Below are positions 1 through 64,000 of a stretch of DNA of 64,000 nucleotides, one piece after another (positions within the stretch are counted from its first letter, which is position 1; each line of letters begins with the position of its first letter). The DNA lies in assembly GCA_964416445.1 (NCBI GenBank), contig CAYQEE010000008.1, positions 6,450-70,449 on the forward strand, in the 5' to 3' direction. The notes under the pieces were generated by a model, which saw nothing but the letters and a program-made list of their open reading frames with translations, was not told the DNA's origin and did not search any database. This DNA is from an uncultured Gammaproteobacteria bacterium. GTDB taxonomy: Bacteria; Patescibacteriota; Microgenomatia; Levybacterales; UBA12049. A program made the translations under genes and the position numbers.

Positions 1-1
1 T

Positions 2-868
2 AATGGAATTTGTGCTAATTGTTATGGATGGGATTTCAGCGTTAAAAGAAAAGTCAGACTTGGGGTACCTGTCGGCGTTATTGCTGCACAATCAATTGGA
101 GAACCAGGAACACAACTTACCATGCGGGTACGACATTTTGGAGGAGTTGTTATGAGTGACGTAACGCAAGGTTTACCTAGGGTAGAAGAATTATTTGAAA
201 TGAGAACACCAAAGAACCTTTCAGCAATTGCACAAATCACGGGAAAAGTCAAAGTTGAAACAACAGAAGAAGGATACAAAATTACCGTAAAGAATACGAA
301 AGTTACTCCAATGGAAGTGCAAGAATATTTTGTTCCTCTTGCTGCCGAGCTCGTTGTAAAAGATGGTGATGAAATTGTTGCAGGAACTCCATTTGCACGA
401 GGTTATTTGGATCCAAAGGAAATTCTTAAAGTGAATGGGCTGGAAGCGACACAACGATATGTTCTTGCTGAAGCACAAAAAGTATATGAATCTCAAGGAA
501 TTACGATTAACGATAAACATTTTGAAACAGTATTGCGAAAAATGTCTGATAAAGTTATCGTTGAAACCGTTGGTGATACTCCATTAATTCCTGGTGACTT
601 TATTACTAAAACTCGATTCGAAGATGTTAATGCTGAAACACTTTCTCAAGGTGGCGAACCTGCAACAGGAAGACAAGTAATGCTTGGAGTTACAAAAGCA
701 GCGTTATTCTCAGATTCATGGCTCTCAGCAGCATCATTTCAAGAAACAACGCGAGTACTTACAGAAGCAGCTTTGGAAGGCAGAATTGATAAACTTATTG
801 GTTTAAAAGAAAATGTTATTATCGGTCGGTTAATTCCTGTTGATGGAAAGGTTGAGGAACAAATTTAA
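2..868 (+). CDS. rpoC: DNA-directed RNA polymerase subunit beta' (C-terminal part; gene starts upstream of window)
   Basis: Translation in frame from nt 2 gives ...CANCYGWD...[18 protein letters not shown]..., the conserved beta' C-terminal region. Stop at 866-868. Directly precedes rpsL as in the str cluster. Confidence 0.9.
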
Positions 869-869
869 T

Positions 870-1313
870 ATGCCAACATTATCTCAATTAGTACGAAAAG
901 GTCGATCAAAAAGATTCAAAAAAGTAAAAGCAACTGCATTACGTCGTTCATTTAATGCAAAAGATCGATTATACAAAGCATATAATTCACCACAGAAACG
1001 TGGCGTTGTTACGTTAGTAAAAACAATGACGCCAAAAAAGCCAAATTCTGCTCTTCGAAAAGTTGCTCGGGTGAAACTTTCAAATAGAACGGAAGTTACC
1101 GCTTATATTCAAGGAGTTGGCCATAGCCTTTCAGAACACGGAATTGTCTTAGTTCGTGGAGGAAGAGTAAAAGATTTACCAGGAGTAAAATATCATATCG
1201 TTCGTGGTAAGTTTGATTTACAAGGGGTACAGGGAAGAATGACCTCTCGCAGTATTTATGGAGCTAAGAAACCATCAAGTGGAGGAGGTAAGGCAGCACC
1301 AAAAGCCGCATAA
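870..1313 (+). CDS. rpsL: 30S ribosomal protein S12
   Basis: [12 protein letters not shown]...KVARVKLSN...GVKYHIVRG, a typical S12. ATG at 870 (ORF-track start 840 is an upstream in-frame extension). Short Gly/Ala-rich C-terminal extension. Confidence 0.95.
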
Positions 1314-1328
1314 TAACTTCAGAAAGCT

Positions 1329-1802
1329 ATGAGACATAAAAAAGTACAAAAACGAGAAATTTACCCGGACAAATTATATAATAATGTTCTTGTAACAAAA
1401 TTAATTAATCGTATCATGCGAGATGGGAAAAAAACAGTTGCAGAACAACTTATTTATGCTACTTTTGAAGGACTTAAAGCGAAAAATTTTGATCCATTAG
1501 CAACATATTTAAAGGCAATTGCAACAGTATCTCCTAAAGTAGAAATTAAAGCACGTCGAGTAGGAGGAGCAAATTATCAGGTACCGATTGAAGTAAGAAA
1601 AGATCGACAGGAAGCTCTCGCAATTCGATGGATTATAGAGGCAGCACGAAATAGGTCAAATAAAGATTATCATTCTTTTGATTTAAAATTAATTGCTGAA
1701 CTCTTAGATGTAATTGAGAATAAAGGTGAGGCAATTAAGAAACGAGACAATATGCTTCGACAAGCAGAAGCAAATAAAGCTTTTGCACACTTCAGGTGGT
1801 AA
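1329..1802 (+). CDS. rpsG: 30S ribosomal protein S7
   Basis: 157 aa with conserved S7 motifs (IMRDGKK, ARRVGGANYQVP). Follows rpsL. Confidence 0.95.
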   Translation: MRHKKVQKREIYPDKLYNNVLVTKLINRIMRDGKKTVAEQLIYATFEGLKAKNFDPLATYLKAIATVSPKVEIKARRVGGANYQVPIEVRKDRQEALAIRWIIEAARNRSNKDYHSFDLKLIAELLDVIENKGEAIKKRDNMLRQAEANKAFAHFRW

Positions 1803-1850
1803 ATATCCTATAATATTGACTTTTTCGCATTTTTTCGATAACCTAGTGCT

Positions 1851-2834
1851 ATGGAACACTTTCAATTAGGAAGAGAACAAGGTATATCGTATCAAATGCA
1901 GAGTTGGATCAATCGAGGAAGAGGAGTACGACGAAGTCCTCAAGATACTCCTCAGATACGTGCGCTCCGTTTTCAAGATACATTACTTGCAAATAATCTG
2001 GAACGATTGCATATGTTACAAACCCGAGAGCAATTGTTCTCTCTTTATGAAGACATGGGGAATATTGCAGGGCCTTTAAATACTATGATTTACCCTGCAG
2101 GGAGTCATGATATCTTCCCAATACTTCTTGCTCAAAAATTAGTTATTCTTGACAGGGCACCCCTCCTTTCTTCCCAAAACCCAGTTTCTTACCGAATTGA
2201 TTCTGCATTATCCAAAAGTCCACTTTCCATAGGAGAAATGCTTGCTGAAACGTCGCCACTACATGTCGATATAGAAAATAAATTAATTGATGCACAAATT
2301 CTGGTCCCCTATCTCTTAACCGATCGAATTCCTGGAGGATTTGAAGGACGTGGAAAAAAGCCAAATTCTGCCGAGGATAATTTTAGTGATATGCTTGCTT
2401 CATTAATGATTCTCGGTGTTGATATGCAATCAGTACGTATGCAAAAAACGAGATCAAATTCGTATACTATTGCCTTCACTTTGGATGGTATAAAAAAGCA
2501 AATAGTCTATATTACGGAGATATTACCAGAAGAAAGTAGTCATTTGACAGATAAAGAAAAACAGAGAGTTGTCTACAATGCTTTGCGAGGAATGAAATTA
2601 CCGAGAAGAACAGGGTTACTCAGTAAAGCAGACCAAAATAGAGTAGCTGCGAGTTTTATGATAGTAAAACCAGATGTCCTTTTCCTTGATAAGGAAACCT
2701 CAATGTTACCAGAAGGGCGTAATTATACGTATGAAACTATTCTTCGTGAACAAAAATATGGTGGTTTAGCCTATGGTTATAACGATTATACTCATAGAGG
2801 GAATTTGGTTTTAATAGGGAAATTAACCCAGTAA
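1851..2834 (+). CDS. hypothetical protein inserted between rpsG and fusA
   Basis: 327 aa ORF with no recognisable motif. Coding-like composition, sits where rpsG normally abuts fusA. Confidence 0.5.
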   Translation: MEHFQLGREQGISYQMQSWINRGRGVRRSPQDTPQIRALRFQDTLLANNLERLHMLQTREQLFSLYEDMGNIAGPLNTMIYPAGSHDIFPILLAQKLVILDRAPLLSSQNPVSYRIDSALSKSPLSIGEMLAETSPLHVDIENKLIDAQILVPYLLTDRIPGGFEGRGKKPNSAEDNFSDMLASLMILGVDMQSVRMQKTRSNSYTIAFTLDGIKKQIVYITEILPEESSHLTDKEKQRVVYNALRGMKLPRRTGLLSKADQNRVAASFMIVKPDVLFLDKETSMLPEGRNYTYETILREQKYGGLAYGYNDYTHRGNLVLIGKLTQ

Positions 2835-2838
2835 ATAG

Positions 2839-3525
2839 TTAATAGAGAGTAATGGTATTCATTTTGTCACCAACCTGAATACTTTGGACCACATTCATTC
2901 CATTAGTAACTTTTCCAAAAATGGTGTAATTATGAGGGAGTTGATCATTATCTGCTAACATAATGAAGAATTGGCTCCCATTGGTATTTGGTCCACGATT
3001 TGCCATTGCTACTACTCCAGCCTTATATCCTGCTTGATAACTCGGGGTGTTTGGATTAAGTTCGTCTTCAAATGTTGGTCCAAAAATTGAGTATCCTCCT
3101 GTTCCATTTCCATTGGGATCTCCTCCTTGAATAACAAAACCGGGAACAACTCGATGAAATGTCAATCCGTTATAGTAACCAATATGGGCAAGAGTTGCGA
3201 AGTTCGTCACGGTTTTTGGCGCATCTTGCGGGTAAAGTTGAATATCAATTTCTCCTTTATTTGTCATGATAGATGCAGCAGTAGCGTTAGTGACCCACAT
3301 TGTTTGAGGTATCACGGAGGGAACAGGATTTGTTTGTTGTTGCTGTTGGAGTGGGCTACTTGGTGCTTGAAGTAATGAAGTTGGTGTTGGAGTAATTTGA
3401 GCTGTTGGTTGTGAAGCGGTATTTAGTCCTATATCTGTCGAGGGGCTTTTTGATTGTGTGAAGATGGTTACTATTCCTAAAATGATCGCAATGATAATAA
3501 TAGTGATGATATAAAATTTTCCCAT
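2839..3525 (-). CDS. membrane-anchored peptidyl-prolyl cis-trans isomerase, cyclophilin type
   Basis: N-terminal TM helix, Pro/Thr/Gln-rich linker, then a cyclophilin core (HRVVPGFVIQGGDPNGNGTGG, MANRGPNTNGSQFFI). Confidence 0.85.
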   Translation of the reverse strand: MGKFYIITIIIIAIILGIVTIFTQSKSPSTDIGLNTASQPTAQITPTPTSLLQAPSSPLQQQQQTNPVPSVIPQTMWVTNATAASIMTNKGEIDIQLYPQDAPKTVTNFATLAHIGYYNGLTFHRVVPGFVIQGGDPNGNGTGGYSIFGPTFEDELNPNTPSYQAGYKAGVVAMANRGPNTNGSQFFIMLADNDQLPHNYTIFGKVTNGMNVVQSIQVGDKMNTITLY

Positions 3526-3622
3526 GTCGTTTAGCAGAAATTATTATAGTATAAAAACAAAAAATGTGGTATACTTAAATTCATTCCCGCAGGGAAGTTT
3601 TTGTTTCTTATAACTAATAATT

Positions 3623-5734
3623 ATGGCTGATACAGCAACACAACGACATGCAGAGTTAGATAAAATTCGAAATATTGGCATTATTGCGCATATTGACGCT
3701 GGGAAAACAACCACGACTGAAAGAATCTTATTTTATACAGGAAAAACGTATAAAATTGGGGATATTGATGAAGGTAATACCCAAATGGATTGGATGGAAC
3801 AAGAAAAAGAACGAGGTATTACTATTGTTTCTGCTGCAACTACCGCATTTTGGAAAGGTTACCGTATTAATATTATTGATACTCCAGGGCACGTTGACTT
3901 TACTGCAGAAGTAGAACGATCACTTCGAGTTCTTGATGGTGGTATTACGGTTCTCGATGCAGAAGAAGGTGTGCAATCACAATCAGAGACCGTATGGCGA
4001 CAAGCTGATAAGTACAAGGTTCCTCGAGTTTGTTTCGTAAATAAAATGGATAAACTTGGTGCAGATTTCTTAGCTACGGTAAAAAGCATTGAAGATAGAT
4101 TAGGTGCAAATCCGGCAATTATGGTTCTTCCTATTGGTACTGAAAGTACCTATATTGGTAATGTCGATTTACTAACCAGAAAAGCATATAAATGGGGGCA
4201 AGATGAATTAGGAGCAAAGTTTGAAATAAGTGATGAAATACCGTCAGAAATGAAAGAACAGGTTGAAGAATACCGTCATAAACTTATTGAAAAAATTGCT
4301 GAAACTGATGATGCGATGCTTGAGAAGTATTTAGCAGGTGAAGAACCATCAGTTGAGGAACTTAAAAAAGCGTTACGAGCAGCTGTTATTGCATATAAAT
4401 TAGTTCCTATTTATGCTGGCTCATCACTTAGACATAAAGGAGTACAACCGTTACTTGATGCAGTGCTTGATTATTTACCTTCACCCGTTGACCTTGGTGC
4501 AGTAAAAGGTGAAAATCCAAAAACAAATATGGCTGAAGAAAGAAAACTTGTTCCTGAAGAAAAATTGTGTGGATTAGCTTTTAAAATTCAAATTGATCCT
4601 CACGTCGGAAAGTTAACCTACTTTCGAGTCTATTCAGGAAAAGTGCAATCTGGTTCATATATTTATAACAGCACTAAAAATACGACTGAACGTATTGGGC
4701 GAATCCTTTTAATGCATGCAAACAATCGAGAAGAAATTAAAGAAGCATTTGCTGGAGAAATCGTTGCGCTTGTTGGCTTAAAAGATACGATTACCGGAGA
4801 TACTTTATGCGATGAGAAAGCACCAATTGTTTTAGAAAAAATTACTTTTCCAGAACCAGTTATTTCTCTTGCTATCGAACCGAAAACAAAAATTGATCAA
4901 GAAAAACTTGGATTAGCATTGAAACGTTTAACTGAAGAGGATCCGACATTTCAAGTAAAAACGAATCATGAAACAGGGCAAACTATTATTTCTGGTATTG
5001 GCGAATTACAACTTGAAGTTATGGTAGACCGTATGAAAAGAGAATTTGGTGTTTTAGCAAATGTTGGCGCACCACAAGTAGCTTATAAGGAAACGGTTAA
5101 ATCAACAGCTGAAGCAGAAGGTAAATACATTCGTCAATCAGGAGGGCGTGGACAATATGGTCATTGTTATTTACGAATTGAACCAAAACCTCGCGGAGAA
5201 GGTTTCGAATTTGTTAACGCAATTAAAGGAGGAGCTATTCCTCAAGAGTTTATTATTTCTGTACAAAAAGGTGTCAAAGAATCAATCGAAAATGGAGTGC
5301 TCCTTGGATACCCTGTTGTTGATGTTCAAGTAACTTTATATGACGGATCCTATCATGATGTTGATTCTTCTGATGTAGCCTTTAAAATTGCTGCTTCAAT
5401 GGCGTTTCAAGCTGCTTCAAAAAAAGCAGACCTTACCTTGCTTGAACCAGTTATGTTAGTTGAAGTAACCACACCATCAGAATATATGGGAGATGTTATT
5501 GGAGATCTTTCAGCAAAACGAGCACAAATCATGGGTACCGAAGAACGATCTCGAGCAACCATTATTAAAGCAATGGTGCCATTAGCCGAATTGTCAGGGT
5601 ATGCAACAACACTTCGATCTATGTCAAAAGGTCGAGCTTCATATTATATGGAGCCATCTCACTATGAGGAAGTTCCAAATAATATTGTGCAACAAATGCT
5701 TGCAAAATCCACATTCACCGGAAGAGTTGAGTAA
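3623..5734 (+). CDS. fusA: elongation factor G
   Basis: 703 aa. [16 protein letters not shown]1 motif, DTPGHVDF, full EF-G domain order. Confidence 0.95.
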
Positions 5735-5803
5735 TTCTTTTTCAATACAAATTGTGAAATTTTTAGTTGAGTCTCGCTTGTCTATCAAGTATAATTAAGA
5801 ATA

Positions 5804-6982
5804 ATGGCAAGAAAAAAAATATCTGAATTTACTGCGAAGTCTCTCTTGTTTTCTCGTCTTGGTATACCATATACAGGAGTGTCTCTTATTGGTACTGATA
5901 CTGTTACTCCCTCAAACTTTGACAAAGATAAACTCTATGTTGTGAAAGTCGATGAAGGTGTTAAAGGAAGGATGAAAAAAGGATTAGTATCACTAAAGGT
6001 TCCTGCTACGGAGATACGAAATAAAATACAAGAATTGAGTGAAAAAGGATATCATCGATTTCTTGTCGAAGAATTTATTCCCCATGAAGCATTCCAAGAA
6101 AAATATTTTTCACTCGAAAGAACACGAGAAGGAATAACAATGTATTATTCTGATAAAGGAGGAATTGATATTGAATCTAACCAACAGACGGTTCAGAAGA
6201 CAATACTTGATAAAAGTACGACTGAATCAGTAACTTCTTTTTTAGGATTATCTCTTACTGCATTTCAAAAAATCATTACTGTTTTTAATGAACTCTATTT
6301 CTCTTTTCTTGAAGTTAATCCTCTTGTTATTACTGAAGACGCGATATATTTTTTAGATCTTGCTGTGGAGGTGGATAGTAGTGCGGAATTTTTTGTGAAA
6401 GATGGGTGGACAGCACTTGATTTTGTTGGGGATGAGCTTTTCGGCCAAAAAACAGAAGAAGAGAAAAATATTATTGCATTGAAAGCAAAAAGCCAAGCAG
6501 CATTTAAATTAGACATGCTTAATCCTCAAGGATCAATATGGATGTTATTATCAGGTGGAGGTGCAAGTATTGTCCTTGCTGATGAGGCATATAATCAAGG
6601 ACGAGGTACTGATGTTGCAAATTATGGAGAATATAGCGGTAATCCGAATCAAGAAGAAACATATATTTACACCAAAAATATTTTAAAGTTATTGCTAAAA
6701 TCACCGGCGCCAAAAAAAGTTTTAATTATTGGTGGCGGAGTTGCTAACTTTACTGATATTAAAACAACATTTGGAGGAGTCATCCGAGCTTTGGATGAAG
6801 TAAAAGATGATCTTGCAAAGCAACATGTCAAAGTATTTGTTCGTCGAGGAGGACCAAATCAGGAAGCAGGATTGCATGCAATGAAAATCTTTTTACAAAA
6901 TGCGCAAATTTTGGGAGGAGTATGGGATCCGTCACTCGTCTTGTCTGATGTTATAACAAAAGCGAAAGAGGAACTTTCGTAA
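5804..6982 (+). CDS. aclB: ATP-citrate lyase small (ATP-grasp) subunit
   Basis: 392 aa. N-terminus MARKKISEFTAKSLL matches the ACLY N-terminus (MSAKAISEQTGKELL). Segments KKVLIIGGGVANFTDIKTTFGGVIRAL and VFVRRGGPNQEAGL align to human ACLY residues in its N-terminal ATP-grasp part. Confidence 0.8.
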   Translation: MARKKISEFTAKSLLFSRLGIPYTGVSLIGTDTVTPSNFDKDKLYVVKVDEGVKGRMKKGLVSLKVPATEIRNKIQELSEKGYHRFLVEEFIPHEAFQEKYFSLERTREGITMYYSDKGGIDIESNQQTVQKTILDKSTTESVTSFLGLSLTAFQKIITVFNELYFSFLEVNPLVITEDAIYFLDLAVEVDSSAEFFVKDGWTALDFVGDELFGQKTEEEKNIIALKAKSQAAFKLDMLNPQGSIWMLLSGGGASIVLADEAYNQGRGTDVANYGEYSGNPNQEETYIYTKNILKLLLKSPAPKKVLIIGGGVANFTDIKTTFGGVIRALDEVKDDLAKQHVKVFVRRGGPNQEAGLHAMKIFLQNAQILGGVWDPSLVLSDVITKAKEELS

Positions 6983-6987
6983 TATAT

Positions 6988-8775
6988 ATGTTAGATATTG
7001 CATTATTAAGACAACAAAAAGAGTATCAGGTTATTGCAATTGGAAGCTATCCAACGGTAATTCAATCAGTTCTTGATTTTGATTATTTATCAGGAAAGGA
7101 AAAACCGAGTATTGTTGGAATCATTGCTGGAGGGAGAAAATCAGAGCGGTACTTTTTTGGTAAAAAGGAGATCCTCATTCCGGTATTTTCGGATGTTGCA
7201 GTAATTCCTGAAAAGTTTCGAAATGAAATAACGTTGTTTATTAACTTAACTTCCGGAAGACGAGTATTCGAAAGTTCTCTTAAAGCAATTGATACCTTTC
7301 CTCATCTGCTTGGAGGAACACTGTTTGCTGAAAATGTTCCAGAACTTCATAGTATCGAACTTTTTAAAAAAACAGAAGAAACAAATACCTTTATTGTGGG
7401 GCCTGCAAGTGTTGGACTCCTTCTTCCGAATGCTTTGAAACTTGGGGCAATTGGTGGTGTCGATATTCGACAGTTAGAGAGTGCCCATTTGTTTACGAAA
7501 GGAAATGTCGCAGTTTTTTCTTCCTCTGGAGGAATGACAAATGAGTTAATTAATATTGTGACGAGTTCCGGAAAACGAATATCTTTTGCGTTATCATTTG
7601 GTGGTGACCGGTTTCCCATTGTTAGTCCTATGGAAGCATTCTTGGCTGCTGAACGAGATCCGGAAACTGAACATATTATCTACTTTGGTGAATTAGGGGG
7701 ATATGATGAATACGAAATAGCACATGCACTAAAGGAAGGACGAATTACAAAACCAGTCATTTGTTATATCGCAGGGGTCATTTCAGATATGTTTCCCAAA
7801 CCTCCTCAATTTGGTCATGCCAAAGCAATGGCAGGGAAAAAAGAGGAAGGAGCAAAAGCAAAACGAAAAGCACTTTCCGATGCAGGAGCAATTGCTGCAG
7901 AATCTTTTGCTGCGTTTGTTGATACGATTGCTGCTTTGCAAGTGCCTCAGTTTGAAGAAAGAGACTTTCGTGGACAAATGCAAGAAATTGCAACGCGACA
8001 ACATGCGCTCATTGCATCAAGTATTTCGAAGGATGTTAGCGGAGAAGTACACATTTTAGGTGAAGAATTACTTTCTTTTACCAAAAATCATTCATTTGCA
8101 TCAAATGTTGCAGCCATGTTTCTTGGAAAGAATAACGTTACAAGCGAAACAGAAGCATTCATTGATTTTATTCTCCGACTATTAGTAGATCATGGACCAT
8201 ATGTATCAGGAGTAATGAATACTGTTGTTACTGCTCGTGCAGGAAAAGATCTTGTGGCATCCCTTGCGGCAGGATTACTAACCGTTGGTCCACGATTTGG
8301 TGGTGCAATAAATCAAGCAGCAGCAAATTGGTTGAAGGGAACTCAGGAAAAACAAGATGCATATGATTTTGTTGAAGCGTTTGCAAGTCGCAAACAATAT
8401 ATATCAGGTATTGGACATCGGAAATATCGCGTTGATTTTCCTGACCCTCGGGTCACCGAAATTCTTCAATTTAGTAATTCGTTGAAAAAAAAGCGGTTTA
8501 CTGATTTTGCTAAAGCTATTGAAAAAGTAACAGTTTCGAAAAAAGGTAATTTGATCTTGAATGTGGATGGAGCAATTGCAGCAGTATTGTTAGATATTCT
8601 TTCAGAAAAAGAAGAAATGGTTGATGCTCAGCTTCAACAACTTGTCGAAACCGAGTTCTTTAATGCATTATTTGTTTTATCTCGAAGCGTCGGATTTATT
8701 GCTCACTTTCTTGATCAAAAACGATTAGATGAAGGGCTTTTCCGTCTTACCGAAAACCAAGTTGCCGAAGCATAA
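6988..8775 (+). CDS. aclA: ATP-citrate lyase large subunit (CoA-binding / phosphohistidine domain fused to a citrate-synthase-like citryl-CoA lyase domain)
   Basis: 595 aa. PVICYIAGVISDMFPKPPQFGHAKAMAG matches the ACLY catalytic His loop. C-terminal LILNVDGAIAAVLLDIL and FVLSRSVGFIAHFLDQKRL match the citrate-synthase-like domain of ACLY. Gene order aclB-aclA as in Chlorobium. Confidence 0.8.
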   Translation: MLDIALLRQQKEYQVIAIGSYPTVIQSVLDFDYLSGKEKPSIVGIIAGGRKSERYFFGKKEILIPVFSDVAVIPEKFRNEITLFINLTSGRRVFESSLKAIDTFPHLLGGTLFAENVPELHSIELFKKTEETNTFIVGPASVGLLLPNALKLGAIGGVDIRQLESAHLFTKGNVAVFSSSGGMTNELINIVTSSGKRISFALSFGGDRFPIVSPMEAFLAAERDPETEHIIYFGELGGYDEYEIAHALKEGRITKPVICYIAGVISDMFPKPPQFGHAKAMAGKKEEGAKAKRKALSDAGAIAAESFAAFVDTIAALQVPQFEERDFRGQMQEIATRQHALIASSISKDVSGEVHILGEELLSFTKNHSFASNVAAMFLGKNNVTSETEAFIDFILRLLVDHGPYVSGVMNTVVTARAGKDLVASLAAGLLTVGPRFGGAINQAAANWLKGTQEKQDAYDFVEAFASRKQYISGIGHRKYRVDFPDPRVTEILQFSNSLKKKRFTDFAKAIEKVTVSKKGNLILNVDGAIAAVLLDILSEKEEMVDAQLQQLVETEFFNALFVLSRSVGFIAHFLDQKRLDEGLFRLTENQVAEA

Positions 8776-8937
8776 AATATCAGAAACTCCCCTTTTTATA
8801 CAGCAAATGGAAATATCTTTTTTCTGATAGCACAATATTCTCCTTAGAACACAAATATTCTTCTCTTTTTACAAAAAAGCCTAAGCAAAAAATATTGATT
8901 GAGCCTAATTTATACCCAAATTGGGGAATTTTTCCAT

Positions 8938-9840
8938 TTAATGGAGTTGCGCACTAATCATAATACGACCTTGTCGGGCACGGTGAGAAAATGATTTACC
9001 ATTCTGTGCAAGAACAACGTTATCTGAAGTATATGCTTCTATGTTTTTCCCTGGAATGTATATTGAGTTAATTTGGTCAAAAAGAAGACGTAAGTTATCT
9101 AAGTGATAAGGACCATTCTTAACATGTTGAATGATGTATGGTTCCCACATAGCGAAATTTTTCAATTCAGTCGTAATATGTTCGGGCTGAATAATATGAT
9201 TTTCAGGCCCAATCCCTTGGACGATCCCTATAGTGATCTGTAAAGGATCGCAGGCATAATAACTAATCAGGTGAGCAAGTGCATTTCGAGGAAGCTGAGC
9301 ATCTAACTCTCTTCTCCCGGCATGAATGAGACCGATGACATGGATACCTAATCGGTTAATAGCATGGACGGTCAAAGTGTGGCAGTCTCCAGAGGTCATA
9401 AGAATTGGAATTCGGGGAAGGGTTGTGAAAATAGCTCCTCCGGGCAAAAAAATACCTCTGTCAGTTTTTTCACTCATTGCTATAGTTGATGTGGACAAAT
9501 CGATAATTCGCGTATCTCCTGAAGCAGCTTGAAGGTACGTAGACTGCCGGATATCTTCCATACCTAACATCGCTAAGTGCTGTTCTATCCGTTGTTTCAC
9601 GCGGGCAATGGCCTCATTTTTGGTCGCTTCATCACTAAATCCAGGTTCCCATTTGTACGACATATTCTGAGACCCTTTTCCATAGGTAAAGCCATGCAAG
9701 AAAGGACTATTTTTGAACAGTTTAAATCCTGCGATATTTCGCTTTACTATATAAGCTTGGGTCCGTAACAACGGTGTGGAGGATGTAGGTAAGATTTTGA
9801 CTTTATTCATAATCCTCACCTCTTTAGGCAAGGGATGCAT
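8938..9840 (-). CDS. YfiH/PgeF (DUF152, laccase-domain) family protein
   Basis: 300 aa. SGDCHTL and HAGRREL resemble the conserved Cys and His-Ala-Gly-Trp-Arg motifs of YfiH family purine nucleoside-processing enzymes. Confidence 0.5.
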   Translation of the reverse strand: MHPLPKEVRIMNKVKILPTSSTPLLRTQAYIVKRNIAGFKLFKNSPFLHGFTYGKGSQNMSYKWEPGFSDEATKNEAIARVKQRIEQHLAMLGMEDIRQSTYLQAASGDTRIIDLSTSTIAMSEKTDRGIFLPGGAIFTTLPRIPILMTSGDCHTLTVHAINRLGIHVIGLIHAGRRELDAQLPRNALAHLISYYACDPLQITIGIVQGIGPENHIIQPEHITTELKNFAMWEPYIIQHVKNGPYHLDNLRLLFDQINSIYIPGKNIEAYTSDNVVLAQNGKSFSHRARQGRIMISAQLH

Positions 9841-9905
9841 TATAGCATGTTTTCTCGAATTGTTCTCTATTATACACTACTCTTGCAAGTGCCTCCTGAG
9901 AACGA

Positions 9906-10529
9906 TTATTGCAGGGTAATATGGATTCTCGCCTGATCTAAAATAGCAGGGTACTGCAATTGTGTCTTTAGCTGTACTTGGTATAACTTATTTCCTGAGT
10001 CAAGGGTGATTGGTGAGGAAATGAGAAGGAGTGGCTTGCCGCCAGAAAGGGTGACATCAGAAAACCATACAGGATGTTGGTCAGTGACATTGAAGAGCCG
10101 TACGCTTGCCCATTCATTGCCGGTAGGAATGTGGACTGAGGCTTCAAAAACTACCTGCTTCAGGGCAGGATATTGGGAGCTGTCAATATAGGTTTGTAAC
10201 CCGGTGACATTTGTCCAGTCTGCTGCATTACCTTCTCCAGACCCAAAAGGTACGAAGTATTCTTTTACTGCGGGAGGCTGATAATGGTATGTTATTTGAG
10301 AGGCTACGGTAGGTGTTGGTGAAGATGTTGATGGTATGATGCTGGTTGGAAGTGGGGATGGAAGGGCAAGGGGAGACGTAATAGTTTGCGACTGCTGACT
10401 TGCTGCTGCAATAGGCATTTGCGGAACATGCCCAAGAATAACAACGTCGAGTATAATTAAATTAATAACAAATGCTATTTCAATAAAAGAGAGTAAGGAT
10501 TGCCGAAACCAACGGTAACGAAAACGCAT
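9906..10529 (-). CDS. membrane-anchored secreted hypothetical protein
   Basis: N-terminal TM helix, Ser/Thr/Pro-rich linker, then a roughly 130 aa domain with no assignable family. Confidence 0.5.
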   Translation of the reverse strand: MRFRYRWFRQSLLSFIEIAFVINLIILDVVILGHVPQMPIAAASQQSQTITSPLALPSPLPTSIIPSTSSPTPTVASQITYHYQPPAVKEYFVPFGSGEGNAADWTNVTGLQTYIDSSQYPALKQVVFEASVHIPTGNEWASVRLFNVTDQHPVWFSDVTLSGGKPLLLISSPITLDSGNKLYQVQLKTQLQYPAILDQARIHITLQ

Positions 10530-10637
10530 ATACTATCAGCGTAAAAAAAAGTATCATCACTGTCAAGTTTTGGTATCATTTCCTTATCCGATAGTTGACA
10601 GTCGAACTTGTCGTATGTAATGCTTATATGACTGTCC

Positions 10638-12650
10638 ATGAAACGTCGAATCCTCTTTTCTTTTATTGCTCTTTGTGTGATAAGTGTCGGTTTTATTTTT
10701 TCAAGTAAATTACATGCGGAACAGCAAACAGAAAAAACAATACCACTTGATCCAACGCTCTATCCAGACTTGGTAACCGTCGATAGTTTGCATCATAAAG
10801 CATATATTACAGCGCATGGTGACGGTGGTTTGCCTCTTCCAGTAACAATTCTTGATACGATGCATGATACGATTTTAGGAATACTTCCTCTTAATACGGT
10901 TCGTGCATTAGCAATCAATACTCGAATCAATCGATTATATGCTATTGATGGTGTAACAAGGAAGCTTACTATCTTTGATACCGCCACGAATGCTCAAGTG
11001 AGTACCCCAAGTGCATTAGGAAATGATCCTTTTCTGCTTGCAGTGAATGAAACGACAAATAAGCTATATACCATTTCTCAAAGTGCTGCGACTGGAGGAG
11101 CAATAATGGTATTTGATGGCTCTACAGGCAGTCAGCTCTCAAAGAGTATTTCATTTAATGATATTCCTCAAGCTGTTGCAGTGAATCCATTAACAAATAA
11201 ACTTTATGTAGCAACGTCTGGTATTAATCCCCAACTGATTGTTTTTGATGGCACATCAAGTACTATTATGACAACCGTTCCTCTTGCAAATCCAGCAGCT
11301 GATATTGCGATCGATACAGTATTGAATAAAATCTATATCAGTAGTGATACGAGTACCGATGTGCAAGTAATTGATGGACAATCAAATTCATTACTTACTG
11401 CCCTGTCTATGACAAATATGGTACCTTGCGCACATACGTTAACTGTAGATTCACTGGCAAATAAGCTCTATGCTGCCTGTTTTAATGGAATATCAATAAT
11501 TGACACAAAAACAAATACCATCGTACAACAAATACCACTAATAGATGATTTACCGGTCAGTCACGCAATTACCTCTCAGTATTTCACCATGGATTCGTTG
11601 TTGAATAAGTTGTATGTTCCTCTTGAAGAGACCCATGAAATTGCGGTAGTTTCGTTATCTTCGCCTCCCAAATTAAATCCGTTGTCGACACGTACGACCA
11701 ATGAAGGCAGTGATCTTGCCATTCCTATCTCATTTACTGATACGGTTGGGACCTCATGGACAACACAAGTCGATTTTGGCGATTTTTCTCAAGATGATTC
11801 TGAAACAATTGCAAGTCCTCAAATAACCGTACATCATATCTATCAGGCACCAGGCTCATATACTTTCAAAATAACCGTTATGAATAATACAGGTGCATTA
11901 AGCTCAGAAACCATACCTATACAGGTACATAATGTTTCACCAACAGTGAGTACAATTTCGTTACCACAAGATCTTATTTTATTAGGTTCATCGATAAGTG
12001 CCTCTGTATTGTTTAGTGATCCCGGTTTAGAAGATAAACATACGGCTTTTTGGGATTGGGGAGATGGATCAACAAGCCAAGGAACAATTATGCAAAATTC
12101 AGTTAATGGAACTGCGACAGGTACGCATAGTTATAGGAAGTCTGGAATTTATACTGTTTCCGTAACAATTACTGATAATTATGGCGCGGCAACTACCAGT
12201 ACCTTCCATTATCTTGCAGTTTCTGATTCGAAAAATTCTGAAGTTGTCGCAGTTGGAACAGTACAATCTCCCCCAGGAGCGCTACAAACAAATCGGGCCT
12301 TGAGCGGTCCTCTTTCCTTTGGAGTTTTTGTTTCAATGGCACTACCAACAACGGGATCTTTAGAAATGAGCTTTCCTTTAGGGGATATGCAGTTTCAAGC
12401 AACAAGTATATCCATTAGTACTTTGCATGGAAATAGTGCAACGATTCAAGGTACGGGAGTTGTTAATCATATAGGAAATTATGGTTTTCTGCTGTCATTA
12501 TCTGGTAGCACTTCAATAAGCCAATCCAATATGATCAGTTTGAAAATTTGGGATATTACGAATAATGCGGTTCTTTACGATTCTCAGAATTTAGTGTTGA
12601 ACGCTTCTCTCATACCCGTACAAGAAGGTGTTTTTTCTTTTCATCCTTAA
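10638..12650 (+). CDS. secreted YVTD-repeat beta-propeller protein with two PKD domains
   Basis: Signal peptide, repeated NKLY(V/A/I) motif about every 40-45 aa (YVTD-type propeller blades), then PKD-like modules (FGDFSQDDSE...GSYTFKITVMN and WDWGDGSTSQG...GIYTVSVTITDNYG). Confidence 0.7.
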   Translation: MKRRILFSFIALCVISVGFIFSSKLHAEQQTEKTIPLDPTLYPDLVTVDSLHHKAYITAHGDGGLPLPVTILDTMHDTILGILPLNTVRALAINTRINRLYAIDGVTRKLTIFDTATNAQVSTPSALGNDPFLLAVNETTNKLYTISQSAATGGAIMVFDGSTGSQLSKSISFNDIPQAVAVNPLTNKLYVATSGINPQLIVFDGTSSTIMTTVPLANPAADIAIDTVLNKIYISSDTSTDVQVIDGQSNSLLTALSMTNMVPCAHTLTVDSLANKLYAACFNGISIIDTKTNTIVQQIPLIDDLPVSHAITSQYFTMDSLLNKLYVPLEETHEIAVVSLSSPPKLNPLSTRTTNEGSDLAIPISFTDTVGTSWTTQVDFGDFSQDDSETIASPQITVHHIYQAPGSYTFKITVMNNTGALSSETIPIQVHNVSPTVSTISLPQDLILLGSSISASVLFSDPGLEDKHTAFWDWGDGSTSQGTIMQNSVNGTATGTHSYRKSGIYTVSVTITDNYGAATTSTFHYLAVSDSKNSEVVAVGTVQSPPGALQTNRALSGPLSFGVFVSMALPTTGSLEMSFPLGDMQFQATSISISTLHGNSATIQGTGVVNHIGNYGFLLSLSGSTSISQSNMISLKIWDITNNAVLYDSQNLVLNASLIPVQEGVFSFHP

Positions 12651-12747
12651 GGAAATATTCTCTTGCATGATTCTTATGGTTCTTTAGTCTTTTTCTCAGT
12701 AGCGATCTTTACAATAAAACTATCATTAAAAAAAGGAGGTGAGAAGT

Positions 12748-13071
12748 ATGGCTACAAAACGAACATCACAAACGCAAAATCAAAAAAAATCTGAGACAGA
12801 GCAAAGGGGACGAAAAGGTGGACAAACAATGCCCGTAAGTCCGCTCATGGGCGCAGCTGCTGGGGCAATTGCAGGCGCTGCTCTTGGTGCAGCGGCAGCG
12901 GCAGCGTTAAGTCAACCAATTGTTAAACAGAAAGTCGGTGAAGTTGTTGATGTTATGACCGATAAAGCAACCGAAATAATGGATGATGTTGCAGATAATT
13001 TTCAACAAAATATGCAAAATCGATCACCACATCGATTAGTCGATAAAAGTATAGAAGCTATGAAAGAATAG
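12748..13071 (+). CDS. small membrane protein with glycine/alanine-zipper helix
   Basis: ATG at 12748 lies 6 nt after GGAGGTGA. GAAAGAIAGAALGAAAAAAL segment. 107 aa. Confidence 0.5.
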   Translation: MATKRTSQTQNQKKSETEQRGRKGGQTMPVSPLMGAAAGAIAGAALGAAAAAALSQPIVKQKVGEVVDVMTDKATEIMDDVADNFQQNMQNRSPHRLVDKSIEAMKE

Positions 13072-13172
13072 TTTTCTAGCGAAATTAGCAGACGAGATCA
13101 CTTATTTTCTCACGAGTTTCCTAATGGAGAAAATGAGTGATTTTCGTTTCTATTTGAAATGTGAGGAAATAA

Positions 13173-14438
13173 TTGCTACGATTTACCCTCTGTATGCATA
13201 AGATATTTTCGCCTTTTGTTATATTGAAAAATTCAAATTTTCGGTGGTTAAGTATTGGAATATTTATTTCATTTATTGGTTCCCAAATGCAAGTAGTTGC
13301 AATAAGTTGGCACTTATTTCAGTTAACAAAGTCTGCGTATTATTTAGGATTTATTGGACTTGCTGGTTTTATTCCCATGCTTTTACTATCAAGTTTCAGT
13401 GGTATGTTAGTTGATGCATTTGATAGAAAAAAAATTATCTTACTGGATCAACTTATGTTAACTATCATTAATGGAACATTTGCCCTGGTAACCTATTTCC
13501 ATCATGATACCCCATGGATCATTTTTACTGTAATAGTTCTTAATGCATGTGTAAATGTTATTGATTTACCTGCGCGTCAATCGATTATTCCATCTTTGGT
13601 TCCGAAGAGTTCGTTAATTGTCGCATTAAATGTAAATACGATCTTTCGACAAACAGCAACGATTATTGGCCCAGCCATAGCAGGGTATCTTATTGCTGCT
13701 TTTGGAGTTGGTGTTATTTATGGAATTAATGCGCTCACGTTTCTTGTCTGCTTTTTATTAGTCATTCCGATTGTCACGCAATCTGCCTACACCAAAAAAT
13801 CTGTCCGTTTTACGTTTATCTCTGCTTTTGAAGGAATTCGGTATATCAAAAGTTCTCCAATACTGTACTCAACTATTTTATTAGATTTTTTTGCAAATTT
13901 CTTTGCAGCATCGACAGTAATATTTCCTATATTTGCAATGCAAATATTACATATCAGTACAAAAGAAATTGGATTACTTTATGCTGCACCTTCTGTTGGA
14001 GCAGTGGTAACTGGCTTACTTATTGGTACTGTTAGTCATATTCGTCAGCAAGGAAAGCTCCTGTTAGGAGTTGTTGCATTATATGGCGCAGCAACCATTG
14101 GATTTGGCTTATCACATTGGTTTCTTTTATCACTTCTGTGTTTAGCTATTGTTGGAGGAGCAGATATGATAAGTATGGTTATTCGGGCTACGATTAGTCA
14201 GCTTGTAACGCCAGATCAGATACGAGGACGAATGAACGCTATTAATATGGTATTTTTACTTGGTGGACCATTCCTTGGTGAGGCAGAAGCAGGTTTCGCT
14301 GCAGGTTTACTTGGTGCACCACTTTCAGTTATTTTAGGAGGACTTGGTGCTATTTGTTCAGCTGGAGTTATTGCAAAATTTGTACCTGAATTAACGGAAT
14401 ATGTTTATAAAAACCGAGAATTTGATAAAATAGCATAG
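13173..14438 (+). CDS. MFS transporter
   Basis: 421 aa, about 12 TM helices. N-terminal NFRWLSIGIFISFIGSQMQVVAISW and a DRKKIILL loop typical of MFS. TTG start uncertain. Confidence 0.7.
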   Translation: MLRFTLCMHKIFSPFVILKNSNFRWLSIGIFISFIGSQMQVVAISWHLFQLTKSAYYLGFIGLAGFIPMLLLSSFSGMLVDAFDRKKIILLDQLMLTIINGTFALVTYFHHDTPWIIFTVIVLNACVNVIDLPARQSIIPSLVPKSSLIVALNVNTIFRQTATIIGPAIAGYLIAAFGVGVIYGINALTFLVCFLLVIPIVTQSAYTKKSVRFTFISAFEGIRYIKSSPILYSTILLDFFANFFAASTVIFPIFAMQILHISTKEIGLLYAAPSVGAVVTGLLIGTVSHIRQQGKLLLGVVALYGAATIGFGLSHWFLLSLLCLAIVGGADMISMVIRATISQLVTPDQIRGRMNAINMVFLLGGPFLGEAEAGFAAGLLGAPLSVILGGLGAICSAGVIAKFVPELTEYVYKNREFDKIA

Positions 14439-14449
14439 TATCATTAAAA

Positions 14450-15100
14450 ATGAAAACAATTGTTGGAATTTTTGCTCACCCCGATGATGAGACTTTTGGT
14501 CCAGGAGGGACAATTGCACAATTTGCAAAAGAAAATAACGTTTATTTAATTTGTGTAACAAATGGCGATTGGAATGTTGATCATCTTGATCCTGAGTTGG
14601 GAGTACTTCGAAAAAAAGAGTTACAAGCTGCAGCAAACAAACTCGGTGTAAAGGAAGTTATATTTTTAGAATTTCATGATGGTACTCTTTGTAATAATTG
14701 CTATCATACAGTGGCAAATAAAATAACTGAACAATTGGAAAAATTACATCCTGATCTTCTCATAACGTTAGAACCGCGAGGAGTTTCTGGGCATCTTGAT
14801 CATATTGCAGTCTCGATGATAACCTCGTATGTATTTATTCGATTATCTTTTATTCAAGAACTTTGGTATTTTTGTATTAGTGATGCGTTTGATCAATTTG
14901 TTCAAGATTATTTTATTTATTTTCCACCGGGGTATAATAAAACAGCAATTGATAAAGTAGTTTCAGTATCAGATGTGTGGAGTCAAAAGATTGCTGCAAT
15001 GCATGAACATCAATCGCAAAAGAAAGATATCGATACTATATCAAAAGCATTATCTCGTATTCCGAAAGAAGAATATTTCTTGATAAAAAAACGAAAATAA
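14450..15100 (+). CDS. LmbE/PIG-L family N-acetylglucosaminyl deacetylase/amidase
   Basis: AHPDDETFGPGG zinc-binding motif near the N-terminus and GHLDH motif downstream. Confidence 0.8.
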   Translation: MKTIVGIFAHPDDETFGPGGTIAQFAKENNVYLICVTNGDWNVDHLDPELGVLRKKELQAAANKLGVKEVIFLEFHDGTLCNNCYHTVANKITEQLEKLHPDLLITLEPRGVSGHLDHIAVSMITSYVFIRLSFIQELWYFCISDAFDQFVQDYFIYFPPGYNKTAIDKVVSVSDVWSQKIAAMHEHQSQKKDIDTISKALSRIPKEEYFLIKKRK

Positions 15101-15130
15101 ATCAGCAGGGTACTACTATGAAAGTGCGTA

Positions 15131-15159
15131 TTGACGAGTGAAAAGATTAATGATACAGT
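15131..15159 (+). promoter_or_regulatory. candidate promoter of the C-S lyase leader
   Basis: TTGACG, 17-nt spacer, TACAGT. Located upstream of the 15214-15258 alternative hairpins. Confidence 0.35.
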
Positions 15160-15236
15160 GAATTGAATGAAAAAAGAATTATCAATAATTTGTTGTTGCA
15201 GAATCTCTTGAGGGGAGGTTTTGTTCACGCAAATAA

Positions 15237-15258
15237 CCTCCTGCATGGAGGTTTTTTT
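15237..15258 (+). terminator. intrinsic terminator / attenuator hairpin in the leader of the C-S lyase gene
   Basis: CCTCC-TGCAT-GGAGG followed by a T7 run. The upstream GGAGGTT(15214-20)...AACCTCC stem is mutually exclusive with it. Confidence 0.5.
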
Positions 15259-15289
15259 ATGACTAAAAATAAACATAAATACTCTATCT

Positions 15290-16522
15290 ATGAAAAAAAA
15301 TAAAGGATTTTCAACAAAAGCATTACATAGTTTTTATAAACCAAATAAAGATGACGGTGCTATTATTCCACCGATTCATATGAGTACTACTTTTGCGTTT
15401 GGCAATAATGGTGGATACTATGATGGTTCTTTACCACGAGAAGTCTGGGAAGCAGAGAATGCTTTTAAATTTAATAATGATTATCATCATTATGATTACT
15501 CACGGACCGTTAATCCGACAAGAATTATTTTAGAAAATACTATGGCACAAATGGATAATAACAAATACGGGCTTGCTTATAGCTCAGGTTCAGCGGTATT
15601 AACAAATATTGTTGCTTTGCTTAAACCGCAAGAGGCTATTTTATTCTCTACAGATGCATATGGTGGAACGTATCGGTATATTGTTCGAGCTGCAGGAAGT
15701 CAAGGAATTCAGTATAAAATTGTTGACCTCACTGACCTCACCAAAACAGAAGAGGTGTTGAAAAATAGTAATATAAAAATTATTTGGCTTGAGACACCAA
15801 CAAATCCTTTATTAAAGGTGGTTGATATCGCTCGTTTATCGCAATTAGCAAAGAAATATAAGGCCTTATTAGTTGTTGATAATACTTTTGCGTCTCCAAT
15901 CATTCAGCAGCCATCAGAACTTGGAGCTGATATTGTCGTATATTCAACCACAAAATATATTAATGGTCATAGTGATGTTGTTGGTGGTGTGCTTACGACA
16001 AGTAGTACGGAATTATATCCACGTCTTAAATTTCTTCAGAATTCTTTAGGAGCAATTCTATCACCATTTGATTCTTGGTTAACACTTCGTGGATTACGAA
16101 CACTGGAATTACGTATGGAACGACATGTCGATAATGCAGAAAAAATTGCCAAATTTTTATCTAACCATACGAAAATAAAAAAGGTCTATTATCCAGGATT
16201 ATTTACTGGTGAGCAGGGAAAAATTGTTGCGAAACAAATGAAACGTCCTGGAGGAATGGTATCAATTGAAATGAAAGAAGCATATGATGTCCAACTGTTT
16301 TTGAATTCATTACACTATTTTCCTCTTGCTGAAAGTCTTGGTGGAGTAGAATCATTAATTGATCATCCTGCCTCTATGACTCACTCAGCAATACCAAAAG
16401 AAGAAAGAGAAAAAATAGGATTATCAGATGGTTTATTACGAATTTCAGTAGGTATTGAAAATAGTGAAGATCTTATTGCTGATTTAACACAAGCACTCGA
16501 AAAAACAAAAGAAAAATCATGA
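15290..16522 (+). CDS. PLP-dependent Cys/Met-metabolism enzyme (cystathionine gamma-synthase / beta-lyase / C-S lyase family)
   Basis: 410 aa. YSTTKYINGHSDVVGG (PLP-lysine region) and an N-terminus aligning with MetB/MetC. Confidence 0.85.
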   Translation: MKKNKGFSTKALHSFYKPNKDDGAIIPPIHMSTTFAFGNNGGYYDGSLPREVWEAENAFKFNNDYHHYDYSRTVNPTRIILENTMAQMDNNKYGLAYSSGSAVLTNIVALLKPQEAILFSTDAYGGTYRYIVRAAGSQGIQYKIVDLTDLTKTEEVLKNSNIKIIWLETPTNPLLKVVDIARLSQLAKKYKALLVVDNTFASPIIQQPSELGADIVVYSTTKYINGHSDVVGGVLTTSSTELYPRLKFLQNSLGAILSPFDSWLTLRGLRTLELRMERHVDNAEKIAKFLSNHTKIKKVYYPGLFTGEQGKIVAKQMKRPGGMVSIEMKEAYDVQLFLNSLHYFPLAESLGGVESLIDHPASMTHSAIPKEEREKIGLSDGLLRISVGIENSEDLIADLTQALEKTKEKS

Positions 16523-16588
16523 AATTTCAGGTTATCGTTTGTTGCCAAATGACTTCCTCATAGGGGGGTATTTGTACAATGTTTTCAT

Positions 16589-16612
16589 ACCTCCCTTTTG
16601 GGAGGTTTTTTT
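16589..16612 (+). terminator. intrinsic terminator after the C-S lyase gene, 10 nt upstream of the next start codon
   Basis: CCTCCC-TTTT-GGGAGG followed by a T8 run. An upstream GGGGGG (16562-67) could pair alternatively with CCTCCC. Confidence 0.6.
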
Positions 16613-16622
16613 TGTGGAAAAT

Positions 16623-17744
16623 ATGATTCGTTTTGAAAGAAGACAACAAGATTATTGTACGAACTTAACACTCTATGAGCAGCCAGTAACGGCATTATTG
16701 GACGATCAAGAATATTATCCGCAATATGGATTATCGGAAATTTTTACTGGAATGGAAACACTTCCGCTTCCCATGTTAGTACAAACATTAGTTGGTGATC
16801 GTCTCAAACCAACATCGATACTTCCTGAGGGATATTTCTATGAACAAATACAGGATGCACCTCGGAAAGCAGGTGCCCTGATAGAAATGTCAATAGATGC
16901 TCATATAAGTGATACGAATGACTTTGAAGGAGGAACACTGCAGTTGTTAAATAATGCGCTATGTACGACGGTTATTATTACAAAAGGAGAAAAAGGAGGA
17001 TTTGATGGGATGTCAGAGGAACAAACGATTGCTATTCGGATGAATGAAGCTTTATTAGCGCAACAAATTTTAGGAAATCAGCTGGCATATCTCTCTCCTT
17101 TAGATGGAGGCACTTTTATCGATGGAGCGCTTCTCTCTCAATTAACTATGCTGAAAGATGCAATAAAAAACGATGTGCGTGCAAGAAAACCAGATGTCGT
17201 AATAATTCATTCAGATCAGTTAGATCACCTTGATCACGTAGCAACGTACCACGCGACAGTACGTGCATTGCGGGAATTATTCCAAGAAGAGAACTTTAAG
17301 AAACCTGCTGTGTATATTCGAGAACCAGAATTTTTATTTCCCTCAGGAACTGCTGAACAATATGAGATGCTTTCGAATTCTTTACATAACTGGAGTTTAG
17401 GACGGAGAAGTAAATATGCACAGCAAAAGTATCGTGAAAGGCCAAAATTAGAGACTTCGGATTTTATTGTTGATATAACCTCAGTAAAACAAAAAAAAAT
17501 TGCTGCACTCCTCGCACATGAAACTCAAATGAAACGGCATCCCAATAGCGAGGAGTTAAAAGATTATGTGACAAGAATCCCTGCCAGAATGCTAGTTCAA
17601 GGAAGTCGTCTTGCGAAACATGGGGAAAAGAAATGGGCAGAAGGTTTTCGTCAATTACATATTCATGGCGTCACTTCATCGGAAAATAAGCTTGCCTTCT
17701 ATTTACCCAATGGGTCAATGTATCGATTGAGAAAAATAGGCTGA
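16623..17744 (+). CDS. divergent LmbE/PIG-L-like deacetylase paralogue with N-terminal extension
   Basis: AHISDTNDFEGG and HSDQLDHLDH parallel the AHPDDE and HLDH motifs of the 14450 gene. ATG chosen at 16623, after a terminator hairpin (ORF-track start 16539 runs through the hairpin). Confidence 0.45.
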   Translation: MIRFERRQQDYCTNLTLYEQPVTALLDDQEYYPQYGLSEIFTGMETLPLPMLVQTLVGDRLKPTSILPEGYFYEQIQDAPRKAGALIEMSIDAHISDTNDFEGGTLQLLNNALCTTVIITKGEKGGFDGMSEEQTIAIRMNEALLAQQILGNQLAYLSPLDGGTFIDGALLSQLTMLKDAIKNDVRARKPDVVIIHSDQLDHLDHVATYHATVRALRELFQEENFKKPAVYIREPEFLFPSGTAEQYEMLSNSLHNWSLGRRSKYAQQKYRERPKLETSDFIVDITSVKQKKIAALLAHETQMKRHPNSEELKDYVTRIPARMLVQGSRLAKHGEKKWAEGFRQLHIHGVTSSENKLAFYLPNGSMYRLRKIG

Positions 17745-17746
17745 AA

Positions 17747-18853
17747 TTACTCATAAACTTTTTTCCAGGTTTTGATGAATGTCTCAATACTTAATGATAA
17801 TGGCTTTGGGGTATTGTGCGTAGTTCTTTGTAATGCTTTCCAGAGATCTGGCGTTTGTCCAATATGCCAAAAACCTTCTGTATCAAGAGATGTCTTTGTT
17901 GTTACGTTTGTCGGGGGGATTCTTTGTAATGGTCCGTTTAAATCACTCCCAATTACTGTTCTCTCCGGTCCAATAAGTGTCGAGACTTCTCGATATTCTT
18001 TTGCAAAAAGCAAAAAAGCATCAGGGTTATTAAGCAGTAGCTCTCTACTGGGTAAGAGGCCAAGCATTCCTTGGCTGTTCTTAATTGCGTTAAGTTGCCA
18101 GCTGGTTAGACCTCGCTCCGAATGACAATACGAACGGATTCCAAGATGGGTATATAATAATGGTTGGTTTACTCTTTGTAAGAGTGGAATGATTTGCTTT
18201 TGGGTATTATCAGATGCATGAGATAAATCAATCCAGACCTTTTGTTTAAGAAGAAGAGTGAGAAGGTTCTTTCCTTTTTCCGTTAACCCTTTGGCATTGA
18301 TTTTTACTCCTTGCGCATACTCATTCATGAATTGGGAGGCTAGCCAAAATCGAGGAGAATGTATCATTTGCGTTCCGTGCAATAATGCAGCTCCTCCAAA
18401 ATCATTATTCGTAAGATGCATAAAGGTAACAATAGAAATACCTCTTTTTCTAATAAATACATCGACATCTTTTTCAGTTTCAAGGACACCTTTGATACCT
18501 TCGAGTGAAAAGATGAGTATTCGTTTTCCGTGATTGTATGCGTTTTCTGCGTCATTTGGTGTTCGAGCAAGAATCCATTGTGGATGTTTTTCAATAAATG
18601 CTTCAACAAGATCAATTTGTTGGTGGATTGCTTTTTTTCGATACAAGGTAAGCAAAGGATGTGCATAAAGTGCAACAACCAGTAATCCAATATTTGATTG
18701 TTCAAGTGTTTCTTCATTCACTTGGGAAGAAAATCTATTCTTCCAAGAGGTTGCTTGGAGTGGTGAATAAAAAGATCCATGAAATAGTCGCGGTATACCG
18801 GCTTCCATGAATAAATGAACATGTAAATCAACAGAAGTATTACTGTTTTTCAT
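17747..18853 (-). CDS. membrane dipeptidase, peptidase family M19 (renal dipeptidase-like)
   Basis: VDLHVHL near the N-terminus, SLEGIKGV, VTFMHLTNNDFGGAA and VWIDLSHASD parallel DPEP1 motifs (DGHND, GVEGGHSI, LTLTHSCNTPW, VLIDLAHVS). Confidence 0.65.
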   Translation of the reverse strand: MKNSNTSVDLHVHLFMEAGIPRLFHGSFYSPLQATSWKNRFSSQVNEETLEQSNIGLLVVALYAHPLLTLYRKKAIHQQIDLVEAFIEKHPQWILARTPNDAENAYNHGKRILIFSLEGIKGVLETEKDVDVFIRKRGISIVTFMHLTNNDFGGAALLHGTQMIHSPRFWLASQFMNEYAQGVKINAKGLTEKGKNLLTLLLKQKVWIDLSHASDNTQKQIIPLLQRVNQPLLYTHLGIRSYCHSERGLTSWQLNAIKNSQGMLGLLPSRELLLNNPDAFLLFAKEYREVSTLIGPERTVIGSDLNGPLQRIPPTNVTTKTSLDTEGFWHIGQTPDLWKALQRTTHNTPKPLSLSIETFIKTWKKVYE

Positions 18854-19418
18854 GGAGTGTTTGATGGATATATTTTTTTCGCATCATTTTCTGATATTCA
18901 TTCTCTGAAATGAGTGTTTGGTTTGTATCAACTCGATCGAGAAAAACAAGACCATGAATATGATCATATTCATGTTGGAAAATACGAGCAATGAATCCGT
19001 CTAGAGTCTTCTCGAATTTTTTTCCTGACCGAGAGGTATACCTAATTTGTAGCGAAGTAAAACGAGGTACCAGCCCTCGAATACCAGGTACGCTTAGACA
19101 TCCTTCCCACTCATAAACTTTTTTTTCAGATGAAGATTGTATATGTGGGTTAATCATTGCCAATGGTCTCATGAGGGGTGCGTGAGGATATCGAGGATTT
19201 GGTTTCGATGCAATAATGAATACTTGCAAAGAGCTGAATACTTGTGGTGCAGCAATCCCAACACCATCAACTTCTTGAACCGTGGCAATCATATCATCGA
19301 TGAGTTGTTGAACTTGTACATTTTTCACTTGAACGATTGGTTTTGTTTTTTCTCTCAGAATGGGATTGCCCAATTGAGCAATTTGTCGAAATACAATGCG
19401 CGGCATATAAACTGTCAC
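18840..19418 (-). CDS. def: peptide deformylase
   Basis: GIAAPQV, EGCLSVPG and QHEYDHIHG, the three PDF motifs. Confidence 0.9.
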   Translation of the reverse strand: MTVYMPRIVFRQIAQLGNPILREKTKPIVQVKNVQVQQLIDDMIATVQEVDGVGIAAPQVFSSLQVFIIASKPNPRYPHAPLMRPLAMINPHIQSSSEKKVYEWEGCLSVPGIRGLVPRFTSLQIRYTSRSGKKFEKTLDGFIARIFQHEYDHIHGLVFLDRVDTNQTLISENEYQKMMRKKYIHQTLHEKQ

Positions 19419-19464
19419 TTAGTGTACCCGTTTTCAAAAAATTGTCAATAAAAAGAAATCATTG

Positions 19465-20385
19465 TTAATTTTGAATCGTTACGCAAGCAGTACCAATATC
19501 TGATCCATTTGCGCTATTATCACCATCATGAACTGTATAAACTGCTAAGTAACTATGTCCGGTGGTTAACCCAAGATTGTTGACGCTGTAAACCACCTCT
19601 GAACCATAGTCACAAATATTACCTGAACAAACGACATTTCCTTCTGCAGGAAACTGATCTGCACCTGTTGGAAGTTGACTTTGATTTTTCGGCTGCGGAT
19701 CTCCTCCGATATTATAATCTTTCCATGTTCCGTAGACAGCGTCAGGGACATGGGGATTTCCTGCATGAACAGCATCAATTGGTTGTCCATTTGGATTAAG
19801 CGTTAAATCGAGTAAAAATAAGGAAGGGAATACATAAAAACCTGCTGGATCTTTAATAGTAGTATCTCCTACACCAACCCCTGGTTGTGATGGAAAAACA
19901 GAATCGACTGGGTGAGTCTTCATTTGAGGTGTTGTTGTTCCCGCTCCCAGTGTCATTGCGTGTTCATCATGATACCAAAATTCTATTTTCCCCCCAGCTG
20001 AAACAGATTGTCCCGAAGGAGGATAAACGGCAAAAACATTCTCAGTTTCTCGTTTTACTCCGAGTTGTTGCAAGAGAGTAGTTATACCAGTTCCACAATT
20101 GAAAGGAACAGTAGTAGGAGAAGGTGAAAGGCTAGATGTTGGCGTTGGAGGAATAGAAATAAATGAAAGCGTTTTTAATTGCAGTGTTGCATGCGAAGGA
20201 TCAGCGGTTGGTGTGACAAGTACATATTTTGTTCCATCATAGGGTGGATTTACTGAATTAATAAATCCTGTTGCTAAGAGAAAAGCAAAGAGTGCAATAC
20301 CTATCAGTACAAATGTTATATATCCCTTATTTGTTTCAATGGATTTTCTTTTTCGAGACATTTTTTTTGTTTTTTGTTTTCTCAT
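19465..20385 (-). CDS. membrane-anchored secreted hypothetical protein
   Basis: Lys/Arg-rich N-terminus then a TM helix (ITFVLIGIALFAFLLA). The rest is extracellular with S/T/P-rich segments. Start placed at an internal Met (ORF extends to 20508). Confidence 0.5.
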   Translation of the reverse strand: MRKQKTKKMSRKRKSIETNKGYITFVLIGIALFAFLLATGFINSVNPPYDGTKYVLVTPTADPSHATLQLKTLSFISIPPTPTSSLSPSPTTVPFNCGTGITTLLQQLGVKRETENVFAVYPPSGQSVSAGGKIEFWYHDEHAMTLGAGTTTPQMKTHPVDSVFPSQPGVGVGDTTIKDPAGFYVFPSLFLLDLTLNPNGQPIDAVHAGNPHVPDAVYGTWKDYNIGGDPQPKNQSQLPTGADQFPAEGNVVCSGNICDYGSEVVYSVNNLGLTTGHSYLAVYTVHDGDNSANGSDIGTACVTIQN

Positions 20386-20472
20386 TACTCTTATGGTAAA
20401 GAAAAGAAGACCTACTTGTAAAGAGGGCCGAATTACCATAAGATAAATATAAATAGCAATAGAAATTAGTCT

Positions 20473-20775
20473 ATGACGCCAACACCCTGCCCACCGAATT
20501 CGACACAAACGGATTTTGGCTGTATACCAAATGATCCGGGAGGTTTTACGTCCAAATTTTATGGTATTGGTTTGGGATTAGTTGCCGCTGCATCACTTCT
20601 TTTTATTCTTTATGGTGGTTATTTAATCATTACTTCACAAGGTAATCCAACACAATTTAATCGAGGGAAAGGGTATGTCTTTTATTCAATCATGGGCCTT
20701 CTTTTTGCTGTTCTTGCAGCTGTTTTTTTCCAATTAGTCGTTGTCGATTTTTTACATATCCCAGGATTTAAATAA
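20473..20775 (+). CDS. small two-helix membrane protein, VirB2/TrbC-pilin-like
   Basis: 100 aa. Cys-containing N-terminal segment, two hydrophobic helices (GLGLVAAASLLFILYGGYLII and MGLLFAVLAAVFFQLVVV) separated by a short polar loop. Stop is directly followed by the ATG of the next gene. Confidence 0.55.
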   Translation: MTPTPCPPNSTQTDFGCIPNDPGGFTSKFYGIGLGLVAAASLLFILYGGYLIITSQGNPTQFNRGKGYVFYSIMGLLFAVLAAVFFQLVVVDFLHIPGFK

Positions 20776-23700
20776 ATGAAAAGAATCTGCCTATTAGTTT
20801 TAATGGTTCTTCTGCTCTTCTTTGGAATATCATTGCATTTCTCTGTTCAGCATTCCTATGCTCAAACACCAACTCCAACAATGGATCCTAATATTGCTGA
20901 TGGTGATTGGTTGCCTGATGCAGATGTTACCTTTCAAGGAAAGACAGCTTCCCGTTCTGCATTGCTGTTAAATCTTGTTCTGAAAAATTATCAATGGGCA
21001 ACCATTGGAGGAGAACAATCATTAATTATTTTCTGGACAAATATTAGAAATGTCGTTTACGCGATTTTACTGCTCGTACTTCTTGCAGCAGCCTTTGCCA
21101 TTATTATTAGCGGAGGAAAAAGTCTTACTGCATGGACCTTCGCGCGAAGGTTTATCATCATGGTTATTTTAATATGGTTTTCGTTTGCGTTAACACGTTT
21201 TCTGTATGAAGTAATTGATATTATTATTGGTTTTTTCAACAGGAATCCTCAAGGAGTTATTATTACCTCAAAAGATCTCTTCAATATGTCGTTTAATTAC
21301 CAAGGGTTTATTGGTCTTCGAAGATTTGGACCCTCATATGACGAATCTGCATTCGTTTCTTTATTGCTTGTGCGACTTACCGCAATTACCTATTATGTTA
21401 TGTCCGGAATTTTACTTGTAAGAAAAATTATCTTATGGTTCTTTATCGCGGTATCACCTATTTATCCATTGCTCTTATTCCATTTTCCTATTCGTAATAC
21501 GGCAAAGATATGGATAGGTGAATTTTTTCGATGGTTACTCTATGCGCCATTATTCTTCATTTTTCTTTCATCCTTAGTTGTTGTATGGCAACATAATATT
21601 GATATTTTTCCATTTCAGTACATACAAAATCAAATTGTTTATCCCACTGCAATTAATATTCTCCTTGGTGGTCCTGGACAACAATTAACTGTTGATAATA
21701 GTGTAAATTACAATGATACCTTTGCCGAGTATGTCATTGCATTGATCATGTTATGGATTGTTATTTTTCTTCCATTTATTCTTCTGCGAATCTTTTTAGA
21801 TTATCTTTGGAGCTTAAATCTTGACAAAGATAATACGCTTGGTTATCTCCAAAATGTAGTGAAAAGAGTTCCCGGAAGTCAGTATATCTTTCCTAATTCA
21901 CCTCTGCCACCAGGAAAATATCCTCCTGGACCACCTCCAGGAACCCATCCCACAGGGATGGCAAAACCAATTTTGTATGGTACAACTGGTCTTGCTCGTG
22001 AATTACCAACTGCAGCAGCGTTAAGCGAACACAAATCTACCGTTAAGGAAATAGCAAAACCAACACAAACACATACTTCAGTAGTGAATAATGTGTATAA
22101 TAACGTGACGACACAAACTCCTGCCTTTAAGTCAGAAAAAACGAGTGTCGAAACAGCAAAATTGGTTAATTTCCCCATTCCTCGAATGCGAGATATTGCC
22201 CATCTTGAAACCAATCGGTCTAGTTCACAAATAACAAAACAGCAACAAATTAGTCGAATGCATGAAACCCTCGAAAAAATTGCAAATCCTCAAAGTATTA
22301 CCAATACAGTAGAGCGGCAACAATTTACTCAACTTCGAGATAAATTACTGCAACAAAGTCAAAAAGGTGAACCATTAGCGACTTCAATATTGAAAGCAGC
22401 AAATACAGTAACGAATCAATCAACCAAATCAGTTATTACGCAATCGACACATGAGACAGTTACCCAGATCCAGCAGATGATCCAAAAAATCAATAATCCT
22501 GAAATCGTAACCGATAATTCACAAAGACAGCAATTTACCGTATTGAAGAACAAACTCGCGCAAGCAAGTAAACAAGGAGACCAATATGCAACAACAGTCA
22601 TGAATATGAAGAGTGAGTCTCAAGTTCAACAAACAATTCAAAAGCTTTCAGCACCACAAACTATTACCAATGCAGTTGAACGTGAGCAATTTACAAAACT
22701 TAAAGCACAATTAATTGAAAAAAGTAAACAGGGAGATACTGTTGCGACGTCTCTTCTTGCTGCTTCAGAAACAGTTGCAAAAGCAAACGAGAGTACGCTT
22801 CCTCAAGCAAATCAAGTGCAAACGGTTAATCTTGAAGATTATGAAGAAGTGAAGAAGACTTGGTTGGAAAACTACAAGAAAATGGAAATTCCTAATACAG
22901 CGGAAAATAAAACAAGAAAAGATTGGATTCAAAAAGACTTACAAAAGATGACAGAAACGATTGACTTATTAAATTCACAAGATCAACAAAAAGTAAGTCA
23001 AGGAATGCAGGAAGTATCACAGTTATTACCATTCTTACTTATTGGTGGTTTCTCACAAACTGAAGTGGTTGCTTATTTACAAGCCAAGAAACATGCAGCA
23101 GAAGAAGCACTGACTCAAATAAAAGATTCTGATAACGAGGAAGACACTATGGTTGATGCAACAAAGAGAGAAGCACATGCAACAAAACATATGCAAGCAT
23201 CGGTAGTGAATACTGCAGATTTTTCGTCAAATAGTGACGATGAATCTGATGAAAATCCACTTTCTAATATTTTACAGGGCTATTCACAAAGAATTCAAAC
23301 AATAAAGAAAGAAGCGCCAAAATTAAAATCCGAACAAACGAGTCAAAAAACATTGAAGCTCCTCAATTTTTCAATACCAACCATTTCAGATATCGCTCGG
23401 TATGAAAGCGCTCCTATTACTGCACAACAAAATGTCCAACAAGAAATGACCCAAGTAAATGAAATGTTGAAGAATCTTGCTTTCCCTGAATCTATCCCTC
23501 AAGAAGATCAAAAACAACAGTTTATTCTCATGAAACAACAATTAGTTGAGTCTGCCCAGAAAGGTGATCCTCTTGCGAACGCAATATTATTTTCAGTCAA
23601 TACCATTTCTCAAACAAACATCATGGCTCAGTCGAATCAGCAATATACTCAGGCAATGAATTCTTTGTTACAAACAATTCAGAAGTTTATTAATCCAAAA

Positions 23701-24483
23701 ATAAGTGCGCAAGATGCTGAAGAAAAACAATTCATGCAAATGAAACAAACAATTACGAATGAAGCTGCGCAAGGAAATCCTTATGCCGCATTTGTTATCA
23801 ATATTGCGGATAAAGTTTCTCAAACGACTCCTGAAAACCAAGGTCAAGTTTCAAATACCGTGCAAGAGTTACTTCTTAATATCTCCAATCCTATGAATAA
23901 TACAAATACTGATCAACAACAATACTATACCCAAATTAAACAGGAATTAGAAAAAAGAAATGCAGCAGGGGATCCCGTAGCAAATGCAATAATGCTAGTC
24001 CTGCCACATATCATACCGACAAAATCAGTCTTACCTCAAACCAATGATGTTCAAACAGTCAATTTAGATGATTATGAAGCGGTACGGAGTATGTGGCATG
24101 ATATTTATAAATCGTCAGAAGTGCCTGCTATCTCTGCAAATCCAAAACCAACAAGACAAGAATGGATTCGAGAAGATATGAAGCACCTTTCAGAAACAAT
24201 GGCCATGTTAAAATCCGAAGACTCAGAAAAAATAGCATTAGGCATGCAACAAGTTGGTAGCTTATTACCATTCTTACTTATTGGTGGTTTCTCACAAAGT
24301 GAAATTGTTGCTTACTTGCAAGCAAAGCAACAAGCAGGAGCAGATGTCTTACAAGAATTATCAGAAAAAGAGGCAGAAGAAGATTCACAAGTAACACTGA
24401 CTGCAAAAAAGAATGAAACCGTATTGAGCCAAGCCCAATCAGAACAACTACCAGAGCAAGAAAGTGAAAAGCATGAGAACTAA
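20776..24483 (+). CDS. large polytopic membrane protein (signal peptide plus about 6 TM, VirB6/TrbL-like topology) with repeat-rich cytoplasmic C-terminal domain
   Basis: 1235 aa. Signal peptide, about six TM helices between aa 90 and 340, Pro-rich segment (PLPPGKYPPGPPPG), then two tandem copies of a roughly 360 aa unit built from about 50 aa repeats. Confidence 0.7.
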   Translation: MKRICLLVLMVLLLFFGISLHFSVQHSYAQTPTPTMDPNIADGDWLPDADVTFQGKTASRSALLLNLVLKNYQWATIGGEQSLIIFWTNIRNVVYAILLLVLLAAAFAIIISGGKSLTAWTFARRFIIMVILIWFSFALTRFLYEVIDIIIGFFNRNPQGVIITSKDLFNMSFNYQGFIGLRRFGPSYDESAFVSLLLVRLTAITYYVMSGILLVRKIILWFFIAVSPIYPLLLFHFPIRNTAKIWIGEFFRWLLYAPLFFIFLSSLVVVWQHNIDIFPFQYIQNQIVYPTAINILLGGPGQQLTVDNSVNYNDTFAEYVIALIMLWIVIFLPFILLRIFLDYLWSLNLDKDNTLGYLQNVVKRVPGSQYIFPNSPLPPGKYPPGPPPGTHPTGMAKPILYGTTGLARELPTAAALSEHKSTVKEIAKPTQTHTSVVNNVYNNVTTQTPAFKSEKTSVETAKLVNFPIPRMRDIAHLETNRSSSQITKQQQISRMHETLEKIANPQSITNTVERQQFTQLRDKLLQQSQKGEPLATSILKAANTVTNQSTKSVITQSTHETVTQIQQMIQKINNPEIVTDNSQRQQFTVLKNKLAQASKQGDQYATTVMNMKSESQVQQTIQKLSAPQTITNAVEREQFTKLKAQLIEKSKQGDTVATSLLAASETVAKANESTLPQANQVQTVNLEDYEEVKKTWLENYKKMEIPNTAENKTRKDWIQKDLQKMTETIDLLNSQDQQKVSQGMQEVSQLLPFLLIGGFSQTEVVAYLQAKKHAAEEALTQIKDSDNEEDTMVDATKREAHATKHMQASVVNTADFSSNSDDESDENPLSNILQGYSQRIQTIKKEAPKLKSEQTSQKTLKLLNFSIPTISDIARYESAPITAQQNVQQEMTQVNEMLKNLAFPESIPQEDQKQQFILMKQQLVESAQKGDPLANAILFSVNTISQTNIMAQSNQQYTQAMNSLLQTIQKFINPKISAQDAEEKQFMQMKQTITNEAAQGNPYAAFVINIADKVSQTTPENQGQVSNTVQELLLNISNPMNNTNTDQQQYYTQIKQELEKRNAAGDPVANAIMLVLPHIIPTKSVLPQTNDVQTVNLDDYEAVRSMWHDIYKSSEVPAISANPKPTRQEWIREDMKHLSETMAMLKSEDSEKIALGMQQVGSLLPFLLIGGFSQSEIVAYLQAKQQAGADVLQELSEKEAEEDSQVTLTAKKNETVLSQAQSEQLPEQESEKHEN
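22123..24393 (+). repeat. Protein-level tandem duplication inside the 20776-24483 CDS: two units, each with an intro segment, three roughly 50 aa repeats and a roughly 120 aa module
   Basis: Unit A about 22123-23175, unit B about 23317-24393. Intro segments TSVETAKLVNFPIPRMRDIAHLE and TSQKTLKLLNFSIPTISDIARYE. Six repeats of consensus L.K(I/L).NP..IT...E..QF..LK..L....KQGD..A...L. The 120 aa modules share QTVNL(E/D)DYE...LLPFLLIGGFSQ(T/S)E(V/I)VAYLQAK. Confidence 0.75.
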
Positions 24484-24504
24484 TATCTTTTCGGAAAGTA
24501 GTTC

Positions 24505-24534
24505 TTGACGTTATTGTTGCACTAAAGCGATAAT
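24505..24534 (+). promoter_or_regulatory. candidate promoter for the Clp-like ATPase gene
   Basis: TTGACG, 17-18 nt spacer, GATAAT, in the 68-nt gap after the membrane-protein gene. Confidence 0.35.
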
Positions 24535-24551
24535 GATATAATATAACTAAT

Positions 24552-27500
24552 ATGTTTAGCGGTTTTTTTAATAATAAAAGACATGAGGATCAGGATTATC
24601 AACAAGTTCCTGTTTATACTGGACAACCGCAACCTATTTCGCCAACAAATCAACCGCAACAACCACAAAGCTCTGGAATTGGATCAACAATGCAACCAGC
24701 AATGCGTGAAGAAGTTACGGCACTCTCTCACTTAGATCCTCGCGCTGTTGAAGTCCTCAATGTTGCGCAGCAAGAAACTTCTCGAATAAAGCAAGCATTT
24801 ATTGAACCAGACCAACTGCTCTTTGCATTACTCTTTGATAAAGATATTTTTAAATTACTTGAACAATTTAATTTAAAAGTTGCTGATGTCTCGAGAGAAA
24901 TTCAAGAGAAAGAGAAAATAGGTACTTTTTTAGGACAACCAACGCTTTCCCAAGATACCAAAAAAATATTTGGGCAGGCATATGGATTAGTAAAAACTCG
25001 AAGTGCTGAATTTATTACTCCAGAAGACTTGCTTATTTCTCTCATGGACGCGAATGTTCCCGCTTCAGCGATGTTGCAAGCGCAAGGACTTGGAAAAGAG
25101 AAAATAGAGGAAAAACTCAATAAATCAGGGAGTACCTATACTGTTGTTAAAAAATCATTTCTAGATAAATTTGGTATCGATTTGACCGAAGCAGCTCGAT
25201 CTGGTGCGCTTGATCCGGTGAGTGAACGAGATAAAGAAGTAGAACGAGTCATTCATATTCTTTTACGAAGAATTAAAAATAATCCGATAATTATTGGAGA
25301 AGCGGGAGTGGGTAAAACTGCTATTGTTGAGGGGCTTGCGCAAATGATCGTACAAGGAAGAGTTCCGGAAGATTTAAAAAACAAACGAATTATTCAAATT
25401 GATGTGGCCTCATTAGTTGCAGGAGCATCGCACCGAGGTGAATTTGAAGACCGTTTGCGAAGTGTTATTAAAGAAGCACAAGCATCTTCTGGTCAAGTCA
25501 TTATTTTTATTGATGAAATACATACCTTAATGGGAACCGGTGATTCAGATGGTGCTCTTGATGCTTCAAATATTATAAAACCATTTCTTGCTCGAGGTCA
25601 GTTGCAGATTATTGGAAGCACAACTACAATAGAGTATCGTCATTATTTTGAAAAAGATAAAGCATTTGCTCGACGGTTTCAAACAGTACTTTGCGAAGAA
25701 CCATCAGAAGAGTCTGCTATTAAAATGATTGATATTTTGAAAGCAAAATATGAAAGATTTCATAAGGTTACATTAACCTCAGAAGCAATTGCAGCAGCAG
25801 TTAAACTCTCGAAAAGGTATATCGGAGAACGGTATCTTCCCGATAAAGCAGTTGATGTTATTGATGAAGCAGCGGCTGATGTGAAGCTTCGTAATAATAC
25901 AGGCAATCAAAAAGGAAATGAAGTGCGAAAAGAAGACATTGATAAAGTTATTAGTAATTGGACTGGAATTCCCGTATCAAAATTGACTGAGAATGAAAGT
26001 GAAAAATTGCTTCATTTAGAGGATATTATTCACAAGCGAATGATAGATCAAGAAAGAGCCGTTAAGTCTGTTGCAGAAGCAGTACGAAGAGGAAGAATTG
26101 GTCTTGCAAATGTCATGAGACCAATTGCATCATTTATTTTCCTTGGACCATCGGGAACGGGAAAAACAGAACTCGCAAAGACTCTTGCTGAAATTCTTTT
26201 TGGTAAAGAGGATGCAATGATCCGTTTGGATATGAGTGAATATATGGAAAAGCATGAAGTGGCAAAATTAATTGGTGCACCTCCAGGATATGTTGGTTAC
26301 GAAGAAGGAGGACAGTTAACGGAAGCGGTACGTATGAAACCATATTCTGTCGTTCTCCTTGATGAAGTAGAAAAAGCTCATCCCGATGTCTTTAATATTT
26401 TATTACAGTTATTGGAAGACGGGAGACTTACGGATAATAAAGGGAATACGATCTCATTTAAAAATACCATTATTATTTGTACTTCAAATATTGGTAGTGC
26501 ATTAATTCAACAATATTTGCAATCTGATATCAGTGCGAAAACAGTTTCTCAAGATACGGCAAGTGATAGCGTAACAAAAAGAGAACAACAAGGTGATTCA
26601 AATGAAAAAAAGGCTCTTGATCCAAATCAAGCACAGAAACCTATCCAAGATAAAGAAGCAAAACAAAAAGAATTGCAGCAATTAGTAAGTGGTGAATTAC
26701 ATAAATTTTTTAGACCGGAGCTTATCAATCGTTTTGATGAGGTTATTATTTTTGAGCCGCTCGGAAGAGAAGTTATGGTAGATATAACAAAATTGCGTAT
26801 TCAGTCTACCCGAAAATTACTTCTTGAGCAAAATATTGATATAGAACTTACTCAGAAAGCGCTTGAAGAACTTGCACAAGAAGGCTATGATCCTGCGTAT
26901 GGAGCTCGGCCACTTCGTCGTTTGGTCCAATCAACTATCGAAACTCCGATTGCCAGTCTTATCTTAGGGAAAAAGTTTGTTGCAGGAGATACGATTGCAA
27001 TTGATTATGATGCAAAAGAGGAAAAATTTGTCTTTACTAAATCGAATAAACCTGCAGGATCGGTTGCTGGAGCACAAGCTCAAGAAGAATTTCCTGTGCT
27101 TCGGGCTGTTTTACGAAAACTTGCTAATCCAAATGTGATTACCGATATGACAGAACATGGTCAGTATTTAGCGTTACGTCAGACAATGGATCAAGCAAGC
27201 AAACAGGGAGATATGTATGCTACCTGGCTATTGAATATTGCGAGTTCTCTTGTACAGACTGAACAAACGAATCCTGCACAGGCAGTGTTAGATCTTAAAG
27301 GAGTGCTCCAAAAATTACTGAATCCTTCGAGCCTTCTTGACCCGAATGAATATCAACAATATGTTACCTATAAAGATCGGTTAACACAGGAAAAAGCAAA
27401 AGGTGATATGCTTGCGAGCGCAATGCTCGATAGTTTACTTTTGGTTGTTTCTCAGCAACCTGCACCGCAACCTATGCAACCGGTTTCGCAACAGCAGGTT

Positions 27501-27725
27501 CAACCCCCCGTCATGCCTGTACAGCCAGTACAAGCGAAAGCACAATATAATCCTCAAACAGAATCAATTGTTAGTCCATTAATTCCCATACAGCAGCCTG
27601 CTGCACCACAACAACCTTCTTCTCCAACACAAAGCTATGCAGATTTATTAGCACAATTTACTCGGAATACTATTCCGCAACCAACTCCTAATATAAATGG
27701 AAGCCAACCTGCACTTTCAAAGTAA
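24552..27725 (+). CDS. ClpA-like Hsp100 AAA+ ATPase with non-canonical C-terminal repeat tail
   Basis: 1057 aa. Q/P-rich leader, double Clp_N repeat, AAA1 ([27 protein letters not shown]), AAA2 ([24 protein letters not shown]). No M-domain between DEAAADV and WTGIPVSKL. No I/L-G-F/L ClpP loop. Roughly 225 aa C-terminal tail. Confidence 0.85.
27090..27449 (+). repeat. Two copies of the same roughly 50 aa repeat family found in the upstream membrane protein, inside the Clp-like CDS tail
   Basis: [52 protein letters not shown] and [48 protein letters not shown] align with repeats such as LEKIANPQSITNTVERQQFTQLRDKLLQQSQKGEPLATSILKAANTV. Confidence 0.75.
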
Positions 27726-27772
27726 TTGTATTTGTTAACTTAACCCTTTGCCTCGCGGTACTCTTTCTATTT

Positions 27773-27985
27773 TTAATAGCCTTGATTGCCAAGGTTTCTA
27801 ATAAGGAGATTATAATCAATACCATTGACAACACCGTCATCATTGATATCTGCAAAGAGTCCTTTTGTTTGATCTGAGAGATTGTGTGCTTTACATGAAG
27901 AACTTGTTGTTTTCATTCCGTAACAATCAACAAGGATATTATAATCAGCTAAATCAACACTGTTGTCATTATTGATATCACCCAT
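27773..27985 (-). other. dockerin domain coding segment (C-terminus of the GH79-like gene)
   Basis: Two 22-residue D.N.D..V...D..L repeats in the last roughly 70 aa. Confidence 0.6.
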
Positions 27986-30163
27986 CCGAAGATTTGTCGG
28001 ATTGACGTTAGTTTTACCGGTGAGTGCAATTGTTTGCCCTAAGCGAATCGATATGAGTTGAGAGGAGAGCAGTTCACGAAGGGAACCTTCCGGAGATTTG
28101 GCTAAGACATAATATGATCCTTGGGGAATTGATGAGAGATCAATAGCATTATTGACAAACGAACCATTCGGATCAGAGGGTGAAAATGAAGCGTTTATGG
28201 TGAGTGTTTGCGTAGGTTTCTGGGTAAAGTCTAGCGAGCGATAGAAAAACAATTGTACCATTCGTTGGGGATGATGAGGATTAGGATTATTTTGTGGATC
28301 AATGCCTTCAAAATGGACAGAGAGAGTACCGATTGCTGGACCAAGCGTTGATGTTCCTGTTGGAGAAGGATTTCCAGTTGTTGTTGGTCCTGTGGTTGGA
28401 CTTTGGGTAAGCGTTGCTGTTGGGGTATCTATTGGTGTGTTTGTTGGCACCGTACTAGGGGTAGTCGTAAGTGTTGGTGTTGCTCCTGTTGTTGGAGTTA
28501 TTCCTTGCGTAATTGCTGTTGTACAAAGTTGTGCATCAGGATCACAAATACCACATGATACGCCTGATTGGTCGCAATCGCTATTTGACGTACATGCTCG
28601 TCCACAGAAATTGCTATTGGTTGGTGATACTGGTTGTGTCGGACTATTCGTTGGTTGTGGAGTATTTGTTGCATGAGGTTGTGTTGGTTGTGGAGTATTC
28701 GATATTTTTTGAGTTGGAGAAGGAGTAATGGTTGTGGTACCGTTTGTATAGGTGACTATTGCCGCACTTGCTGCAGGAACAGTAATTGAAGAATTCGCCC
28801 CAGTTACACTGACTGGTTCTATGGTAGACGGGTTCCATGATCCATCACTTGCGACCGCAGATCCGCCTAACGTAATGCCTGTTGTTGCATTGACTGATGA
28901 TGCTTGTAGGCGAATATCACTTGCATGTCCAAACGATTGTGTTGTATTAATTTGAACCGAAGCAGATTGAGAAAGGTCTTTATTAATTAAAACTACTTGA
29001 AGGTTACCATTCGTATTTCTGATCCCGTAAGCGGTAATATTGACGCCTCCTGTGGAAATTTGAATAGGCAGCATCGTACCATCTGGTGCTGCATAATGAA
29101 ACGCTAACATTCCATAATAGTTAGGTCGAGGAGTATTATTAGAATAAAATATTGAGGTAGCATCACCCGACCATCCATGCACATTCATTCCCGAGGCGCC
29201 CATTTTTGCAAGAGACATAGCATAATCTAAAAGCCAAAGTGAAACACCAAATGCGTCTCCAATATTGGCAGGTGGTACATTTGCAACAGCATTGGTCTCT
29301 CCAAGTTGATACGGTAAATTTTTCGCATGAGTTAATTGCATTCTCGGTTGAAGAGATTGAATGGTTCCTTGCATAAGACTCGGACTTAATAATTGTTGAA
29401 AAGTAGTTGAATTTGCTGTGGGATAATAATGATCTGTTCCCATAACAATTTTTGAACTTTCAGCATTGATAAAAGGAGTATAAAAATCAGAGCAACAATC
29501 GGTTCCTGCTGGACCAACTATTGGAATATTTGTTCCAGCAGCTTGAATTGCAGCCGCTACTGCTTCCCATTTAGTTTGATATTGGCTGTAACTCCATCCA
29601 TATAAGTTTGGCTCATTTCCTATTTCAATACCAATAAGTGTAGATCCTGCTGATTTTGCAACATAGGCAGCATTAGCCGCATCATTTGATGGGTTTCCGT
29701 TTTTTAAATTAACTCCCCAAATAAAACGCCAACCAACTTTTTTAAGAAGAGTAACTGTTGCATCAACCATGGCAGGAGTTTGTACAGTTCCTGACCAGGA
29801 ACAAGAGCCATTCCCTGAAGTGCTCCATGAATCTCCTTCCACAGAATCTCCACCGAATCGAAACGTTGTTGGACCTAAATTTTTAAACATATTTTCTGCT
29901 AATGTGGGATTTTGATTATCTAATACCAATTGTTCACATGGACTATCAGCTGGTTCAGAACTGACTCCAATAAAACCAGTAGGTATAACTGACCCATTAC
30001 TTGCAGGATCTACTGTGACTTGGACATTTGTGCCTGCCGCTTGTTGGTGTAAATTTTGTATATGTTGTGAAAGATAAACCGCTAAACAAATGCCTAAAGT
30101 AATGAAGCAAACTATAGCAATTGTAAGGAACCGATGGTGAATGGGAACAACTAGCGATTTCAT
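27773..30163 (-). CDS. secreted glycoside hydrolase family 79-like (beta-glucuronidase/heparanase fold) with Thr/Pro linker, Cys-rich module and C-terminal dockerin
   Basis: GIEIGNEPNLYG (acid/base NEP), DHYYP, LGETNAV (nucleophile; compare heparanase LGETSSA). C-terminal DINNDNSVDLADYNIL and ADINDDGVVNGIDYNLL are dockerin type-I Ca-binding repeats. Confidence 0.7.
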   Translation of the reverse strand: MKSLVVPIHHRFLTIAIVCFITLGICLAVYLSQHIQNLHQQAAGTNVQVTVDPASNGSVIPTGFIGVSSEPADSPCEQLVLDNQNPTLAENMFKNLGPTTFRFGGDSVEGDSWSTSGNGSCSWSGTVQTPAMVDATVTLLKKVGWRFIWGVNLKNGNPSNDAANAAYVAKSAGSTLIGIEIGNEPNLYGWSYSQYQTKWEAVAAAIQAAGTNIPIVGPAGTDCCSDFYTPFINAESSKIVMGTDHYYPTANSTTFQQLLSPSLMQGTIQSLQPRMQLTHAKNLPYQLGETNAVANVPPANIGDAFGVSLWLLDYAMSLAKMGASGMNVHGWSGDATSIFYSNNTPRPNYYGMLAFHYAAPDGTMLPIQISTGGVNITAYGIRNTNGNLQVVLINKDLSQSASVQINTTQSFGHASDIRLQASSVNATTGITLGGSAVASDGSWNPSTIEPVSVTGANSSITVPAASAAIVTYTNGTTTITPSPTQKISNTPQPTQPHATNTPQPTNSPTQPVSPTNSNFCGRACTSNSDCDQSGVSCGICDPDAQLCTTAITQGITPTTGATPTLTTTPSTVPTNTPIDTPTATLTQSPTTGPTTTGNPSPTGTSTLGPAIGTLSVHFEGIDPQNNPNPHHPQRMVQLFFYRSLDFTQKPTQTLTINASFSPSDPNGSFVNNAIDLSSIPQGSYYVLAKSPEGSLRELLSSQLISIRLGQTIALTGKTNVNPTNLRMGDINNDNSVDLADYNILVDCYGMKTTSSSCKAHNLSDQTKGLFADINDDGVVNGIDYNLLIRNLGNQGY

Positions 30164-30243
30164 TATACTCTTCTTAGCATAGTAAAAACATTCGAGAGAA
30201 ACAAATGCAACAAAGCGAATTTTGCAGGTAAAATACGTTACCC

Positions 30244-31653
30244 TTATTCAAGGCAGGTGAACGGATGATCTTTATCTTGCTGGAACATTCCTGCCCATTC
30301 AACAGCGACAAATCCAGTTCGTTGAATTTTAGGCAGGATAGGGAGATCGATTGTTTGTGGGGTATTCACTGGTTGAAAATTTAAGGTGACGCGAAGAAGT
30401 GTATCAGGAGTTGGACTAATCGTTAAGGGAGAAATATCGTTCAATACTTGTTGAGGAACAAGAGAGATTATGTAGTAAGGTGAGTAAGGTAAGGCGGTTA
30501 ACCAATAGTCGCTAAATTGTTTTTGCTCATTTGCATTTAAACCAAGTTTTGGCAAGAGTGTCGAGAAGAAGTTCTTCAAATCTTTGTATGCTACATTATA
30601 CCCAGTATTTTCTTTTGGAATAAGCGAATTTGGAATTGCTGCTTCGTAGTAGAGATAATCATATTGGGTATGCTCATAGGTAATAGTTCCGTTAGGATTT
30701 CCGAGAATGTTCCATCCTGTTTGTGGATATACCGGAATTGTTGTATTCAGTTTTCCCTTTGGATTTATTTTTACATTGATTGGTTCGGAAACTTGCGGAT
30801 ATAAATAGAGAGCTGGTTTACAAAATGGCCTTGGAAATCCGACTGCTGCACCACCCTGCGTGAAATCAAAGGTATGTAATTGTAACGTCTCATGTGATGG
30901 AAAAGGAGTTATTTGTAAAATAGCATTTGATTCATTTCCTCTTTGTGGACCACCGGTTGGAGATAAATTTGGTGCTGGAGGTGTAATCGTTATGCCATTA
31001 GCTGCGAGACAATTTTTGATTGCATTGGGTACACCAGGTGTTGGATAATCTGGATCTCGAAAATAAATATCAAAACGAGAAGTGCTATTTCCATACACTT
31101 TTGCCGTAGGGTCACAGGAATTATCAGAAGGAGTATTGCCAAAAGGTTTCATACAATTGGCAACACAGACATAAATTAGCTCATCATCAGGGATTGGCAA
31201 GCATTGTTTTGTTCCACTGCTCCAATCTGCAAGTTGATCATATCCTGGTGTTCTACACTCTCCAGGACCACCAGCTAATTCTTGCGAAGTACTCATTATG
31301 ATGGGATGAGGCCCATCTGGATAAGTTGCGACTTGTCCACTATCAGCACTATGTTTAAAACATTGAAAAATAGAACTATTTGATTTCAACAAGTCATACT
31401 GAACTGGTACGTTTTTATATTGTGGATACGTTAATGAAGTAGGTGAACTAAAGGTAATTGTTTTAGTTTTAATTGGTGAACAATCTGCATTATCACAGCA
31501 AACAGCAAGAGGGTTGGGTAAAGGTGCTTTCATAAAAACATTCGTAAAGAATAGTCCACCAGCAATAAAAATACTAAAAATAACAACTGCTATAAGAATT
31601 AATCCTTCAATACTACTTGAACCTTGCTGATCAAATTGGTAAATTCTTTTCAT
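30244..31653 (-). CDS. secreted hypothetical protein, possible type IV pilin-like N-terminus
   Basis: Start placed at MKRIYQFDQQG/SSSIEGLILIAVVIFSIFIAGG (Gly then Glu at +5 then a hydrophobic helix). Remainder Cys- and Pro-rich and extracellular. The ORF extends to 31728 but that would abut the divergent gene. Confidence 0.45.
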   Translation of the reverse strand: MKRIYQFDQQGSSSIEGLILIAVVIFSIFIAGGLFFTNVFMKAPLPNPLAVCCDNADCSPIKTKTITFSSPTSLTYPQYKNVPVQYDLLKSNSSIFQCFKHSADSGQVATYPDGPHPIIMSTSQELAGGPGECRTPGYDQLADWSSGTKQCLPIPDDELIYVCVANCMKPFGNTPSDNSCDPTAKVYGNSTSRFDIYFRDPDYPTPGVPNAIKNCLAANGITITPPAPNLSPTGGPQRGNESNAILQITPFPSHETLQLHTFDFTQGGAAVGFPRPFCKPALYLYPQVSEPINVKINPKGKLNTTIPVYPQTGWNILGNPNGTITYEHTQYDYLYYEAAIPNSLIPKENTGYNVAYKDLKNFFSTLLPKLGLNANEQKQFSDYWLTALPYSPYYIISLVPQQVLNDISPLTISPTPDTLLRVTLNFQPVNTPQTIDLPILPKIQRTGFVAVEWAGMFQQDKDHPFTCLE

Positions 31654-31745
31654 AAAAATCATGAACATTTTGAAAATGTTCCTTCTTCCATAGTATCGAT
31701 CAGTTAGCAAAAATACAAGGGTATGCAATGATATACTATGGAGAC

Positions 31746-32831
31746 ATGAAAAAACTTTACTTTAGTTGGTGCGTACTTATTTTATGTATATTGGTGTATA
31801 GTATTTTGCACCATCTTCCTCGAAAAGTTTCCCCGCGCCTGGAGGCATCTCCAGTGGTTTTAGCAAGTCCGACAACGCAACCATTAGTGAGATCGAGAAC
31901 ACCAACAAGTTATTTATTTGTTCCCTATTGGTCTTTTGATGCAAAACCACTTACGGCGACATATTCAGGTTATGTATATTTTGGTATTATTCCTACTGCT
32001 GATGGTATTGATACAAAAGGTAGTTCGTATACGAAAATTGCGACTTTTACATCAGTAGTTCCACCACAGAAAGAAAAATTTCTTGCTATTCAAATGGTTG
32101 ATGCATCAATAAATGAACAGATGTTACATGATATGAATCTGCAAAAAAAAATAATCGATCAATCACTTGAGATAGCAACATCTAATGGATTTTCAGGAAT
32201 TGTTTTGGATTTCGAATATTCTGCACTTGCTTTTGATTCGGTGACAAAAACAACAACCCAATTAATGACAAACTTTGCACAAACAACTCATCTGAAGAAG
32301 AAAAAATTTTATGCGACAATATATGGTGATGTCTTTTATCGATTACGTCCCTATGATGTTGCGACCATAGGTAAACAGGCAGATGGTGTTTTTGTTATGG
32401 CATATGATTTTCATAAAGCATCAGGAGATCCAGGAGCAAATTTTCCTTTCCAAAAAGATTCAAATGATGATTACGATTTTATGCATATGGTAGCAGACTT
32501 TACGAAGCAAGTTTCAGTCCCTAAATTAACGGTAGTTTTTGGTATGTTTGGTTATGATTGGAAAGTGAATTCAAAAGGACAATCGATTACTACGGCAACT
32601 GCCCTGAGCATAAATCAAATTCAACAATCAATTCTCCCTGCATGTCTATCATTGCACTGTCAAATTCAACACAATAAAACGAGTCTTGAAACACAAGTGA
32701 GTTATATTGATAAACAGCAAATAAATCACATTCTATGGTATGAAGATATTCAATCTTCTCAAGCAAAACAAACATATCTCAGAACAAATGGAATTCAAAG
32801 TTACGCGTATTGGGCTAATGGATACTTTTAA
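31746..32831 (+). CDS. GH18-like (chitinase-fold) secreted protein
   Basis: Signal/anchor MKKLYFSWCVLILCILVYSIL. FSGIVLDFEY resembles the GH18 DG.D.DWE catalytic motif. Start at ATG 31746. Confidence 0.45.
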   Translation: MKKLYFSWCVLILCILVYSILHHLPRKVSPRLEASPVVLASPTTQPLVRSRTPTSYLFVPYWSFDAKPLTATYSGYVYFGIIPTADGIDTKGSSYTKIATFTSVVPPQKEKFLAIQMVDASINEQMLHDMNLQKKIIDQSLEIATSNGFSGIVLDFEYSALAFDSVTKTTTQLMTNFAQTTHLKKKKFYATIYGDVFYRLRPYDVATIGKQADGVFVMAYDFHKASGDPGANFPFQKDSNDDYDFMHMVADFTKQVSVPKLTVVFGMFGYDWKVNSKGQSITTATALSINQIQQSILPACLSLHCQIQHNKTSLETQVSYIDKQQINHILWYEDIQSSQAKQTYLRTNGIQSYAYWANGYF

Positions 32832-32848
32832 ATGATATAATTGCTTGT

Positions 32849-33436
32849 ATGAGTTATTTAATTCCTGGAAAAACGGTTTTTCGGTTTACAACAAAAGACC
32901 ATCAAGAAGCGGTAATTCGGTATCCTCGTTGGGAAGATCTTGACGCTTTACTTTCGTATATTAACGTACTTTCTGAAGAAGATATTTACCTTACTTTTTC
33001 AGGAGAGACAGTAACAAAAGAAGGAGAAATGTATTACCTTACGGAAACATTTAAATCAATCGAGCGAGGCGATATGGTAAATCTCTGTTGCTACATCAAT
33101 AATATCCTTGTTGGAACATGTACAATTTCTCGAGATGTACAATCAAGAAAAAGAAGTTATCATATCGGTATTTTTGGTATTACTGTTTCGAAACAGTTTC
33201 GTCGAAGTGGATTGGGCGAGCAACTTGCTCGGATTACAATCGCTGAAGCACAGCGCACTATTGTAGGACTGAAACTGCTTATTTTAAGTGTCTACAGTCC
33301 TAATATTGCTGCGCAAAGTTTATATAAAAAGCTGGGATTTAAAACTGCAGGAATCGTACCGAAAGGAGTATGGTATAAAGGTACTTATATAGATGAAATT
33401 AAAATGTATTTACCACTCCAAGAGTATATGTTATGA
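32849..33436 (+). CDS. GNAT family N-acetyltransferase
   Basis: FRRSGLGEQLARITIAEAQ acetyl-CoA binding motif A. 195 aa. Confidence 0.7.
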   Translation: MSYLIPGKTVFRFTTKDHQEAVIRYPRWEDLDALLSYINVLSEEDIYLTFSGETVTKEGEMYYLTETFKSIERGDMVNLCCYINNILVGTCTISRDVQSRKRSYHIGIFGITVSKQFRRSGLGEQLARITIAEAQRTIVGLKLLILSVYSPNIAAQSLYKKLGFKTAGIVPKGVWYKGTYIDEIKMYLPLQEYML

Positions 33437-34491
33437 ATACCAAACCTTCCTTATTTGAAACCTTAACTGCACATAAAGAAACAATTTTCCAATTTCTCAA
33501 ACAATATTTACATAAGGAAACAAACACATTCCGTCATGTGAATCATTGGAGTAATGATATTGAAACTCGACTTCTCACATTCCTGCAACAAGGGAAAATG
33601 ATTCGAGGTAGTCTTCTTTTCTATAGTACGCAGCTCTTTGGTGTAACTGACTCGGTAGAAAGTTTACCTGCTGCAGCAGCAATTGAACTTATTCACGCAT
33701 CATTACTGATTCATGATGATATTATGGATCGAGATTATCAACGTCGAGGAAAGCAAACTATTTTTGCACAGTATGAAACATTAGCAATGGAACAAAATTT
33801 ATCTGATTCGTTACATTTTGGAGAAAGCATGGGCATTTGTGTTGGGGATTATGCTATCTATCTTGCATATGGGTTACTTTCCCAAATGAACAAAAGTTCT
33901 CTAACACATCGAATTTCGCGTGAAATTGCTATGGTCGTACTCGCACAAATGCAAGATATAGTAAATGGATATGAGGTTATAGAACCGTCATCTGAAGCAA
34001 TCCTTCATCTCTACACATTTAAAACAGGACGGTATACGTTTGCTCTGCCATTACTTACTGCAGCATTACTTGCAGAAAAGCCGGAATTTGTGGAAGTATT
34101 GGAGAAAATTGGTGAATTACTCGGAAAAATATTCCAAATTAAAGATGACGAATTAAATTTATTTGGTGATGAACAGGTAACGGGAAAACCAACTGGTTCA
34201 GATCTTCGAGAGAATAAAAAAACATTCCATCGTCTCTTACTTCTTGAAAATGCAACCATACCTGAAAGGAAGGAAATTCTTAAGCGGCTAAATAGTAAAC
34301 AGATGAATGCGAATGATTTATCGTATCTTTACGACTTATTACATACCTATCAAATAAAAAAGGTAGTTCAAACAAAAATAGCACATATGACTCAAGAAGT
34401 GAAAACATTGATCAACGCATCCTTGCTTCCTCAATCAATAAAACAAATTCTTTTTGAACTCATTGTTTATAATGAAACGAGGGTAAAATAA
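33433..34491 (+). CDS. trans-polyprenyl diphosphate synthase (GGPP/FPP synthase family)
   Basis: First aspartate-rich motif LIHDDIMDRD and second KDDELN. 352 aa. Overlaps the upstream stop by 4 nt. Confidence 0.8.
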   Translation: MNTKPSLFETLTAHKETIFQFLKQYLHKETNTFRHVNHWSNDIETRLLTFLQQGKMIRGSLLFYSTQLFGVTDSVESLPAAAAIELIHASLLIHDDIMDRDYQRRGKQTIFAQYETLAMEQNLSDSLHFGESMGICVGDYAIYLAYGLLSQMNKSSLTHRISREIAMVVLAQMQDIVNGYEVIEPSSEAILHLYTFKTGRYTFALPLLTAALLAEKPEFVEVLEKIGELLGKIFQIKDDELNLFGDEQVTGKPTGSDLRENKKTFHRLLLLENATIPERKEILKRLNSKQMNANDLSYLYDLLHTYQIKKVVQTKIAHMTQEVKTLINASLLPQSIKQILFELIVYNETRVK

Positions 34492-35240
34492 TGATAAAAT
34501 CTACCGTTTTTGATAAATTTCCTCAGCTGAATAGTATTGCAAAAGAGAAATTTCCAAAACATATTCTTATTATTCCTGATGGAAATGGAAGATGGGCAAA
34601 AGCACAAAATAAATTTGTTACCGTAGGTCATAAAAAAGGCGCTGAAGTAGTAGAACAATTATTAGAAGATATTTCTGAAATTCATGAAATTTCAGCAGTA
34701 ACGGTATGGGGGTTTGCAGCGGATAATTGGAAACGGAGTAGTCAGGAAGTAAAAGGATTATTATTTCTTATTAATTCTGCTGTCAAAAGAACTCTCAGTA
34801 AATTACAAGCAAGAAACGGAAGATTTATTCATTTAGGGAGAAAAGATCGATTACCAAAAGAACTTTTGAAACTTTTTGAAAATGCAGAAGAAGAAACGAA
34901 AAATAACACAGGACAAATCTTGTGTCTTGCAATTGATTTTGGTGGAGAAGATCAAAATGTTCGTATGGTTGATAAAGCCCGTTTGTTACCATCTGATATT
35001 CAGACAACTACTGACTTATTGTGGGAATTGCGTGATGGAAACGGTATTGTGAAAGCAGCAGATTTAATCATACGGACTTCAGGAGAACGACGTACATCAG
35101 ATATAGGATGGTTAAATGGTTCTTCTTCTGAATTGTATTTTATAGATAAGTTATTTCCTGACATCACCACTGAAAATATTGTTGAAGCCCTTATTGATTT
35201 TTCGCAGAGAGAAAGACGATTCGGTGGGAGAAGCAAATAG
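34491..35240 (+). CDS. uppS: undecaprenyl diphosphate synthase (cis-prenyltransferase)
   Basis: HILIIPDGNGRWA signature and a cis-IPPS C-terminus (RERRFGG). Confidence 0.9.
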   Translation: MIKSTVFDKFPQLNSIAKEKFPKHILIIPDGNGRWAKAQNKFVTVGHKKGAEVVEQLLEDISEIHEISAVTVWGFAADNWKRSSQEVKGLLFLINSAVKRTLSKLQARNGRFIHLGRKDRLPKELLKLFENAEEETKNNTGQILCLAIDFGGEDQNVRMVDKARLLPSDIQTTTDLLWELRDGNGIVKAADLIIRTSGERRTSDIGWLNGSSSELYFIDKLFPDITTENIVEALIDFSQRERRFGGRSK

Positions 35241-35267
35241 CAACTCTTTCCATATTCATGGACATCG

Positions 35268-35585
35268 TTATTTTCTTCGAGATGCAACGAGAAAACTTCC
35301 AAGTAAATAAAAAAGTAATAGTTGCCAGAAAAGGATCGAAAGGAGGGTAGTACTCAGAAATATTGCGATGATTTCACGCTTAAATCCATACAGAGTGATA
35401 AGAACTGCAGCTAGTCTTCCAAAAACAAATAAAAGTAATAATCCAAGGAGTGGTGAAAAAATAACGGGAAAAAGAATCGGTTTTCTTGTTACTTCACGAA
35501 TTGAGGTGAATGGATGAAATGTTAGGCCAAGTAAGGTCTTTGTCCAAATATAGGCAATAAAAATAAAGAATGTTCGTTTTTTCAT
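35268..35585 (-). CDS. small membrane protein (possible anti-sigma component)
   Basis: 105 aa, three hydrophobic helices. Downstream of the ECF sigma factor gene on the same strand. Confidence 0.4.
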   Translation of the reverse strand: MKKRTFFIFIAYIWTKTLLGLTFHPFTSIREVTRKPILFPVIFSPLLGLLLLFVFGRLAAVLITLYGFKREIIAIFLSTTLLSILFWQLLLFYLLGSFLVASRRK

Positions 35586-35839
35586 TGGTACGTAAAGCGT
35601 AAAGGGAAAATTCCAAATCCACCAAAGATTCTGAGAATAATATCATCATAGCCCTTCCCAAAGGAAACATGGAAAATAATACTCAAAAGAAAGGCAAGCG
35701 GAATAAGGATACGCCATGGATGATTACCTAACCAGACACTTACCGTTGTAAAAACAGTAGGCATGACCATACCTTTCATGATTCGTTCCTGTTCAAAGGC
35801 CCGGTCTTGAAGCTTATGTAAGAATTCACGCTCGTTCAT
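35582..35839 (-). CDS. small membrane protein, anti-sigma-factor-like
   Basis: Start chosen at an internal Met so the overlap with the sigma gene is short. One TM helix. Immediately downstream of the sigma gene. Confidence 0.4.
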   Translation of the reverse strand: MNEREFLHKLQDRAFEQERIMKGMVMPTVFTTVSVWLGNHPWRILIPLAFLLSIIFHVSFGKGYDDIILRIFGGFGIFPLRFTYQ

Positions 35840-36359
35840 AGGCTTTTTTAAAAGATTGTCTTGCTCGAAAGAGCATACTTTCAGTTGCTTTAAAGGAAAG
35901 ATGAAAAATTGGAGCAAGATCTTTAACGGGAATTTTCTCTTCATAATGGAGCTGTAATATTCGACGATAATCAGTAGATATGCTTTTTAATGCAAGTTCA
36001 ATTCGATCTCTTACTTTATTTTTCTCATATTGGAATTCTGGTTGATGGATCTCATTTGCAACAATTTCTAAAAAAGGAGCTTGAGATAAAAGGATAGATT
36101 TGATTTTTTTCTTTCGATAAAAATCAACAACTTTATTATGAGCTATCGAATAGAGCCATGATCCAAGTTTTTGTTCTTTTTTTAAGAGAAGTAATGAGTC
36201 AACAGCCTCAAAAAATACCTCATTGAGGATATCTTCTGCATCTTCTTTTCGTGGCAACTTTTGCATGAGATATGTCATAATTTGAGGAGAATACTGATGG
36301 TAGAAGGTGATGACCGCTTGACGATCTCCTTGACAAATTTGTTCTATGAGTGACGTCAT
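35826..36359 (-). CDS. ECF-type sigma-70 family RNA polymerase sigma factor
   Basis: Region 2 (VVDFYRKKK) and region 4 (YRRILQLHYEEKIPVKDLAPIFHLSFKATESMLFRARQSFKK). 177 aa. Confidence 0.8.
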   Translation of the reverse strand: MTSLIEQICQGDRQAVITFYHQYSPQIMTYLMQKLPRKEDAEDILNEVFFEAVDSLLLLKKEQKLGSWLYSIAHNKVVDFYRKKKIKSILLSQAPFLEIVANEIHQPEFQYEKNKVRDRIELALKSISTDYRRILQLHYEEKIPVKDLAPIFHLSFKATESMLFRARQSFKKAYERA

Positions 36360-36456
36360 AAGGTTATTATATCAGTCATAGAACAAATTTGAAAATGAAA
36401 AATACGGTAAAACGAATGATTTTGAAGGAATTTACGACTATATAGTAAAGATTATT

Positions 36457-37623
36457 ATGGCAATTACGTTGCGTGACTACCATTTAGCCTCAAAAAGGAG
36501 AGGAGCTCTCGAAAAAGAACTCAATATTACCTTACCCCAAATTGGCAATTTTACTCTCGATGAGGATTATGCATCAACCCATAATTGTGAAAACATGATT
36601 GGAAGTATTCAAGTTCCTCTCGGTGTAGCAGGTCCGTTGAAAATAAAGGACAAAAACATGCAACAAGATTTCTTTTTGCCTTTAGCAACTACAGAAGGAG
36701 CACTCGTTGCATCAGTAGCAAGAGGTTGTAAAGCAATTACTGAAAGTGGTGGTACGCATGTAACAAGTAAACGGGTAGGAATAACTCGTGCACCTGTTTT
36801 TTCAGTCTCTGATATTGCACAGGCAACAGAATTTATAACATGGGTGAAAAGCCACACACAAATCATGAAAGAAATTGCTGAACAAACATCGCACCATCTT
36901 ACTTTGCTTTCCGTTCGCCCTTGGCATATAGGACAGAATGTTTTTTTACGTTTTCAATTTGATACGCATGATGCAATGGGAATGAACATGGCAACAATCG
37001 CGGTATCACGAGTGGTAACTTGGATTGAAGAGCAAACGCGAATTATGTGTAGTGCCCTGTCAGGTAATATGTGTGTTGATAAAAAACCAAATTTTCTTAA
37101 TTTTATTGAAGGACGCGGAATCCAAATATGGGCAGATGTCATCATTCCTGAATCTATTATCTCATCAGTTTTAAAAACAGATAAAAAAAGACTTGTAAAA
37201 ACGGCAAAACAAAAATTGCTCTTTGGATCAATTCTTTCTGGATCAATTGGAGCAAATGCACATGCTGCAAATGTTCTTGCAGCATTATTTCTTGCTACAG
37301 GACAAGATATAGCACACATAGCTGAATGTAGCATGGTTGTTACTGAACTCGAAGAAGTAGCTCAGGGAATGTATGCTTCCGTTTATCTTCCTGATTTAGT
37401 AATTGGAACTGTTGGTGGAGGAACAAATCTTTCGACACAAAAAGAAGCATTAACAATACTTGGTATTCACGGTGGAGATAGCGGAAAAAATGCGATACAA
37501 TTAGCTCAAGTGTTTGGTGCGGCAGTGCTTGCCGGTGAAATTTCATTACTCTCTGCTCTTGCAAGTAATCATTTAGCGTACGCACATCAACAACTTGGCC
37601 GAGGAGGGAAAACGAATACATAA
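36457..37623 (+). CDS. HMG-CoA reductase (class I-like)
   Basis: DAMGMNM motif and ENMIGSIQVPLGVAGPL (ENVIG-type) motif. 388 aa. Confidence 0.85.
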   Translation: MAITLRDYHLASKRRGALEKELNITLPQIGNFTLDEDYASTHNCENMIGSIQVPLGVAGPLKIKDKNMQQDFFLPLATTEGALVASVARGCKAITESGGTHVTSKRVGITRAPVFSVSDIAQATEFITWVKSHTQIMKEIAEQTSHHLTLLSVRPWHIGQNVFLRFQFDTHDAMGMNMATIAVSRVVTWIEEQTRIMCSALSGNMCVDKKPNFLNFIEGRGIQIWADVIIPESIISSVLKTDKKRLVKTAKQKLLFGSILSGSIGANAHAANVLAALFLATGQDIAHIAECSMVVTELEEVAQGMYASVYLPDLVIGTVGGGTNLSTQKEALTILGIHGGDSGKNAIQLAQVFGAAVLAGEISLLSALASNHLAYAHQQLGRGGKTNT

Positions 37624-37627
37624 TTTT

Positions 37628-38668
37628 ATGACTGGCATTGTTGGATATGGGGCATATATTCCCCGATATCGGTTATCGTTATCAGATATTGCGGATATCT
37701 GGCAAAAAGATCCAAATGAAGTAATTCATGGTCTTCATGTGAAGGAAAAAGCAGTTCCAGCTTCCGATGAGGATGCAGTAACATTAGGTATTGAAGCAGG
37801 AAAACGATCGTTTACTATGGCAGGTATTTCCCCTGAATCAGTAGGAAGTGTTTTTTTTGGATCAGAAAGTCATCCCTATGCTGTCAATCCCTCGTCGACT
37901 ATTGTCGCTGAGTTTTTAGGTATTGGTCATCATTATTTTGCGGCTGATCTTGAATTTGCCTGTAAGGCGGCAACAGCAGGCCTGCAAGTGACTGTAGGCT
38001 TATTGGATAGTAATAAAATTAACTACGGGCTTGTCATTGGAAGTGACACTGCTCAAGGAAAGCCACATGACGCATTAGAATATACCGCAGCAAGTGCAGC
38101 TGTTGCAATGCTTTTGAGTAATAAATCGGAAGAAGTTCTTGCAAAGATACTTGAAATGTCTTCATATACTTCTGACACGCCAGATTTTTGGAGAAGAGAT
38201 GGTGCACGATATCCTTCACATTTCGGGAGGTTTACTGGAGAGCCTGCGTATTTTACTCACGTCATTAATGAAGGAAGAAAGCTTTTAGAACAAAGTCAAT
38301 TGCAACCACAAGATTTTACCTATTGTGTTTTTCATATGCCAAATGGAAAATTTCCTCGTATAGCAGCCAAAAAGTTAGGTTTTACACCGGAACAATTAGC
38401 ACCATCACTTACCGTTGATAAAATTGGTAATCCTTATTCTGCTTCAGCGATGCTTGGATTGGCAGCAGTTCTTGATATTGCAAAACCAGGAGAAAAAATA
38501 TTCTTTGTTTCCTATGGATCAGGTGCCGGTTCAGATGGTTTTATTTTTCAGACTACCGAACATATTACGAAAAAACAAATAATTGGTACGAATGTGCAAC
38601 AACAAATTGAACAGAAACAATATATAACGTACGCGCAATATCTTAAATATACGCATACAATTGGATAA
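37628..38668 (+). CDS. HMG-CoA synthase, archaeal type
   Basis: MTGIVGYGAYIPRYRL N-terminus typical of archaeal HMGCS. Thiolase-fold Cys region. Immediately followed by thiolase and DUF35 genes. Confidence 0.8.
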   Translation: MTGIVGYGAYIPRYRLSLSDIADIWQKDPNEVIHGLHVKEKAVPASDEDAVTLGIEAGKRSFTMAGISPESVGSVFFGSESHPYAVNPSSTIVAEFLGIGHHYFAADLEFACKAATAGLQVTVGLLDSNKINYGLVIGSDTAQGKPHDALEYTAASAAVAMLLSNKSEEVLAKILEMSSYTSDTPDFWRRDGARYPSHFGRFTGEPAYFTHVINEGRKLLEQSQLQPQDFTYCVFHMPNGKFPRIAAKKLGFTPEQLAPSLTVDKIGNPYSASAMLGLAAVLDIAKPGEKIFFVSYGSGAGSDGFIFQTTEHITKKQIIGTNVQQQIEQKQYITYAQYLKYTHTIG

Positions 38669-38669
38669 T

Positions 38670-39824
38670 ATGATGAAAGTAGGAATCTTAGGCGGAGCAA
38701 CAACAAAATTCGGTGAATTATGGGGAATTTCTCCTCGTACGTTGGCACGAGAAGCGTTAACAAGCGCATTAGAGTCATCGCAATTGCAGGCAGAGGCAAT
38801 TGATGCCTTGTATGTGGGCAATATGTTAGGTGGCATTTTAGGCAACCAGACAAATCTTGGTTCGTTCTATGCTGAAGAATTAGGTGTCTATGTTCCGGCA
38901 TTTCGTTTGGAAGGAGCATGTGCTTCAGGTGGACTAGCATTACATGCAGCAGTGAACAGTATCCTTTCTGGACAAAATGAGGTCGTTATGGTATTAGGCA
39001 TAGAAAAAATGACTGATCATAACAGTGATGAAGTGACAAACGGATTGATGGCAGCAGGTTCTGATGAGGAACGGACTGCTGGGGCAACTTTTCCCGGACT
39101 CTATGCACTTATGGCCCAAGCATATATGCAACAATATGCGATTCGCGAAGAATCACTTGCCGCAGTATCTGTCAAAAATCATTTTCATGGTAGCTTGAAT
39201 CCGATAGCGCAGTTTCAATCTCCGATCACAATTGAATCGGTAATGCGGAGTGCAAAGATAGCAGATCCCATTAAATTGTTAGATAGTTCTCCTATTTCAG
39301 ATGGTGCGGCGGCGATTGTTCTTACGAGTGAAGACTATGCAAAAAAAAATTACCCAAAACCCGTTTTTATTACAGCGAGTGAAGTAGCAACGGATAGTCT
39401 TGGATTACAAGACAGAGAAACATTAGTCAGTTTATCAGCAGTAGTTCGTGCATCGCAAAAAGCATATAAAAGTGCTGGGGTGTCAGCAAAAGATATTGAT
39501 GTTGCTGAAATTCATGATTGTTTCTCGATCGCAGAAGCAATTGCGAACGAAGATCTTGGATTTTCAGAACGTGGCGCAGGAGCAACGGATACCGAAAAAG
39601 GAATGCGAACGTTATTTCAAGGAACCGTTATTACTAATCCTTCGGGTGGATTGAAAGCATGTGGTCATCCAGTAGGAGCAACAGGGATAAAACAAATTGT
39701 TGAAATAACAAAACAACTTCGAGGCGAAGCTGAGAAACGGCAAGTAGAAGGTGCGAAAATAGGATTAACTCACAATGTTGGAGGGAGTGGCGCAGTTGCG
39801 GCAATTCATATTTTACAAATTTAA
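38670..39824 (+). CDS. acetyl-CoA acetyltransferase (thiolase), archaeal type
   Basis: MMKVGILGGATTKFGELW N-terminus, GACASGG active-site region, C-terminal HNVGGSGA. Confidence 0.8.
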   Translation: MMKVGILGGATTKFGELWGISPRTLAREALTSALESSQLQAEAIDALYVGNMLGGILGNQTNLGSFYAEELGVYVPAFRLEGACASGGLALHAAVNSILSGQNEVVMVLGIEKMTDHNSDEVTNGLMAAGSDEERTAGATFPGLYALMAQAYMQQYAIREESLAAVSVKNHFHGSLNPIAQFQSPITIESVMRSAKIADPIKLLDSSPISDGAAAIVLTSEDYAKKNYPKPVFITASEVATDSLGLQDRETLVSLSAVVRASQKAYKSAGVSAKDIDVAEIHDCFSIAEAIANEDLGFSERGAGATDTEKGMRTLFQGTVITNPSGGLKACGHPVGATGIKQIVEITKQLRGEAEKRQVEGAKIGLTHNVGGSGAVAAIHILQI

Positions 39825-39827
39825 TTT

Positions 39828-40130
39828 ATGCATACATCACCAGTAAAATTGTGGAGAAGACAAAAGACGGTAGCGAACGTAATTGGTAAAAGAGGAAAAC
39901 TTTTGCATTGGACGATTATTCGAGTTCCTTCGAAATCATTCGCTCACCAAGCTCCTTATCCAGTGGTGATTGTAACATTTCCTGAAGGTACGAATATGAT
40001 TGGACAATTAGTTGATTGGCAAAAAGAAGACTTAGTAAAAGGAAGAGACGTTGTTGCTGTGCTTCGAAAGCACCAAGGTGATGATAAAGAAGGTGTTATC
40101 CCATATATCATTAAATTTAAACCTGCATGA
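39828..40130 (+). CDS. DUF35 OB-fold protein (scaffold of the thiolase/HMG-CoA synthase complex)
   Basis: 100 aa, immediately downstream of the thiolase. This size and position match the archaeal thiolase-HMGCS-DUF35 arrangement. Confidence 0.6.
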   Translation: MHTSPVKLWRRQKTVANVIGKRGKLLHWTIIRVPSKSFAHQAPYPVVIVTFPEGTNMIGQLVDWQKEDLVKGRDVVAVLRKHQGDDKEGVIPYIIKFKPA

Positions 40131-41191
40131 ACGCAATAACCGTTTCTGCACCAGGAAAATTACATCTCCTTGGCGAACATAGTGTTGTCTATGGAAAACC
40201 AGCAATTATCGCAGCGGTTAATAGACGATGCATCGCCTCTCTTTTACCTCATAAGTCAGCAACTATTGTTCTATCTGCCAATACGCAATTGCTCGGAACA
40301 ATATCGTACGAGGAGGTGCAACGAAAAACAAGACAAGCAAATCTTCAATGGAAACGGTTCTCGGAAACGAATAATCCCAAAATTCTCAATGATATTATTC
40401 AAAATCCTTGTGATTTCATGAGTCTCTGTATTGGGGAAACATTGAGCTTCTATCATCGAACGCTTCCATCAGGATTTGTGCTCTCGATTTCCTCGACTAT
40501 ACCGTTAGGTTCTGGAATGGGATCATCATCAGCTGTTGCTGTATCTATTGCCGGAGCAGTGAGCCTTTTTCTTAAAGAATCGTTGGATAAAGTGTGTATC
40601 AATAGCATTGCTTATGCAATTGAGGAAAAAAAACATGGTTTTCCCTCAGGAGGCGATAATACTGCGAGTTGTTATGGTGGCTGTATATGGTATCAAAAAA
40701 TGGCACCGAATAAAAAGAATATATCGCAACTTACTATTCGTTTCTCTGAAAAAATCGCGAAAAAGTTTATCATTATCCAAACAGGAATTCCTGAAGAATC
40801 TACCGGGGAAATGGTGAGTATGGTGAAAACAGCATATCAGCAAAATCCAAGTCGGATTGAAGCAATTTTCAATCATCAAGCAGAACTTGTTAAGCAATTG
40901 CCGAAAGCAATACACGAGAATAATGAAGAAGCCTTTATGCACATTATCAAGGAAGGTGAAAAAAATCTTACACAGTTGGGTGTCGTTTCTGAATCAACCC
41001 GAAAACTGATACAAAGAATAGAGGCAATACAGGGTGTTGCAAAAATATGTGGTGCAGGTGGATATAAACATGCCTCTGGAATTGTTCTTGCATTTCATTC
41101 CCAATTAGAAGTCCTGACAACGATGCTTAAGCAAAATAATATCGCATATTCACCAATTCATTTAGGAGAAGAAGGGCTACGTCAAGAGTAA
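40127..41191 (+). CDS. mevalonate kinase (GHMP kinase)
   Basis: SAPGKLHLLGEHSVVYG N-terminal MVK signature. GHMP ATP loop PLGSGMGSSSA. C-terminal CGAGGYKH. Confidence 0.75.
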   Translation: MNAITVSAPGKLHLLGEHSVVYGKPAIIAAVNRRCIASLLPHKSATIVLSANTQLLGTISYEEVQRKTRQANLQWKRFSETNNPKILNDIIQNPCDFMSLCIGETLSFYHRTLPSGFVLSISSTIPLGSGMGSSSAVAVSIAGAVSLFLKESLDKVCINSIAYAIEEKKHGFPSGGDNTASCYGGCIWYQKMAPNKKNISQLTIRFSEKIAKKFIIIQTGIPEESTGEMVSMVKTAYQQNPSRIEAIFNHQAELVKQLPKAIHENNEEAFMHIIKEGEKNLTQLGVVSESTRKLIQRIEAIQGVAKICGAGGYKHASGIVLAFHSQLEVLTTMLKQNNIAYSPIHLGEEGLRQE

Positions 41192-41251
41192 CTTCGCGAA
41201 AATACTAAATCTGGAAATGAAATGAGAGGAGATGTTTCGTACCTTTTAAAA

Positions 41252-43099
41252 TTACTGCGTAATGGGAAGTAAACTAAAGCGAATGTGTGAATTACCTTGT
41301 CCATAAGGAACCTCTGGCCACATGAGAGGAATGATATTATTAGAAACCATTAGTGGTAATTGAATCATAGAACCATCTGGAAAATTCCAGAAGCATCGAT
41401 TTGTTGGCGCTGTGGTGTATGGTGTCGTTACCCGGGCACGAATATAGTAGTAGCTTCCTGGAGCATTCGTTGTATCAAGTACAGTTTGTTGCCAATCAGA
41501 GGGAGGAGTAAACATGAGTCCATAACCATACGCTCGGTTACTTGTAAAATTAGGATTATATGAACTTTCTGGATTTGAGAGTGGTGCCCAAGCTGTTCCA
41601 TTCCAATATTCATAAACGACTGTTCCTCCCACACCTGCTGTTTGCATAATTCCGGTAATTGCTCGATATGGTTGTGTTCCTCCAAAGTAAATTACGTCAT
41701 TACTCTTTGACACTATAGGTGTTGTGATTGCACAAGTCAGTGCAGTCTGATCAACGTAAGCACTGGTACTCCCGGATTGTGTGTAGATTCTGTTAAATAA
41801 ACCATCTTCTGGGTTGACGAGCTTTGGGGAAGAAAAATTGTTAGCTGCAAATGGTGGTGTACCGATTCGATATGCGTATGTGCCAAGAGCAGTTGAACTG
41901 AATCCCATTCCTTGTACAGGAGGACAGTTACTGCCAAAACATATTTGGTGCGCATTTGCAGACACCGGTCTACTCCCATAAAATACATAGACATTAGTTC
42001 CATCAGTAGTAATGGATGGATAAGCATTTGCAAGAATTCCACCATCCATGTTTACTTGTGAACTCCAATTACTCGTTGACGAATTGTAATACATATATTG
42101 AATTTGAGATCCAGAACTTTCTCCTGTCAAACTAAAGACGAAATGGACATTTCCCGCATTATCTGCTACCGCTTGAAAATCAGGGTCAATATTTTGCGTC
42201 GTGGTAATTTGACTTTCGGAACTCCAAGTATTTGGATCATCAGTATCATTTCGGTATCTCCATACAAATGCTGGGGTAGATGTTGAATAAATTATCCCAA
42301 TTTTATTGCCAAAATGAACAATAACGGGAATACTTGCAAGAGAGCTCGTTGCAGGTTGTGAAGATAATGTCATACTATGCGTCCATGTCGGTGTGGAAGT
42401 GAGATCAGAAGCGTAGTATGCATCTGCAGTAATTGTATTATTAGTCTTATTTGTTGTTTGTACTGCCATCCAAAGTCTATTAGCACTATCAATTGAAAGT
42501 ACTGCTTGCGCATAACCTATTTGGCCTTGAATATAGGGAAGAGCAACTTGTTCTGGACCAATAGTCCATGTTGATCCTGTTTTTGTTAATTTTCTAAATG
42601 CTACTCCTGTAGCCTGATAGTTGAGGAGAGAATACACGAGGTAAATATTGTCGCTACTATCAATTACAGCTGAGGGAAACGTATATGCGCCTTGTAAAAG
42701 ACTTTGTATGTACCCACTACATTGCCAGGTTGTTCCATTATTTGTCGAAGTGAACCACATCAATCCATTCAGTTGCCCTTTTGGAGCTGCAGGACAATTA
42801 TTATTGACTGCATAGGTTTGAACGAAGGTATGTAATGTACCATCAGATGTTTGAATGAGATCTCGGTTATTGATTTGACCAATGCCCTGATGTCCTGCTG
42901 ATTGGGCAACGTTAATTAATGTATTTGAAGATGCTTGTACCGGTTTTGTTTTAATGATACTGAGAATAAGGCCGACAGCAATGATACTACAAATGCCAAT
43001 TGAAGTGAAAAGTACGATTAAATGTTTCTGAATTCCCCATGGTGATTTATTTCCTTTAATCTTCTTTACTTTTTTTGCTTTCCTCGCCATACACTCCAA
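41252..43099 (-). CDS. secreted BNR/Asp-box-like beta-propeller protein
   Basis: N-terminal basic region plus a TM anchor. Several S.(D/N).G.TW-like Asp-box motifs (STNNGTTWQ, TKTGSTWT). 615 aa. Confidence 0.45.
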   Translation of the reverse strand: MECMARKAKKVKKIKGNKSPWGIQKHLIVLFTSIGICSIIAVGLILSIIKTKPVQASSNTLINVAQSAGHQGIGQINNRDLIQTSDGTLHTFVQTYAVNNNCPAAPKGQLNGLMWFTSTNNGTTWQCSGYIQSLLQGAYTFPSAVIDSSDNIYLVYSLLNYQATGVAFRKLTKTGSTWTIGPEQVALPYIQGQIGYAQAVLSIDSANRLWMAVQTTNKTNNTITADAYYASDLTSTPTWTHSMTLSSQPATSSLASIPVIVHFGNKIGIIYSTSTPAFVWRYRNDTDDPNTWSSESQITTTQNIDPDFQAVADNAGNVHFVFSLTGESSGSQIQYMYYNSSTSNWSSQVNMDGGILANAYPSITTDGTNVYVFYGSRPVSANAHQICFGSNCPPVQGMGFSSTALGTYAYRIGTPPFAANNFSSPKLVNPEDGLFNRIYTQSGSTSAYVDQTALTCAITTPIVSKSNDVIYFGGTQPYRAITGIMQTAGVGGTVVYEYWNGTAWAPLSNPESSYNPNFTSNRAYGYGLMFTPPSDWQQTVLDTTNAPGSYYYIRARVTTPYTTAPTNRCFWNFPDGSMIQLPLMVSNNIIPLMWPEVPYGQGNSHIRFSLLPITQ

Positions 43100-43212
43100 A
43101 TATATAGGTTTTTATTGATTAAGTCAATAAATACTTTCACGAGAAGTACGCTTATACTATATATAGTATTGACAGAGAAACGACTTGTTTGAGAGAATGA
43201 GGAAAAGTTAAC

Positions 43213-44190
43213 ATGAAAGGTATTACCATTTCAGCTCCAGGGAAATTAATGTTGCTTGGAGAACATGCCGTTGTTTATGAACGGCCCTGTCTCGTTACTG
43301 CTGTCGATCAACGAATGTATGCAAAGGTTGAAATGATCGATACTCCAGAATTACAAATCGAAGCAAATGATGTCCACGTTTCAGGATATAGCAAATCATT
43401 CATTGAATTAGGTAAAGGAGATGTCCCAAAAGGAGCAAAGTTTATCGAATATGCTTTGAAAAATATGATTGATAAATATCAATTTAAAACAGGGTATAAA
43501 ATAACAACAAGATCAGAGTTTTCTTCACAATTTGGTTTTGGTTCATCTTCAGCTGCAACCGTTTGTACTATTTATGCAATTTCAGAATTACAGGAACTTC
43601 ACTTAACTCCTCGTGATGTTTTTGATATTGCCTATAAAACGGTGTTAGATGTACAAGGAAAAGGTTCAGGTTTTGATGTTGCTGCCGCTGTATATGGGGG
43701 AACACTTCATTTTGTCACTGGGGGAGAACTCATTGAACAACTTGGTATAAAAAATCTCCCTGTGATTGTTGGATATAGTGGTATAAAGGCAGACACCGTA
43801 ACGCTCATGAATCAAGTAAAAGCAAAAGCTGATAAATATCCCGAAGTGATTGAAGAAATTTATAATGATATTGAAGATATCGTTATGTTTGCAAAAGAAT
43901 CATTACTTGACAATACCTGGCAGTCGCTTGGTGAGCTTATGAATTTTAATCAAGGTTACTTAGAAGCATTAGGGGTGAGCACCAAAAAATTAGCTACTAT
44001 GATTTATGCAGCGCGTGATGCAGGGGCCTATGGAGCGAAACTTTCAGGAGCTGGTGGGGGAGATTGTATTATTGTTGTTGCACCTGAAGATAAAAAAGAA
44101 GCTGTGAGTACTGCCATCACTGAAGTAGGAGGAGAAGTTATTCCCGTAAAAACAAATGCTCAAGGCGTTAGAATAGAACCAAGTGAATAA
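43213..44190 (+). CDS. second mevalonate-kinase-like GHMP kinase (candidate phosphomevalonate kinase function)
   Basis: SAPGKLMLLGEHAVVYE, GFGSSSAATV, KLSGAGGGDCIIV, all MVK-like motifs. Confidence 0.7.
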   Translation: MKGITISAPGKLMLLGEHAVVYERPCLVTAVDQRMYAKVEMIDTPELQIEANDVHVSGYSKSFIELGKGDVPKGAKFIEYALKNMIDKYQFKTGYKITTRSEFSSQFGFGSSSAATVCTIYAISELQELHLTPRDVFDIAYKTVLDVQGKGSGFDVAAAVYGGTLHFVTGGELIEQLGIKNLPVIVGYSGIKADTVTLMNQVKAKADKYPEVIEEIYNDIEDIVMFAKESLLDNTWQSLGELMNFNQGYLEALGVSTKKLATMIYAARDAGAYGAKLSGAGGGDCIIVVAPEDKKEAVSTAITEVGGEVIPVKTNAQGVRIEPSE

Positions 44191-44238
44191 CAAGCAGTCT
44201 AGTTGTCTTAAGCTGCCTTCTAAGAAAGTTATCATTGT

Positions 44239-45216
44239 ATGAAATCAACAGCAATTGCCCCTTCTAATATAGCTTTTATAAAATACTGGGGAACAAAAAA
44301 TGATCTCTTACGACTTCCAAAAAACGGAAGTATTTCTATGAATTTAAGCAATCTCCTTACAACGACAACAGTAGAATTTAATACAACATTTCCCGAGGAT
44401 TCAATAACCCTTAATGGAATCAGAGAAGAACGTGAAGGCAATCGCGCCATAAAACATTTAGACAGAATAAGACAATTGGCTCAAATCAAGACGAAAGCAA
44501 AAATTGTAACCCAAAATAATTTTCCTATAGGTACGGGATTATCATCGTCAGCATCGGGATTTGCAGCATTAACTGTTGCGGGTGCAAAAGCTGCAGGTCT
44601 TTCTTTATCTGAAAAGGAATTATCAATTCTTGCCCGACAGGGATCTGGATCAGCTTGCCGATCAATACCTAACGGATTTGTTGAATGGCTTGATGGGGAT
44701 ACCAGCGATACTTCTTACGCTATTTCTTTATATCCTGCGGACTATTGGGATATCGTTGATGTTGTTGCTGTAGTCAGTAAGGATAAAAAAGAAGTTAGTA
44801 GTAGTGAAGGCCATAAACTTGCCATCTCCAGTTTATTTTATGAAAAACGTTTGGAAATCAATAAAGAAAAAATGGTATTAACCAAACAATATCTCCAAGA
44901 ACGGAATTTTCAAAAATTCGGAGAACTTATTGAAGCAGAAGCATTAGAACTGCATGCTATTTATATTACCTCGCAGCCATCCTTGCTTTATTTATTGCCT
45001 GGAACATTGCATGTTATGCATTTAGTAAAAAAATGGAGACAAGAAGGATTACCTGTCTATTTCACCTTAAATACTGGGCAAGATATTCATTTGATATGTG
45101 AAAAGAAATATGCACAAGAGGTCGCGAAAATAGCTCAAAATGTTTCCGAAGTGCAGAAAGTAATTATCAATACGACAAGTAATGGTGCACGATTAGTTAA
45201 CGAACATTTATTCTAA
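44239..45216 (+). CDS. mevalonate diphosphate decarboxylase family protein (substrate could be diphospho- or phosphomevalonate)
   Basis: IAFIKYWGTKND, GLSSSASGFAAL, GSGSACRS, the conserved MVD motifs. Confidence 0.8.
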   Translation: MKSTAIAPSNIAFIKYWGTKNDLLRLPKNGSISMNLSNLLTTTTVEFNTTFPEDSITLNGIREEREGNRAIKHLDRIRQLAQIKTKAKIVTQNNFPIGTGLSSSASGFAALTVAGAKAAGLSLSEKELSILARQGSGSACRSIPNGFVEWLDGDTSDTSYAISLYPADYWDIVDVVAVVSKDKKEVSSSEGHKLAISSLFYEKRLEINKEKMVLTKQYLQERNFQKFGELIEAEALELHAIYITSQPSLLYLLPGTLHVMHLVKKWRQEGLPVYFTLNTGQDIHLICEKKYAQEVAKIAQNVSEVQKVIINTTSNGARLVNEHLF

Positions 45217-46094
45217 CGAGTCCACCGTGCAAATATTCCCGTTGATAGGAGGCGATTTGCATGTTGTTCTTGTAAGGTAAGCTCTCCTACCGTTATGTTT
45301 CCTTTAAGATCAGAGAAGTAATCCTCGAACACATTTTGGAGCATTATTGCAGATGATGATATTGCGTACGCATTGACTAAAATAAAAAGTGGTTTTTCCG
45401 TGAGAATTTGCCGGCATATCTGAAGTAATTTTGGAAAATGCTCATTAAATTTCCATACTTTTCCATCTGGTCCATGTCCGAAGATCGGAGGGTCCATGAT
45501 TATTGCATCATATCTTACTCCACGATGTATTTCCCTTTGGGTGAATTTCATTGCATCATCAAGTATCCATCGAATAGGTTTATCAGAAAGATTACTCATT
45601 TCTTGGTTCTCTCGCGCCCATCCTATTGCAGGTCGTGAAGCATCGACGTGGGTAACTTTTGCTCCTGCTTGGGCTGCCACTAATGACGCTATTCCTGTAT
45701 AAGCAAAAAGATTTAATACATGGGGAATATCTGATTGATTTTGCGTAGCTTGTTGGAGAGTTTCAGAGATGAAATGCCATTGTTGCGATTGTTCTGGAAA
45801 AACACCGGTATGTTTAAAAGGAGTTAATTTTACTTGGAAGGAAAGATCGTGAAAATGCATTATCCAACTATTTGGTAGTTGATTGTTTTTTTTTATCCAG
45901 TTTCCCTTGTCATAGGTTGTTCGTTGATAAATACCATCTGCAGTTTCCCATATAGAATAGGGTTGTTTTCGTTTCCATATAATTTGTGGATCTGGTCTAC
46001 TTAAAATATAGTTGCCAAACTTTTCTAATCGATATCCATCACCACTATCTAATAAAGCATAATCATCCCATCCTTTTGTTATTTCTATCTGCAT
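45213..46094 (-). CDS. class I SAM-dependent methyltransferase (RlmI/RsmD-like rRNA methyltransferase fold)
   Basis: LNLFAYTGIASLVAAQAGAKVTHVDAS (SAM motif I) and IIMDPPIFGHG (DPP motif). Confidence 0.6.
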   Translation of the reverse strand: MQIEITKGWDDYALLDSGDGYRLEKFGNYILSRPDPQIIWKRKQPYSIWETADGIYQRTTYDKGNWIKKNNQLPNSWIMHFHDLSFQVKLTPFKHTGVFPEQSQQWHFISETLQQATQNQSDIPHVLNLFAYTGIASLVAAQAGAKVTHVDASRPAIGWARENQEMSNLSDKPIRWILDDAMKFTQREIHRGVRYDAIIMDPPIFGHGPDGKVWKFNEHFPKLLQICRQILTEKPLFILVNAYAISSSAIMLQNVFEDYFSDLKGNITVGELTLQEQHANRLLSTGIFARWTR

Positions 46095-46233
46095 ACGATA
46101 AATATATTCATTGATTTATATCTTTTTTCAAAAGAATGGAAAGTTAGCGAGACGATTTTCATATTGTTATTATAGTGTAATAATACATTTTTGTATAACT
46201 GAATAATATCTTGTTAAAATTGTATTTTGGGTA

Positions 46234-46262
46234 TTGACGACTTTTAAAAAGTATTGTATCAT
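46234..46262 (+). promoter_or_regulatory. candidate sigma-70 promoter for tuf
   Basis: TTGACG, 17-nt spacer, TATCAT. Followed by the hairpin GTCTCAATCAATTGAGAC (46270-87). Confidence 0.4.
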
Positions 46263-46308
46263 TCTTTTAGTCTCAATCAATTGAGACATTATTTTTTGAA
46301 ATATATAT

Positions 46309-47493
46309 ATGGCGGATACAAAATTTCATCGAAACAAACCACATTTAAATATTGGAACCATTGGTCATGTTGATCATGGTAAAACAACAACTACTGCAGC
46401 AATTGCAACAGTACTTGCAAAACAAGGATTAGCAACCGCAAAAAAATACGAAGATATAGATAATGCTCCCGAGGAAAGAGCTCGTGGAGTTACTATTAAT
46501 ATTTCCCACATTGAATACGAAACTGCAAAAAGACATTATGCACATATTGATGCTCCTGGTCATGCAGATTACATTAAGAACATGATTACCGGGGCAGCAC
46601 AAATGGATGGAGCGATTCTGGTAGTCTCAGCACCAGATGGACCAATGCCTCAAACACGGGAACATATTCTCTTAGCTCGACAAGTAGGAGTTCCTGCAAT
46701 TGTTGTCTATCTTAATAAATGTGATATGGTTCAAGATCCAGAGCTTCTTGATCTTGTCGAAATGGAAGTTCGAGAGTTGTTGACCAAATATCAATATCCA
46801 GGAAATGATGTACCCATAATTCGGGGATCTTCTCTGAAAGCACTTGAAGGTGATGCTGAATATGAAAAGAAGATTATTGAACTTATGGATGCTGTTGATA
46901 GTTATATTCCAACACCAGTTCGAGAAACAGATAAACCATTCTTAATGCCGGTAGAAGATGTTTTCTCAATTAAAGGACGAGGAACAGTAGTAACAGGAAG
47001 AATTGAAAGAGGAACAGTTAAAATTAACGAAGCGGTAGAAATCGTTGGAATGAAAGCAACTCAGCAAACAGTTGTTACGGGAGTTGAAATGTTCAGAAAA
47101 CAGCTCGATGAAGGTCAAGCAGGAGATAATGTTGGTCTTTTAGTTCGAGGTATTGAAAAAAGTCAAGTAGAACGAGGACAAGTTTTAGCTAAACCAGGTT
47201 CAATTACTCCACACACAGAGTTTGAAGCAGAAGTATACATTTTAGCAAAAGAAGAGGGTGGAAGACATACTCCATTCTTTACAGGTTATCGTCCGCAATT
47301 TTATATTCGAACAACTGATGTCACAGGTAACGTTACGCTTCCTCAAGGGGTAGAAATGGTTATGCCAGGTGACAATACAAAAATGAATGTAAAGCTTATC
47401 GTTCCCGTTGCTCTTGAAGATGGTCTTCGGTTTGCAATCAGAGAAGGTGGCAAGACAGTCGGAGCAGGAGTAATTACAAAAATTATTGCATAA
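46309..47493 (+). CDS. tuf: elongation factor Tu
   Basis: [21 protein letters not shown] and the full EF-Tu length (394 aa). Confidence 0.95.
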
Positions 47494-47513
47494 GCAATAA
47501 GGAAAAATAAAAA

Positions 47514-47538
47514 TATCCGCCTATATGGCGGTTTTTTT
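47514..47538 (+). terminator. intrinsic terminator after tuf
   Basis: CCGCC-TATAT-GGCGG hairpin followed by a T7 run, 21 nt after the tuf stop. Confidence 0.7.
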
Positions 47539-47584
47539 ATCTAGAGCACTTTAAATTTATCATTGGGAGTTATATAATAACATT

Positions 47585-47893
47585 ATGCCAAAAGGAAGAA
47601 TTCGAGTACGATTAAAAAGTTATGACGCACGAGTAATCGATACGTGCTGTCAGCAGATCCTTGACACTGCCATTAGAACGGGTGCTAAAGTTATTGGCCC
47701 AGTACCACTTCCAACTGATAGAAGCGTTTACACCGTGAATAAATCACCTTTTGTTGATAAAAACGCTCGAGATCACTTTGAAATTCGAATACATAAACGA
47801 TTAATTGATATTGTCAGTCCTACAGAAAAAACGATGGATAGTCTCTCTCATCTCGAACTTCCAGCCGGAGTTGATGTTGAAATCCGCATGTAA
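47585..47893 (+). CDS. rpsJ: 30S ribosomal protein S10
   Basis: IRVRLKSYD...LPTDRSVYTVNKSPFVDKNARDHFEIRIHKRLIDI, canonical S10. Confidence 0.95.
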   Translation: MPKGRIRVRLKSYDARVIDTCCQQILDTAIRTGAKVIGPVPLPTDRSVYTVNKSPFVDKNARDHFEIRIHKRLIDIVSPTEKTMDSLSHLELPAGVDVEIRM

Positions 47894-47940
47894 ACCTCAT
47901 AATTTCCAAGAGAATTGTACTCGTGTGATAAAATAGTCGC

Positions 47941-49119
47941 GTGCAAGGAGAACGTTTACGCTGGTATCAGCCTATAATTAGGGATTTGCAAGGTAATAGA
48001 GGGTTACAGTGGCAATACCAGTTGAAAATTCTTAAGGAGAATAAAACGGAACTAACTGCACCCAGAATAATTCAGTTTCGTAATTATGGCATCGAATCTC
48101 CCCTTATTGCCCGTTCGTTGATTGCGTTATCACAGTTGCACGTCTTGCCAATTGATAGCTTAGAAGTACGTCTCCAGCGTTATCAGAGTTTAAGACAAAG
48201 TCATCCGGAAATTTTATTAGAAGAACAGAACAAGCCGATTAGTACTTTTTTGCAGCATACCCAACCATATCAGGATCCAACGCTTATGAGCAGGTTTTCT
48301 GAATCTGCAAAGTTAACAGGCGAGACGTTAAGAACTCTTGGGATTGCAGCTTACCCTGACTATATAAGCTTTTTTGATACGTTAGCTTCGTTACCTGATC
48401 CTCGGCATATGCAACAAGCTTTGCAAACTATTGATTCATTCGTGTCTTTTTATACCATCTCTCGCCATGTTGTTCTCAACGTCTGTGAAGCAGTTACTAA
48501 AAAATTTGCTAAACGATTTCACAACCCATTTGTCTATACTGCTCGCCGGCGAGCACAGTTTAAAAAAGAGTTATCTCATAATGATGATCCTGAGGCGCAA
48601 TGGAGAAAGATAACATATGGTCAGGGAAAACTAGTGAGACGTGGATTTATGATCTATCTTGACTCAGTGGCACATTTTAAGCGTGATTATGAGTCACTTT
48701 TCAGTTTAGCAAACCCTCGTCGAAATCAACAGCAGAATCTGTCAAAAGAGCTACAAAAAGCACTCCATGCAATCTATATTGGTGAAATTTATAGTGGTAT
48801 TCAGTTTCTTTTTCAAGCAAATTTAGAAGGGCGTTTGCCTGCCCAAAATGATAGAGTACAAGAACGAAGCTATTCAACGTATAGAGAGGGAGAATCTGAG
48901 GAACAACCACTGATAGAGGAATGGGTACGTCGTGTACGTCAACAAGGTGGAAGGCAGCGAAACCTCAAAGCTGTAGAAGATGATGAAGCGCGAAGTGTTG
49001 TGTTCCCTACAGTTGCATTAGGAAATGACATGTCTACGCTTGGTATGTGTCCTTTTTTTGAGGTAGGATGGGAACATGAACCGTTTGGTAGTGGCGATAT
49101 TCCAAATTCTTTGGACTAA
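47941..49119 (+). CDS. hypothetical protein inserted between rpsJ and rplC
   Basis: 392 aa ORF, Arg/Gln-rich, no recognisable motif. Occupies the rpsJ-rplC junction, which is normally contiguous. Confidence 0.5.
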   Translation: MQGERLRWYQPIIRDLQGNRGLQWQYQLKILKENKTELTAPRIIQFRNYGIESPLIARSLIALSQLHVLPIDSLEVRLQRYQSLRQSHPEILLEEQNKPISTFLQHTQPYQDPTLMSRFSESAKLTGETLRTLGIAAYPDYISFFDTLASLPDPRHMQQALQTIDSFVSFYTISRHVVLNVCEAVTKKFAKRFHNPFVYTARRRAQFKKELSHNDDPEAQWRKITYGQGKLVRRGFMIYLDSVAHFKRDYESLFSLANPRRNQQQNLSKELQKALHAIYIGEIYSGIQFLFQANLEGRLPAQNDRVQERSYSTYREGESEEQPLIEEWVRRVRQQGGRQRNLKAVEDDEARSVVFPTVALGNDMSTLGMCPFFEVGWEHEPFGSGDIPNSLD

Positions 49120-49204
49120 ACCCTGTCCGAGAAAGGAAAATATAACCCGAAATGAGAAGATTAATTACTCCTTTTTGATTGAGAAGTTCACGTCTGCCTG
49201 CCTC

Positions 49205-49233
49205 TTGCGATCTTCTTACTACTTTGATACAAT
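49205..49233 (+). promoter_or_regulatory. candidate promoter for the rplC-led ribosomal operon
   Basis: TTGCGA, 17-nt spacer, TACAAT. About 85 nt upstream of the attenuator-like hairpin. Confidence 0.35.
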
Positions 49234-49318
49234 TATTTCCACGTACCATGATTCAAAAAATCAGGGGAGAAAGATTTAAAAAGTAAGCGAATCGGGACCA
49301 AATTTCTGTAATGAGAAG

Positions 49319-49341
49319 AGTGGCTCGACAGCCACTTTTTT
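49319..49341 (+). terminator. terminator/attenuator hairpin 13 nt upstream of the rplC start codon
   Basis: AGTGGCT-CGAC-AGCCACT followed by a T6 run. Confidence 0.55.
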
Positions 49342-49354
49342 GTTGTTAAATACT

Positions 49355-50077
49355 ATGATACATGCACTAGTTGGAAGAAAACAAACACAAACGCAAAAGT
49401 TTCTAACAGATGGAACTCGAATTCCTGTTACCTTTATTGAAGTACAGCAAAATCCCGTTCTTATGGTAAAAACCGCAGATAAACACGGGTATGTTGCTGT
49501 CCAAGTAGGGTATGGGAAACGAAAACACGGCAATAAAGCAGAATTAGGACATGCAAAAAAAGGAGCAAATTTAGAATATGCTCCTTATTTTTTGTCAGAA
49601 ATTCGAATGGCGAATGATGTCAAAGTAGATGAATTGCCAAAAATCGGAGAGACCATATCTGCACCAAGTGTTTTTGAACCAGGTGATCTTGTAAATGTAA
49701 CGGGAACTTCAAAAGGAAAAGGATTTGCAGGAGGAGTAAAACGGTATCATTTTAAAGGGGGACCGAGAACTCACGGTCAGTCAGATCGAGAAAGAGCTCC
49801 CGGTTCTATTGGTCAAACAACAACACCAGGAAGAGTATATAAAGGAAAACGAATGGCTGGTAAGATGGGATTTGAACAAGTCACGGTACAAAATCTTGAA
49901 GTTGTTGCCGTTTCAGATGCAGGTATTGAGCTGAAAGGCTTGGTTCCAGGATTTCCCGGATCATACATTATCATTAAAAAAGTTGGTAAAAACAAAAAGT
50001 TTATTCCACTTCTTATTGAAGAAAAAATAAAAACACCGAGTTCTGCAAATGAACCAGTAGCAGAAACAGCAGCATAA
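49355..50077 (+). CDS. rplC: 50S ribosomal protein L3
   Basis: MIHALVGRKQTQTQ...GKGFAGGVKRYHFKGGPRTHGQS. ATG at 49355 (ORF-track TTG at 49340 is just upstream). Confidence 0.9.
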   Translation: MIHALVGRKQTQTQKFLTDGTRIPVTFIEVQQNPVLMVKTADKHGYVAVQVGYGKRKHGNKAELGHAKKGANLEYAPYFLSEIRMANDVKVDELPKIGETISAPSVFEPGDLVNVTGTSKGKGFAGGVKRYHFKGGPRTHGQSDRERAPGSIGQTTTPGRVYKGKRMAGKMGFEQVTVQNLEVVAVSDAGIELKGLVPGFPGSYIIIKKVGKNKKFIPLLIEEKIKTPSSANEPVAETAA

Positions 50078-50087
50078 GGAGACTATT

Positions 50088-50879
50088 ATGGCAAATACAA
50101 AAAAAACAGAAACAATAAAACCGAAAGTGACAAAAACACCTAAAAAGGTAGTCAAAAAAGTAGACGAAGAGAAAAAAGTTAGTAACGTAGCAATTCCCCA
50201 GAAAACTGTTTCTCAACAATCAGTACAAGGTGGTTTGCATGTTAACCTGCTTGATACGACAGGAAATGTTGTTGGTACCATTTCGTTACCAGAGAAAATT
50301 TTTGGAGTCCAAGTAAATTCACAACTTATTGCCCAAGCTGTACGAGTGTTTTTAGTAAATCAAAGACAAGGTACTGCACGGACATTGACTCGTGGAGAAG
50401 TAGATGGTTCAACAAGAAAAATATATCGCCAAAAAGGTACAGGAAGAGCTCGACACGGAGGAATTCGTGCACCGCTTTTTGTTAAAGGAGGTATTGCCCA
50501 CGGACCAAAACTGAAAGATTATTCTTTAACAATGCCAAAAAAGATGAAGCGAGCAGCGCTTTTCTCAGCTTTATCAGCAAAAGTAAAAGATGGCGAAATT
50601 AAAGTAGTGACAGGGCTTGAAGCACTTGAAGTAAAAACAAAAGCATTTTCCCATGCATTTGATACGTGGGGTATAGCTCAAAAGAAACGAAATGTTTTAT
50701 TTGTCTTACCAAATGATATGGAAAATATCTATCGAGGGGTCCGAAATATGGCTGGTGTAACGATAACTACAGCACAACGATTAAATACCTATGAGGTATT
50801 AAAACATAATGCAATTATTATGGTTAAAGAATCTATTGATACGATCGATAAAGTTTTTGGAAAGAAAGAAGAAAAATAA
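50088..50879 (+). CDS. rplD: 50S ribosomal protein L4 with Lys-rich N-terminal extension
   Basis: L4 core (GTGRARHGGIRAPLFVKGG) preceded by a roughly 45 aa Lys-rich extension. Confidence 0.9.
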   Translation: MANTKKTETIKPKVTKTPKKVVKKVDEEKKVSNVAIPQKTVSQQSVQGGLHVNLLDTTGNVVGTISLPEKIFGVQVNSQLIAQAVRVFLVNQRQGTARTLTRGEVDGSTRKIYRQKGTGRARHGGIRAPLFVKGGIAHGPKLKDYSLTMPKKMKRAALFSALSAKVKDGEIKVVTGLEALEVKTKAFSHAFDTWGIAQKKRNVLFVLPNDMENIYRGVRNMAGVTITTAQRLNTYEVLKHNAIIMVKESIDTIDKVFGKKEEK

Positions 50880-50880
50880 T

Positions 50881-51165
50881 ATGAATGTCATTATTAAACC
50901 ACTCGTTACCGAAAAATCAATGAATATTGTAAGTAATAATAAATATACCTTTGTTGTTAGTCGGTACGCGAAGAAACAAGATATTAAAAATGCTGTTGAG
51001 AAGTTATTTAATGTGCATGTTACCGCAGTCACTACAAGTGTTGTGAAAGGGAAATCTTCTCGAACTGGTATGAAACGAGTAGAAAGAAAAATAAGTGCGG
51101 TAAAAAAAGCTATTGTAGCCTTGAAACAAGGTGAAAAAATTGGTCTCTTTGAAGCAAACCAATAA
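50881..51165 (+). CDS. rplW: 50S ribosomal protein L23
   Basis: MNVIIKPLVTEKS...YTFVV. ATG at 50881. Confidence 0.9.
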   Translation: MNVIIKPLVTEKSMNIVSNNKYTFVVSRYAKKQDIKNAVEKLFNVHVTAVTTSVVKGKSSRTGMKRVERKISAVKKAIVALKQGEKIGLFEANQ

Positions 51166-51176
51166 TCTGGTAAAAT

Positions 51177-51914
51177 ATGAAGCAATTAAAAGTTATTAAA
51201 AAAAAGAATTCGGGTCGAGATGCCAGCGGACAAGTAGCAGTTCGGCATCAAGGTGGAGAACATAAACGGTTTTTACGTCTTATCGATTTTCGACGAGATA
51301 AAAAGATCGGCGGGAAAGTTATCGCAATTGAATACGATCCAAATCGAAATTGTCACATTGCCCTTCTTCAATATGGAGATGGAGAGAAACGATATATTCT
51401 TTCTCCTGAAGGCTTACACGTTGGAGATACGGTTATTGCTGGTGAGAATGTTGATATTCGAGTTGGAAACGCAATGCCTATTGGTAATGTCCCCATGGGA
51501 ACGTTTGTTCATAATATTGAGCTAACACCCGGAAAAGGCGGACAAATTGCACGCGGAGCTGGAACAGGGATAATGGTTGCAGCGAAAGAAGGAAATTTTG
51601 TCCAAGTCAAGCTGCCTTCCGGAGAACTTCGTAAAATCGATGTTGCATGTTATGCTACTATTGGACAAGTAGGAAATGCTATCTGGAAAGATAAAGTGTG
51701 GGGAAAAGCAGGAAGAACTCGGAATAGAGGTATTAGACCATCAGTTCGAGGAGTTGCGATGAATCCTCGCTCACATCCTCACGGAGGAGGAGAAGGGCGA
51801 TCTGGTATTGGAATGGCAACACCAAAAACGTATGCAGGGAGACCAGCAGTTGGTAATACACGAAGGCCAAAGAAATATTCAAATGCCTATATTATTCAAA
51901 GGAGAAAGAAATAA
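51177..51914 (+). CDS. rplB: 50S ribosomal protein L2
   Basis: [53 protein letters not shown]. Confidence 0.95.
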
Positions 51915-52198
51915 TGAGTAGAAGCGCAAAAAAAGGACCATTCATTGACGAGAAATTAATGAAGAAGGTTACAAAACAAAAACAGTCAGGTGATCGAGCT
52001 GTTATTAAAACATGGGCAAGAGCATGCCAGATTCCACCGGAATTTGTTGGCCATACGTTTGGCGTTCATAATGGACGAATCTTTGTTAATTTAGTTGTTA
52101 CAGAATCAATGGTAGGTCATCGGTTAGGAGAATTTGCGCCAACAAGAATGTTTAGAGGTCATGGACGAGTTGTCTCTCGTGAAGTAACAAAGACATAA
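51914..52198 (+). CDS. rpsS: 30S ribosomal protein S19
   Basis: SAKKGPFID...[10 protein letters not shown]...[11 protein letters not shown]. Confidence 0.95.
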
Positions 52199-52202
52199 CT
52201 AT

Positions 52203-52553
52203 ATGACAATACAAGCAACAGCAAAATCAGTTAGAATTAGTACAAGAAAAGTCCGATTGGTAGCGGATTCAATACGTAATAAACCAGTTACTGAAGCGAT
52301 CACGTTATTAACATTAGTTCAAAAACGAGGTGCATCGGTGCTTTTAAAAACCATAAAAAGTGCAGTCGCAAATGCTGTAAATAATGGAAAACTTTCGGAA
52401 GATAACTTGATTATTGATAAACTTGAAGTTCAAGAAGGACCATTTCTAAAACGATTTAAGCCATCAACCAGAGGCCGAGTTCATCCATTCAAAAAGAGAA
52501 GTAGCCATATCACCGTAGTTTTGAAGGAGGTACAAAATGGGAAAGAAAGTTAA
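52203..52553 (+). CDS. rplV: 50S ribosomal protein L22
   Basis: 116 aa. ARISTRKVRLVAD...RGRVHPFKKRSSHITVVL. Confidence 0.9.
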   Translation: MTIQATAKSVRISTRKVRLVADSIRNKPVTEAITLLTLVQKRGASVLLKTIKSAVANAVNNGKLSEDNLIIDKLEVQEGPFLKRFKPSTRGRVHPFKKRSSHITVVLKEVQNGKES

Positions 52554-53199
52554 TCCAATCGCATTACGAATAGGTCCGATTTATAACTGGCAAAGTCGTT
52601 GGTTTAGTTCAAAGAAAAATTATAAAGAAATTGCCTTAGAAGATTATCGATTGCGAACTTCGTTGATGGATAAATTGCGAAATGCAGGAGTTGCTCGCGT
52701 GGAAATAGAACGATCGATTAATAGTTTAAAGGTACTCGTTTTTGTTTCTCGGCCAGGAATGGTTATTGGAAGAGCTGGAACTGGTTTGGAAGAAGTAAAG
52801 AAGTTTATTCTCGATGTGTTAGCAAAGAATGATCCGAAGAAAGTTGGAAAGAATATCCCAAAAGTTGATATTCGTGTTGAAGGGATTAAAGAACCAAATT
52901 TAGATGCATATCTTGTAGCAAAAAATGTTTCAGAACAGCTCGCAAAACGGTTGCCATTTAAACGAGTGTTAAATCAAAATGCAGAACGAGTTATGGGGGC
53001 TGGTGCTAAAGGAGTGAAAATTGCTTTAGCAGGGAGAATTGCTGGATCAGAAATTGGTAGGAAAGAGAAAATTCATATGGGAACCGTTCCTCTATCAACG
53101 ATACGAGAATATATACAGTACGCAAGTGTTCCATCGCTTACGAAAAAAGGATATATTGGGGTAAAAGTTTGGATAAATGTTGGAGAAAAAAACGCTTAA
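52537..53199 (+). CDS. rpsC: 30S ribosomal protein S3
   Basis: MGKKVNPIALRIG...KH domain...GAKGVKIALAGRIAGSEI. Confidence 0.95.
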   Translation: MGKKVNPIALRIGPIYNWQSRWFSSKKNYKEIALEDYRLRTSLMDKLRNAGVARVEIERSINSLKVLVFVSRPGMVIGRAGTGLEEVKKFILDVLAKNDPKKVGKNIPKVDIRVEGIKEPNLDAYLVAKNVSEQLAKRLPFKRVLNQNAERVMGAGAKGVKIALAGRIAGSEIGRKEKIHMGTVPLSTIREYIQYASVPSLTKKGYIGVKVWINVGEKNA

Positions 53200-53212
53200 G
53201 GAGTAAGTAATT

Positions 53213-53623
53213 ATGTTAGTGCCAAAACGAGTAAAATATAGAAAAGTACAACGGGGAATGATGAAAGGTACTGCACATGCAGGAACACGCATATCGTTCG
53301 GTGAATTTGGTTTAGTTGCTCAAGGGATGGCTCAGATTTCTAGTAGACAAATTGAAGCAGCAAGACGAGCCATTACGCATTATACAGCTCGGGGGGGGAG
53401 AATTTGGATTCGAATTTTTCCAGATAAACCAATAACGAGAAAACCACCTGAGACCCGGATGGGAAGTGGTAAAGGAGATGTCTTTGAATATGTTGCTCCG
53501 GTAAAAGCGGGACGAGTACTATTCGAAATGGGTGGAGTAACAAAAGAAACGGCTTTTGCGGCATTACGTCTTGCCGCATATAAATTACCGGTTAAAACAA
53601 GAATTGTTGAAAAGAAAGGATAA
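53213..53623 (+). CDS. rplP: 50S ribosomal protein L16
   Basis: [15 protein letters not shown]...[14 protein letters not shown]. Confidence 0.95.
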
Positions 53624-53624
53624 T

Positions 53625-53846
53625 ATGGCTAAGAAAAAAGAAACAAAAGAAAAAGTCGAAGAAAAAAAAGTAAATACGACAGTTGAATTGAAAAATCAAA
53701 TCAAAAAATTAAAAGAGGAATTGTTTCAATTGCAGTTAGATCATCAACAGCGAAAACTTAAAAATACGAGTTCATTAGGATTAAAAAGAAAGGAGATCGC
53801 AAGTTTACTCACAACATTGCGAGCTTTGGAATTAATACAACAATGA
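53625..53846 (+). CDS. rpmC: 50S ribosomal protein L29
   Basis: ATG at 53625. [10 protein letters not shown]...[21 protein letters not shown]. The ORF-track upstream extension overlaps rplP. Confidence 0.8.
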
Positions 53847-54073
53847 AAACATTTAGTGGAAAAATAGTACGGGTAAAACATGATAAAACAGCAATAGTGG
53901 AAGTGACGCGTAAAATATCGCATCCTTTATACAGAAAGTTGCTTACAAAAACAAAACGATATCAAGTGGATACAGCAGGATTTACTCCAAAACAAGAGGA
54001 TGAGGTAACGATTATTGAAACCCGGCAAATTGCAAAAAATAAATATTTTAAAATAAAGGAGATTAAAAAATAA
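53843..54073 (+). CDS. rpsQ: 30S ribosomal protein S17
   Basis: [27 protein letters not shown], 76 aa. Confidence 0.9.
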
Positions 54074-54447
54074 TGATACAATTACGGTCAATGCTCACTG
54101 CCGCAGATAATTCAGGAGCAAAAGTTTTACAAGTAATTCATATCTTTGGTGGTTCATCAAGAAGGTTTGGTTATATTGGTGATGTTCTTAATTGTGTGGT
54201 TAAAGATGCATCTCCAACAGGACAAGTAAAAATTGGTGAAATTGTCAAAGTGGTTTTGGTTCGGTCTCGAAAGGAAGTAAAACGAAAAGATAGTTCATAT
54301 ATTCGATTCTCTGATAACGCAGGTGTTGTTATTGATAATCCGAAAGATAAGAATCCAAGAGGAACACGTATTTTTGGACCAATAGCTCGAGAAGTTCGTG
54401 ATGCTGGCTTTGCAAAAATTGCGAGTATGGCGATTGAAGTAGTATAA
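54073..54447 (+). CDS. rplN: 50S ribosomal protein L14
   Basis: [17 protein letters not shown]...SMAIEVV. Confidence 0.95.
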
Positions 54448-54451
54448 TCAT

Positions 54452-54757
54452 ATGAAAATTCATAAAGGTGACGAAGTTATTATTACAATTGGTAAAGATA
54501 AAGGAAAATTAGGAAAGGTTGAGCGTGTCCTTGTAAAGCAAAGAAGTGTTTTCATTCCAGGAATTAATGAATTTAAAAGACATACTAAGGGAAGAATGCA
54601 AGGACAGAAATCTGAAATAGTAACGATTAATAAACCGGTAGCTATTTCTAAACTTGCAGTCATGTGTCCAAAATGTCACAAACAAACAAGAATTGGATAC
54701 AAAATGGATAAAGATAAAAAAGTACGATTTTGCAAGAAATGTGAGAGTACACTGTAA
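54452..54757 (+). CDS. rplX: 50S ribosomal protein L24
   Basis: MKIHKGDEVIITIGKDKGKLGKV (KOW motif). Confidence 0.9.
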   Translation: MKIHKGDEVIITIGKDKGKLGKVERVLVKQRSVFIPGINEFKRHTKGRMQGQKSEIVTINKPVAISKLAVMCPKCHKQTRIGYKMDKDKKVRFCKKCESTL

Positions 54758-54762
54758 ATTAT

Positions 54763-55302
54763 ATGGGAAATATAAAAAAAACATACCAAGAAGATATCGT
54801 CAAAAAGTTACAAGACGAATTAAAAGTTAGAAATATTATGGCAGTCCCTGCTTTAAAAAAGATTGTTGTTAATATTGGGGTAAGAAATGCAGAAGCAGAT
54901 AAAAAAAATATGGAAGTTGCAAGTCAAGTAATTGCCCAAATTACTGGACAAAAACCAAAAGTTACGGCGGCAAAGAAGTCAATTTCAGCATTTAAATTGC
55001 GTGAAGGAGATAAAATTGGCCTTGTTGTAACCTTGCGAGGAAAAAGGATGTATGATTTTTTCGAAAAAATTGTTACAATTGTACTTCCGCGTATCAAAGA
55101 TTTTCACGGAGTGAAAAATAATAGCTTTGATACTCGGGGTAATTTTAGTCTTGGTCTTTCTGAATATAGTGTTTTTCCTGAAGTAGATTTAGGAAAAGTC
55201 GAGCGAATTCAGGGGCTTGAAGTCACAATTGTAACAACGGCCAAAGATAAAAAAGGAGCTTTTGCTCTTTTGAAACATTTAGGAATGCCGTTTCAAAAAT
55301 AA
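54763..55302 (+). CDS. rplE: 50S ribosomal protein L5
   Basis: KIVVNIGVRNA...FDTRGNFSLGLSE...EVTIVTTA. Confidence 0.95.
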   Translation: MGNIKKTYQEDIVKKLQDELKVRNIMAVPALKKIVVNIGVRNAEADKKNMEVASQVIAQITGQKPKVTAAKKSISAFKLREGDKIGLVVTLRGKRMYDFFEKIVTIVLPRIKDFHGVKNNSFDTRGNFSLGLSEYSVFPEVDLGKVERIQGLEVTIVTTAKDKKGAFALLKHLGMPFQK

Positions 55303-55313
55303 AAAACAATATT

Positions 55314-55499
55314 ATGGCAAAAACATCAAACGTAGCACGAAATAAACAAAAATTACGATTTAAGTCACGATATCATAATCGTTGTAATTTATGTGGAAGA
55401 TCGCGCGCGTATATGCGTCGATTTGGTCTTTGCAGACTTTGTTTCCGAGCTCTTGCTCAGAGAGGAGAATTACCTGGGGTATTAAAAGCCAGTTGGTAA
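55314..55499 (+). CDS. rpsN: 30S ribosomal protein S14, zinc-binding short type (type Z)
   Basis: 61 aa. CNLCGRSRAYMRRFGLCRLCFR C4 zinc ribbon. Confidence 0.9.
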   Translation: MAKTSNVARNKQKLRFKSRYHNRCNLCGRSRAYMRRFGLCRLCFRALAQRGELPGVLKASW

Positions 55500-55507
55500 T
55501 GTAAACT

Positions 55508-55897
55508 ATGTATACAATAGGAGATTTGGCAATTCGAATTAAAAATGCTGTTTTAGCAAGAAGAAAGCAAGTTGTTTTGCCTTATGCCAAAGTTGCAAAA
55601 AATCTTGCTGATTTATTAGCAAAGGAACGATATTTACGAAATGTAAAAGTAGAAGAAGTAGAAGGAAAAAAAATAATTACTGCTGAAGTCTATTATGAAA
55701 AACGGATTCCATTCTTCACTGATGTGGAAATAATTTCAAAACCATCACTTCGAATATATGCATCAAGTGATGATATTGCAAAAAGACAAAAACGAAGTGT
55801 TGGAAGTTTAATCATCTCAACAAATGGAGGTCTGATGACAGGTAAAGATGCTATTAAAAAAGGAGTTGGAGGAGAAGTTCTCTTCGCTATTTGGTAA
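55508..55897 (+). CDS. rpsH: 30S ribosomal protein S8
   Basis: MYTIGDLAIRIKNA...ISTNGGLMTGKDAIKKGVGGEVL. Confidence 0.9.
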   Translation: MYTIGDLAIRIKNAVLARRKQVVLPYAKVAKNLADLLAKERYLRNVKVEEVEGKKIITAEVYYEKRIPFFTDVEIISKPSLRIYASSDDIAKRQKRSVGSLIISTNGGLMTGKDAIKKGVGGEVLFAIW

Positions 55898-55899
55898 TT

Positions 55900-56460
55900 A
55901 TGTCAAAAATAGGACGTCAACCAGTTATTATTCCAAATGGAGTTACCGTAACAATTACTGAAAAAAAAGTTGCCGTAACAGGTCCAAAAGGAAATAATGT
56001 GTATATTCTCCCCTCTGGCATTAATGCAAGTGTTACTGAGGGTAAAGTTGTCATCACGCAAGAAAAAGGGAAAGAAGAATTAACGAATGCATTATTTGGA
56101 TTGGCCCGTGCAGTTATTGCAAACAATATTAAAGGAGTTACTGCAGGTTTCGAAAAGAAATTAGAATTGTCAGGAGTAGGATATCGTGCTCAAGCAGGTG
56201 GCAATGATTTAACAATTTCAATCGGTTTCTCCCATCCGGTGAAGATGACTGCACCGACAGGAATTAAGTTTAGTGTTGCAGAAAATGTTATTACGATATC
56301 AGGGAGTGATCCAGTTATTGTTGGCAACATAGCAGCCAATATCCGAAAAATTCGACCACCAGAACCATATAAAGGGAAAGGGATTAAATATGTTGGCGAA
56401 GTTATTCGAAAGAAAGCTGGTAAAGCAGCAAAGGCTGTTGGAGGAGCAGGAGCAAAATAA
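55900..56460 (+). CDS. rplF: 50S ribosomal protein L6
   Basis: MSKIGRQPVIIPNGVTVT... ATG at 55900, after the S8 stop at 55895-97. Confidence 0.9.
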   Translation: MSKIGRQPVIIPNGVTVTITEKKVAVTGPKGNNVYILPSGINASVTEGKVVITQEKGKEELTNALFGLARAVIANNIKGVTAGFEKKLELSGVGYRAQAGGNDLTISIGFSHPVKMTAPTGIKFSVAENVITISGSDPVIVGNIAANIRKIRPPEPYKGKGIKYVGEVIRKKAGKAAKAVGGAGAK

Positions 56461-56461
56461 T

Positions 56462-56806
56462 ATGAAACAAAATAGTGCAAAAAATCAAAGAAAATCAAGA
56501 ATTACCTCTAATGTTCATGGTACCAATGAAAGACCAAGACTTTGTGTTTTTCGATCAAATCGGTCAATTTATGTTCAGTTAATTGACGATAGTAATGGTA
56601 AGACTTTGCTCGGTCTTTCAGAAAAACAGTTGGAAAAGCAAGCAGGCTCAAAAGTTGCTAAAGCAAAAGCGTTGGGTACTGCTTTAGCAGCAAAAGCAAT
56701 TGAAAAAAATTATAAGCAAGTAGTTTTTGATAAGGGAAGTTATCGATATCACGGAAGAGTAAAAGCTATTGCTGATGGAGCCAGGGAAGGAGGATTGCAA
56801 TTCTAA
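56462..56806 (+). CDS. rplR: 50S ribosomal protein L18
   Basis: ATG at 56462. RPRLCVFRSNRSIYVQLIDD...FDKGSYRYHGRVKAIADGAREGGLQF. Confidence 0.9.
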   Translation: MKQNSAKNQRKSRITSNVHGTNERPRLCVFRSNRSIYVQLIDDSNGKTLLGLSEKQLEKQAGSKVAKAKALGTALAAKAIEKNYKQVVFDKGSYRYHGRVKAIADGAREGGLQF

Positions 56807-56810
56807 TTAT

Positions 56811-57326
56811 ATGGGAAATAATAGAAAATTTGATTTACAAAGAGAACCCAGTGAATTTGCTGAAGATATTGTTCAGATTAATCGAGTTTCAAAGAAAACT
56901 AAGGGAGGAAACAAAATTGGTTTTGCTGTTCTCGCAGTTGTAGGAAATAAAAAAGGTAAAGTTGGTGTTGGCTTAGGGAAAGCGGCAGATGTAGCTTCTG
57001 CAATCCGAAAAGGGGTCTCAGTAGCAAAGAAGCATTTAATTGAAATACCAATTGTTAATGAAACTATTCCTTTCGGCGTAAGAATTAAACTTGGAGCAGC
57101 ACAAGTAATGTTAAAACCAGCACCAAAAGGAAGTGGAGTTATTGCTGGAGGTGCAGTTCGAAGTGTCGTCTCTGCTGCAGGAATCCAAAATATTTCATCA
57201 AAAGTTCTTGGTACTGATAATCAAGCAAGTAACGTATATGCAACAATAGAAGCATTAAAGAAAATTGCACAGATGCATAAAAAATTTACTATGACAAATG
57301 GAGTGAGGAAAGGAAAAAGAGCATAA
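56811..57326 (+). CDS. rpsE: 30S ribosomal protein S5
   Basis: ATG at 56811. INRVSKKTKGGNKIGFAVLAVVGNKKGKVGVGLGKA. Followed 4 nt later by rplO with no rpmD. Confidence 0.9.
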   Translation: MGNNRKFDLQREPSEFAEDIVQINRVSKKTKGGNKIGFAVLAVVGNKKGKVGVGLGKAADVASAIRKGVSVAKKHLIEIPIVNETIPFGVRIKLGAAQVMLKPAPKGSGVIAGGAVRSVVSAAGIQNISSKVLGTDNQASNVYATIEALKKIAQMHKKFTMTNGVRKGKRA

Positions 57327-57330
57327 TCGT

Positions 57331-57783
57331 ATGAATTTAAGTGAATTGCAAAAAATAACAACAAGAGGAAAAAAACGGTTAGGACAAGGACATGGTTCAG
57401 GGAGAGTAAAAACTTCTGGAAGAGGAACCAAAGGGCAAAAAGCACGACGGAATATTCCTCTTGATTTTGAAGGAGGAGCCTTACCTTTGATTAAACGCAT
57501 GCCTTTCTTGCGAGGTAAGGGACGAAATTTTTCGTATCAAGACAAACCAGAAGTGATTAATCTTAAACAATTAGAGAAACTTCCAAAAGATAGTATTGTT
57601 GATCTTACTGCTTTAATTAAACATGGATTAGTAAAAGAAAAAGATGCTAAAAAATATGGCGTTAAAATATTAGGAGATGGCAAATTAACAAATGCACTCG
57701 TTGTAAAGGTTCCTGTCTCACACAGTGCAAAAGAGAAGATAGAGAAAGCAGGGGGAAGTGTTGAAATTGGACTGAATGAATAA
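57331..57783 (+). CDS. rplO: 50S ribosomal protein L15
   Basis: [37 protein letters not shown]. Confidence 0.95.
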
Positions 57784-59062
57784 TATTCTTACAGTTTTTA
57801 AAAATAGTTGGGAATCACCCGAAATTAGAAAAAAGCTACTTTTTACTGGACTTATCTTTATTATTTTTCGACTCTTCGCGCATATACCGGTTGCCGGAGT
57901 GAATTTAGCAAGTCTTCGATCACTCTTTTCTACAAACCAATTCCTGGGGCTATTAGATATTTTTTCAGGAGGTACACTCGCTAATTTTTCTGTCATGGCA
58001 CTTGGTTTAAATCCCTATATTAATGCATCTATTATTTTACAGTTATTAACGTTAGTATTTCCTCGCTTAGAGGAACTTTCAAAAGAAGGTGAATCAGGAA
58101 GACAAAAAATTAATCAGTATACAAGAATGCTTACGGTACCTTTAGCAGCATTGCAAGCGTTTGGTATGTATACTCTTCTTCGTAGCCAGCACATTATTGC
58201 AAATTTAGATATTCTGCATCTTGTTACTTTTGTTCTCACTATGACAGCTGGAACAATGTTATTAGTTTGGCTTGGAGAACTCATCACAGAAAGAGGCGTG
58301 GGAAATGGAGTTTCCTTACTTATCTTTGCTGGTATTGTTGGACGTCTTCCTGTTGCATTTAGCCAGACAGCATCTACGGCTAATGGTCAAAACTCATTTA
58401 ATATTTTATTTTTCGCAATCCTTGGCATTGTTGTCATCGCTTCAATAGTAGTAATTAATGAGGCAACTCGACAAATTACGGTATATTATGCCAAGCGAGT
58501 GAAAGGAAATAAAATGCTTGGTGGAGAATCAACGCATTTACCATTACGTCTTAATCAAGCAGGTGTTATTCCTATTATTTTTGCGGTTTCCATAGTACTT
58601 GTTCCCTCTCTTTTATCCAATTATTTTTTGAATTCGAAAGTTCCTGCATTACATGCAATAGCAACAGTATTAGCAGCAAATTTTAGTCCAAACAGTATTT
58701 TATATAATGTTGTATATTTTGTTCTTGTTGTAGGATTTACCTATTTTTATACGGCAATTATTTTTAACCCAAAGAAAATTGCTGAGGAAATCCAAAAATA
58801 TGGTGGTTTTATTCCAGGGATTCGTCCAGGAAATCCTACAGCACATTATTTAAATTACGTATTAACGCGTATTACTCTTGCTGGTGCGTTATTCCTCGGT
58901 ATTATTGCTATCTTTCCTGTTATTGCTCAGGCTCTTACTGGGGTACAAACATTATTACTCGGTGGTACGAGTATTCTTATCGTTGTGAGTGTTGTTCTTG
59001 AAACAGTAAAATCGATTGAAGCACAATTAGTTATGCGTAATTACGAAGCATTTGCACAATGA
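57776..59062 (+). CDS. secY: preprotein translocase subunit SecY
   Basis: 428 aa, 10 TM helices. [16 protein letters not shown] and [15 protein letters not shown] motifs. Confidence 0.95.
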
Positions 59063-59604
59063 AAATAATACTTATTGGAATTCAAGGAGCCGGAAAATCA
59101 ACACAAGGGAATCTTCTTTCAAGAGAATTAGATATCCCGTATCTCTCTACTGGACATATTTTCCGGACTATCGCGCAAGAAAAATCGCCATTAGGAAGAT
59201 ATATTAAAGAAACAATGAATGCTGGTTACCTTATTCCTGATGAGAAAACACTTGAAATTGTGAGCGAATATCTTAATCGTCCTGAATATGCAAAAGGGTT
59301 TATTCTTGATGGATTTCCTCGTACTATTGCACAAGCAGATGCATTTCAAAATGGGATAGATAAAGTAATTTATTTAAACATTCCTGATAAGGAAGCGTTA
59401 TGGAGACTATCATTTCGAAATGAAAATCGAGCTGATGATACGTTAGGCGGCATTAGAAAACGAATAGAACTTTTCCATAAATTTACTGAACCAGTGATTG
59501 AATATTATCGAAAAAAAGGTCTGCTTGCAGAAATTAATGGCGAACAGTCGATTGAAGATATTCATAAAGAAATTATGAAAAATCTTCAGAAAACTCATGC
59601 ATAA
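59059..59604 (+). CDS. adk: adenylate kinase (short form, no zinc lid)
   Basis: [17 protein letters not shown]-loop, [14 protein letters not shown]. Confidence 0.9.
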
Positions 59605-60163
59605 CCAACCTCTTAATCAAAAACGAATCATAGCTTTTGTTGGCATGCCAGGAGCAGGGAAAAGTATTGCTGCTTCTTATTTGCGCGAAAAGCAATTTCC
59701 CATTGTTCGTTTTGGTGAGGTTACTGAAGCAAAATTACGAGAATTGCAGTTACCTATTACCCCGAAAAATGAAGAATTTGTACGGGAAGGCCTACGAAAA
59801 GAATTTGGTATGGCAGTTTACGCAATCCAATCAGTGGCTAAAATCAAGGAATTATTACAAGAAAACACGGCAGTTATTATTGATGGATTGTATTCATGGG
59901 AAGAATACCTTTATTTAAAGAAACAATTCCCTCACTTGCTTATTGTTCACATTTATACACAACCGGAAATACGGTATAAACGATTAGCAACCAGATCAGT
60001 CCGCGCATTTACCTATGAGGAAGCAACATTGCGAGATGTTCGAGAAATCGAGCATTTAAGTAAAGGTGGCCCAATTGCTATTGCAGATTATCTCATTGAT
60101 AATAACGGAAATATCACTGAATTACAGAAAAAAATTGATGAATTTTTAGAAAAATATCGTTAA
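59597..60163 (+). CDS. P-loop nucleotide/nucleoside kinase-like protein (AAA_17/18-type) inserted between adk and map
   Basis: 188 aa. IIAFVGMPGAGKSIAASYL Walker A. No close match to a named kinase family is recognisable by eye. Confidence 0.5.
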   Translation: MHNQPLNQKRIIAFVGMPGAGKSIAASYLREKQFPIVRFGEVTEAKLRELQLPITPKNEEFVREGLRKEFGMAVYAIQSVAKIKELLQENTAVIIDGLYSWEEYLYLKKQFPHLLIVHIYTQPEIRYKRLATRSVRAFTYEEATLRDVREIEHLSKGGPIAIADYLIDNNGNITELQKKIDEFLEKYR

Positions 60164-60166
60164 GAT

Positions 60167-60934
60167 ATGATACCAATTAAATCGCAAAAAGAAGTTGCAA
60201 TTATGAAAACAGCTGGTAAGATTTTAGCAGAGGTTCTTTTTGCTGTTCTTGACCAAGCAAAACCGGGCATTACGGAATTAGAGCTTGATTCACTCGCAGA
60301 AAAACTCATTATTGAAAAAGGAGGAGAACCAGGATTTAAAAAAGTACCAGGATATAAACATACCATTTGTGTTGCGACAAATGATATCGTTGTGCATGGC
60401 ATACCAACTCAACGGAAACTAAAAACGGGTGATATTATTGGGATAGATTGTGGCGTGTTTTTACATGGTTTTCACACTGATATGGCTGAAACGGTCTATG
60501 TTGGTGATACACAGTCCATGCCGAAGGAAATTGCTCGTTTCTTAGAGACCGGAAAACAAGGCATGCTTGATGGTATTGCTCAAGTAAAGCCAGGAAATCG
60601 AATCGGGCATATTTCTCGTGCGATTCAACAAAAAGTAGAAAAAATGGGAGGGTATGCAGTAACCAGAAGCTTAATCGGGCATGGAGTAGGTCGTAATTTA
60701 CATGAAGAACCTGAGGTTCCTGGCTATTTAGAAGGTCCTTTGGAAAAAACTCCTCTCTTGAAACCTGGCATGACAATCGCTGTTGAAGTCATTTATAACA
60801 TGGGGTCTGCCGATGTTATCTATTCAGGTACTGACGATTGGACTATTAAAACGGCCGATGGCAGTCTCGGTGGCCTATTTGAACGAACAGTTGAGGTTAC
60901 GGGAGATGGCCATACGATCATAACGAAGGTATAG
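60167..60934 (+). CDS. map: methionine aminopeptidase type I
   Basis: Pita-bread fold motifs. VHGIPT, DIIGIDCGV, HGVGRNLHEEP, EVIYNMG. Confidence 0.9.
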   Translation: MIPIKSQKEVAIMKTAGKILAEVLFAVLDQAKPGITELELDSLAEKLIIEKGGEPGFKKVPGYKHTICVATNDIVVHGIPTQRKLKTGDIIGIDCGVFLHGFHTDMAETVYVGDTQSMPKEIARFLETGKQGMLDGIAQVKPGNRIGHISRAIQQKVEKMGGYAVTRSLIGHGVGRNLHEEPEVPGYLEGPLEKTPLLKPGMTIAVEVIYNMGSADVIYSGTDDWTIKTADGSLGGLFERTVEVTGDGHTIITKV

Positions 60935-61043
60935 TTTTTATGTACAAAACGCTCATTTTTGATAAAAATGACGTTATTATTAGTAATTGCTCTTTGTATG
61001 GGTATTTGTTATAATAAATACTCAATCTTGTAAGATTATATAG

Positions 61044-61259
61044 ATGGCGCATCAAGGATCATTTGAGTTAGAAGGGGTAGTATTAGAATCACTGCCAAAT
61101 ACAATGTTTCGAGTACAATTACCCGATGGGTCAATTGTACTTTGTACGTTGTCTGGAAAGATGCGAATCAATTTTGTCAAAATTTTACCGGGAGATAGAG
61201 TTCGAATCGAAATGACTCCCTATGACAAGACAAGAGGGAGAATAACGTATAGGTTATAA
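61044..61259 (+). CDS. infA: translation initiation factor IF-1
   Basis: 71 aa S1/OB fold. [16 protein letters not shown]...[19 protein letters not shown]. Confidence 0.9.
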
Positions 61260-61263
61260 AAAT

Positions 61264-61377
61264 ATGAAAGTACAAAGTAGTGTCAAACCAAGATGCGCAA
61301 AATGCAAAATAATAAAACGAAAAGGTGTTGTTCGAGTTGTGTGTGAAAATCCACGACATAAACAACGACAAGGATAA
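61264..61377 (+). CDS. rpmJ: 50S ribosomal protein L36
   Basis: Not in the ORF track (37 aa). [37 protein letters not shown], the canonical bacterial L36 zinc ribbon. Confidence 0.85.
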
Positions 61378-61380
61378 ATT

Positions 61381-61797
61381 ATGAGAATTGTAGGAATCAA
61401 TATACCAGATGAAAAAAGAGTCGATATCTCATTAACGTATATTTATGGTATCGGAAGAAGTAACGTTCAAAATATTCTGAAAGTGGCAAATGTTGATTCG
61501 ACAAAACGAGTAAAAGATTTAAACGAAGAAGAGCAAAAAAGATTACTTGATGCAATTGCGCCATATAAAGTTGAAGGAGATCTTCGTGCAGAAATATCAT
61601 CAAATATTAAACGATTAAAAGATAATGGAAGTTATCGGGGTATGCGACATAGTAGAAACCTTCCTGCTCGTGGACAAAGAACTCGATCAAATGCTCGTAC
61701 GAAAAGAGGAAAGAGAATGACTATTGGAGCAATTAAGAAAGAAGTCGCAGCAAAAATGGGAATAACAGGGGATGCAAAACCAGCAGATAAAAAATAA
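61381..61797 (+). CDS. rpsM: 30S ribosomal protein S13
   Basis: MRIVGINIPDEKRVDISLTYIYGIG... Confidence 0.95.
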   Translation: MRIVGINIPDEKRVDISLTYIYGIGRSNVQNILKVANVDSTKRVKDLNEEEQKRLLDAIAPYKVEGDLRAEISSNIKRLKDNGSYRGMRHSRNLPARGQRTRSNARTKRGKRMTIGAIKKEVAAKMGITGDAKPADKK

Positions 61798-61802
61798 ATA
61801 CT

Positions 61803-62213
61803 ATGGCAGATAAAAAAACAACATCAGAAAAAACAGTAGTAAAAAAGAAAAAAGGTGGAGTTGTCGTCTCTCAAAAAGGAAAATTGTATATTACTGCAAC
61901 TTTTAATAATACATTAGTTACCATAACAAATGATAAAGGCGAAACGATTGCATGGAGTTCCTCAGGTTCTCGAGGATTTAAAGGGACAAGAAAATCAACT
62001 CCTTATGCAGGAGGCCTTGCTGTTGAAGATGCAGGAAAGAAGGCTTTTGAAAAAGGGTTACGAGTAGTAGATGTCTTTATTAAAGGCCCAGGATCAGGGA
62101 GAGATTCAGGATTACGAGCAGTTAAAACTGCAGGGCTTTCTATTTCATCAATTGCTGATATTACACCATTACCTCATAATGGACCACGGTCCAAGAAAAA
62201 GAGGAGAGTTTAA
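61803..62213 (+). CDS. rpsK: 30S ribosomal protein S11
   Basis: GKLYITATFNNTLVTITNDKGETIAWSSSG...TPLPHNGPRSKKKRRV. Confidence 0.95.
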   Translation: MADKKTTSEKTVVKKKKGGVVVSQKGKLYITATFNNTLVTITNDKGETIAWSSSGSRGFKGTRKSTPYAGGLAVEDAGKKAFEKGLRVVDVFIKGPGSGRDSGLRAVKTAGLSISSIADITPLPHNGPRSKKKRRV

Positions 62214-62220
62214 TTTTTAT

Positions 62221-62823
62221 ATGGCACGATATACTGGACCAAAACATAGAATTGCACGAAGAGAAGGAGTAAATATTCTCGATAAAACATCGACTTCATT
62301 ACAACGAAGGTTAAATACACCTCCCGGAGTTCATGGTGCAAAGCGAAAAAGAAAATTATCAGAATTTGGTGTGCAACTTCGTGAGAAACAAAAAGCAAAA
62401 GCTCTCTATGGTGTATTAGAAAAACAATTTAAAAATATGGTACAAATCGTTTCGAAACAAAAAGGGAATACGGGAGAATTACTTATTGCATCACTTGAGA
62501 GACGCCTTGATAATGTTGTTTATCGACTAGGATTTGCGCAATCAAGATATCATTCTCGTCAACTGGTAAGTCATGGCCACGTCTTAGTTAATGGAAAAAA
62601 ATTAAGTATCCCTTCTTATCTTGTTCAAGAAGGAGATATTATTTCGCTTGACGCTAAAATGCAAAGTAATGTTCATGTTACAAAACTATTGAGTGAAGAA
62701 AAAATTCTCTTACCATTTTTAGAGAAAAAAGGTACCGTTGGTAAGTTTATTCGGTTACCAAAACTTTCTGAAATTGAAACACCTTTTGATACGAGATTGA
62801 TTATTGAATATTATTCTAGGTAA
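62221..62823 (+). CDS. rpsD: 30S ribosomal protein S4
   Basis: ATG at 62221. MARYTGPKHRIARREG...S4 domain. The ORF-track upstream extension overlaps rpsK. Confidence 0.9.
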   Translation: MARYTGPKHRIARREGVNILDKTSTSLQRRLNTPPGVHGAKRKRKLSEFGVQLREKQKAKALYGVLEKQFKNMVQIVSKQKGNTGELLIASLERRLDNVVYRLGFAQSRYHSRQLVSHGHVLVNGKKLSIPSYLVQEGDIISLDAKMQSNVHVTKLLSEEKILLPFLEKKGTVGKFIRLPKLSEIETPFDTRLIIEYYSR

Positions 62824-62839
62824 TGATATAATACCTGTT

Positions 62840-63757
62840 ATGATTGATCCGATATTTACTGTTAAAGAAACAAAAACCACTGGCGTCTATGCACAATATA
62901 TTATTGGGCCTTTAGAGCCAGGTTATGGATATACACTTGGACACGCAATGCGTCGTATTCTTCTCACCTCAATTCCAGGTTCAGCGGTTACTTCAGTTCG
63001 GATTAACGGAGTTAAACATCGATTCTCACAATTACCAGGATTAAAAGAAAATATTGTTGATTTTCTTTTGAATCTAAAAGGATTATCCGTTCGACTTACT
63101 GGTAGTAAAAAATCAGCAACATTAAAACTTTCTGTAAAAGGACCAAAAGAGATCACTGCGGGCGATATTGAAGCAAGTGATGGTGTTGAAGTTATCAATA
63201 AAGACCATTATCTTGGTTATCTTTCAGATAAAAAGTTAGATATGGAAATGACTGTTGAAGAAGGTTTTGGTTATTCGTTAGCTGAAGAAAGAAACACGGA
63301 GGAAGTGGGTTCAATTCCTACAGATGCAATTTTTACACCAATTCAGCGGGTAAATTATACGGTGAGAGCTACCCGAGTTGGCCGAAGAACAAACTTCGAT
63401 GAATTAGTGTTAGAAATATGGACAAACGGTTCAATTACACCAAAAGAATCGCTTGATGAAACAGCAAAAATTCTAGCTGCATACTTTACACAAGTTTATC
63501 AGCCAAAAAGTACTGAACCAACAGAAAGTGTTGCTATTAGTCCATCAATTTCTGATGAACTCTTAAAAATGACAGTTGATGAATTAGATTTACCAACAAG
63601 AATTTATAACAGTCTTCGAAATGGGGGAATTGAAACTGTTGGTCAATTGCTCGGTACTCCAAGAAAAGATCTCGTTGCAATGCGAAATATGGGCACTAAG
63701 TCAATTGCAGTTATTGAAGAAAAACTTCGCGAAAAAGGTATTTCCTTATCAGTATAA
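62840..63757 (+). CDS. rpoA: DNA-directed RNA polymerase subunit alpha
   Basis: ATG at 62840. GPLEPGYGYTLGHAMRRILL matches the alpha NTD consensus. CTD LDLPTRIYNSLRNGGIETVGQL. Confidence 0.9.
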   Translation: MIDPIFTVKETKTTGVYAQYIIGPLEPGYGYTLGHAMRRILLTSIPGSAVTSVRINGVKHRFSQLPGLKENIVDFLLNLKGLSVRLTGSKKSATLKLSVKGPKEITAGDIEASDGVEVINKDHYLGYLSDKKLDMEMTVEEGFGYSLAEERNTEEVGSIPTDAIFTPIQRVNYTVRATRVGRRTNFDELVLEIWTNGSITPKESLDETAKILAAYFTQVYQPKSTEPTESVAISPSISDELLKMTVDELDLPTRIYNSLRNGGIETVGQLLGTPRKDLVAMRNMGTKSIAVIEEKLREKGISLSV

Positions 63758-63818
63758 GCGCAGTCTCGCACAATTACATCATTTCAATTAGGAGGTTGCG
63801 GGGTGGCGCTTTTCTATT

Positions 63819-64000
63819 ATGAAAAAACATGTTTTTGGTCGTAAATTACAGCGTGACAGTAATGAAAGAAAGGCTTTGTTTAAGAGTCTTATGTCCGCGT
63901 TAGTAATTCATGAACGTGTACAAACAACTGAAGCAAAAGCAAAATCTATAAAAGGATTAGTTGATAAGTTAATTACTAAAGCAAAAAAAGGTGGAGTTCC
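63819..64000 (+). CDS. rplQ: 50S ribosomal protein L17 (N-terminal part; continues beyond window)
   Basis: MKKHVFGRKLQRDSNERKALFKSLMSALVIHERVQTTEAKAK... Confidence 0.85.
   Translation, partial: MKKHVFGRKLQRDSNERKALFKSLMSALVIHERVQTTEAKAKSIKGLVDKLITKAKKGGV

Follow-up and report, generated by a model that had tools for sequence, protein, structure and literature searches.

A predicted two-subunit ATP-citrate lyase of CPR bacteria and its proposed role in supplying acetyl-CoA to the cell envelope

A small bacterial genome that carries an apparent ATP-citrate lyase (ACL) and a mevalonate gene cluster on the same contig raises two questions: is the enzyme truly an ACL, and what would its acetyl-CoA be used for? 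We addressed these questions in a stretch of DNA of 64,000 nucleotides (hereafter the window), whose contig was also recovered by independent assembly from four sequencing runs. The gene pair, its upstream neighbour and the sites discussed below are as follows.

3623..5734, plus strand: fusA (EF-G), upstream neighbour of aclBA (ORF list)
5767..5795, plus strand: promoter-like site TTGAGT-17-TATAAT, 10/12 matches (consensus scan)
5804..6982, plus strand: aclB, ACL small subunit, 392 aa (ORF list, Pfam, PDB phmmer)
5810-6409: ATP-grasp domain of aclB, residues ~3-202 (PF24948)
6449-6964: citrate-binding domain of aclB, residues ~216-387 (PF16114)
6988..8775, plus strand: aclA, ACL large subunit, 595 aa (ORF list, Pfam, PDB phmmer)
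6988-7941: SCS-alpha-like CoA-binding/ligase module of aclA, residues ~1-318 (Pfam Ligase_CoA)
7813..7836, plus strand: phospho-histidine loop GHAKAMAG (translation QFGHAKAMAGK)
7816-7818, plus strand: codon of the catalytic His277 of AclA
7975-8772: citryl-CoA-lyase (citrate-synthase-like) module of aclA, residues ~330-595 (Pfam Citrate_synt)
8563..8571, plus strand: NVDG motif of the lyase module (translation ILNVDGAI)
8566-8568, plus strand: codon of Asp527 of AclA, equivalent to human D1026

Both ORFs were intact, co-oriented and adjacent, with a spacing of 5 nt, and a Shine-Dalgarno-like GAGGA was found at 6968-6972. The promoter-like site stops 8 nt before the aclB ATG, which weakly suggests that aclBA is transcribed from a promoter of its own, with a leader that is very short or absent; such sites were not above the shuffled expectation in this region (12 observed, 17.4 expected). 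The same scan looked for terminators and saw none in the gap from fusA to aclB or downstream of aclA; searches of the 64-kb window for tRNAs and Rfam families gave no match.

Domain searches addressed the identity of the enzyme. AclB matched PF24948 (Citrate_synth_N) at 101 bits, above the cut-off of 83, and PF16114 (the ACL citrate-binding domain) at 185 bits; that is, the small subunit combines an ATP-grasp domain with a citrate-binding domain. AclA matched Ligase_CoA, Succ_CoA_lig and, over residues 333-586, Citrate_synt (94.6 bits), so that a phospho-histidine ligase module and a lyase module are fused in one chain. In phmmer searches of the PDB, AclA residues 15-587 aligned to residues 499-1086 of human ACLY (349 bits, E ~4e-103; 35% identity over 570 aligned columns), and the other ACL structures scored 328 bits (M. 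concilii ACLY-B) and 218 bits (C. limicola AclA). The scores against non-ACL proteins were ~80 bits for the alpha subunit of succinyl-CoA synthetase (SCS), 77 for the small subunit of citryl-CoA synthetase (CCS), 69 for citryl-CoA lyase (CCL) and 41 for citrate synthase. AclB gave the same picture, with 222 bits to human ACLY (E 1e-65), 195 to M. concilii and 134 to C. limicola versus 55 to the CCS large subunit and 28 to SCS-beta. The matches to ACLs are much stronger than chance would give, and both subunits resembled characterised ACLs more closely than they did SCS, CCS, CCL or citrate synthase.

Could the pair instead be a mis-assigned SCS, or part of a system in which citryl-CoA synthetase and lyase act separately? 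Public annotations of close homologues are inconsistent enough to invite the idea ('succinyl-CoA synthetase alpha subunit', 'citrate/2-methylcitrate synthase', 'hypothetical protein'), a preprint places some CPR sequences with CCS/CCL (10.1101/2022.10.25.513756), and one early-branching lineage of the ACL family (loci L044, L050, L061 and L066) has separate CCS-like and CCL-like genes in place of a single large-subunit gene. Against this, a single 595-aa ORF in the window spans both the CoA-ligase and the lyase modules, which in a CCS plus CCL system are separate, and which in SCS would be reduced to an alpha subunit of ~290 aa lacking the citrate-synthase-like domain. The NCBIfam SCS models fell far below their cut-offs (SucD 109 bits versus 336, SucC 58 versus 375), and scores to ACL structures were 3- to 8-fold higher than those to SCS, CCS and CCL. 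We consider this alternative effectively refuted by the domain, score and residue data, and its remaining probability negligible.

The residue data pointed the same way. His277 of AclA aligned with human H760 and was invariant in 16 CPR homologues. In the lyase module, human H900, H975, R976, D1026, R1065 and R1085 corresponded to AclA H402, H477, R478, D527, R566 and R586, all of which were invariant in the homologue alignment A1. In the phmmer alignment of AclB, human K58, N203 and D216 corresponded to K48, N172 and D185, and human G309, N346, T348 and R379 to G279, N315, T317 and R348; in the human ACLY structures the former residues belong to the ATP-grasp site and the latter to the citrate site. 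The ANFT motif of AclB was confirmed at 6731-6760. An earlier sequence-only reading had aligned the two proteins segment by segment with human ACLY, had singled out the loop GHAKAMAG and a citrate-synthase-like C-terminal domain, and had called the enzyme a true ACL rather than an SCS; all of this was borne out. We concluded that aclBA is confirmed, as a prediction from sequence, as a true heteromeric ATP-citrate lyase (EC 2.3.3.8) and not as SCS or CCS.

The conserved residues suggest a reaction in three steps. The ATP-grasp domain of AclB and the His277 loop of AclA would use ATP to form phosphorylated His277; citrate bound by AclB would then be converted to citryl-phosphate and on to citryl-CoA; and the C-terminal lyase module of AclA (H402, H477, D527) would split citryl-CoA into acetyl-CoA and oxaloacetate.

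The host of this enzyme is a Levybacteria-type (Microgenomates) CPR bacterium with a reduced genome. Homologues of the window's EF-G were mostly named Levybacteria, and ribosomal protein L30 was missing at its usual place, between the end of S5 (57326) and the start of L15 (57331), as had been noted earlier of this genome. The window shares with Levybacteria contigs the gene order rpoC-S12-S7...EF-G-aclBA...EF-Tu-S10, and EF-G lay upstream of aclBA in eight related loci besides the window, which form a Levybacteria-like subclade. In essentially all related loci with upstream sequence aclB directly preceded aclA, mostly with a 4-nt overlap.

The family proved to be large. We found 2,567 homologues at E<=1e-20 and at least 581 loci in JGI metagenomes. 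Neighbor-joining (NJ) trees recovered the CPR ACL clade with bootstrap support of 100% (core) and 85% (wide); Chlorobiaceae ACLs behaved as an outgroup to CPR, DPANN and eukaryote-like sequences, and the window's clade stood apart from the group that includes the human sequence together with the Methanosaeta-sized sequences P0146 and P0137. The deep nodes had bootstrap values of only 20-69%, and we do not claim a sister relationship of CPR and eukaryotes. CPR-type aclA was absent from the viral contigs scanned. The best reading is that aclBA was vertically inherited and is a member of a CPR-specific clade within a Levybacteria genome, as far as clade support and synteny can indicate. The earlier statement that the enzyme is rare in bacteria outside autotrophs that use the reductive TCA (rTCA) cycle does not hold for this lineage, given these counts, this clade support and this synteny.

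ACL is a textbook marker of the rTCA cycle and is often scored so in metagenome surveys (PMC9386943, PMC10811913), which would make the pair part of autotrophic CO2 fixation of the kind seen in Chlorobi, Nitrospirae and Campylobacterota. We judged this very improbable, because no other rTCA enzyme was found: 2-oxoglutarate:ferredoxin oxidoreductase, fumarate reductase, aconitase, IDH and PFOR were absent from the 64-kb window and from the top neighbour families. The host genome is moreover a reduced CPR genome without L30, and the CPR clade lies far from Chlorobiaceae ACL (218 versus 349 bits; NJ tree). Given that ACL is used as an rTCA marker and that its CPR forms are inconsistently annotated, surveys may miscount autotrophs and under-detect CPR ACL.

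The genes that recur beside aclBA offered evidence on its function. A set comprising MurB, GlmS, GlmM, NTP-transferase, GNAT, Acyl_transf_3 and Ddl made up 24.6% of genes at distance 1, 13.1% at distance 2 and ~2% at distances 5-12, and 31 of 69 loci had a member of the set within two genes of aclBA. The enrichment was strong (Fisher odds ratio 11, p 5e-12), although this p-value overstates significance because the loci are phylogenetically non-independent and the set was defined post hoc, which a distance-controlled census mitigates only partly. In that unbiased Pfam census, 150 proximal neighbours included MurB (10), Acyl_transf_3 (9), GNAT (8), NTP_transferase (6), SIS/GlmS (5) and PGM_PMM (3). 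The top family among 150 control genes at distance 6-10 had four members, and MurB, Acyl_transf_3 and GNAT were absent from the control's top 25 families, listed down to two members. Several co-directional arrangements recurred: AcylT3>aclB>aclA>NTPtr>GlmS; aclB>aclA>GlmM>GNAT and GlmM>GNAT>aclB>aclA; and GNAT>aclB>aclA, aclB>aclA>MurB and Ddl>aclB>aclA. The neighbour domains were confirmed, with GlmM above its NCBIfam equivalog cut-off. The neighbouring GNATs gave generic GNAT matches only; their best PDB match was 3fb3/3i3g (45 bits), which we take to be the GlcN-6-P N-acetyltransferase of T. brucei; plant GNA1 (3t90) matched with E 1.5e-3. These matches are suggestive at most.

The window itself had no MurB, GlmS or GNAT adjoining aclBA; its neighbours were EF-G, a gene weakly similar to PgeF (26 bits), unknown genes and, farther off, PIG-L deacetylase-family genes. 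Cell-wall genes also make up a large share of small CPR genomes, which we counted against a role in the envelope.

The operon tdh-kbl-aclB-aclA-murB occurred at two loci: L008, and L006, which lies on a contig of 1.61 Mb. In both, the class I/II aminotransferase encoded ahead of aclB had been a candidate for an oxaloacetate-using aspartate aminotransferase; NCBIfam identified it as Kbl (glycine C-acetyltransferase), with threonine dehydrogenase beside it. Because tdh-kbl is a second route that produces acetyl-CoA, its position beside aclBA favours the cleavage direction.

The direction of the reaction matters, since the ACL reaction is close to equilibrium. In principle the enzyme could operate in the opposite direction, as a citrate synthase that conserves ATP (acetyl-CoA + oxaloacetate + ADP + Pi -> citrate + ATP + CoA), a role reportedly described by Moller, Schauder, Fuchs and Thauer in 1987 for the ACL of Desulfobacter postgatei, and would then yield ATP at the substrate level, or citrate as a biosynthetic precursor. 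As fermenters, CPR bacteria depend on substrate-level phosphorylation, and we found no citrate transporter in the 64-kb window or among the recurrent aclBA neighbours; both points agree with reversal. Yet aclBA clusters with consumers of acetyl-CoA (GNAT, Acyl_transf_3) and with the producer tdh-kbl, its neighbours are not aconitase, IDH or oxaloacetate-forming enzymes, and the stoichiometric supply of oxaloacetate that reversal requires is not evident. We therefore regarded reversal as improbable and infer that flux runs in the cleavage direction, from citrate to acetyl-CoA. The window's MFS protein is EntS-like.

The mevalonate (MVA) locus raised a more specific possibility. The sequence-only reading had placed it about 25 kb downstream of aclBA; we found a complete MVA cluster at ~36.4-45.2 kb, 27 kb downstream on the same contig, within a region where a few minus-strand genes are interspersed.

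33433..45216, plus strand: mevalonate/prenyl region, including polyprenyl synthase and UPP synthase (Pfam)
36457: HMG-CoA reductase (Pfam)
37595: HMG-CoA synthase (Pfam)
38661: archaeal-type thiolase (Pfam)
39828: DUF35 OB protein (Pfam)
40127: mevalonate kinase (Pfam)
43213: second GHMP kinase (Pfam)
44239: diphosphomevalonate decarboxylase (Pfam)

The MVA pathway consumes three acetyl-CoA per IPP, and ACL might cleave host citrate specifically to feed it, as a bacterial parallel of the eukaryotic axis from ACLY to mevalonate. The complete cluster, with its polyprenyl and UPP synthases on the same contig as aclBA, fits this proposal. Mevalonate genes are typical of Microgenomates and present in most of them (PMC6107057), and a MAG survey saw enrichment of aclAB as well as of terpenoid functions in Saccharimonadia (PMC12577380). 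Conserved genomic linkage is a different matter: tblastn with nine MVA and prenyl-synthase proteins as queries found no homologue at E<=1e-3 in 984 kb around aclBA, covering 86 related loci and distances of up to 10 kb. Between fusA and tuf, Levybacteria relatives carry aclBA and no MVA genes, and the conserved neighbours of aclBA, cell-wall sugar and acetyltransferase genes, point elsewhere. Among the matches listed, the only long contig shared by ACL and HMG-CoA reductase was the window's own, a comparison of low power given that EF-G and HMG-CoA reductase shared no contigs among the matches listed. The suggested parallel with eukaryotes thus stands as far as the MVA cluster on this contig and draws no support from gene order around aclBA in the 86 loci, and a role specific to mevalonate seems unlikely to us, though its probability is not negligible.

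With moderate confidence, we prefer to read aclBA as a predicted functional ACL of a CPR-specific, vertically inherited clade that makes acetyl-CoA from probably scavenged citrate, mainly for the envelope. Comparative gene context suggests that ACL would be a general supplier of acetyl-CoA in organisms without a TCA cycle, fed most likely by citrate imported from a host or from the environment. Acetyl-CoA would go mainly to the cell envelope, through N-acetylation in the UDP-GlcNAc/UDP-MurNAc route and acetylations by GNAT or Acyl_transf_3 enzymes. The path from mevalonate to undecaprenyl-phosphate would be a further sink and not a specific partner.

A broader proposal is tentative, and we hold it to be somewhat doubtful: that across much of the CPR radiation, in Microgenomates, Saccharimonadia and others, a CPR-specific ACL passed down vertically is the hub of a module from citrate through acetyl-CoA to the envelope, with the unfused lineage as a living intermediate. 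If so, the module would serve N-acetylation of UDP-GlcNAc/MurNAc, O-acetylation and synthesis of the isoprenoid carrier lipid, citrate from the host would be central to the exchange in episymbiosis, and the early-branching, unfused CCS/CCL-like large subunit would inform how ACL arose.

These proposals matter since CPR bacteria lack most of central metabolism and what their hosts provide is largely unknown. A widespread, conserved ACL implies that much of the acetyl-CoA of CPR bacteria may come from citrate and, via tdh-kbl, from threonine. The link that gene context draws from acetyl-CoA to peptidoglycan and amino-sugar synthesis is a concrete, testable hypothesis.

A citrate-fed ACL in CPR bacteria was already proposed in 2019, and the window pair is a further CPR example. 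Sieber et al. (2019, mBio; PMC6851277) described a two-subunit ACL in a CPR Gracilibacterium that would split citrate from outside the cell into acetyl-CoA and oxaloacetate. They considered the complex 'rarely detected in CPR' and suggested that it had come from archaea by lateral transfer; enrichment of aclAB in Saccharimonadia was noted in 2025 (PMC12577380). By its description, the Gracilibacterium system resembles ours in that two genes encode the ACL and the CPR genome has no TCA cycle; it was annotated from a GHAGA-type His loop and HMMs (PMC6851277). Unlike that account, the window ACL falls in a CPR clade that is large and well supported, with synteny conserved in Levybacteria, and no citrate transporter was found near it.

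Among solved structures, the CCS and CCL of Hydrogenobacter thermophilus (PDB 6hxq, 6hxp) have homologous modules and carry out the same two half-reactions, but there the two activities belong to distinct enzymes and the scores are low (77, 55 and 69 bits), whereas the lyase module in the window is fused. Chlorobium limicola AclA/AclB (PDB 6hxj) shares the heteromeric architecture and the aclB-aclA gene order, yet it is an rTCA-type enzyme of an autotroph and a considerably remoter relative (218 and 134 bits). Methanosaeta (Methanothrix) concilii ACLY-A/B (PDB 6hxi, 6znw), a two-subunit prokaryotic enzyme, was second best (328 and 195 bits) and differs in being archaeal, with slightly longer subunits. 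The best-scoring solved relative was human ACLY (PDB 6hxh, 6poe, 3mwd; 349 and 222 bits), which has the same module order, phospho-histidine loop, citrate-site residues and lyase-module residues; it is a single chain of ~1,100 aa with a regulatory linker, whereas the window encodes subunits of 392 and 595 aa at ~35% identity.

The subunit genes of ATP-citrate lyase (ACL), aclB (small) and aclA (large), were found as co-oriented ORFs at exactly the coordinates reported in the sequence-only reading. They are separated by 5 nt, and a ribosome-binding-like site (GAGGA) lies 15 nt 5' of the aclA ATG.

5804..6982, co-oriented with aclA: aclB, ORF of 392 aa
6988..8775, co-oriented with aclB: aclA, ORF of 595 aa

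In Pfam searches, AclB matched two domains, ATP-citrate-synthase ATP-grasp at 101 bits (cut-off 83) and ACL citrate-binding at 185 bits; those matched by AclA were CoA-ligase and the citrate-synthase C-terminal domain. Among all PDB chains, human ACLY 499–1086 aligned end to end with AclA residues 15–587 (349 bits, E = 4e-103); Methanosaeta concilii ACLY-B scored 328 bits and Chlorobium limicola AclA 218 bits, whereas the non-ACL chains scored far lower (succinyl-CoA synthetase [SCS] alpha ~80 bits, citryl-CoA synthetase [CCS] small subunit 77, citryl-CoA lyase [CCL] 69, citrate synthases ≤41). The ranking for AclB was the same (ACLs 222, 195 and 134 bits; CCS large subunit 55, SCS-beta 28), and NCBIfam SCS models fell far under their cut-offs (58 vs 375; 109 vs 336). 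These results uphold the claim of a true ACL; SCS and CCS do yield scores, but so far below ACL that a mis-assigned SCS or CCS has almost no likelihood.

The phospho-histidine loop QFGHAKAMAGK lies at 7807–7839 and includes the GHAKAMAG quoted in the sequence-only reading. In pairwise alignment, human ACLY H760, H900, H975, R976, D1026, R1065 and R1085 correspond to AclA H277, H402, H477, R478, D527, R566 and R586, respectively. These AclA residues are invariant across 16 diverse homologues, and the NVDG motif was confirmed. The conserved lyase residues and the Pfam match agree with the citrate-synthase-like C-terminal domain claimed for the large subunit. By alignment, AclB keeps the counterparts of the residues that in human ACLY structures form the citrate site (G309, N346, T348 and R379) and of those that act in the ATP-grasp domain (K58, N203 and D216). 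The ANFT motif was also confirmed. The best promoter-like site of the region (TTGAGT-17-TATAAT, within 5767–5804) stops 8 nt short of the aclB ATG. The gap contains no Shine-Dalgarno sequence, suggesting that the aclBA transcript is leaderless or near-leaderless and separate from fusA.

The window reads rpoC 3' end, S12, S7, an unknown gene, cyclophilin (minus strand), EF-G, aclB and aclA; beyond a stretch of ~37 kb with mixed gene content come EF-Tu, S10 and, last, the operon of ribosomal proteins. As the sequence-only reading had stated, L30 is absent from its canonical place between S5 (end 57326) and L15 (start 57331). EF-G homologues bearing names were mostly Levybacteria (83–86% identity), those of HMG-CoA reductase were named Levybacteria, Roizmanbacteria and Saccharimonadales, and a Levybacteria contig has the matching order rpoC-S12-S7...PPIase...EF-G-x-aclB-aclA...EF-Tu-S10. 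On these homologue names and this shared gene order, the source is a Levybacteria-type member of Microgenomates (CPR/Patescibacteria). An identical AclA occurs on contigs from four separate sequencing-run assemblies, so this gene order did not arise from chimeric assembly. Three further features of the window were recorded.

47941–49119: ORF of 392 aa that starts with GTG and lacks a Pfam match, inserted in the ribosomal-protein operon between S10 and L3
20776–24483: ORF of 1,235 aa with no Pfam match
27773–30163 (-) and 10638–12650 (+): two probable secreted/surface proteins

In Levybacteria relatives, a different gene, for a minus-strand NUDIX hydrolase, occupies the place between S10 and L3. 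The 1,235-aa ORF overlaps a composition anomaly at 22001–24000 (AT skew +0.28, GC skew -0.10; GC skew is positive almost everywhere else). One of the probable secreted/surface proteins has GH79 C-terminal and dockerin type I domains, the latter unexpected for CPR; in the other, a PKD domain occurs together with beta-propeller-like repeats.

The sequence-only reading had called ACL rare in bacteria outside rTCA autotrophs, which does not hold for CPR. A 90%-clustered collection contained 2,567 AclA homologues at E ≤ 1e-20; the best 120 of these were all 60–71% identical, and those with names were Levybacteria, Saccharimonadales or 'Patescibacteria group'. A pattern scan confirmed at least 581 AclA relatives in JGI metagenomes. 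Public labels of CPR relatives vary (SCS alpha, citrate/2-methylcitrate synthase, hypothetical, ACL), and this inconsistency may explain the earlier view of rarity. Full-length representatives were taken from an exhaustive 50%-cluster search; in their neighbour-joining tree, the CPR clade had bootstrap values of 100% (core) and 85% (wider). Nearest outside it were other two-subunit forms, one from a DPANN archaeon (Norongarragalinales); the next group out was large and held human ACLY with many fused forms of ~1,000 aa. Nodes basal to the CPR clade had bootstraps of only 20–69%, and so we claim no sister group. In essentially every locus having upstream sequence, aclB lies immediately 5' of aclA, mostly with a 4-nt overlap. 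We concluded that, by sequence, aclB-aclA encode an intact ACL that belongs to a clade specific to CPR, and that the pair occupies a conserved place on Levybacteria chromosomes.

On four independent metagenome contigs, AclA is split exactly at the boundary between its CoA-ligase and lyase modules.

L044: 9947–11824, split AclA
L050: 2453–4249, split AclA
L061: 9998–11848, split AclA
L066: 3504–5426, split AclA

Each has an N part of 310–327 aa, a stop codon, a 24–189 nt spacer, a new ATG and a C part of 264–285 aa; an unrelated gene of ~380 aa lies directly 5' of the N part in L061 and L066. The four loci form one clade (48/50 bootstraps), an early branch within the CPR ACL family, and have a natural three-gene layout like that of CCS/CCL. 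ACL homologues with 30–35% identity were also found on 14 viral-collection contigs (L092–L105, IMG/VR), 9 of them labelled GVMAG (giant-virus MAGs). L090:8744–11791 encodes a fused ACL of 1,015 aa; its metagenome contig (102 kb, 24% GC, 94% ORF coverage) resembles viral or other non-eukaryotic DNA. Such an origin may apply to many of the ~1,000-aa fused forms among the representatives searched.

Genomic context was drawn from 86 related loci and as much as 10 kb of flank per side, 984 kb altogether. When every window protein was compared with the ORFs of these loci by blastp, AclA had matches in all 86, AclB had matches in 66, and EF-G was confined to the closest subclade (7 loci by blastp, 8 by neighbour clustering). 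Neighbouring proteins were clustered and then annotated. In the subclade 58–63% identical to the window, EF-G lies 5' (8 loci plus the window) and MurB lies directly or almost directly 3' in 13 loci. In the more divergent CPR subclades (47–56% identity), RmlA, RmlCD, GalE and glycosyltransferases occur near aclBA, and several differing co-directional arrangements recur.

Acyl_transf_3>aclB>aclA>NTP-transferase>GlmS: recurrent
aclB>aclA>GlmM>GNAT: recurrent
GlmM>GNAT>aclB>aclA: recurrent
GNAT>aclB>aclA: 6 loci
Ddl>aclB>aclA: recurrent

A set comprising MurB, GlmS, GlmM, NTP-transferase, GNAT, Acyl_transf_3 and Ddl accounted for 24.6% of genes at distance 1, 13.1% at distance 2 and ~2% at distances 5–12 (odds ratio 11, p = 5e-12, for phylogenetically non-independent loci and a set chosen post hoc), and 31 of 69 loci had a member within two genes of aclBA. 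Since the set was picked after the clusters had been viewed, the test was repeated as a Pfam census with no prior choice. Among 150 genes at distance 1–2, the census counted MurB 10, Acyl_transf_3 9, GNAT 8, NTP_transferase 6, SIS (GlmS) 5, RmlD 5 and PGM/PMM 3. Among 150 control genes at distance 6–10, NUDIX came first with 4 members, and MurB, Acyl_transf_3 and GNAT were absent from the top 25 families, a list that reaches two-member families. The window's own aclBA neighbours differ from the cell-wall genes of its relatives, although they too include genes related to the cell envelope or acetyl groups.

8938–9840 (-), 14450–15100 (+), 16539–17744 (+): a weak PgeF/YfiH-like gene (peptidoglycan editing factor family) and two PIG-L genes (GlcNAc-deacetylase family)

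An operon-like block of tdh (L-threonine 3-dehydrogenase), kbl (glycine C-acetyltransferase), aclB, aclA and murB occurs at L006:6619–12797 (OZ246394.1, a 1.61-Mb contig) and L008:6600–12797 (a 143-kb contig). There, a predicted route from threonine to glycine and acetyl-CoA directly adjoins ACL, placing two acetyl-CoA-generating systems side by side.

The mevalonate locus downstream, which the sequence-only reading had connected with ACL, is real, lies 27 kb from aclBA and is complete: HMG-CoA reductase, HMG-CoA synthase, thiolase plus DUF35, mevalonate kinase, a second GHMP kinase and diphosphomevalonate decarboxylase, preceded by polyprenyl- and undecaprenyl-diphosphate synthase genes.

37595–40130: archaeal-type HMG-CoA synthase, thiolase and DUF35 OB-fold protein, beside which lies a class-I-like HMG-CoA reductase

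Nine mevalonate and prenyl-synthase proteins had no match among the ORFs of the 86 loci (blastp) or in their 984 kb of raw DNA (tblastn, E ≤ 1e-3), and in Levybacteria relatives the fusA-tuf interval is ~10 kb and holds aclBA without mevalonate genes. The 27-kb proximity is therefore not a conserved linkage. Shared presence on one contig favours a supply of acetyl-CoA by ACL specifically to mevalonate, but the 86 flanked loci make this doubtful. Plausibly, the pathway, joined in the window to undecaprenyl-diphosphate synthase, is an additional acetyl-CoA sink that the data do not single out, and it would serve the same end as cell-wall supply through the peptidoglycan lipid carrier.

We infer that ACL would cleave citrate and so provide acetyl-CoA, given its recurrent operon-like placement with acetyl-CoA consumers (GNAT, Acyl_transf_3), with the hexosamine/peptidoglycan-precursor pathway, whose N-acetylation step uses acetyl-CoA, and with tdh-kbl, another acetyl-CoA producer. 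The reverse direction, as an ATP-conserving citrate synthase, has a precedent in Desulfobacter; set against that placement, we consider it improbable. CPR generally lack a TCA cycle (e.g. PMC6851277), and on this ground the citrate is probably supplied by the host or environment. A part in rTCA autotrophy, a known setting of ACL, is more improbable than the reverse direction. The Pfam census found no citrate-transporter family among aclBA neighbours, and the window's MFS transporter is EntS-like.

ACL in CPR and the citrate-scavenging idea are already published: a two-subunit ACL was known from a closed Gracilibacterium genome (Sieber et al. 2019, PMC6851277), and a 2025 groundwater study (PMC12577380) found Saccharimonadia MAGs enriched in aclAB. 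Hoshino and Gaucher 2018 (PMC6107057) found the mevalonate pathway in most Microgenomates; its thiolase is archaeal-type, and its genes are syntenic with those for prenyl synthases. The two halves of the sequence-only reading had thus each been described separately; the literature searched contained no explicit statement of ACL-mevalonate coupling for CPR. Of that reading the true ACL stands, and the mevalonate-specific link gives way to a conserved context of cell-envelope and acetyltransferase genes and tdh-kbl. This context is new here, as are the widespread, vertically inherited ACL of CPR and the one early-branching lineage with an unfused, CCS/CCL-like large subunit. The archaeal-type mevalonate trio of the window agrees with the account of CPR by Hoshino and Gaucher. 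In our tree, Chlorobiaceae ACL is outgroup-like.

Follow-up and report, generated by a model that had tools for sequence, protein, structure and literature searches.

Why does a gene for a small pilin-like protein lie directly ahead of a gene for a giant membrane protein, which in turn is followed by an Hsp100 ATPase gene, and why do the products of the latter two share a repeat? The locus that raises this question is part of a 64-kb stretch of DNA (the window) from an uncultured ultra-small bacterium of the Patescibacteria/CPR. A CPR origin had been suggested in a preliminary description of the locus and agrees with the homologues, all of which stem from Patescibacteria MAGs (more than 780 for the 1235-aa membrane protein). 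The three open reading frames reported there were recovered on the + strand at exactly the positions given:

20473..20775, + strand: pilin-like gene (100 aa; open reading frame)
20776..24483, + strand: membrane-protein gene, encoding a membrane domain with predicted VirB6 fold and, behind it, a long helical tail of modular build (1235 aa; open reading frame)
24552..27725, + strand: Hsp100 gene, encoding two AAA+ rings and a repeat-bearing C-tail (1057 aa; Pfam, NCBIfam, PDB relatives)

The stop codon of the pilin-like gene immediately adjoins the start codon of the membrane-protein gene. Judged by its sequence, the trio looks like an undescribed chaperone-powered membrane machine; in the literature searched we found no description of it.

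Pilin-like protein

The pilin-like protein comprises a short Cys-containing N-tail, two transmembrane helices with a basic loop (NRGKG) in between and, conserved at the C-terminus, the motif IPGF(K/S). The protein matches the layout of VirB2/TrbC pilins, with ~100 aa, two hydrophobic helices, a short basic loop and an adjoining VirB6-like gene. Profile searches point in the direction proposed before, namely to VirB2/TrbC, with both matches under the respective cut-offs: Pfam T4SS_pilin (PF18895) gave an E of 4.8e-5 (23.8 bits, gathering score 26.6) and the NCBIfam Mbov_0395 pilin-like conjugal transfer protein an E of 7e-4 (19 bits, cut-off 40). The orthologue of locus L003 matched T4SS_pilin with an E of 0.002. 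The small protein is thus a putative VirB2-like two-helix membrane protein.

No cleaved signal or leader peptide was found in the pilin-like protein of the window, and its open reading frame is not extendable, given an in-frame stop one codon before the ATG. The protein starts ~25 residues ahead of its first membrane helix, as do most orthologues, and a few of these (L036, L077) possess a signal peptide. In related loci, 91 orthologous pilin-like open reading frames lie directly upstream of the membrane gene, and nearly all loci have the pilin-like gene right in front of the VirB6-like one.

Membrane protein

The large protein can be subdivided as follows:

20776..21870, + strand: VirB6/TrbL-like membrane domain (aa 1-365)
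21871..22128, + strand: proline-rich low-confidence linker from membrane domain to tail (aa 366-451; pLDDT <50 for aa 389-452)
22159..22209, + strand: short motif opening tail module 1 (KLVNFPIPRMRDIAHLE; alignments of the family)
22240..22407, + strand: repeat m1 (aa 489-544)
22450..22617, + strand: repeat m2 (aa 559-614)
22606..22773, + strand: repeat m3 (aa 611-666)
22801..23145, + strand: CM domain copy 1, CM1 (QTVNLEDYE...LLPFLLIGGFSQTEVVAYLQAK; ~115 aa; HMM search and alignment)
23356..23406, + strand: short motif opening tail module 2 (KLLNFSIPTISDIARYE; phmmer self-match, aa 842-868 versus N-terminal query)
23437..23604, + strand: repeat m4 (aa 888-943)
23647..23814, + strand: repeat m5 (aa 958-1013)
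23842..24009, + strand: repeat m6 (aa 1023-1078)
24034..24390, + strand: CM2, copy 2 of the conserved helical domain (HMM search; DNA direct repeats)

The protein had been described as channel-like, a term that can be replaced by a more specific one. The membrane domain begins with a signal-peptide-like helix (aa 1-26) and an outside segment (aa 31-81), after which the AF2 model shows five long membrane helices (aa 82-112, 119-154, 186-236, 240-272 and 313-346). By structure comparison of this model, the large protein has the three-dimensional fold of VirB6, and the closest structural match is the VirB5/VirB6 stalk complex. Against Pfam TrbL (PF04610) the window protein gave no match at E≤1, but 7 out of 18 members of its family do match (best E 2.7e-6), and a few homologues bear precomputed PF04610 or PF19590 matches. 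The neighbours of the VirB6-like gene are chaperone genes in place of VirB4/T4SS genes, and no VirB4-type Pfam family was detected among the window open reading frames scanned or in the annotated loci L001, L003, L084-L086 and L055. With neither VirB4 nor other T4SS parts nearby, it is an assumption that the pair acts as a channel or pilus.

The topology was read from this model and from hydropathy; the positive-inside rule favours five membrane passes, with the tail predicted to be inside. From this five-helix topology, from the positive-inside rule and from the occurrence of the same repeat in a cytoplasmic ATPase, we infer that the tail is cytoplasmic. This assignment hinges on helix 186-236 as a single pass, which could be read as two; the resulting six-pass topology would place the tail outside, but breaks the positive-inside rule in two loops.

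The tail of ~850 aa represents a duplicated super-module of ~400 aa, and its model is all-helical (pLDDT 84). Each super-module comprises a short motif (LxNFxIPxxxDIAxxE), three repeats and the helical CM domain of ~115 aa with the signature QTVNLxDYE...LLPFLLIGGFSQxE..AYLQAK. In the motif of module 1, P469 and D473 are invariant across the family, and R472 and A475 nearly so. The CM domain shows many invariant residues in the alignment, and its two copies are linked by the DNA direct repeats D1 and D2 (78-88% identity). HMM searches detected it in 221 proteins and in 0 of 120 Hsp100 homologues, so that it is confined to the membrane-protein family. It has no PDB sequence relative and no significant Pfam match, with DUF7441 as a sub-threshold hit (E 0.012).

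Shared repeat

The eight repeat copies, six from the membrane-protein tail and two from the Hsp100 C-tail, align gap-free over 56 columns with P17, G43 and A47 invariant. Both the copy numbers and the consensus of the preliminary description turned out to be correct. An HMM of the six membrane-protein copies detects the two Hsp100 copies c1 and c2 with i-E values of 2.8e-13 and 2.5e-9, while its best match among the other 389 six-frame open reading frames of the window has an E of only 0.15. In reverse, an HMM of the two Hsp100 copies regains five of the six membrane-protein copies (E 1e-5 to 4e-12). No DNA-level repeat was found between the two genes, so that neither a chimeric assembly nor a recent duplication accounts for the sharing. 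The identical Hsp100 sequence is present in two sources, NCBI and Logan.

Repeat m1 is predicted to fold as helix-NP turn-helix-GD turn-helix. Each repeat thus comprises three predicted helices. Besides the hydrophobic core, several polar positions are conserved (E25, R26, E27, R33, E34, E39, S40, G43, N44). As previously stated, the ~55-aa repeat corresponds to no named domain: no significant Pfam, NCBIfam or PDB-sequence match and no specific PDB fold match was obtained.

A promiscuous repeat, occurring in many unrelated proteins, would have spoken against a common role of the two genes. Among 1.84 billion representative proteins, however, only 164 matches were found, almost all of them in this membrane-protein family. 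The 120 newly returned matches include 79 with the membrane domain, 25 tail fragments with the CM domain, 2 with a Clp core and 2 unrelated weak ones, and all of the 120 membrane-protein homologues listed bear 3-15 repeats. Given this rarity and family specificity, the repeat is not promiscuous.

Hsp100 protein

The following features were assigned to the Hsp100 protein:

24552..24716, + strand: P/Q-rich N-terminal extension ending GSTMQP (aa 1-55; orthologues have a similar extension)
24729..25151, + strand: Clp N-terminal domain (aa 60-200; Pfam Clp_N; aligned to ClpC from residue 5 onward)
25158..25901, + strand: AAA+ ring D1 (aa 203-450; Walker A GEAGVGKT at aa 249, Walker B IFIDEIH at aa 318)
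25917..26756, + strand: AAA+ ring D2 (aa 456-735; Walker A GPSGTGKT, Walker B LLDEVEKA, pore loop GAPPGYVGY intact)
26496..26708, + strand: polar D2 loop at the position of the ClpA/ClpC ClpP-docking loop (aa 649-719; no [ILVM]G[FLM] motif)
26760..27002, + strand: D2-small domain (aa 737-817; Pfam ClpB_D2-small, E 1.3e-23)
27081..27248, + strand: repeat c1 in the Hsp100 tail (aa 844-899; i-E 2.8e-13)
27276..27443, + strand: repeat c2 in the Hsp100 tail (aa 909-964; i-E 2.5e-9)
27444..27722, + strand: P/Q-rich distal tail with short motifs (aa 965-1057)

The short motifs of the distal tail are common to the repeat-less L001 orthologue.

Pfam recognizes Clp_N, AAA, AAA_lid_9, AAA_2 and ClpB_D2-small, and in the PDB the protein is closest to S. 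aureus ClpC and ClpB. Walker A and B motifs of both rings as well as the pore-loop Tyr of D2 are intact (aa 249, 318, 532, 602 and 575), whereas the D1 pore loop contains His where ClpB and ClpC have Tyr; this His is found in 120 of the 120 closest relatives. The M-domain between D1 and D2 is absent: the ClpB profile match reaches no further than model position 400 of 853, the M-domain of ClpC is passed over in the alignment with ClpC, and the spacing from the D1 lid to WTGIP is ClpA-like with a median of 30 aa (106 of 120 relatives with both anchor motifs). Spacing, profile and ClpC alignment therefore bear out the earlier view of an ATPase that is ClpA-like in architecture and devoid of an M-domain. 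Membership in the established families was rejected by score for ClpB (TIGR03346, 880.3 bits, equivalog cut-off 1232.1), for ClpA (TIGR02639, 701.3 versus 993.15; PRK11034, 544 versus 1350) and for ClpV/TssH (TIGR03345, 673.6 versus 884.95). In addition, the ClpP-docking tripeptide [ILV]G[FL] occurs in the D2 loop of 0 of 119 family members. Lacking M-domain, ClpP tripeptide and D1 pore Tyr, the protein thus belongs to none of the ClpB, ClpA/C and ClpV families.

Among the 120 closest Hsp100 relatives only five contain the repeat; the closest orthologues (70-75% identity) are free of it, and a genome scan of the Hsp100 genes of 80 species loci, including those neighbouring the membrane-protein gene, found none. 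P0248, an Hsp100 with 77% identity, bears two repeats within its D2 loop, between TSNIG and FKPELLNRFD, and P0295, P0332 and P0348 from one other clade have 4-7 copies in the C-tail. P0248, P0295 and P0332 adjoin a membrane-protein gene, while the contig of P0348 shows only a cut upstream product of 217 residues. The invariant Pro is kept in 14 of the 14 Hsp100-borne copies, which share 30-45% identity with any tail copy and whose nearest relatives are usually membrane-protein copies and not the Hsp100 copies of the other clades. Positional repeat orthologues of P0332 and P0348 share 47-69% identity. Across the Hsp100 family the D2 loop varies from 33 to 228 aa and the tail from 5 to 562 aa.

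This rare and scattered occurrence (C-tail here, D2 loop in P0248, and the other clade) implies that Hsp100 captured the repeat at least twice, probably three times, each on the D2 (exit) face of the ring. Since neighbouring genes swap segments more easily than distant ones, repeated capture carries less weight here than it would between unlinked genes. As most of the adjacent Hsp100s lack the repeat, it cannot be the general docking device, and any general docking must use something else. Candidate docking parts are the CM domain and the short motif of the membrane-protein tail, the Clp N-domain and short motifs in the disordered tails.

Gene neighbourhood

Across Patescibacteria the trio shows deep conservation, with the gene order pilin, VirB6-like gene, Hsp100. 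Hsp100 is part of the cluster in 68 of 71 evaluable loci, immediately downstream in 58, separated by one inserted gene in 7 and upstream of a pilin array in 3. The objection that the two larger genes might never be co-localised in relatives did not hold.

The strongest clue from context, overlooked in the preliminary description, is the setting in most relatives, hrcA-grpE-dnaK-(dnaJ)-pilin-VirB6like-clpB, a CIRCE/HrcA heat-shock operon; a CIRCE-like operator was found upstream of hrcA in 43 of 61 loci. Two arrangements prevail, dnaK-dnaJ-pil-mem-clpB (32 loci) and dnaK-pil-mem-clpB-dnaJ (25 loci), and the gene order is kept in both as well as in the trio detached from dnaK. Within the 64-kb window neither hrcA nor dnaK nor a CIRCE element was detected. 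In some loci (L071, L077, L078) not one but 2-3 pilin genes stand in an array ahead of the membrane gene. Conserved operon membership speaks for co-expression, not for contact.

Proposed function

We tentatively favour that the three genes form one functional unit, a T4SS-derived membrane platform with an unfoldase tethered to its cytoplasmic tail, and give this proposal somewhat less than an even chance. As a scaffold, the tail would bring Hsp100, and probably the DnaK system too, to the platform. In the lineage of the window, the Hsp100-borne repeats would pack against the tail repeats and so keep the exit pore of the ring facing the platform. Threading driven by ATP might then pass unfolded polypeptides, or pilin subunits, on to the VirB6-like platform to be exported or assembled. 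Recruitment would be the firmest part of this proposal, direction and substrate the weakest. The envelope-spanning apparatus for export or extraction that the preliminary description envisaged is likewise a hypothesis. The argument from ring orientation is weakened by the long flexible tail.

Alternatively, the repeat might be a binding module for a third partner, such as DnaK/DnaJ, non-native clients or the cytoplasmic loop of the pilin, and no contact between tail and Hsp100 would be needed. The tail would then serve as a membrane-anchored multivalent holder, and the repeat would give Hsp100 direct access to the partner; it could also make up for the missing M-domain, which couples ClpB to DnaK. 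This would fit to a cluster that in 57 loci is flanked by dnaK and dnaJ or directly follows the two, to an Hsp100 family without M-domain, to conserved polar repeat positions that could make a binding surface, and to the fact that most Hsp100 orthologues work without the repeat. However, the repeat resembles none of the domains known to bind Hsp70 or clients, several conserved polar residues are gone from the Hsp100-borne copies (H26, G27, Q34 and A39 in c1), and the partner itself is putative. We thus regard this explanation as unlikely, though worth keeping in mind.

It is a good deal harder to believe that the sharing is meaningless, i.e. that local illegitimate recombination placed a copy of a stable helical spacer in the neighbouring gene, where disordered regions of Hsp100 tolerated it, with gene order reflecting shared heat-shock regulation or a historical accident only. 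Both insertion sites, C-tail and polar D2 loop, are indeed disordered and variable in length, adjacency favours segmental transfer, and most orthologues lack the repeat. Yet the Hsp100-borne copies are old (30-45% identity, no DNA similarity) and keep the fold-defining residues in 14 of 14 cases, and the positional orthologues of P0332 and P0348 were retained. Furthermore, capture recurred in separate lineages and concerned only this repeat, never the CM domain, and gene order persisted across two operon arrangements and in the trio detached from dnaK.

Very unlikely, finally, is a pilus or stalk assembly system in which the VirB6-like protein is the platform for the VirB2-like one, as in R388, the Hsp100 dislodges or recycles pilin in the role of VirB4 and the tail merely positions the ATPase: translational coupling of the VirB2-like and VirB6-like genes, the pilin arrays of some loci, the missing VirB4 in the annotated loci and the VirB5/VirB6 stalk complex as closest structural match are in line with it, but AAA+ unfoldases draw their substrate into the cytoplasm, contrary to pilus extrusion, the pilin offers only a ~14-residue cytoplasmic loop for gripping, pilus genes would be out of place in a heat-shock operon, and no VirB5-like tip protein was found.

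Returning to the tethered unfoldase, one might speculate that Patescibacteria possess a so far unrecognised protein-conducting machine, i.e. a VirB6/VirB2-derived conduit that is powered by the Hsp70/Hsp100 chaperones of the cell instead of VirB4/VirD4, with a giant repeat scaffold as tether and co-regulation by HrcA. While we consider this rather improbable, such a machine could export effectors to a host bacterium in a PTEX-like manner or import host proteins in an organelle-like manner. Epibiotic life would then depend centrally on a secretion or uptake system of a new class.

Comparison with known systems

The VirB6-like and VirB2-like proteins resemble VirB6/TrbL and VirB2 of conjugative T4SS (R388 TrwI, PDB 7o3v/8rt9; Legionella DotA, PDB 9ngy). 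In contrast to T4SS, no VirB4, VirD4, VirB3, VirB5 or VirB8 genes are found near the window trio, and the VirB6-like gene usually lies in or beside a heat-shock operon. Moreover, its 850-aa tail consists of repeats that are unknown in T4SS proteins; the tails of relatives reach ~1700 aa, one even >2000 aa. The Rickettsiales RvhB6 paralogues and TcpH of Clostridium perfringens combine a VirB6-type domain with a long C-terminal region that is thought to recruit partners. They are encoded within recognisable T4SS or conjugation loci with VirB4/VirD4-type ATPases, and we know of neither such a repeat nor an Hsp100 partner in them.

With the DnaK-ClpB disaggregase the trio shares the heat-shock operon with hrcA, grpE, dnaK and dnaJ as well as a double ring with Clp N-domain. 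However, the DnaK-coupling M-domain is absent, all 120 relatives have His in place of the D1 pore Tyr, and the ClpB model scores 880 versus 1232. The docking of ClpA, ClpC and ClpX on ClpP by an IGF/IGL/VGF loop is comparable insofar as the repeats of P0248 lie in the D2 loop that bears the ClpA/ClpC tripeptide, i.e. on the face that docks the downstream partner. Here, in contrast, the tripeptide is lacking in all of 119 family members, the P0248 insert is a folded helical pair of ~110 aa and not a short hydrophobic tip, and the cluster has no clpP gene.

In organellar import motors, a membrane-anchored scaffold tethers Hsp70 and/or Hsp100 at the ATP-containing face of a channel, as known for Tim44-mtHsp70 on TIM23 and for Tic110/Tic40-Hsp93(ClpC) on the chloroplast inner envelope. 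These motors pull proteins towards themselves (import), and their components are unrelated to the window trio. Nevertheless, a cluster amid dnaK, dnaJ and clpB suggests, by analogy, the same tethering logic.

In PTEX, the Plasmodium translocon of exported proteins (HSP101-PTEX150-EXP2; PDB 6e10/6e11), the D2 face of a protease-less ClpB-type double ring, HSP101, is docked on the EXP2 membrane pore, through which the ring drives unfolded proteins. EXP2 and PTEX150 are unrelated to the VirB6-like protein, HSP101 keeps the M-domain that the window Hsp100 lacks, and while docking in PTEX is established by structure, we only infer it here. In sequence, however, HSP101 is related to the window Hsp100 (E 1.3e-144), and PTEX would provide the best functional analogy for the proposed geometry.

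The Three Genes and Their Surroundings

The locus comprises three genes, all on the forward strand and located exactly where the preliminary description had placed them.

Genes of the trio
20473-20775, + strand: pilin-like gene, ORF of 100 aa
20776-24483, + strand: membrane-protein gene, ORF of 1235 aa
24552-27725, + strand: Hsp100 (ATPase) gene, ORF of 1057 aa

The stop codon of the pilin-like gene abuts the start codon of the membrane-protein gene, and a gap of 68 nt separates the latter from the Hsp100 gene. Within this gap (24505-24534, + strand) we noticed a sigma-70-like match, TTGACG-18-GATAAT (10/12), which we take as no more than a hint at separate transcription of the ATPase. Promoter and terminator scans of the window gave counts equal to the shuffled expectation, and Rfam and tRNA scans of the window gave no matches. 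Upstream, a 347-aa membrane-anchored protein is encoded on the opposite strand (19465-20508, - strand). Read from the listed TTG, this ORF shares 36 nt with the start of the pilin gene; translation more likely begins later (MRKQKTKK..., about 20385), which would leave a divergent intergenic region of ~88 nt upstream of the trio.

Other neighbors are listed here as side observations. A 796-aa secreted protein (27773-30163, - strand) carries a GH79 C-terminal beta domain, Thr/Pro-rich linkers and a type I dockerin; in the related locus L084, dockerin and cohesin-like genes are found nearby as well. Two genes downstream of the trio (30244-31728, - strand), a 494-aa secreted protein without Pfam match is encoded which by eye, unscored, resembles an ORF of the related locus L008 (12270-13658). 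That ORF fills a ~1.4-kb gap between membrane gene and clpB, and gaps of the same size occur in six further loci. Two adjacent ORFs at 5804-8775 (+ strand) comprise ATP-citrate-lyase-type domains (Citrate_bind and ATP-grasp N-domain; citrate synthase and CoA-ligase), unexpected in a genome this reduced.

The Pilin-Like Protein and the Membrane Protein

Judged by its sequence, the small protein is VirB2-like. It matches the Pfam family T4SS_pilin slightly below the curated cut-off (E 4.8e-5) and the NCBIfam pilin-like conjugal transfer family with an E of 7e-4, and it consists of two hydrophobic helices with a basic loop between them and a conserved IPGF end. A signal peptide is absent, as it is from most orthologues.

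The membrane domain of the 1235-aa protein passes the VirB6 fold test. Since neither VirB4 nor other T4SS genes were found near the membrane gene, among the scanned ORFs of the window or in the annotated loci, we call the protein VirB6-like rather than part of a T4SS. If five membrane passes are assumed, the loop charges obey the positive-inside rule, whereas a six-pass reading breaks it in two loops. The five-pass topology would place the C-terminal tail in the cytoplasm, and that a cytoplasmic ATPase also carries the repeat of the tail agrees with this location; we thus infer a cytoplasmic tail. More than 780 homologues were found, all from metagenome-assembled genomes of Patescibacteria (labeled Levybacteria/Microgenomates, Saccharimonadales and Parcubacteria), and each of the 120 matches listed comprises 3-15 repeats. 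Some family members reach 18-25 copies, e.g., P0121 (2790 aa) and P0012 (2147 aa), so the tail is highly expandable, from ~300 to >2000 residues across the family.

Architecture and Rarity of the Repeat

An ungapped alignment of the eight repeat copies spans 56 columns, of which Pro17, Gly43 and Ala47 are invariant. The preliminary description had proposed a single repeat family common to membrane protein and ATPase, and profile comparison bears this out: a profile derived solely from the six membrane-protein copies matches the two ATPase copies with i-E values of 2.8e-13 and 2.5e-9, while E 0.15 is the best value among the 389 other six-frame ORFs in the window. The reverse test, with a profile from the ATPase copies, recovers five of the six membrane-protein copies. 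Between the ATPase tail and the membrane gene there is no repeat at the DNA level, so the sharing is an old one. An assembly chimera or a recent duplication is ruled out, as there is no such DNA similarity and as NCBI and Logan, two sources, hold an identical ATPase sequence.

The tail itself is a duplicated super-module of ~400 aa, in each copy of which a short conserved motif (LxNFxIPxxxDIAxxE) is accompanied by three repeats and a conserved helical domain of ~115 aa, here called CM. Structure prediction made use of a 57-sequence alignment. The tail module (aa 452-795) is predicted to be all-helical (pLDDT 84), and each repeat is predicted to run helix, NP turn, helix, G(D/N) turn, helix, with the third helix continuing into the next repeat. 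In the PDB, no sequence relative and no specific fold match was obtained for either the repeat or the CM domain; fold and sequence searches with the tail delivered generic helical matches only, and Pfam DUF7441 matches the start of the CM domain below threshold (E 0.012). We define both, the 55-aa repeat and the CM domain of 115 aa, as new domain families.

A promiscuous coiled coil, which would have undermined the earlier proposal, is ruled out: among 1.84 billion representative proteins, the repeat profile found 164 matches at E <= 0.001, nearly all from one family. Beyond those already known, 120 matches were obtained, of which 79 possess a VirB6-like domain, 25 are tail fragments with a CM domain and 2 have a Clp core. 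The remainder are mostly short fragments, with only 2 unrelated weak matches.

An Atypical Hsp100

The ATPase comprises a Clp N-domain, two AAA+ rings with intact Walker motifs and a D2-small domain. It scores under the curated cut-offs for ClpB, ClpA, ClpV, ClpK, and ClpG. The ClpB profile match ends at position 400 of 853 and only 30 aa separate the D1 lid from WTGIP; consequently, the ATPase lacks an M-domain. The D2 loop, which in ClpA/ClpC carries the ClpP-docking tripeptide, is a polar insert of ~70 aa in this protein, and an [ILVM]G[FLM] motif was found in the D2 loop of none of 119 relatives. In all 120 closest relatives (P0241-P0360) the D1 pore loop carries histidine in place of tyrosine ([10 protein letters not shown]), while that of D2 is canonical, which suggests that substrate gripping by D1 is unusual in the subfamily. 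Based on these sequence features, we regard the ATPase as a distinct Hsp100 subfamily that is neither ClpB nor ClpA/C nor ClpV.

A G(S/T)xMQP motif closes the disordered N-terminal extension (24552-24716), directly in front of the Clp N-domain, and the P/Q-rich C-tail of many Levybacteria Hsp100 orthologues (L004-L083) ends in a similar DGTQMQP motif. Both may represent a short linear docking or autoregulatory motif.

Capture of the Repeat by ATPases

One tail domain has moved into the ATPase repeatedly. The repeat is present in 5 of the best 120 ATPase relatives and absent from 115, and none of the ATPase genes in the 80 loci of our species scan carries it. In the window ATPase, the first of two copies begins 27 residues past the D2-small domain. 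P0248, which is 77% identical, has two copies in the D2 loop between TSNIG and FKPELLNRFD, at the ClpP-docking loop position. P0295, P0332, and P0348 (55-57% identical) comprise four to seven copies in the C-tail, and the repeats of P0332 and P0348 are positional orthologues with 47-69% identity. Relatives at 70-75% identity, including the L001 orthologue, possess the distal tail motifs without the repeat. The membrane-protein gene adjoins P0248, P0295, and P0332; for P0348 only a cut upstream product, no DNA, is available. ATPase-borne copies usually have their nearest relatives among membrane-protein copies and not among the ATPase copies of other clades. The simplest history would comprise three captures, two of them at different sites in one shallow clade, with a minimum of two. 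Every insertion site maps to the D2 (exit) face of the ring.

A CM domain common to membrane protein and Hsp100 was looked for as well and not found; no ATPase has captured it. The repeat as a universal docking device is ruled out by its absence from the Hsp100 genes of the 80 loci and from 115 of the best 120 relatives. Since most orthologous ATPases lack it, any general docking would have to rely on another element, for which the candidates are the CM domain, the short motif of the super-module, the Clp N-domain and short motifs conserved in the disordered tails of the ATPases.

The Trio in the Heat-Shock Operon

The species scan covered one genome per species (80 loci, ±10 kb of flank); phmmer was used to annotate these loci and five others. 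The synteny counts derive from six-frame ORFs matched by phmmer to a small set of query proteins and not from curated annotation, and taxonomic labels are those of the database records, many species-scan titles evidently being mislabeled 'uncultured Gammaproteobacteria'. Hsp100 follows the membrane gene directly in 58 of 71 evaluable loci and one gene further in 7 more, lies just upstream of a pilin array in another 3 and is missing from only 3. The preliminary description would have fallen had the two genes never been co-localized; they share the cluster in 68 of 71 loci. The pilin-like gene is directly upstream of the membrane gene in nearly all loci. Two arrangements prevail: hrcA-grpE-dnaK-dnaJ-pilin-membrane gene-clpB (32 loci) and hrcA-grpE-dnaK-pilin-membrane gene-clpB-dnaJ (25 loci), the trio of the latter lying between dnaK and dnaJ. 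In 43 of 61 loci, hrcA is preceded within 400 nt by a CIRCE-like HrcA operator (<=3 mismatches). The trio of the window, like that of the nearest relatives L001 and L084, stands apart from the dnaK operon; the 64-kb window holds no hrcA, grpE, dnaK, or dnaJ and no CIRCE at <=3 mismatches.

In L003 (16329-20140) and most of the loci L004-L083, clpB is followed by a conserved protein of ~110 aa without Pfam match. The same loci encode a second Hsp100-like ATPase (~800 aa) with a degenerate D1 and without Clp_N, and often a VWA-domain protein; none of the three occurs in the window. Genes for secreted subtilases (Peptidase_S8) lie directly after the membrane gene or directly after a repeat-tailed Hsp100 (L055 13384-16798; L069 13344-16690; L085 12646-14379; contig of P0348). 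The L055 subtilase after the membrane gene is confirmed by Pfam, and the L069 ORFs match by size and position only. Such subtilases could be cargo or a processing enzyme.

Discussion

A conserved, co-oriented and tightly spaced trio links a VirB2/VirB6-type pair to an atypical Hsp100, usually inside the HrcA operon. We tentatively read the tail as a cytoplasmic scaffold that would recruit the ATPase, and probably also DnaK/DnaJ, to the membrane platform. In this genome, the ATPase-borne repeats might pack against the tail repeats and orient the exit face of the ring toward the platform, a geometry that would fit threading of substrate toward it. We give this proposal as a whole somewhat less than an even chance; recruitment is its firmest step, direction and substrate are the weakest.

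Alternatively, the repeat might bind a third partner, for example DnaK or client proteins; the operon context brings dnaK close to the trio, and on balance we consider this unlikely. It is more doubtful still that the sharing is a tolerated by-product of adjacency: repeat-bearing ATPase genes do adjoin the membrane-protein gene, but the invariant proline is retained in 14/14 ATPase-borne copies. Least probable is that the ATPase stands in for VirB4 in pilin handling.

Patescibacteria account for a large part of bacterial diversity. They are attached to other cells and possess tiny genomes, and their exchange of macromolecules with hosts is poorly understood. Here, a second VirB2/VirB6-like pair that is unlinked to VirB4 was found within the core heat-shock operon of an entire clade, where it is coupled to an atypical Hsp100. 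Should this coupling prove physical, a ClpB-type unfoldase would for the first time in bacteria be placed on a secretion-type membrane platform, and this would explain why the Hsp100 could do without both M-domain and ClpP docking. Such hypotheses can be tested with recombinant proteins, so that culture of the organism is unnecessary.

T4SS-like genes of Patescibacteria are among the few shown to be essential, according to a 2025 survey of such genes, in which chaperones go unmentioned and VirB6 is described as hard to detect in Microgenomatia (PMC12102498). A description of the cluster was not found in the literature searched. Its parts are of known kinds; what appears undescribed is their combination, together with the two tail domains and the Hsp100 subfamily. 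The ATPase fails the defining tests of ClpB, ClpA/C, and ClpV alike. With VirB6 of T4SS, the membrane protein shares the fold of its membrane domain, yet it differs by context. The proposed ATPase geometry would be similar to that of PTEX of malaria parasites, in which HSP101, a detectable sequence relative of the ATPase, sits on the EXP2 pore.

Follow-up and report, generated by a model that had tools for sequence, protein, structure and literature searches.

Hsp100 proteins are usually defined by their partner, being coupled either to ClpP through an IGF loop or to DnaK and adaptors through a middle domain (M-domain), and the locus described here raises the question of what an Hsp100 does in a phylum-wide subfamily that has neither. 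The window, a stretch of 64,000 nucleotides analysed as a whole, encodes one member of this subfamily (hereafter Clp), which the names of its closest homologues assign to Patescibacteria, and probably to Saccharimonadia. The gene and its parts are as follows.

24552 to 27725, plus strand: Hsp100/Clp class I AAA+ ATPase of the Patescibacterial M-domain-less subfamily, 1057 aa
24552 to 24725, plus strand: N-terminal leader, aa 1-58 (homologue alignment, composition)
25419 to 25448, plus strand: D1 pore loop, with SHR for the canonical KYR (homologue alignment)
25884 to 25958, plus strand: D1-D2 linker, 25 aa, at the position of the ClpB/ClpC coiled-coil M-domain (alignments, motif distances)
26496 to 26708, plus strand: Q/K/S/D-rich AAA2 insert, 71 aa, at the position of the ClpP-docking loop (alignments)
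27456 to 27722, plus strand: P/Q-rich C-terminal tail with the short motifs QYNPxTESIVxPL and YxDLLxQF, common to Saccharimonadales relatives

Clp matched the Pfam domains Clp_N, AAA, AAA_lid_9, AAA_2 and ClpB_D2-small, and its best solved relatives in a sequence search of the PDB were S. aureus ClpC (6em9, E = 7e-202) and T. thermophilus ClpB (E = 1e-200). The two-ring motif set was present, with GEAGVGKT and FIDEIH in D1, GPSGTGKT and LLDEVEKA in D2, and ARRFQ and GARPLRR; the Walker A and B motifs of both rings, the D2 pore loop GYVG and the sensor-2 motif GARPLRR were all intact. Two AAA+ modules with Walker, sensor and Arg-finger motifs, followed by D2-small, place the protein in Hsp100/Clp class I, and from these motifs it is predicted to be a catalytically intact double-ring Hsp100. 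A sequence-only reading of the window had called both AAA+ modules and a double Clp_N domain intact, which stood for the Walker motifs and the D2 loop. Pfam scored only the first Clp_N repeat (aa 72-119, E = 7.8e-8); the second, unscored by Pfam, was seen in the alignment with ClpC, so that both repeats are present. D1 departs from the full canon because its aromatic pore residue (canonical AGxKYRGEFE) is lost, a substitution which that reading had overlooked. Histidine replaced the tyrosine in all 120 homologues (SHR in 117, AHR in three), and GYVG was intact in the same 120; D1 loops of control ClpC proteins, where the motif could be read, were KYR, RYR or KFR and thus aromatic. Outside the rings, the leader runs from a conserved M(F/L)GxLFxxKK-type peptide through a Q/P-rich linker to a conserved GSTMQP...LSHLD entry into Clp_N, and the N-terminal peptide M[LFI]GNLF was found in most of the 120 homologues. 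The Q/P-rich character claimed for leader and tail was borne out by composition (19 Q and 19 P among the 89 residues of the tail end, aa 969-1057), but the tail also holds two copies of a structured repeat that occurs in the neighbouring gene as well.

The M-domain is the docking site of DnaK on ClpB and Hsp104, and the short M-domain of ClpC binds MecA-type adaptors. Only 25 aa (aa 445-469) separate DEAAADV from WTGIP in Clp. Measured from DKAxDxxDEA to WTGIP the junction is 29 aa, compared with 27 aa in E. coli ClpA, 84 aa in Bacillus ClpC (also the median of 65 ClpC-type controls) and 145 aa in E. coli ClpB, leaving Clp with neither the long M-domain of ClpB nor the short one of ClpC. The PDB alignments correspondingly jump over ClpB residues 397-519 and ClpC residues 424-461. 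Between TSNIG and FRPE lies a loop of 71 aa (aa 649-719; 12 Q, 9 K, 8 S and 6 D); the corresponding loop has 27 aa in both E. coli ClpA and E. coli ClpB, and 35 aa in Bacillus ClpC. A search of this AAA2 loop for [ILVMF]G[FLM] found no match, and a single test applied to both groups recovered an [ILV]GF-type tripeptide in 0 of 119 family loops versus 70 of 73 ordinary ClpC-type controls. Neither absence is an alignment slip, since identical tests detect the features in control ClpC, ClpB and ClpA. Both losses had been proposed in the sequence-only reading, and a careful alignment for an overlooked IGF/LGF loop or M-domain recovered neither in Clp, the M-domain being detected in the ClpB and ClpC controls only. 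They were kept across the Patescibacterial family, in 120 homologues and 44 independent metagenomic copies. Because its back-translated peptides proved generic, a contig scan with Clp yielded nothing but ordinary ClpC genes from other phyla, and these genes served solely as controls. Judged by its sequence, Clp is without the M-domain, and with it the DnaK/adaptor control element, without the ClpP-docking loop and without the D1 pore-loop tyrosine.

Clp might still be the ATPase of a ClpP protease, holding ClpP through the long AAA2 insert or its tails, but we consider this very improbable. ClpP is present in the phylum (TM7x_02110 and SEML1_0493) and the insert occupies the very position expected of the docking loop; against this, the hydrophobic tripeptide is missing family-wide, the insert is variable in sequence and in length (33-98 aa across homologues, and 228 aa in P0008 because two VirB6-type repeats lie inside it), and searches of the 64-kb window and of the flanks of 80 related loci turned up no clpP. 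Nor was an adjacent clpS, or a clpP/mecA/mcsB context, seen around Clp. The ClpP-bearing Saccharibacterium, moreover, possesses a ClpC-type ATPase that could serve ClpP and whose middle region contains a UVR motif.

Comparison with ClpA, ClpB, ClpC and ClpV references set Clp apart in junction, in loop lengths and in NCBIfam scores. It resembles ClpB/Hsp104 in its two AAA+ rings, Clp_N, D2-small and absent ClpP-docking loop, and ClpB gave the top NCBIfam score (TIGR03346), but the 880.3 bits fall short of the equivalog cutoff of 1232.1, and Clp differs from ClpB/Hsp104 in lacking the coiled-coil M-domain, in SHR for KYR, and in its AAA2 insert, disordered leader and tail, and VirB6-type repeats. 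ClpC provided the best PDB sequence match and has a similar N-domain, but its UVR-type M-domain and [VL]GF loop are missing from Clp. ClpA has a junction of nearly the same length, so both are without an M-domain; Clp nonetheless lacks the IGL loop, scores 701 against a cutoff of 993 with the ClpA model (TIGR02639) and is nearer to ClpB/ClpC in D1 and D2. Scores with the ClpK and ClpG models were far under their cutoffs. ClpG and ClpL, like Clp in being recently recognised extra Hsp100 classes, also keep M-domains, and we know of no fixed membrane-protein neighbourhood for ClpI, ClpG or ClpL. ClpI of Actinomycetota is another such class (PMC10149685); as reported there, one ClpI sub-class is without the LGF motif, and ClpI differs from Clp in retaining an M-domain of ClpC length.

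If neither usual partner is within reach, the neighbouring genes may indicate another, and three of them bear on the question.

20473 to 20775, plus strand: VirB2-like (T4SS_pilin, Pfam PF18895) small two-TM protein, 100 aa, abutting the next gene
20776 to 24483, plus strand: VirB6/TrbL-like polytopic membrane protein, 1235 aa (Pfam matches of its family, AF2 fold)
30244 to 31728, minus strand: accessory N-terminally anchored Cys-rich protein, ~460-490 aa (BLASTP, HMM)

The pilin of the window matched PF18895 at 23.8 bits (E = 4.8e-5), just under the gathering score of 26.6, and its orthologues in two relatives, L003 and L004, exceeded that score with 29.9 and 33.5 bits; the sequence is strongly conserved among orthologues. 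The VirB6-like protein begins with a signal peptide and a TM bundle (aa 1 to ~375), followed by a Pro-rich linker and a tandem-duplicated cytoplasmic helical module (aa 444-798 versus 843-1211, E = 1e-83). No Pfam match to the window protein was found even at E <= 5, and no NCBIfam match at lenient thresholds, but 25 of 46 members of its family matched TrbL (PF04610) at E <= 0.01 (best 2.5e-7). The top three PDB matches of its AF2 model (pLDDT 78) in Foldseek were all TrwI/VirB6 of R388 (7o3v_G, 8rtd_L and 8rtd_H), with probabilities of 0.95-0.97 but E-values of only 0.02-0.25 and TM-scores of 0.24-0.39, so the VirB6 fold of the TM domain was recovered at low TM-scores. A profile search of the PDB with alignment A1 returned nothing significant. 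The C-terminus is probably cytoplasmic, given the positive-inside pattern and the topology of A. tumefaciens VirB6. Pilin and membrane protein thus resemble VirB2 and VirB6/TrbL of type IV secretion systems (T4SS), but the 220-270 residues of TrwI/VirB6 in the solved R388 chains leave no room for the long cytoplasmic repeat array of the window protein, and the partner ATPase here is not VirB4, VirB11 or VirD4 but an Hsp100. Neither the window nor the annotated gene tables of related loci showed a virB4, virD4 or other T4SS gene, and no T6SS gene was found in the window or related loci. The accessory protein had no Pfam match. Its orthologue sits between the VirB6-like and Clp genes in about 14 relatives (BLASTP against these intervening genes, E = 1e-54 to 1e-63), and its HMM found matches in 17 further loci (14 distinct genes) as well as in L002 and L003.

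We evaluated gene order in 70 unique metagenomic loci retrieved with the VirB6-like membrane protein, whose N-terminal domains across this set were only 44-57% identical to that of the window. The pilin lay directly upstream of the VirB6-like gene in 58 of 60 testable loci, and Clp lay downstream of it in 42 of 42 (adjacent in 28, with one gene between in 14). The same order of pilin, VirB6-like and Clp genes was found in seven separately fetched relatives with upstream DNA, among them L002, L003, L004, L170, L171 and L172. In each of the 31 loci whose upstream DNA extended to 7.5 kb or more, this triad was directly preceded by hrcA-grpE-dnaK-dnaJ, with a CIRCE-like repeat upstream of these arrays and the end of dnaJ often less than 100 bp from the pilin ORF. 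Stand-alone action, with neither ClpP nor DnaK as partner, had been suggested in the sequence-only reading; both absences are indeed family-wide, but for DnaK this applies only to the canonical M-domain route, and some cooperation with DnaK is possible because the triad follows hrcA-grpE-dnaK-dnaJ in most relatives.

The heat-shock genes also fit the main rival explanation, that Clp is a general Hsp100 chaperone of reduced genomes which replaces ClpB, alone or with DnaK through a contact outside the M-domain, and that its neighbourhood reflects shared heat-shock regulation or inherited order. We hold this to be possible, though clearly short of an even chance. In Thermus thermophilus clpB lies within the dnaK operon, the stand-alone disaggregases ClpG and ClpL show that DnaK independence is possible, and in Clp the ClpB model scores highest and the start of the D2 loop is ClpB-like. 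A general chaperone sits poorly, however, with the family-wide loss of the DnaK docking site and with a D1 histidine in every homologue where all controls read are aromatic. The triad also persists in the window's lineage (the window, L002, L003 and L172) intact and without an adjacent dnaK operon, and no CIRCE element was found in the window. No tRNA or Rfam family was found in the window either. In promoter and terminator scans of positions 19400-28200, the numbers of sites matched those expected from shuffling; a TTGACG-18-GATAAT site lies at 24505-24534, within the 68-bp gap before clp, and no plus-strand terminator was found between the triad genes.

A further link between Clp and its neighbour, which a general chaperone would leave unexplained, is a repeat of ~55 aa that the two families share exclusively and that Clp has gained repeatedly.

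22255 to 22779, plus strand: first set of three helical repeats (~55 aa each) within the VirB6-like protein (repeat HMM, aa 494-548, 564-618 and 616-667)
23452 to 24021, plus strand: second set of three such repeats, also within the VirB6-like protein (repeat HMM, aa 893-947, 966-1017 and 1028-1082)
27096 to 27455, plus strand: two VirB6-type repeats in the C-terminal tail of Clp, aa 849-903 and 914-968 (repeat HMM, 1e-26 and 2e-24)

The repeat has the consensus LxKLxNPxxITxxxExQQFxxLKxxLxxxSxQGDPxAxxxL (alignment A3), and a phmmer comparison of Clp with the neighbouring VirB6-like protein gave E = 3e-27. Each repeat was modelled by AF2 as a helix pair, the module being all-alpha, and a fold search with the cytoplasmic repeat module gave only generic helical-repeat matches (probability <0.2) and no recognisable relative. 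Among 1.84 billion (1.84e9) representative protein clusters, 161 contained the repeat, and the best 150 of these comprised 106 full VirB6-like proteins, 26 C-terminal fragments of VirB6-like proteins, 16 short fragments and two Clp proteins; by these best 150 of 161 clusters, the repeat is confined to the VirB6-like and Clp families. Clp gained it on at least three separate occasions: in the C-terminal tail here, at the ClpP-loop position in P0008, and as an older C-tail array kept in P0055, P0092, P0108 and L165. The closest Clp relatives (P0002-P0007) are without the repeats, as are ~95% of Clp family members. A recent duplication from the adjacent gene was considered as the source of the Clp repeats and rejected, as these are 39-46% identical to the best-matching VirB6-like repeats. 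By analogy with the established structures of ClpA/ClpC with ClpP and of PTEX, both insertion sites map to the D2 exit face. The VirB6-like cytoplasmic region is itself expandable, reaching up to 25 repeats in a protein of 2790 aa (P0241). The dedicated role with the neighbouring membrane protein that had been proposed from the window sequence is thus supported, at the level of sequence, by the VirB6/TrbL-like nature of that neighbour, by the invariant gene order and by a repeat limited to the two proteins.

Because its usual partner links are lost and it is always encoded beside the pilin and VirB6-like genes, Clp probably drives an undescribed envelope machine. To the specific proposal that it is a dedicated AAA+ motor docked on a Patescibacteria-specific machine of VirB2-like pilin and VirB6-like protein we assign about an even chance. 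The Clp hexamer would use its D2 (exit) face to dock on the cytoplasmic domain of a VirB6-like oligomer; this face would bear the charged AAA2 insert and the flexible C-tail, together with the shared repeats in some lineages. Since ~95% of the family is without the repeat, docking would have to involve other parts of the protein, for instance the N-terminal peptide, motifs of the C-tail or Clp_N. Substrates would be held mainly by the canonical D2 pore loop and then threaded. In the variant that we prefer, unfolded proteins would be pushed into the VirB6-like conduit for export, as by HSP101 in the Plasmodium PTEX; alternatively, the pilin/VirB6 assembly would be remodelled or recycled, for instance by extraction of pilin from the membrane, as by ClpV on the T6SS sheath. 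The orientation of Clp on the membrane is ambiguous, as an extraction (dislocase) model needs the N-domain/D1 face to point membrane-ward.

In mechanism, HSP101 (PDB 6e10/6e11) comes closest to the preferred model: it is of ClpB type, has no ClpP loop, sets its D2 face on a membrane pore through which unfolded proteins are pushed, and was a significant PDB sequence match of Clp (E = 1e-144). It differs in being eukaryotic, in retaining its M-domain and in its pore proteins EXP2/PTEX150, which are unrelated to VirB6, and for Clp the coupling is inferred. ClpV/TssH is similarly an Hsp100 dedicated to one secretion machine, without ClpP loop or DnaK dependence, but Clp scores 673.6 bits against a cutoff of 884.95 with its model (TIGR03345), has VirB2/VirB6-like partners and lies near no T6SS genes. 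ClpV also keeps a middle domain. The ClpV precedent, in which an Hsp100 only recycles a machine component, lends itself to a third alternative, that Clp is an assembly or quality-control factor for the VirB6-like cytoplasmic domain or the pilin pool and moves no cargo. Synteny and the shared repeat fit this equally, and the expandable VirB6-like region could need a dedicated remodeller, but the canonical D2 threading loop and full set of ATPase motifs suggest processive translocation, and we regard a pure assembly factor as unlikely; it overlaps the ClpV-like variant of the motor model and is inseparable from cargo export by sequence.

The motor reading has to be set against what has been reported for this phylum. 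One Saccharibacterium has been studied genetically; its essential T4SS cluster is without a Clp-type gene, and its two Clp-type ATPase genes lie elsewhere, one of them being non-essential by Tn-seq (PMC10633639). Neither of these two resembles the M-domain-less subfamily. Together these observations count against an envelope motor. VirB6 homologues are reported to be scarce in Microgenomatia, with "extreme sequence divergence", and many VirB2-like pilins to be encoded well away from virB4 (PMC12102498). Our literature searches found no description of the Clp subfamily or of its VirB2/VirB6 link. We also entertain, as a doubtful possibility, a Patescibacterial counterpart of PTEX, in which an M-domain-less Hsp100 would sit on the cytoplasmic repeats of a divergent VirB6 channel, with DnaK possibly handing over clients, and would unfold proteins and drive them out through a VirB2/VirB6-type conduit; the pair would then represent the substrate-feeding ATPase and the "missing" Microgenomatia VirB6 of a host-directed secretion apparatus.

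The VirB6-like family may explain the apparent scarcity of VirB6 in Microgenomatia, and the 29-aa DKAxDxxDEA-WTGIP junction, the SHR loop, the lack of LGF and the MLGNLF N-terminus together provide a signature with which thousands of "ClpC" genes could be re-annotated. If the coupling of Clp to its neighbours is physical, it would be a new way to power a type-IV-like envelope machine, and Clp would join ClpV and HSP101 as only the third Hsp100 known to be dedicated to a translocation or secretion apparatus. Patescibacteria rely on host cells, and T4SS-like genes were essential in the one system tested; a dedicated unfoldase would therefore offer a testable handle on their protein export.

The Clp gene follows two co-directional genes and is followed by two genes on the opposite strand:

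20473-20775, forward strand, VirB2-like pilin gene (100 aa)
20776-24483, forward strand, VirB6/TrbL-like gene (1235 aa)
24552-27725, forward strand, Hsp100/Clp ATPase gene (Clp, 1057 aa)
27773-30163, reverse strand, GH79C and dockerin protein gene
30244-31728, reverse strand, gene for a Cys-rich, N-terminally anchored protein (494 aa)

Clp belongs to Hsp100/Clp class I, with Pfam domains Clp_N, AAA, AAA_lid_9, AAA_2 and ClpB_D2-small, and its closest solved structures were S. aureus ClpC (E 7e-202) and T. thermophilus ClpB (E 1e-200). PDB alignments skipped ClpB residues 397-519 and ClpC residues 424-461, the M-domain region, and DEAAADV to WTGIP spanned 25 aa. Measured from DKAxDxxDEA to WTGIP, the D1-D2 junction was 29 aa, compared to 27 aa in E. 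coli ClpA, 84 aa in Bacillus ClpC and 145 aa in E. coli ClpB. The AAA2 loop (TSNIG to FRPE) was Q/K/S/D-rich and 71 aa long and contained no ClpP-docking tripeptide of the form [ILVMF]G[FLM]; the corresponding loops of E. coli ClpA and ClpB have 27 aa, that of Bacillus ClpC 35 aa. As a positive control, 77 ordinary ClpC-type genes, a chance by-product of another search, had the tripeptide in 70 of 73 loops and a median junction of 84 aa. Together with the intact motifs and Q/P-rich leader and tail, these tests confirm the sequence-only reading that Clp lacks both devices and carries a longer insert instead of the tripeptide. Its description of both AAA+ modules as intact held for Walker A and B in both rings, the D1 Arg-finger region, the D2 pore loop GYVG and sensor-2, but overlooked the D1 pore loop, [10 protein letters not shown] versus AGxKYRGEFE, which probably weakens D1 grip. 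Of the double Clp_N domain it described, Pfam scored only the first repeat, and the tail additionally holds a structured repeat that it had missed. Judged from sequence, Clp is an intact two-ring motor without either canonical coupling device, which supports the sequence-only interpretation as a stand-alone motor, neither ClpP partner nor DnaK-coupled; for DnaK this holds for the canonical M-domain route. ClpC is kept at rest by its M-domain (PMC12583610), and the Clp ring, lacking one, is predicted to be constitutively assembled and unrepressed; it would then be controlled through localisation or the conserved N-terminal peptide.

These traits are family-wide, not a one-off. The best 120 homologues all came from Patescibacteria (labelled 'ClpC' where named), with 70-75% identity in Saccharimonadales and ~62-66% in Levybacteria, Gottesmanbacteria and Microgenomates. 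Both junction motifs could be located in 102 homologues, and 100 of these had a junction of exactly 29 aa (46 and 70 aa in the remaining two); the tripeptide occurred in 0 of 119 AAA2 loops. As D1 pore loop, 117 homologues had SHR and 3 had AHR; all 120 had YVG as the D2 loop, and most began with M[LFI]GNLF. The same traits recurred in 44 further unique Clp copies, found independently via the neighbouring gene. C-tails in the family had a median length of 54 aa, were rich in P, Q and N and carried short motifs that recur. Clp scored below the curated cutoffs of the ClpB, ClpA, ClpV, ClpK and ClpG models and lacks defining features of each of ClpB, ClpC, ClpA and ClpV; these proteins form a distinct Hsp100 subfamily, similar to ClpV and HSP101 in logic but not in sequence class. 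ClpP does occur in the phylum: TM7x was reported with clpB (TM7x_03020) and clpP (TM7x_02110) (bioRxiv 10.1101/2022.03.25.485537), and in S. epibionticum ML1 ClpP (SEML1_0493) is non-essential, as is a ClpC-type ATPase carrying a UVR motif (SEML1_0512); this strain further encodes an AAA ATPase that lacks Clp_N (SEML1_0700) (PMC10633639). Where ClpP occurs, a ClpC-type ATPase that retains a UVR-type middle region is thus present as a potential partner.

The 1235-aa protein directly upstream of Clp had no Pfam match. In its family, 25 of 46 members matched TrbL/VirB6 (PF04610) at E≤0.01 (best 2.5e-7) and no other Pfam family recurred; an AF2 model of its TM domain (pLDDT 78, pTM 0.71) returned TrwI/VirB6 chains of the R388 T4SS as the top three PDB fold matches (probability 0.95-0.97, E 0.02-0.25). 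On this evidence the protein is VirB6/TrbL-like. The product of the abutting gene matched T4SS_pilin (PF18895) at 23.8 bits, just below the gathering score, which its orthologues pass (29.9 and 33.5 bits). With the VirB6-like family profile A1 we fetched 80 metagenomic loci (70 unique), whose VirB6-like N-terminal domains were only 44-57% identical to that of the window. Among 60 loci testable for the pilin, it lay directly upstream of the VirB6-like gene in 58 (of the two exceptions, one had it overlapping the ORF call and the other 2.2 kb off). An M-domain-less Clp lay downstream on the same strand in 42 of 42 testable loci, adjacent in 28 and separated by one 1.3-1.45-kb gene in 14. Six further relatives, looked up via Clp, had the identical order. 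Clp is genetically fixed to VirB2/VirB6-like proteins. The orthologue of the intervening gene in the window is 30244-31728, without a Pfam match; in ~14 relatives its orthologues are flanked by the VirB6-like gene and Clp, whereas in related loci L002, L003 and L172 they come just after Clp.

A ~55-aa repeat (LxKLxNPxxITxxxExQQFxxLKxxLxxxSxQGDPxAxxxL), each unit a helix pair in AF2 models without a recognisable PDB relative, was present in six copies in the VirB6-like protein and two in the Clp tail (aa 849-903, 914-968). Searched against 1.84 billion representative proteins, a profile of these eight copies matched only 161 clusters; the best 150 comprised 106 VirB6-like proteins with an N-terminal TM domain, 26 VirB6-like C-terminal fragments, 16 short fragments and 2 Clp. 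Only a minority of Clp family members carry the repeat, at differing positions: in the C-tail here, within the ClpP-loop position in homologue P0008 (loop of 228 aa), and as a C-tail array of 4-7 repeats in P0055, P0092, P0108 and locus L165, whose copies are position-wise orthologues (41-69% identity). These three placements amount to at least three gains of the repeat by Clp, one of them old and maintained. Both insertion sites are at what we take, from established Clp-ClpP and PTEX structures, to be the D2 exit face; Clp and the VirB6-like protein share an exclusive domain at the Clp exit face. Within the VirB6-like protein, the cytoplasmic module (NxSIP motif, three repeats and a conserved LLIGGFSQTE domain) is tandemly duplicated (aa 444-1211, window 22105-24408; 37% identity, E 1e-83), and relatives carry up to 25 repeat copies (P0241, 2790 aa).

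Thirty-one unique loci include 7.5 kb or more of upstream DNA, and in each of them hrcA-grpE-dnaK-dnaJ directly preceded the pilin on the same strand (L004 1710-5921; L170 119-4245; also L089-L168 flanks), dnaJ often ending <100 bp from it, with a CIRCE-like inverted repeat further upstream. This adjacency favours the main rival reading, a general heat-shock unfoldase, which we consider possible but less likely than a dedicated motor. That reading accounts neither for a repeat shared exclusively with the VirB6-like protein nor for the His in the pore loop, nor does it explain why the triad persists where dnaK is not next to it: in the lineage of the window itself (window, L002, L003, L172) neither the dnaK operon nor clp2, a second Clp-like paralogue, is adjacent, and the triad is intact. 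In the window, the GH79C and dockerin protein takes the place of a secreted or surface protein after Clp. In relatives, Clp is usually followed by a protein of this kind (cohesin, S8 peptidase or VWA/SdrD; L004 12580-14547, L170 12646-14379, L171 12858-15977), which could be a client of the machine or a coincidence, then by clp2 and nusA. Clp2, absent from the window, is membrane-anchored through N-terminal TM helices and carries no Clp_N domain; its D1 is degenerate (Walker A), and Tyr is missing from its D2 pore loop (e.g. GATPGEGSE). It lies 0.3-4.3 kb downstream of Clp (L004 14952-17321; L170 14934-17174; L171 17448-19859; many of L089-L168).

No virB4, virD4, clpP, clpX, lon or dnaK was found in the 64-kb window, the remainder of which is chromosomal core (rpoC, rpsL, rpsG, fusA, tuf, S10 operon, secY, rpoA). 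The usual rpsL-rpsG-fusA-tuf-rpsJ arrangement is split (1-5734 and 46309-50077): fusA (3623-5734) and tuf (46309-47493) stand ~40 kb apart, with unrelated genes in between, and a 392-aa ORF without a Pfam match (47941-49119) separates rpsJ from rplC. Two adjoining ATP-citrate-lyase-type genes (5804-8775; Citrate_bind + ATP-grasp, and CoA-ligase + citrate-synthase C-terminal) are unusual in a reduced Patescibacterial genome. A near-complete mevalonate block (36457-45216) encodes HMG-CoA reductase, an HMG-CoA-synthase-like protein, thiolase, two GHMP kinases and diphosphomevalonate decarboxylase, with polyprenyl synthase and UppS at 33433-35240.

The fixed gene link and exclusively shared repeat support the suggestion that Clp has a dedicated role with the neighbouring membrane protein. 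We give roughly even chances to Clp being the dedicated motor of a VirB2/VirB6-like system, in which its hexamer would dock on the cytoplasmic domain of a VirB6-like oligomer. By analogy with PTEX/HSP101, Clp may push unfolded proteins into the conduit, a variant we prefer because the shared repeats are at the D2 face; alternatively, it may remodel and recycle the pilin/VirB6 assembly in a ClpV-like manner. In S. epibionticum ML1, the essential T4SS cluster contains PF18895 pilins and VirB6-like proteins bearing C-terminal 'ARM repeat' regions (PMC10633639). A T4SS survey of Patescibacteria found VirB6 scarce in Microgenomatia and many VirB2-like pilins away from virB4, and names no Clp or AAA+ partner (PMC12102498). 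The VirB6-like family described here may fill part of that Microgenomatia gap, and Clp represents an Hsp100 subfamily that spans the phylum and whose partner system is new and apparently undescribed.
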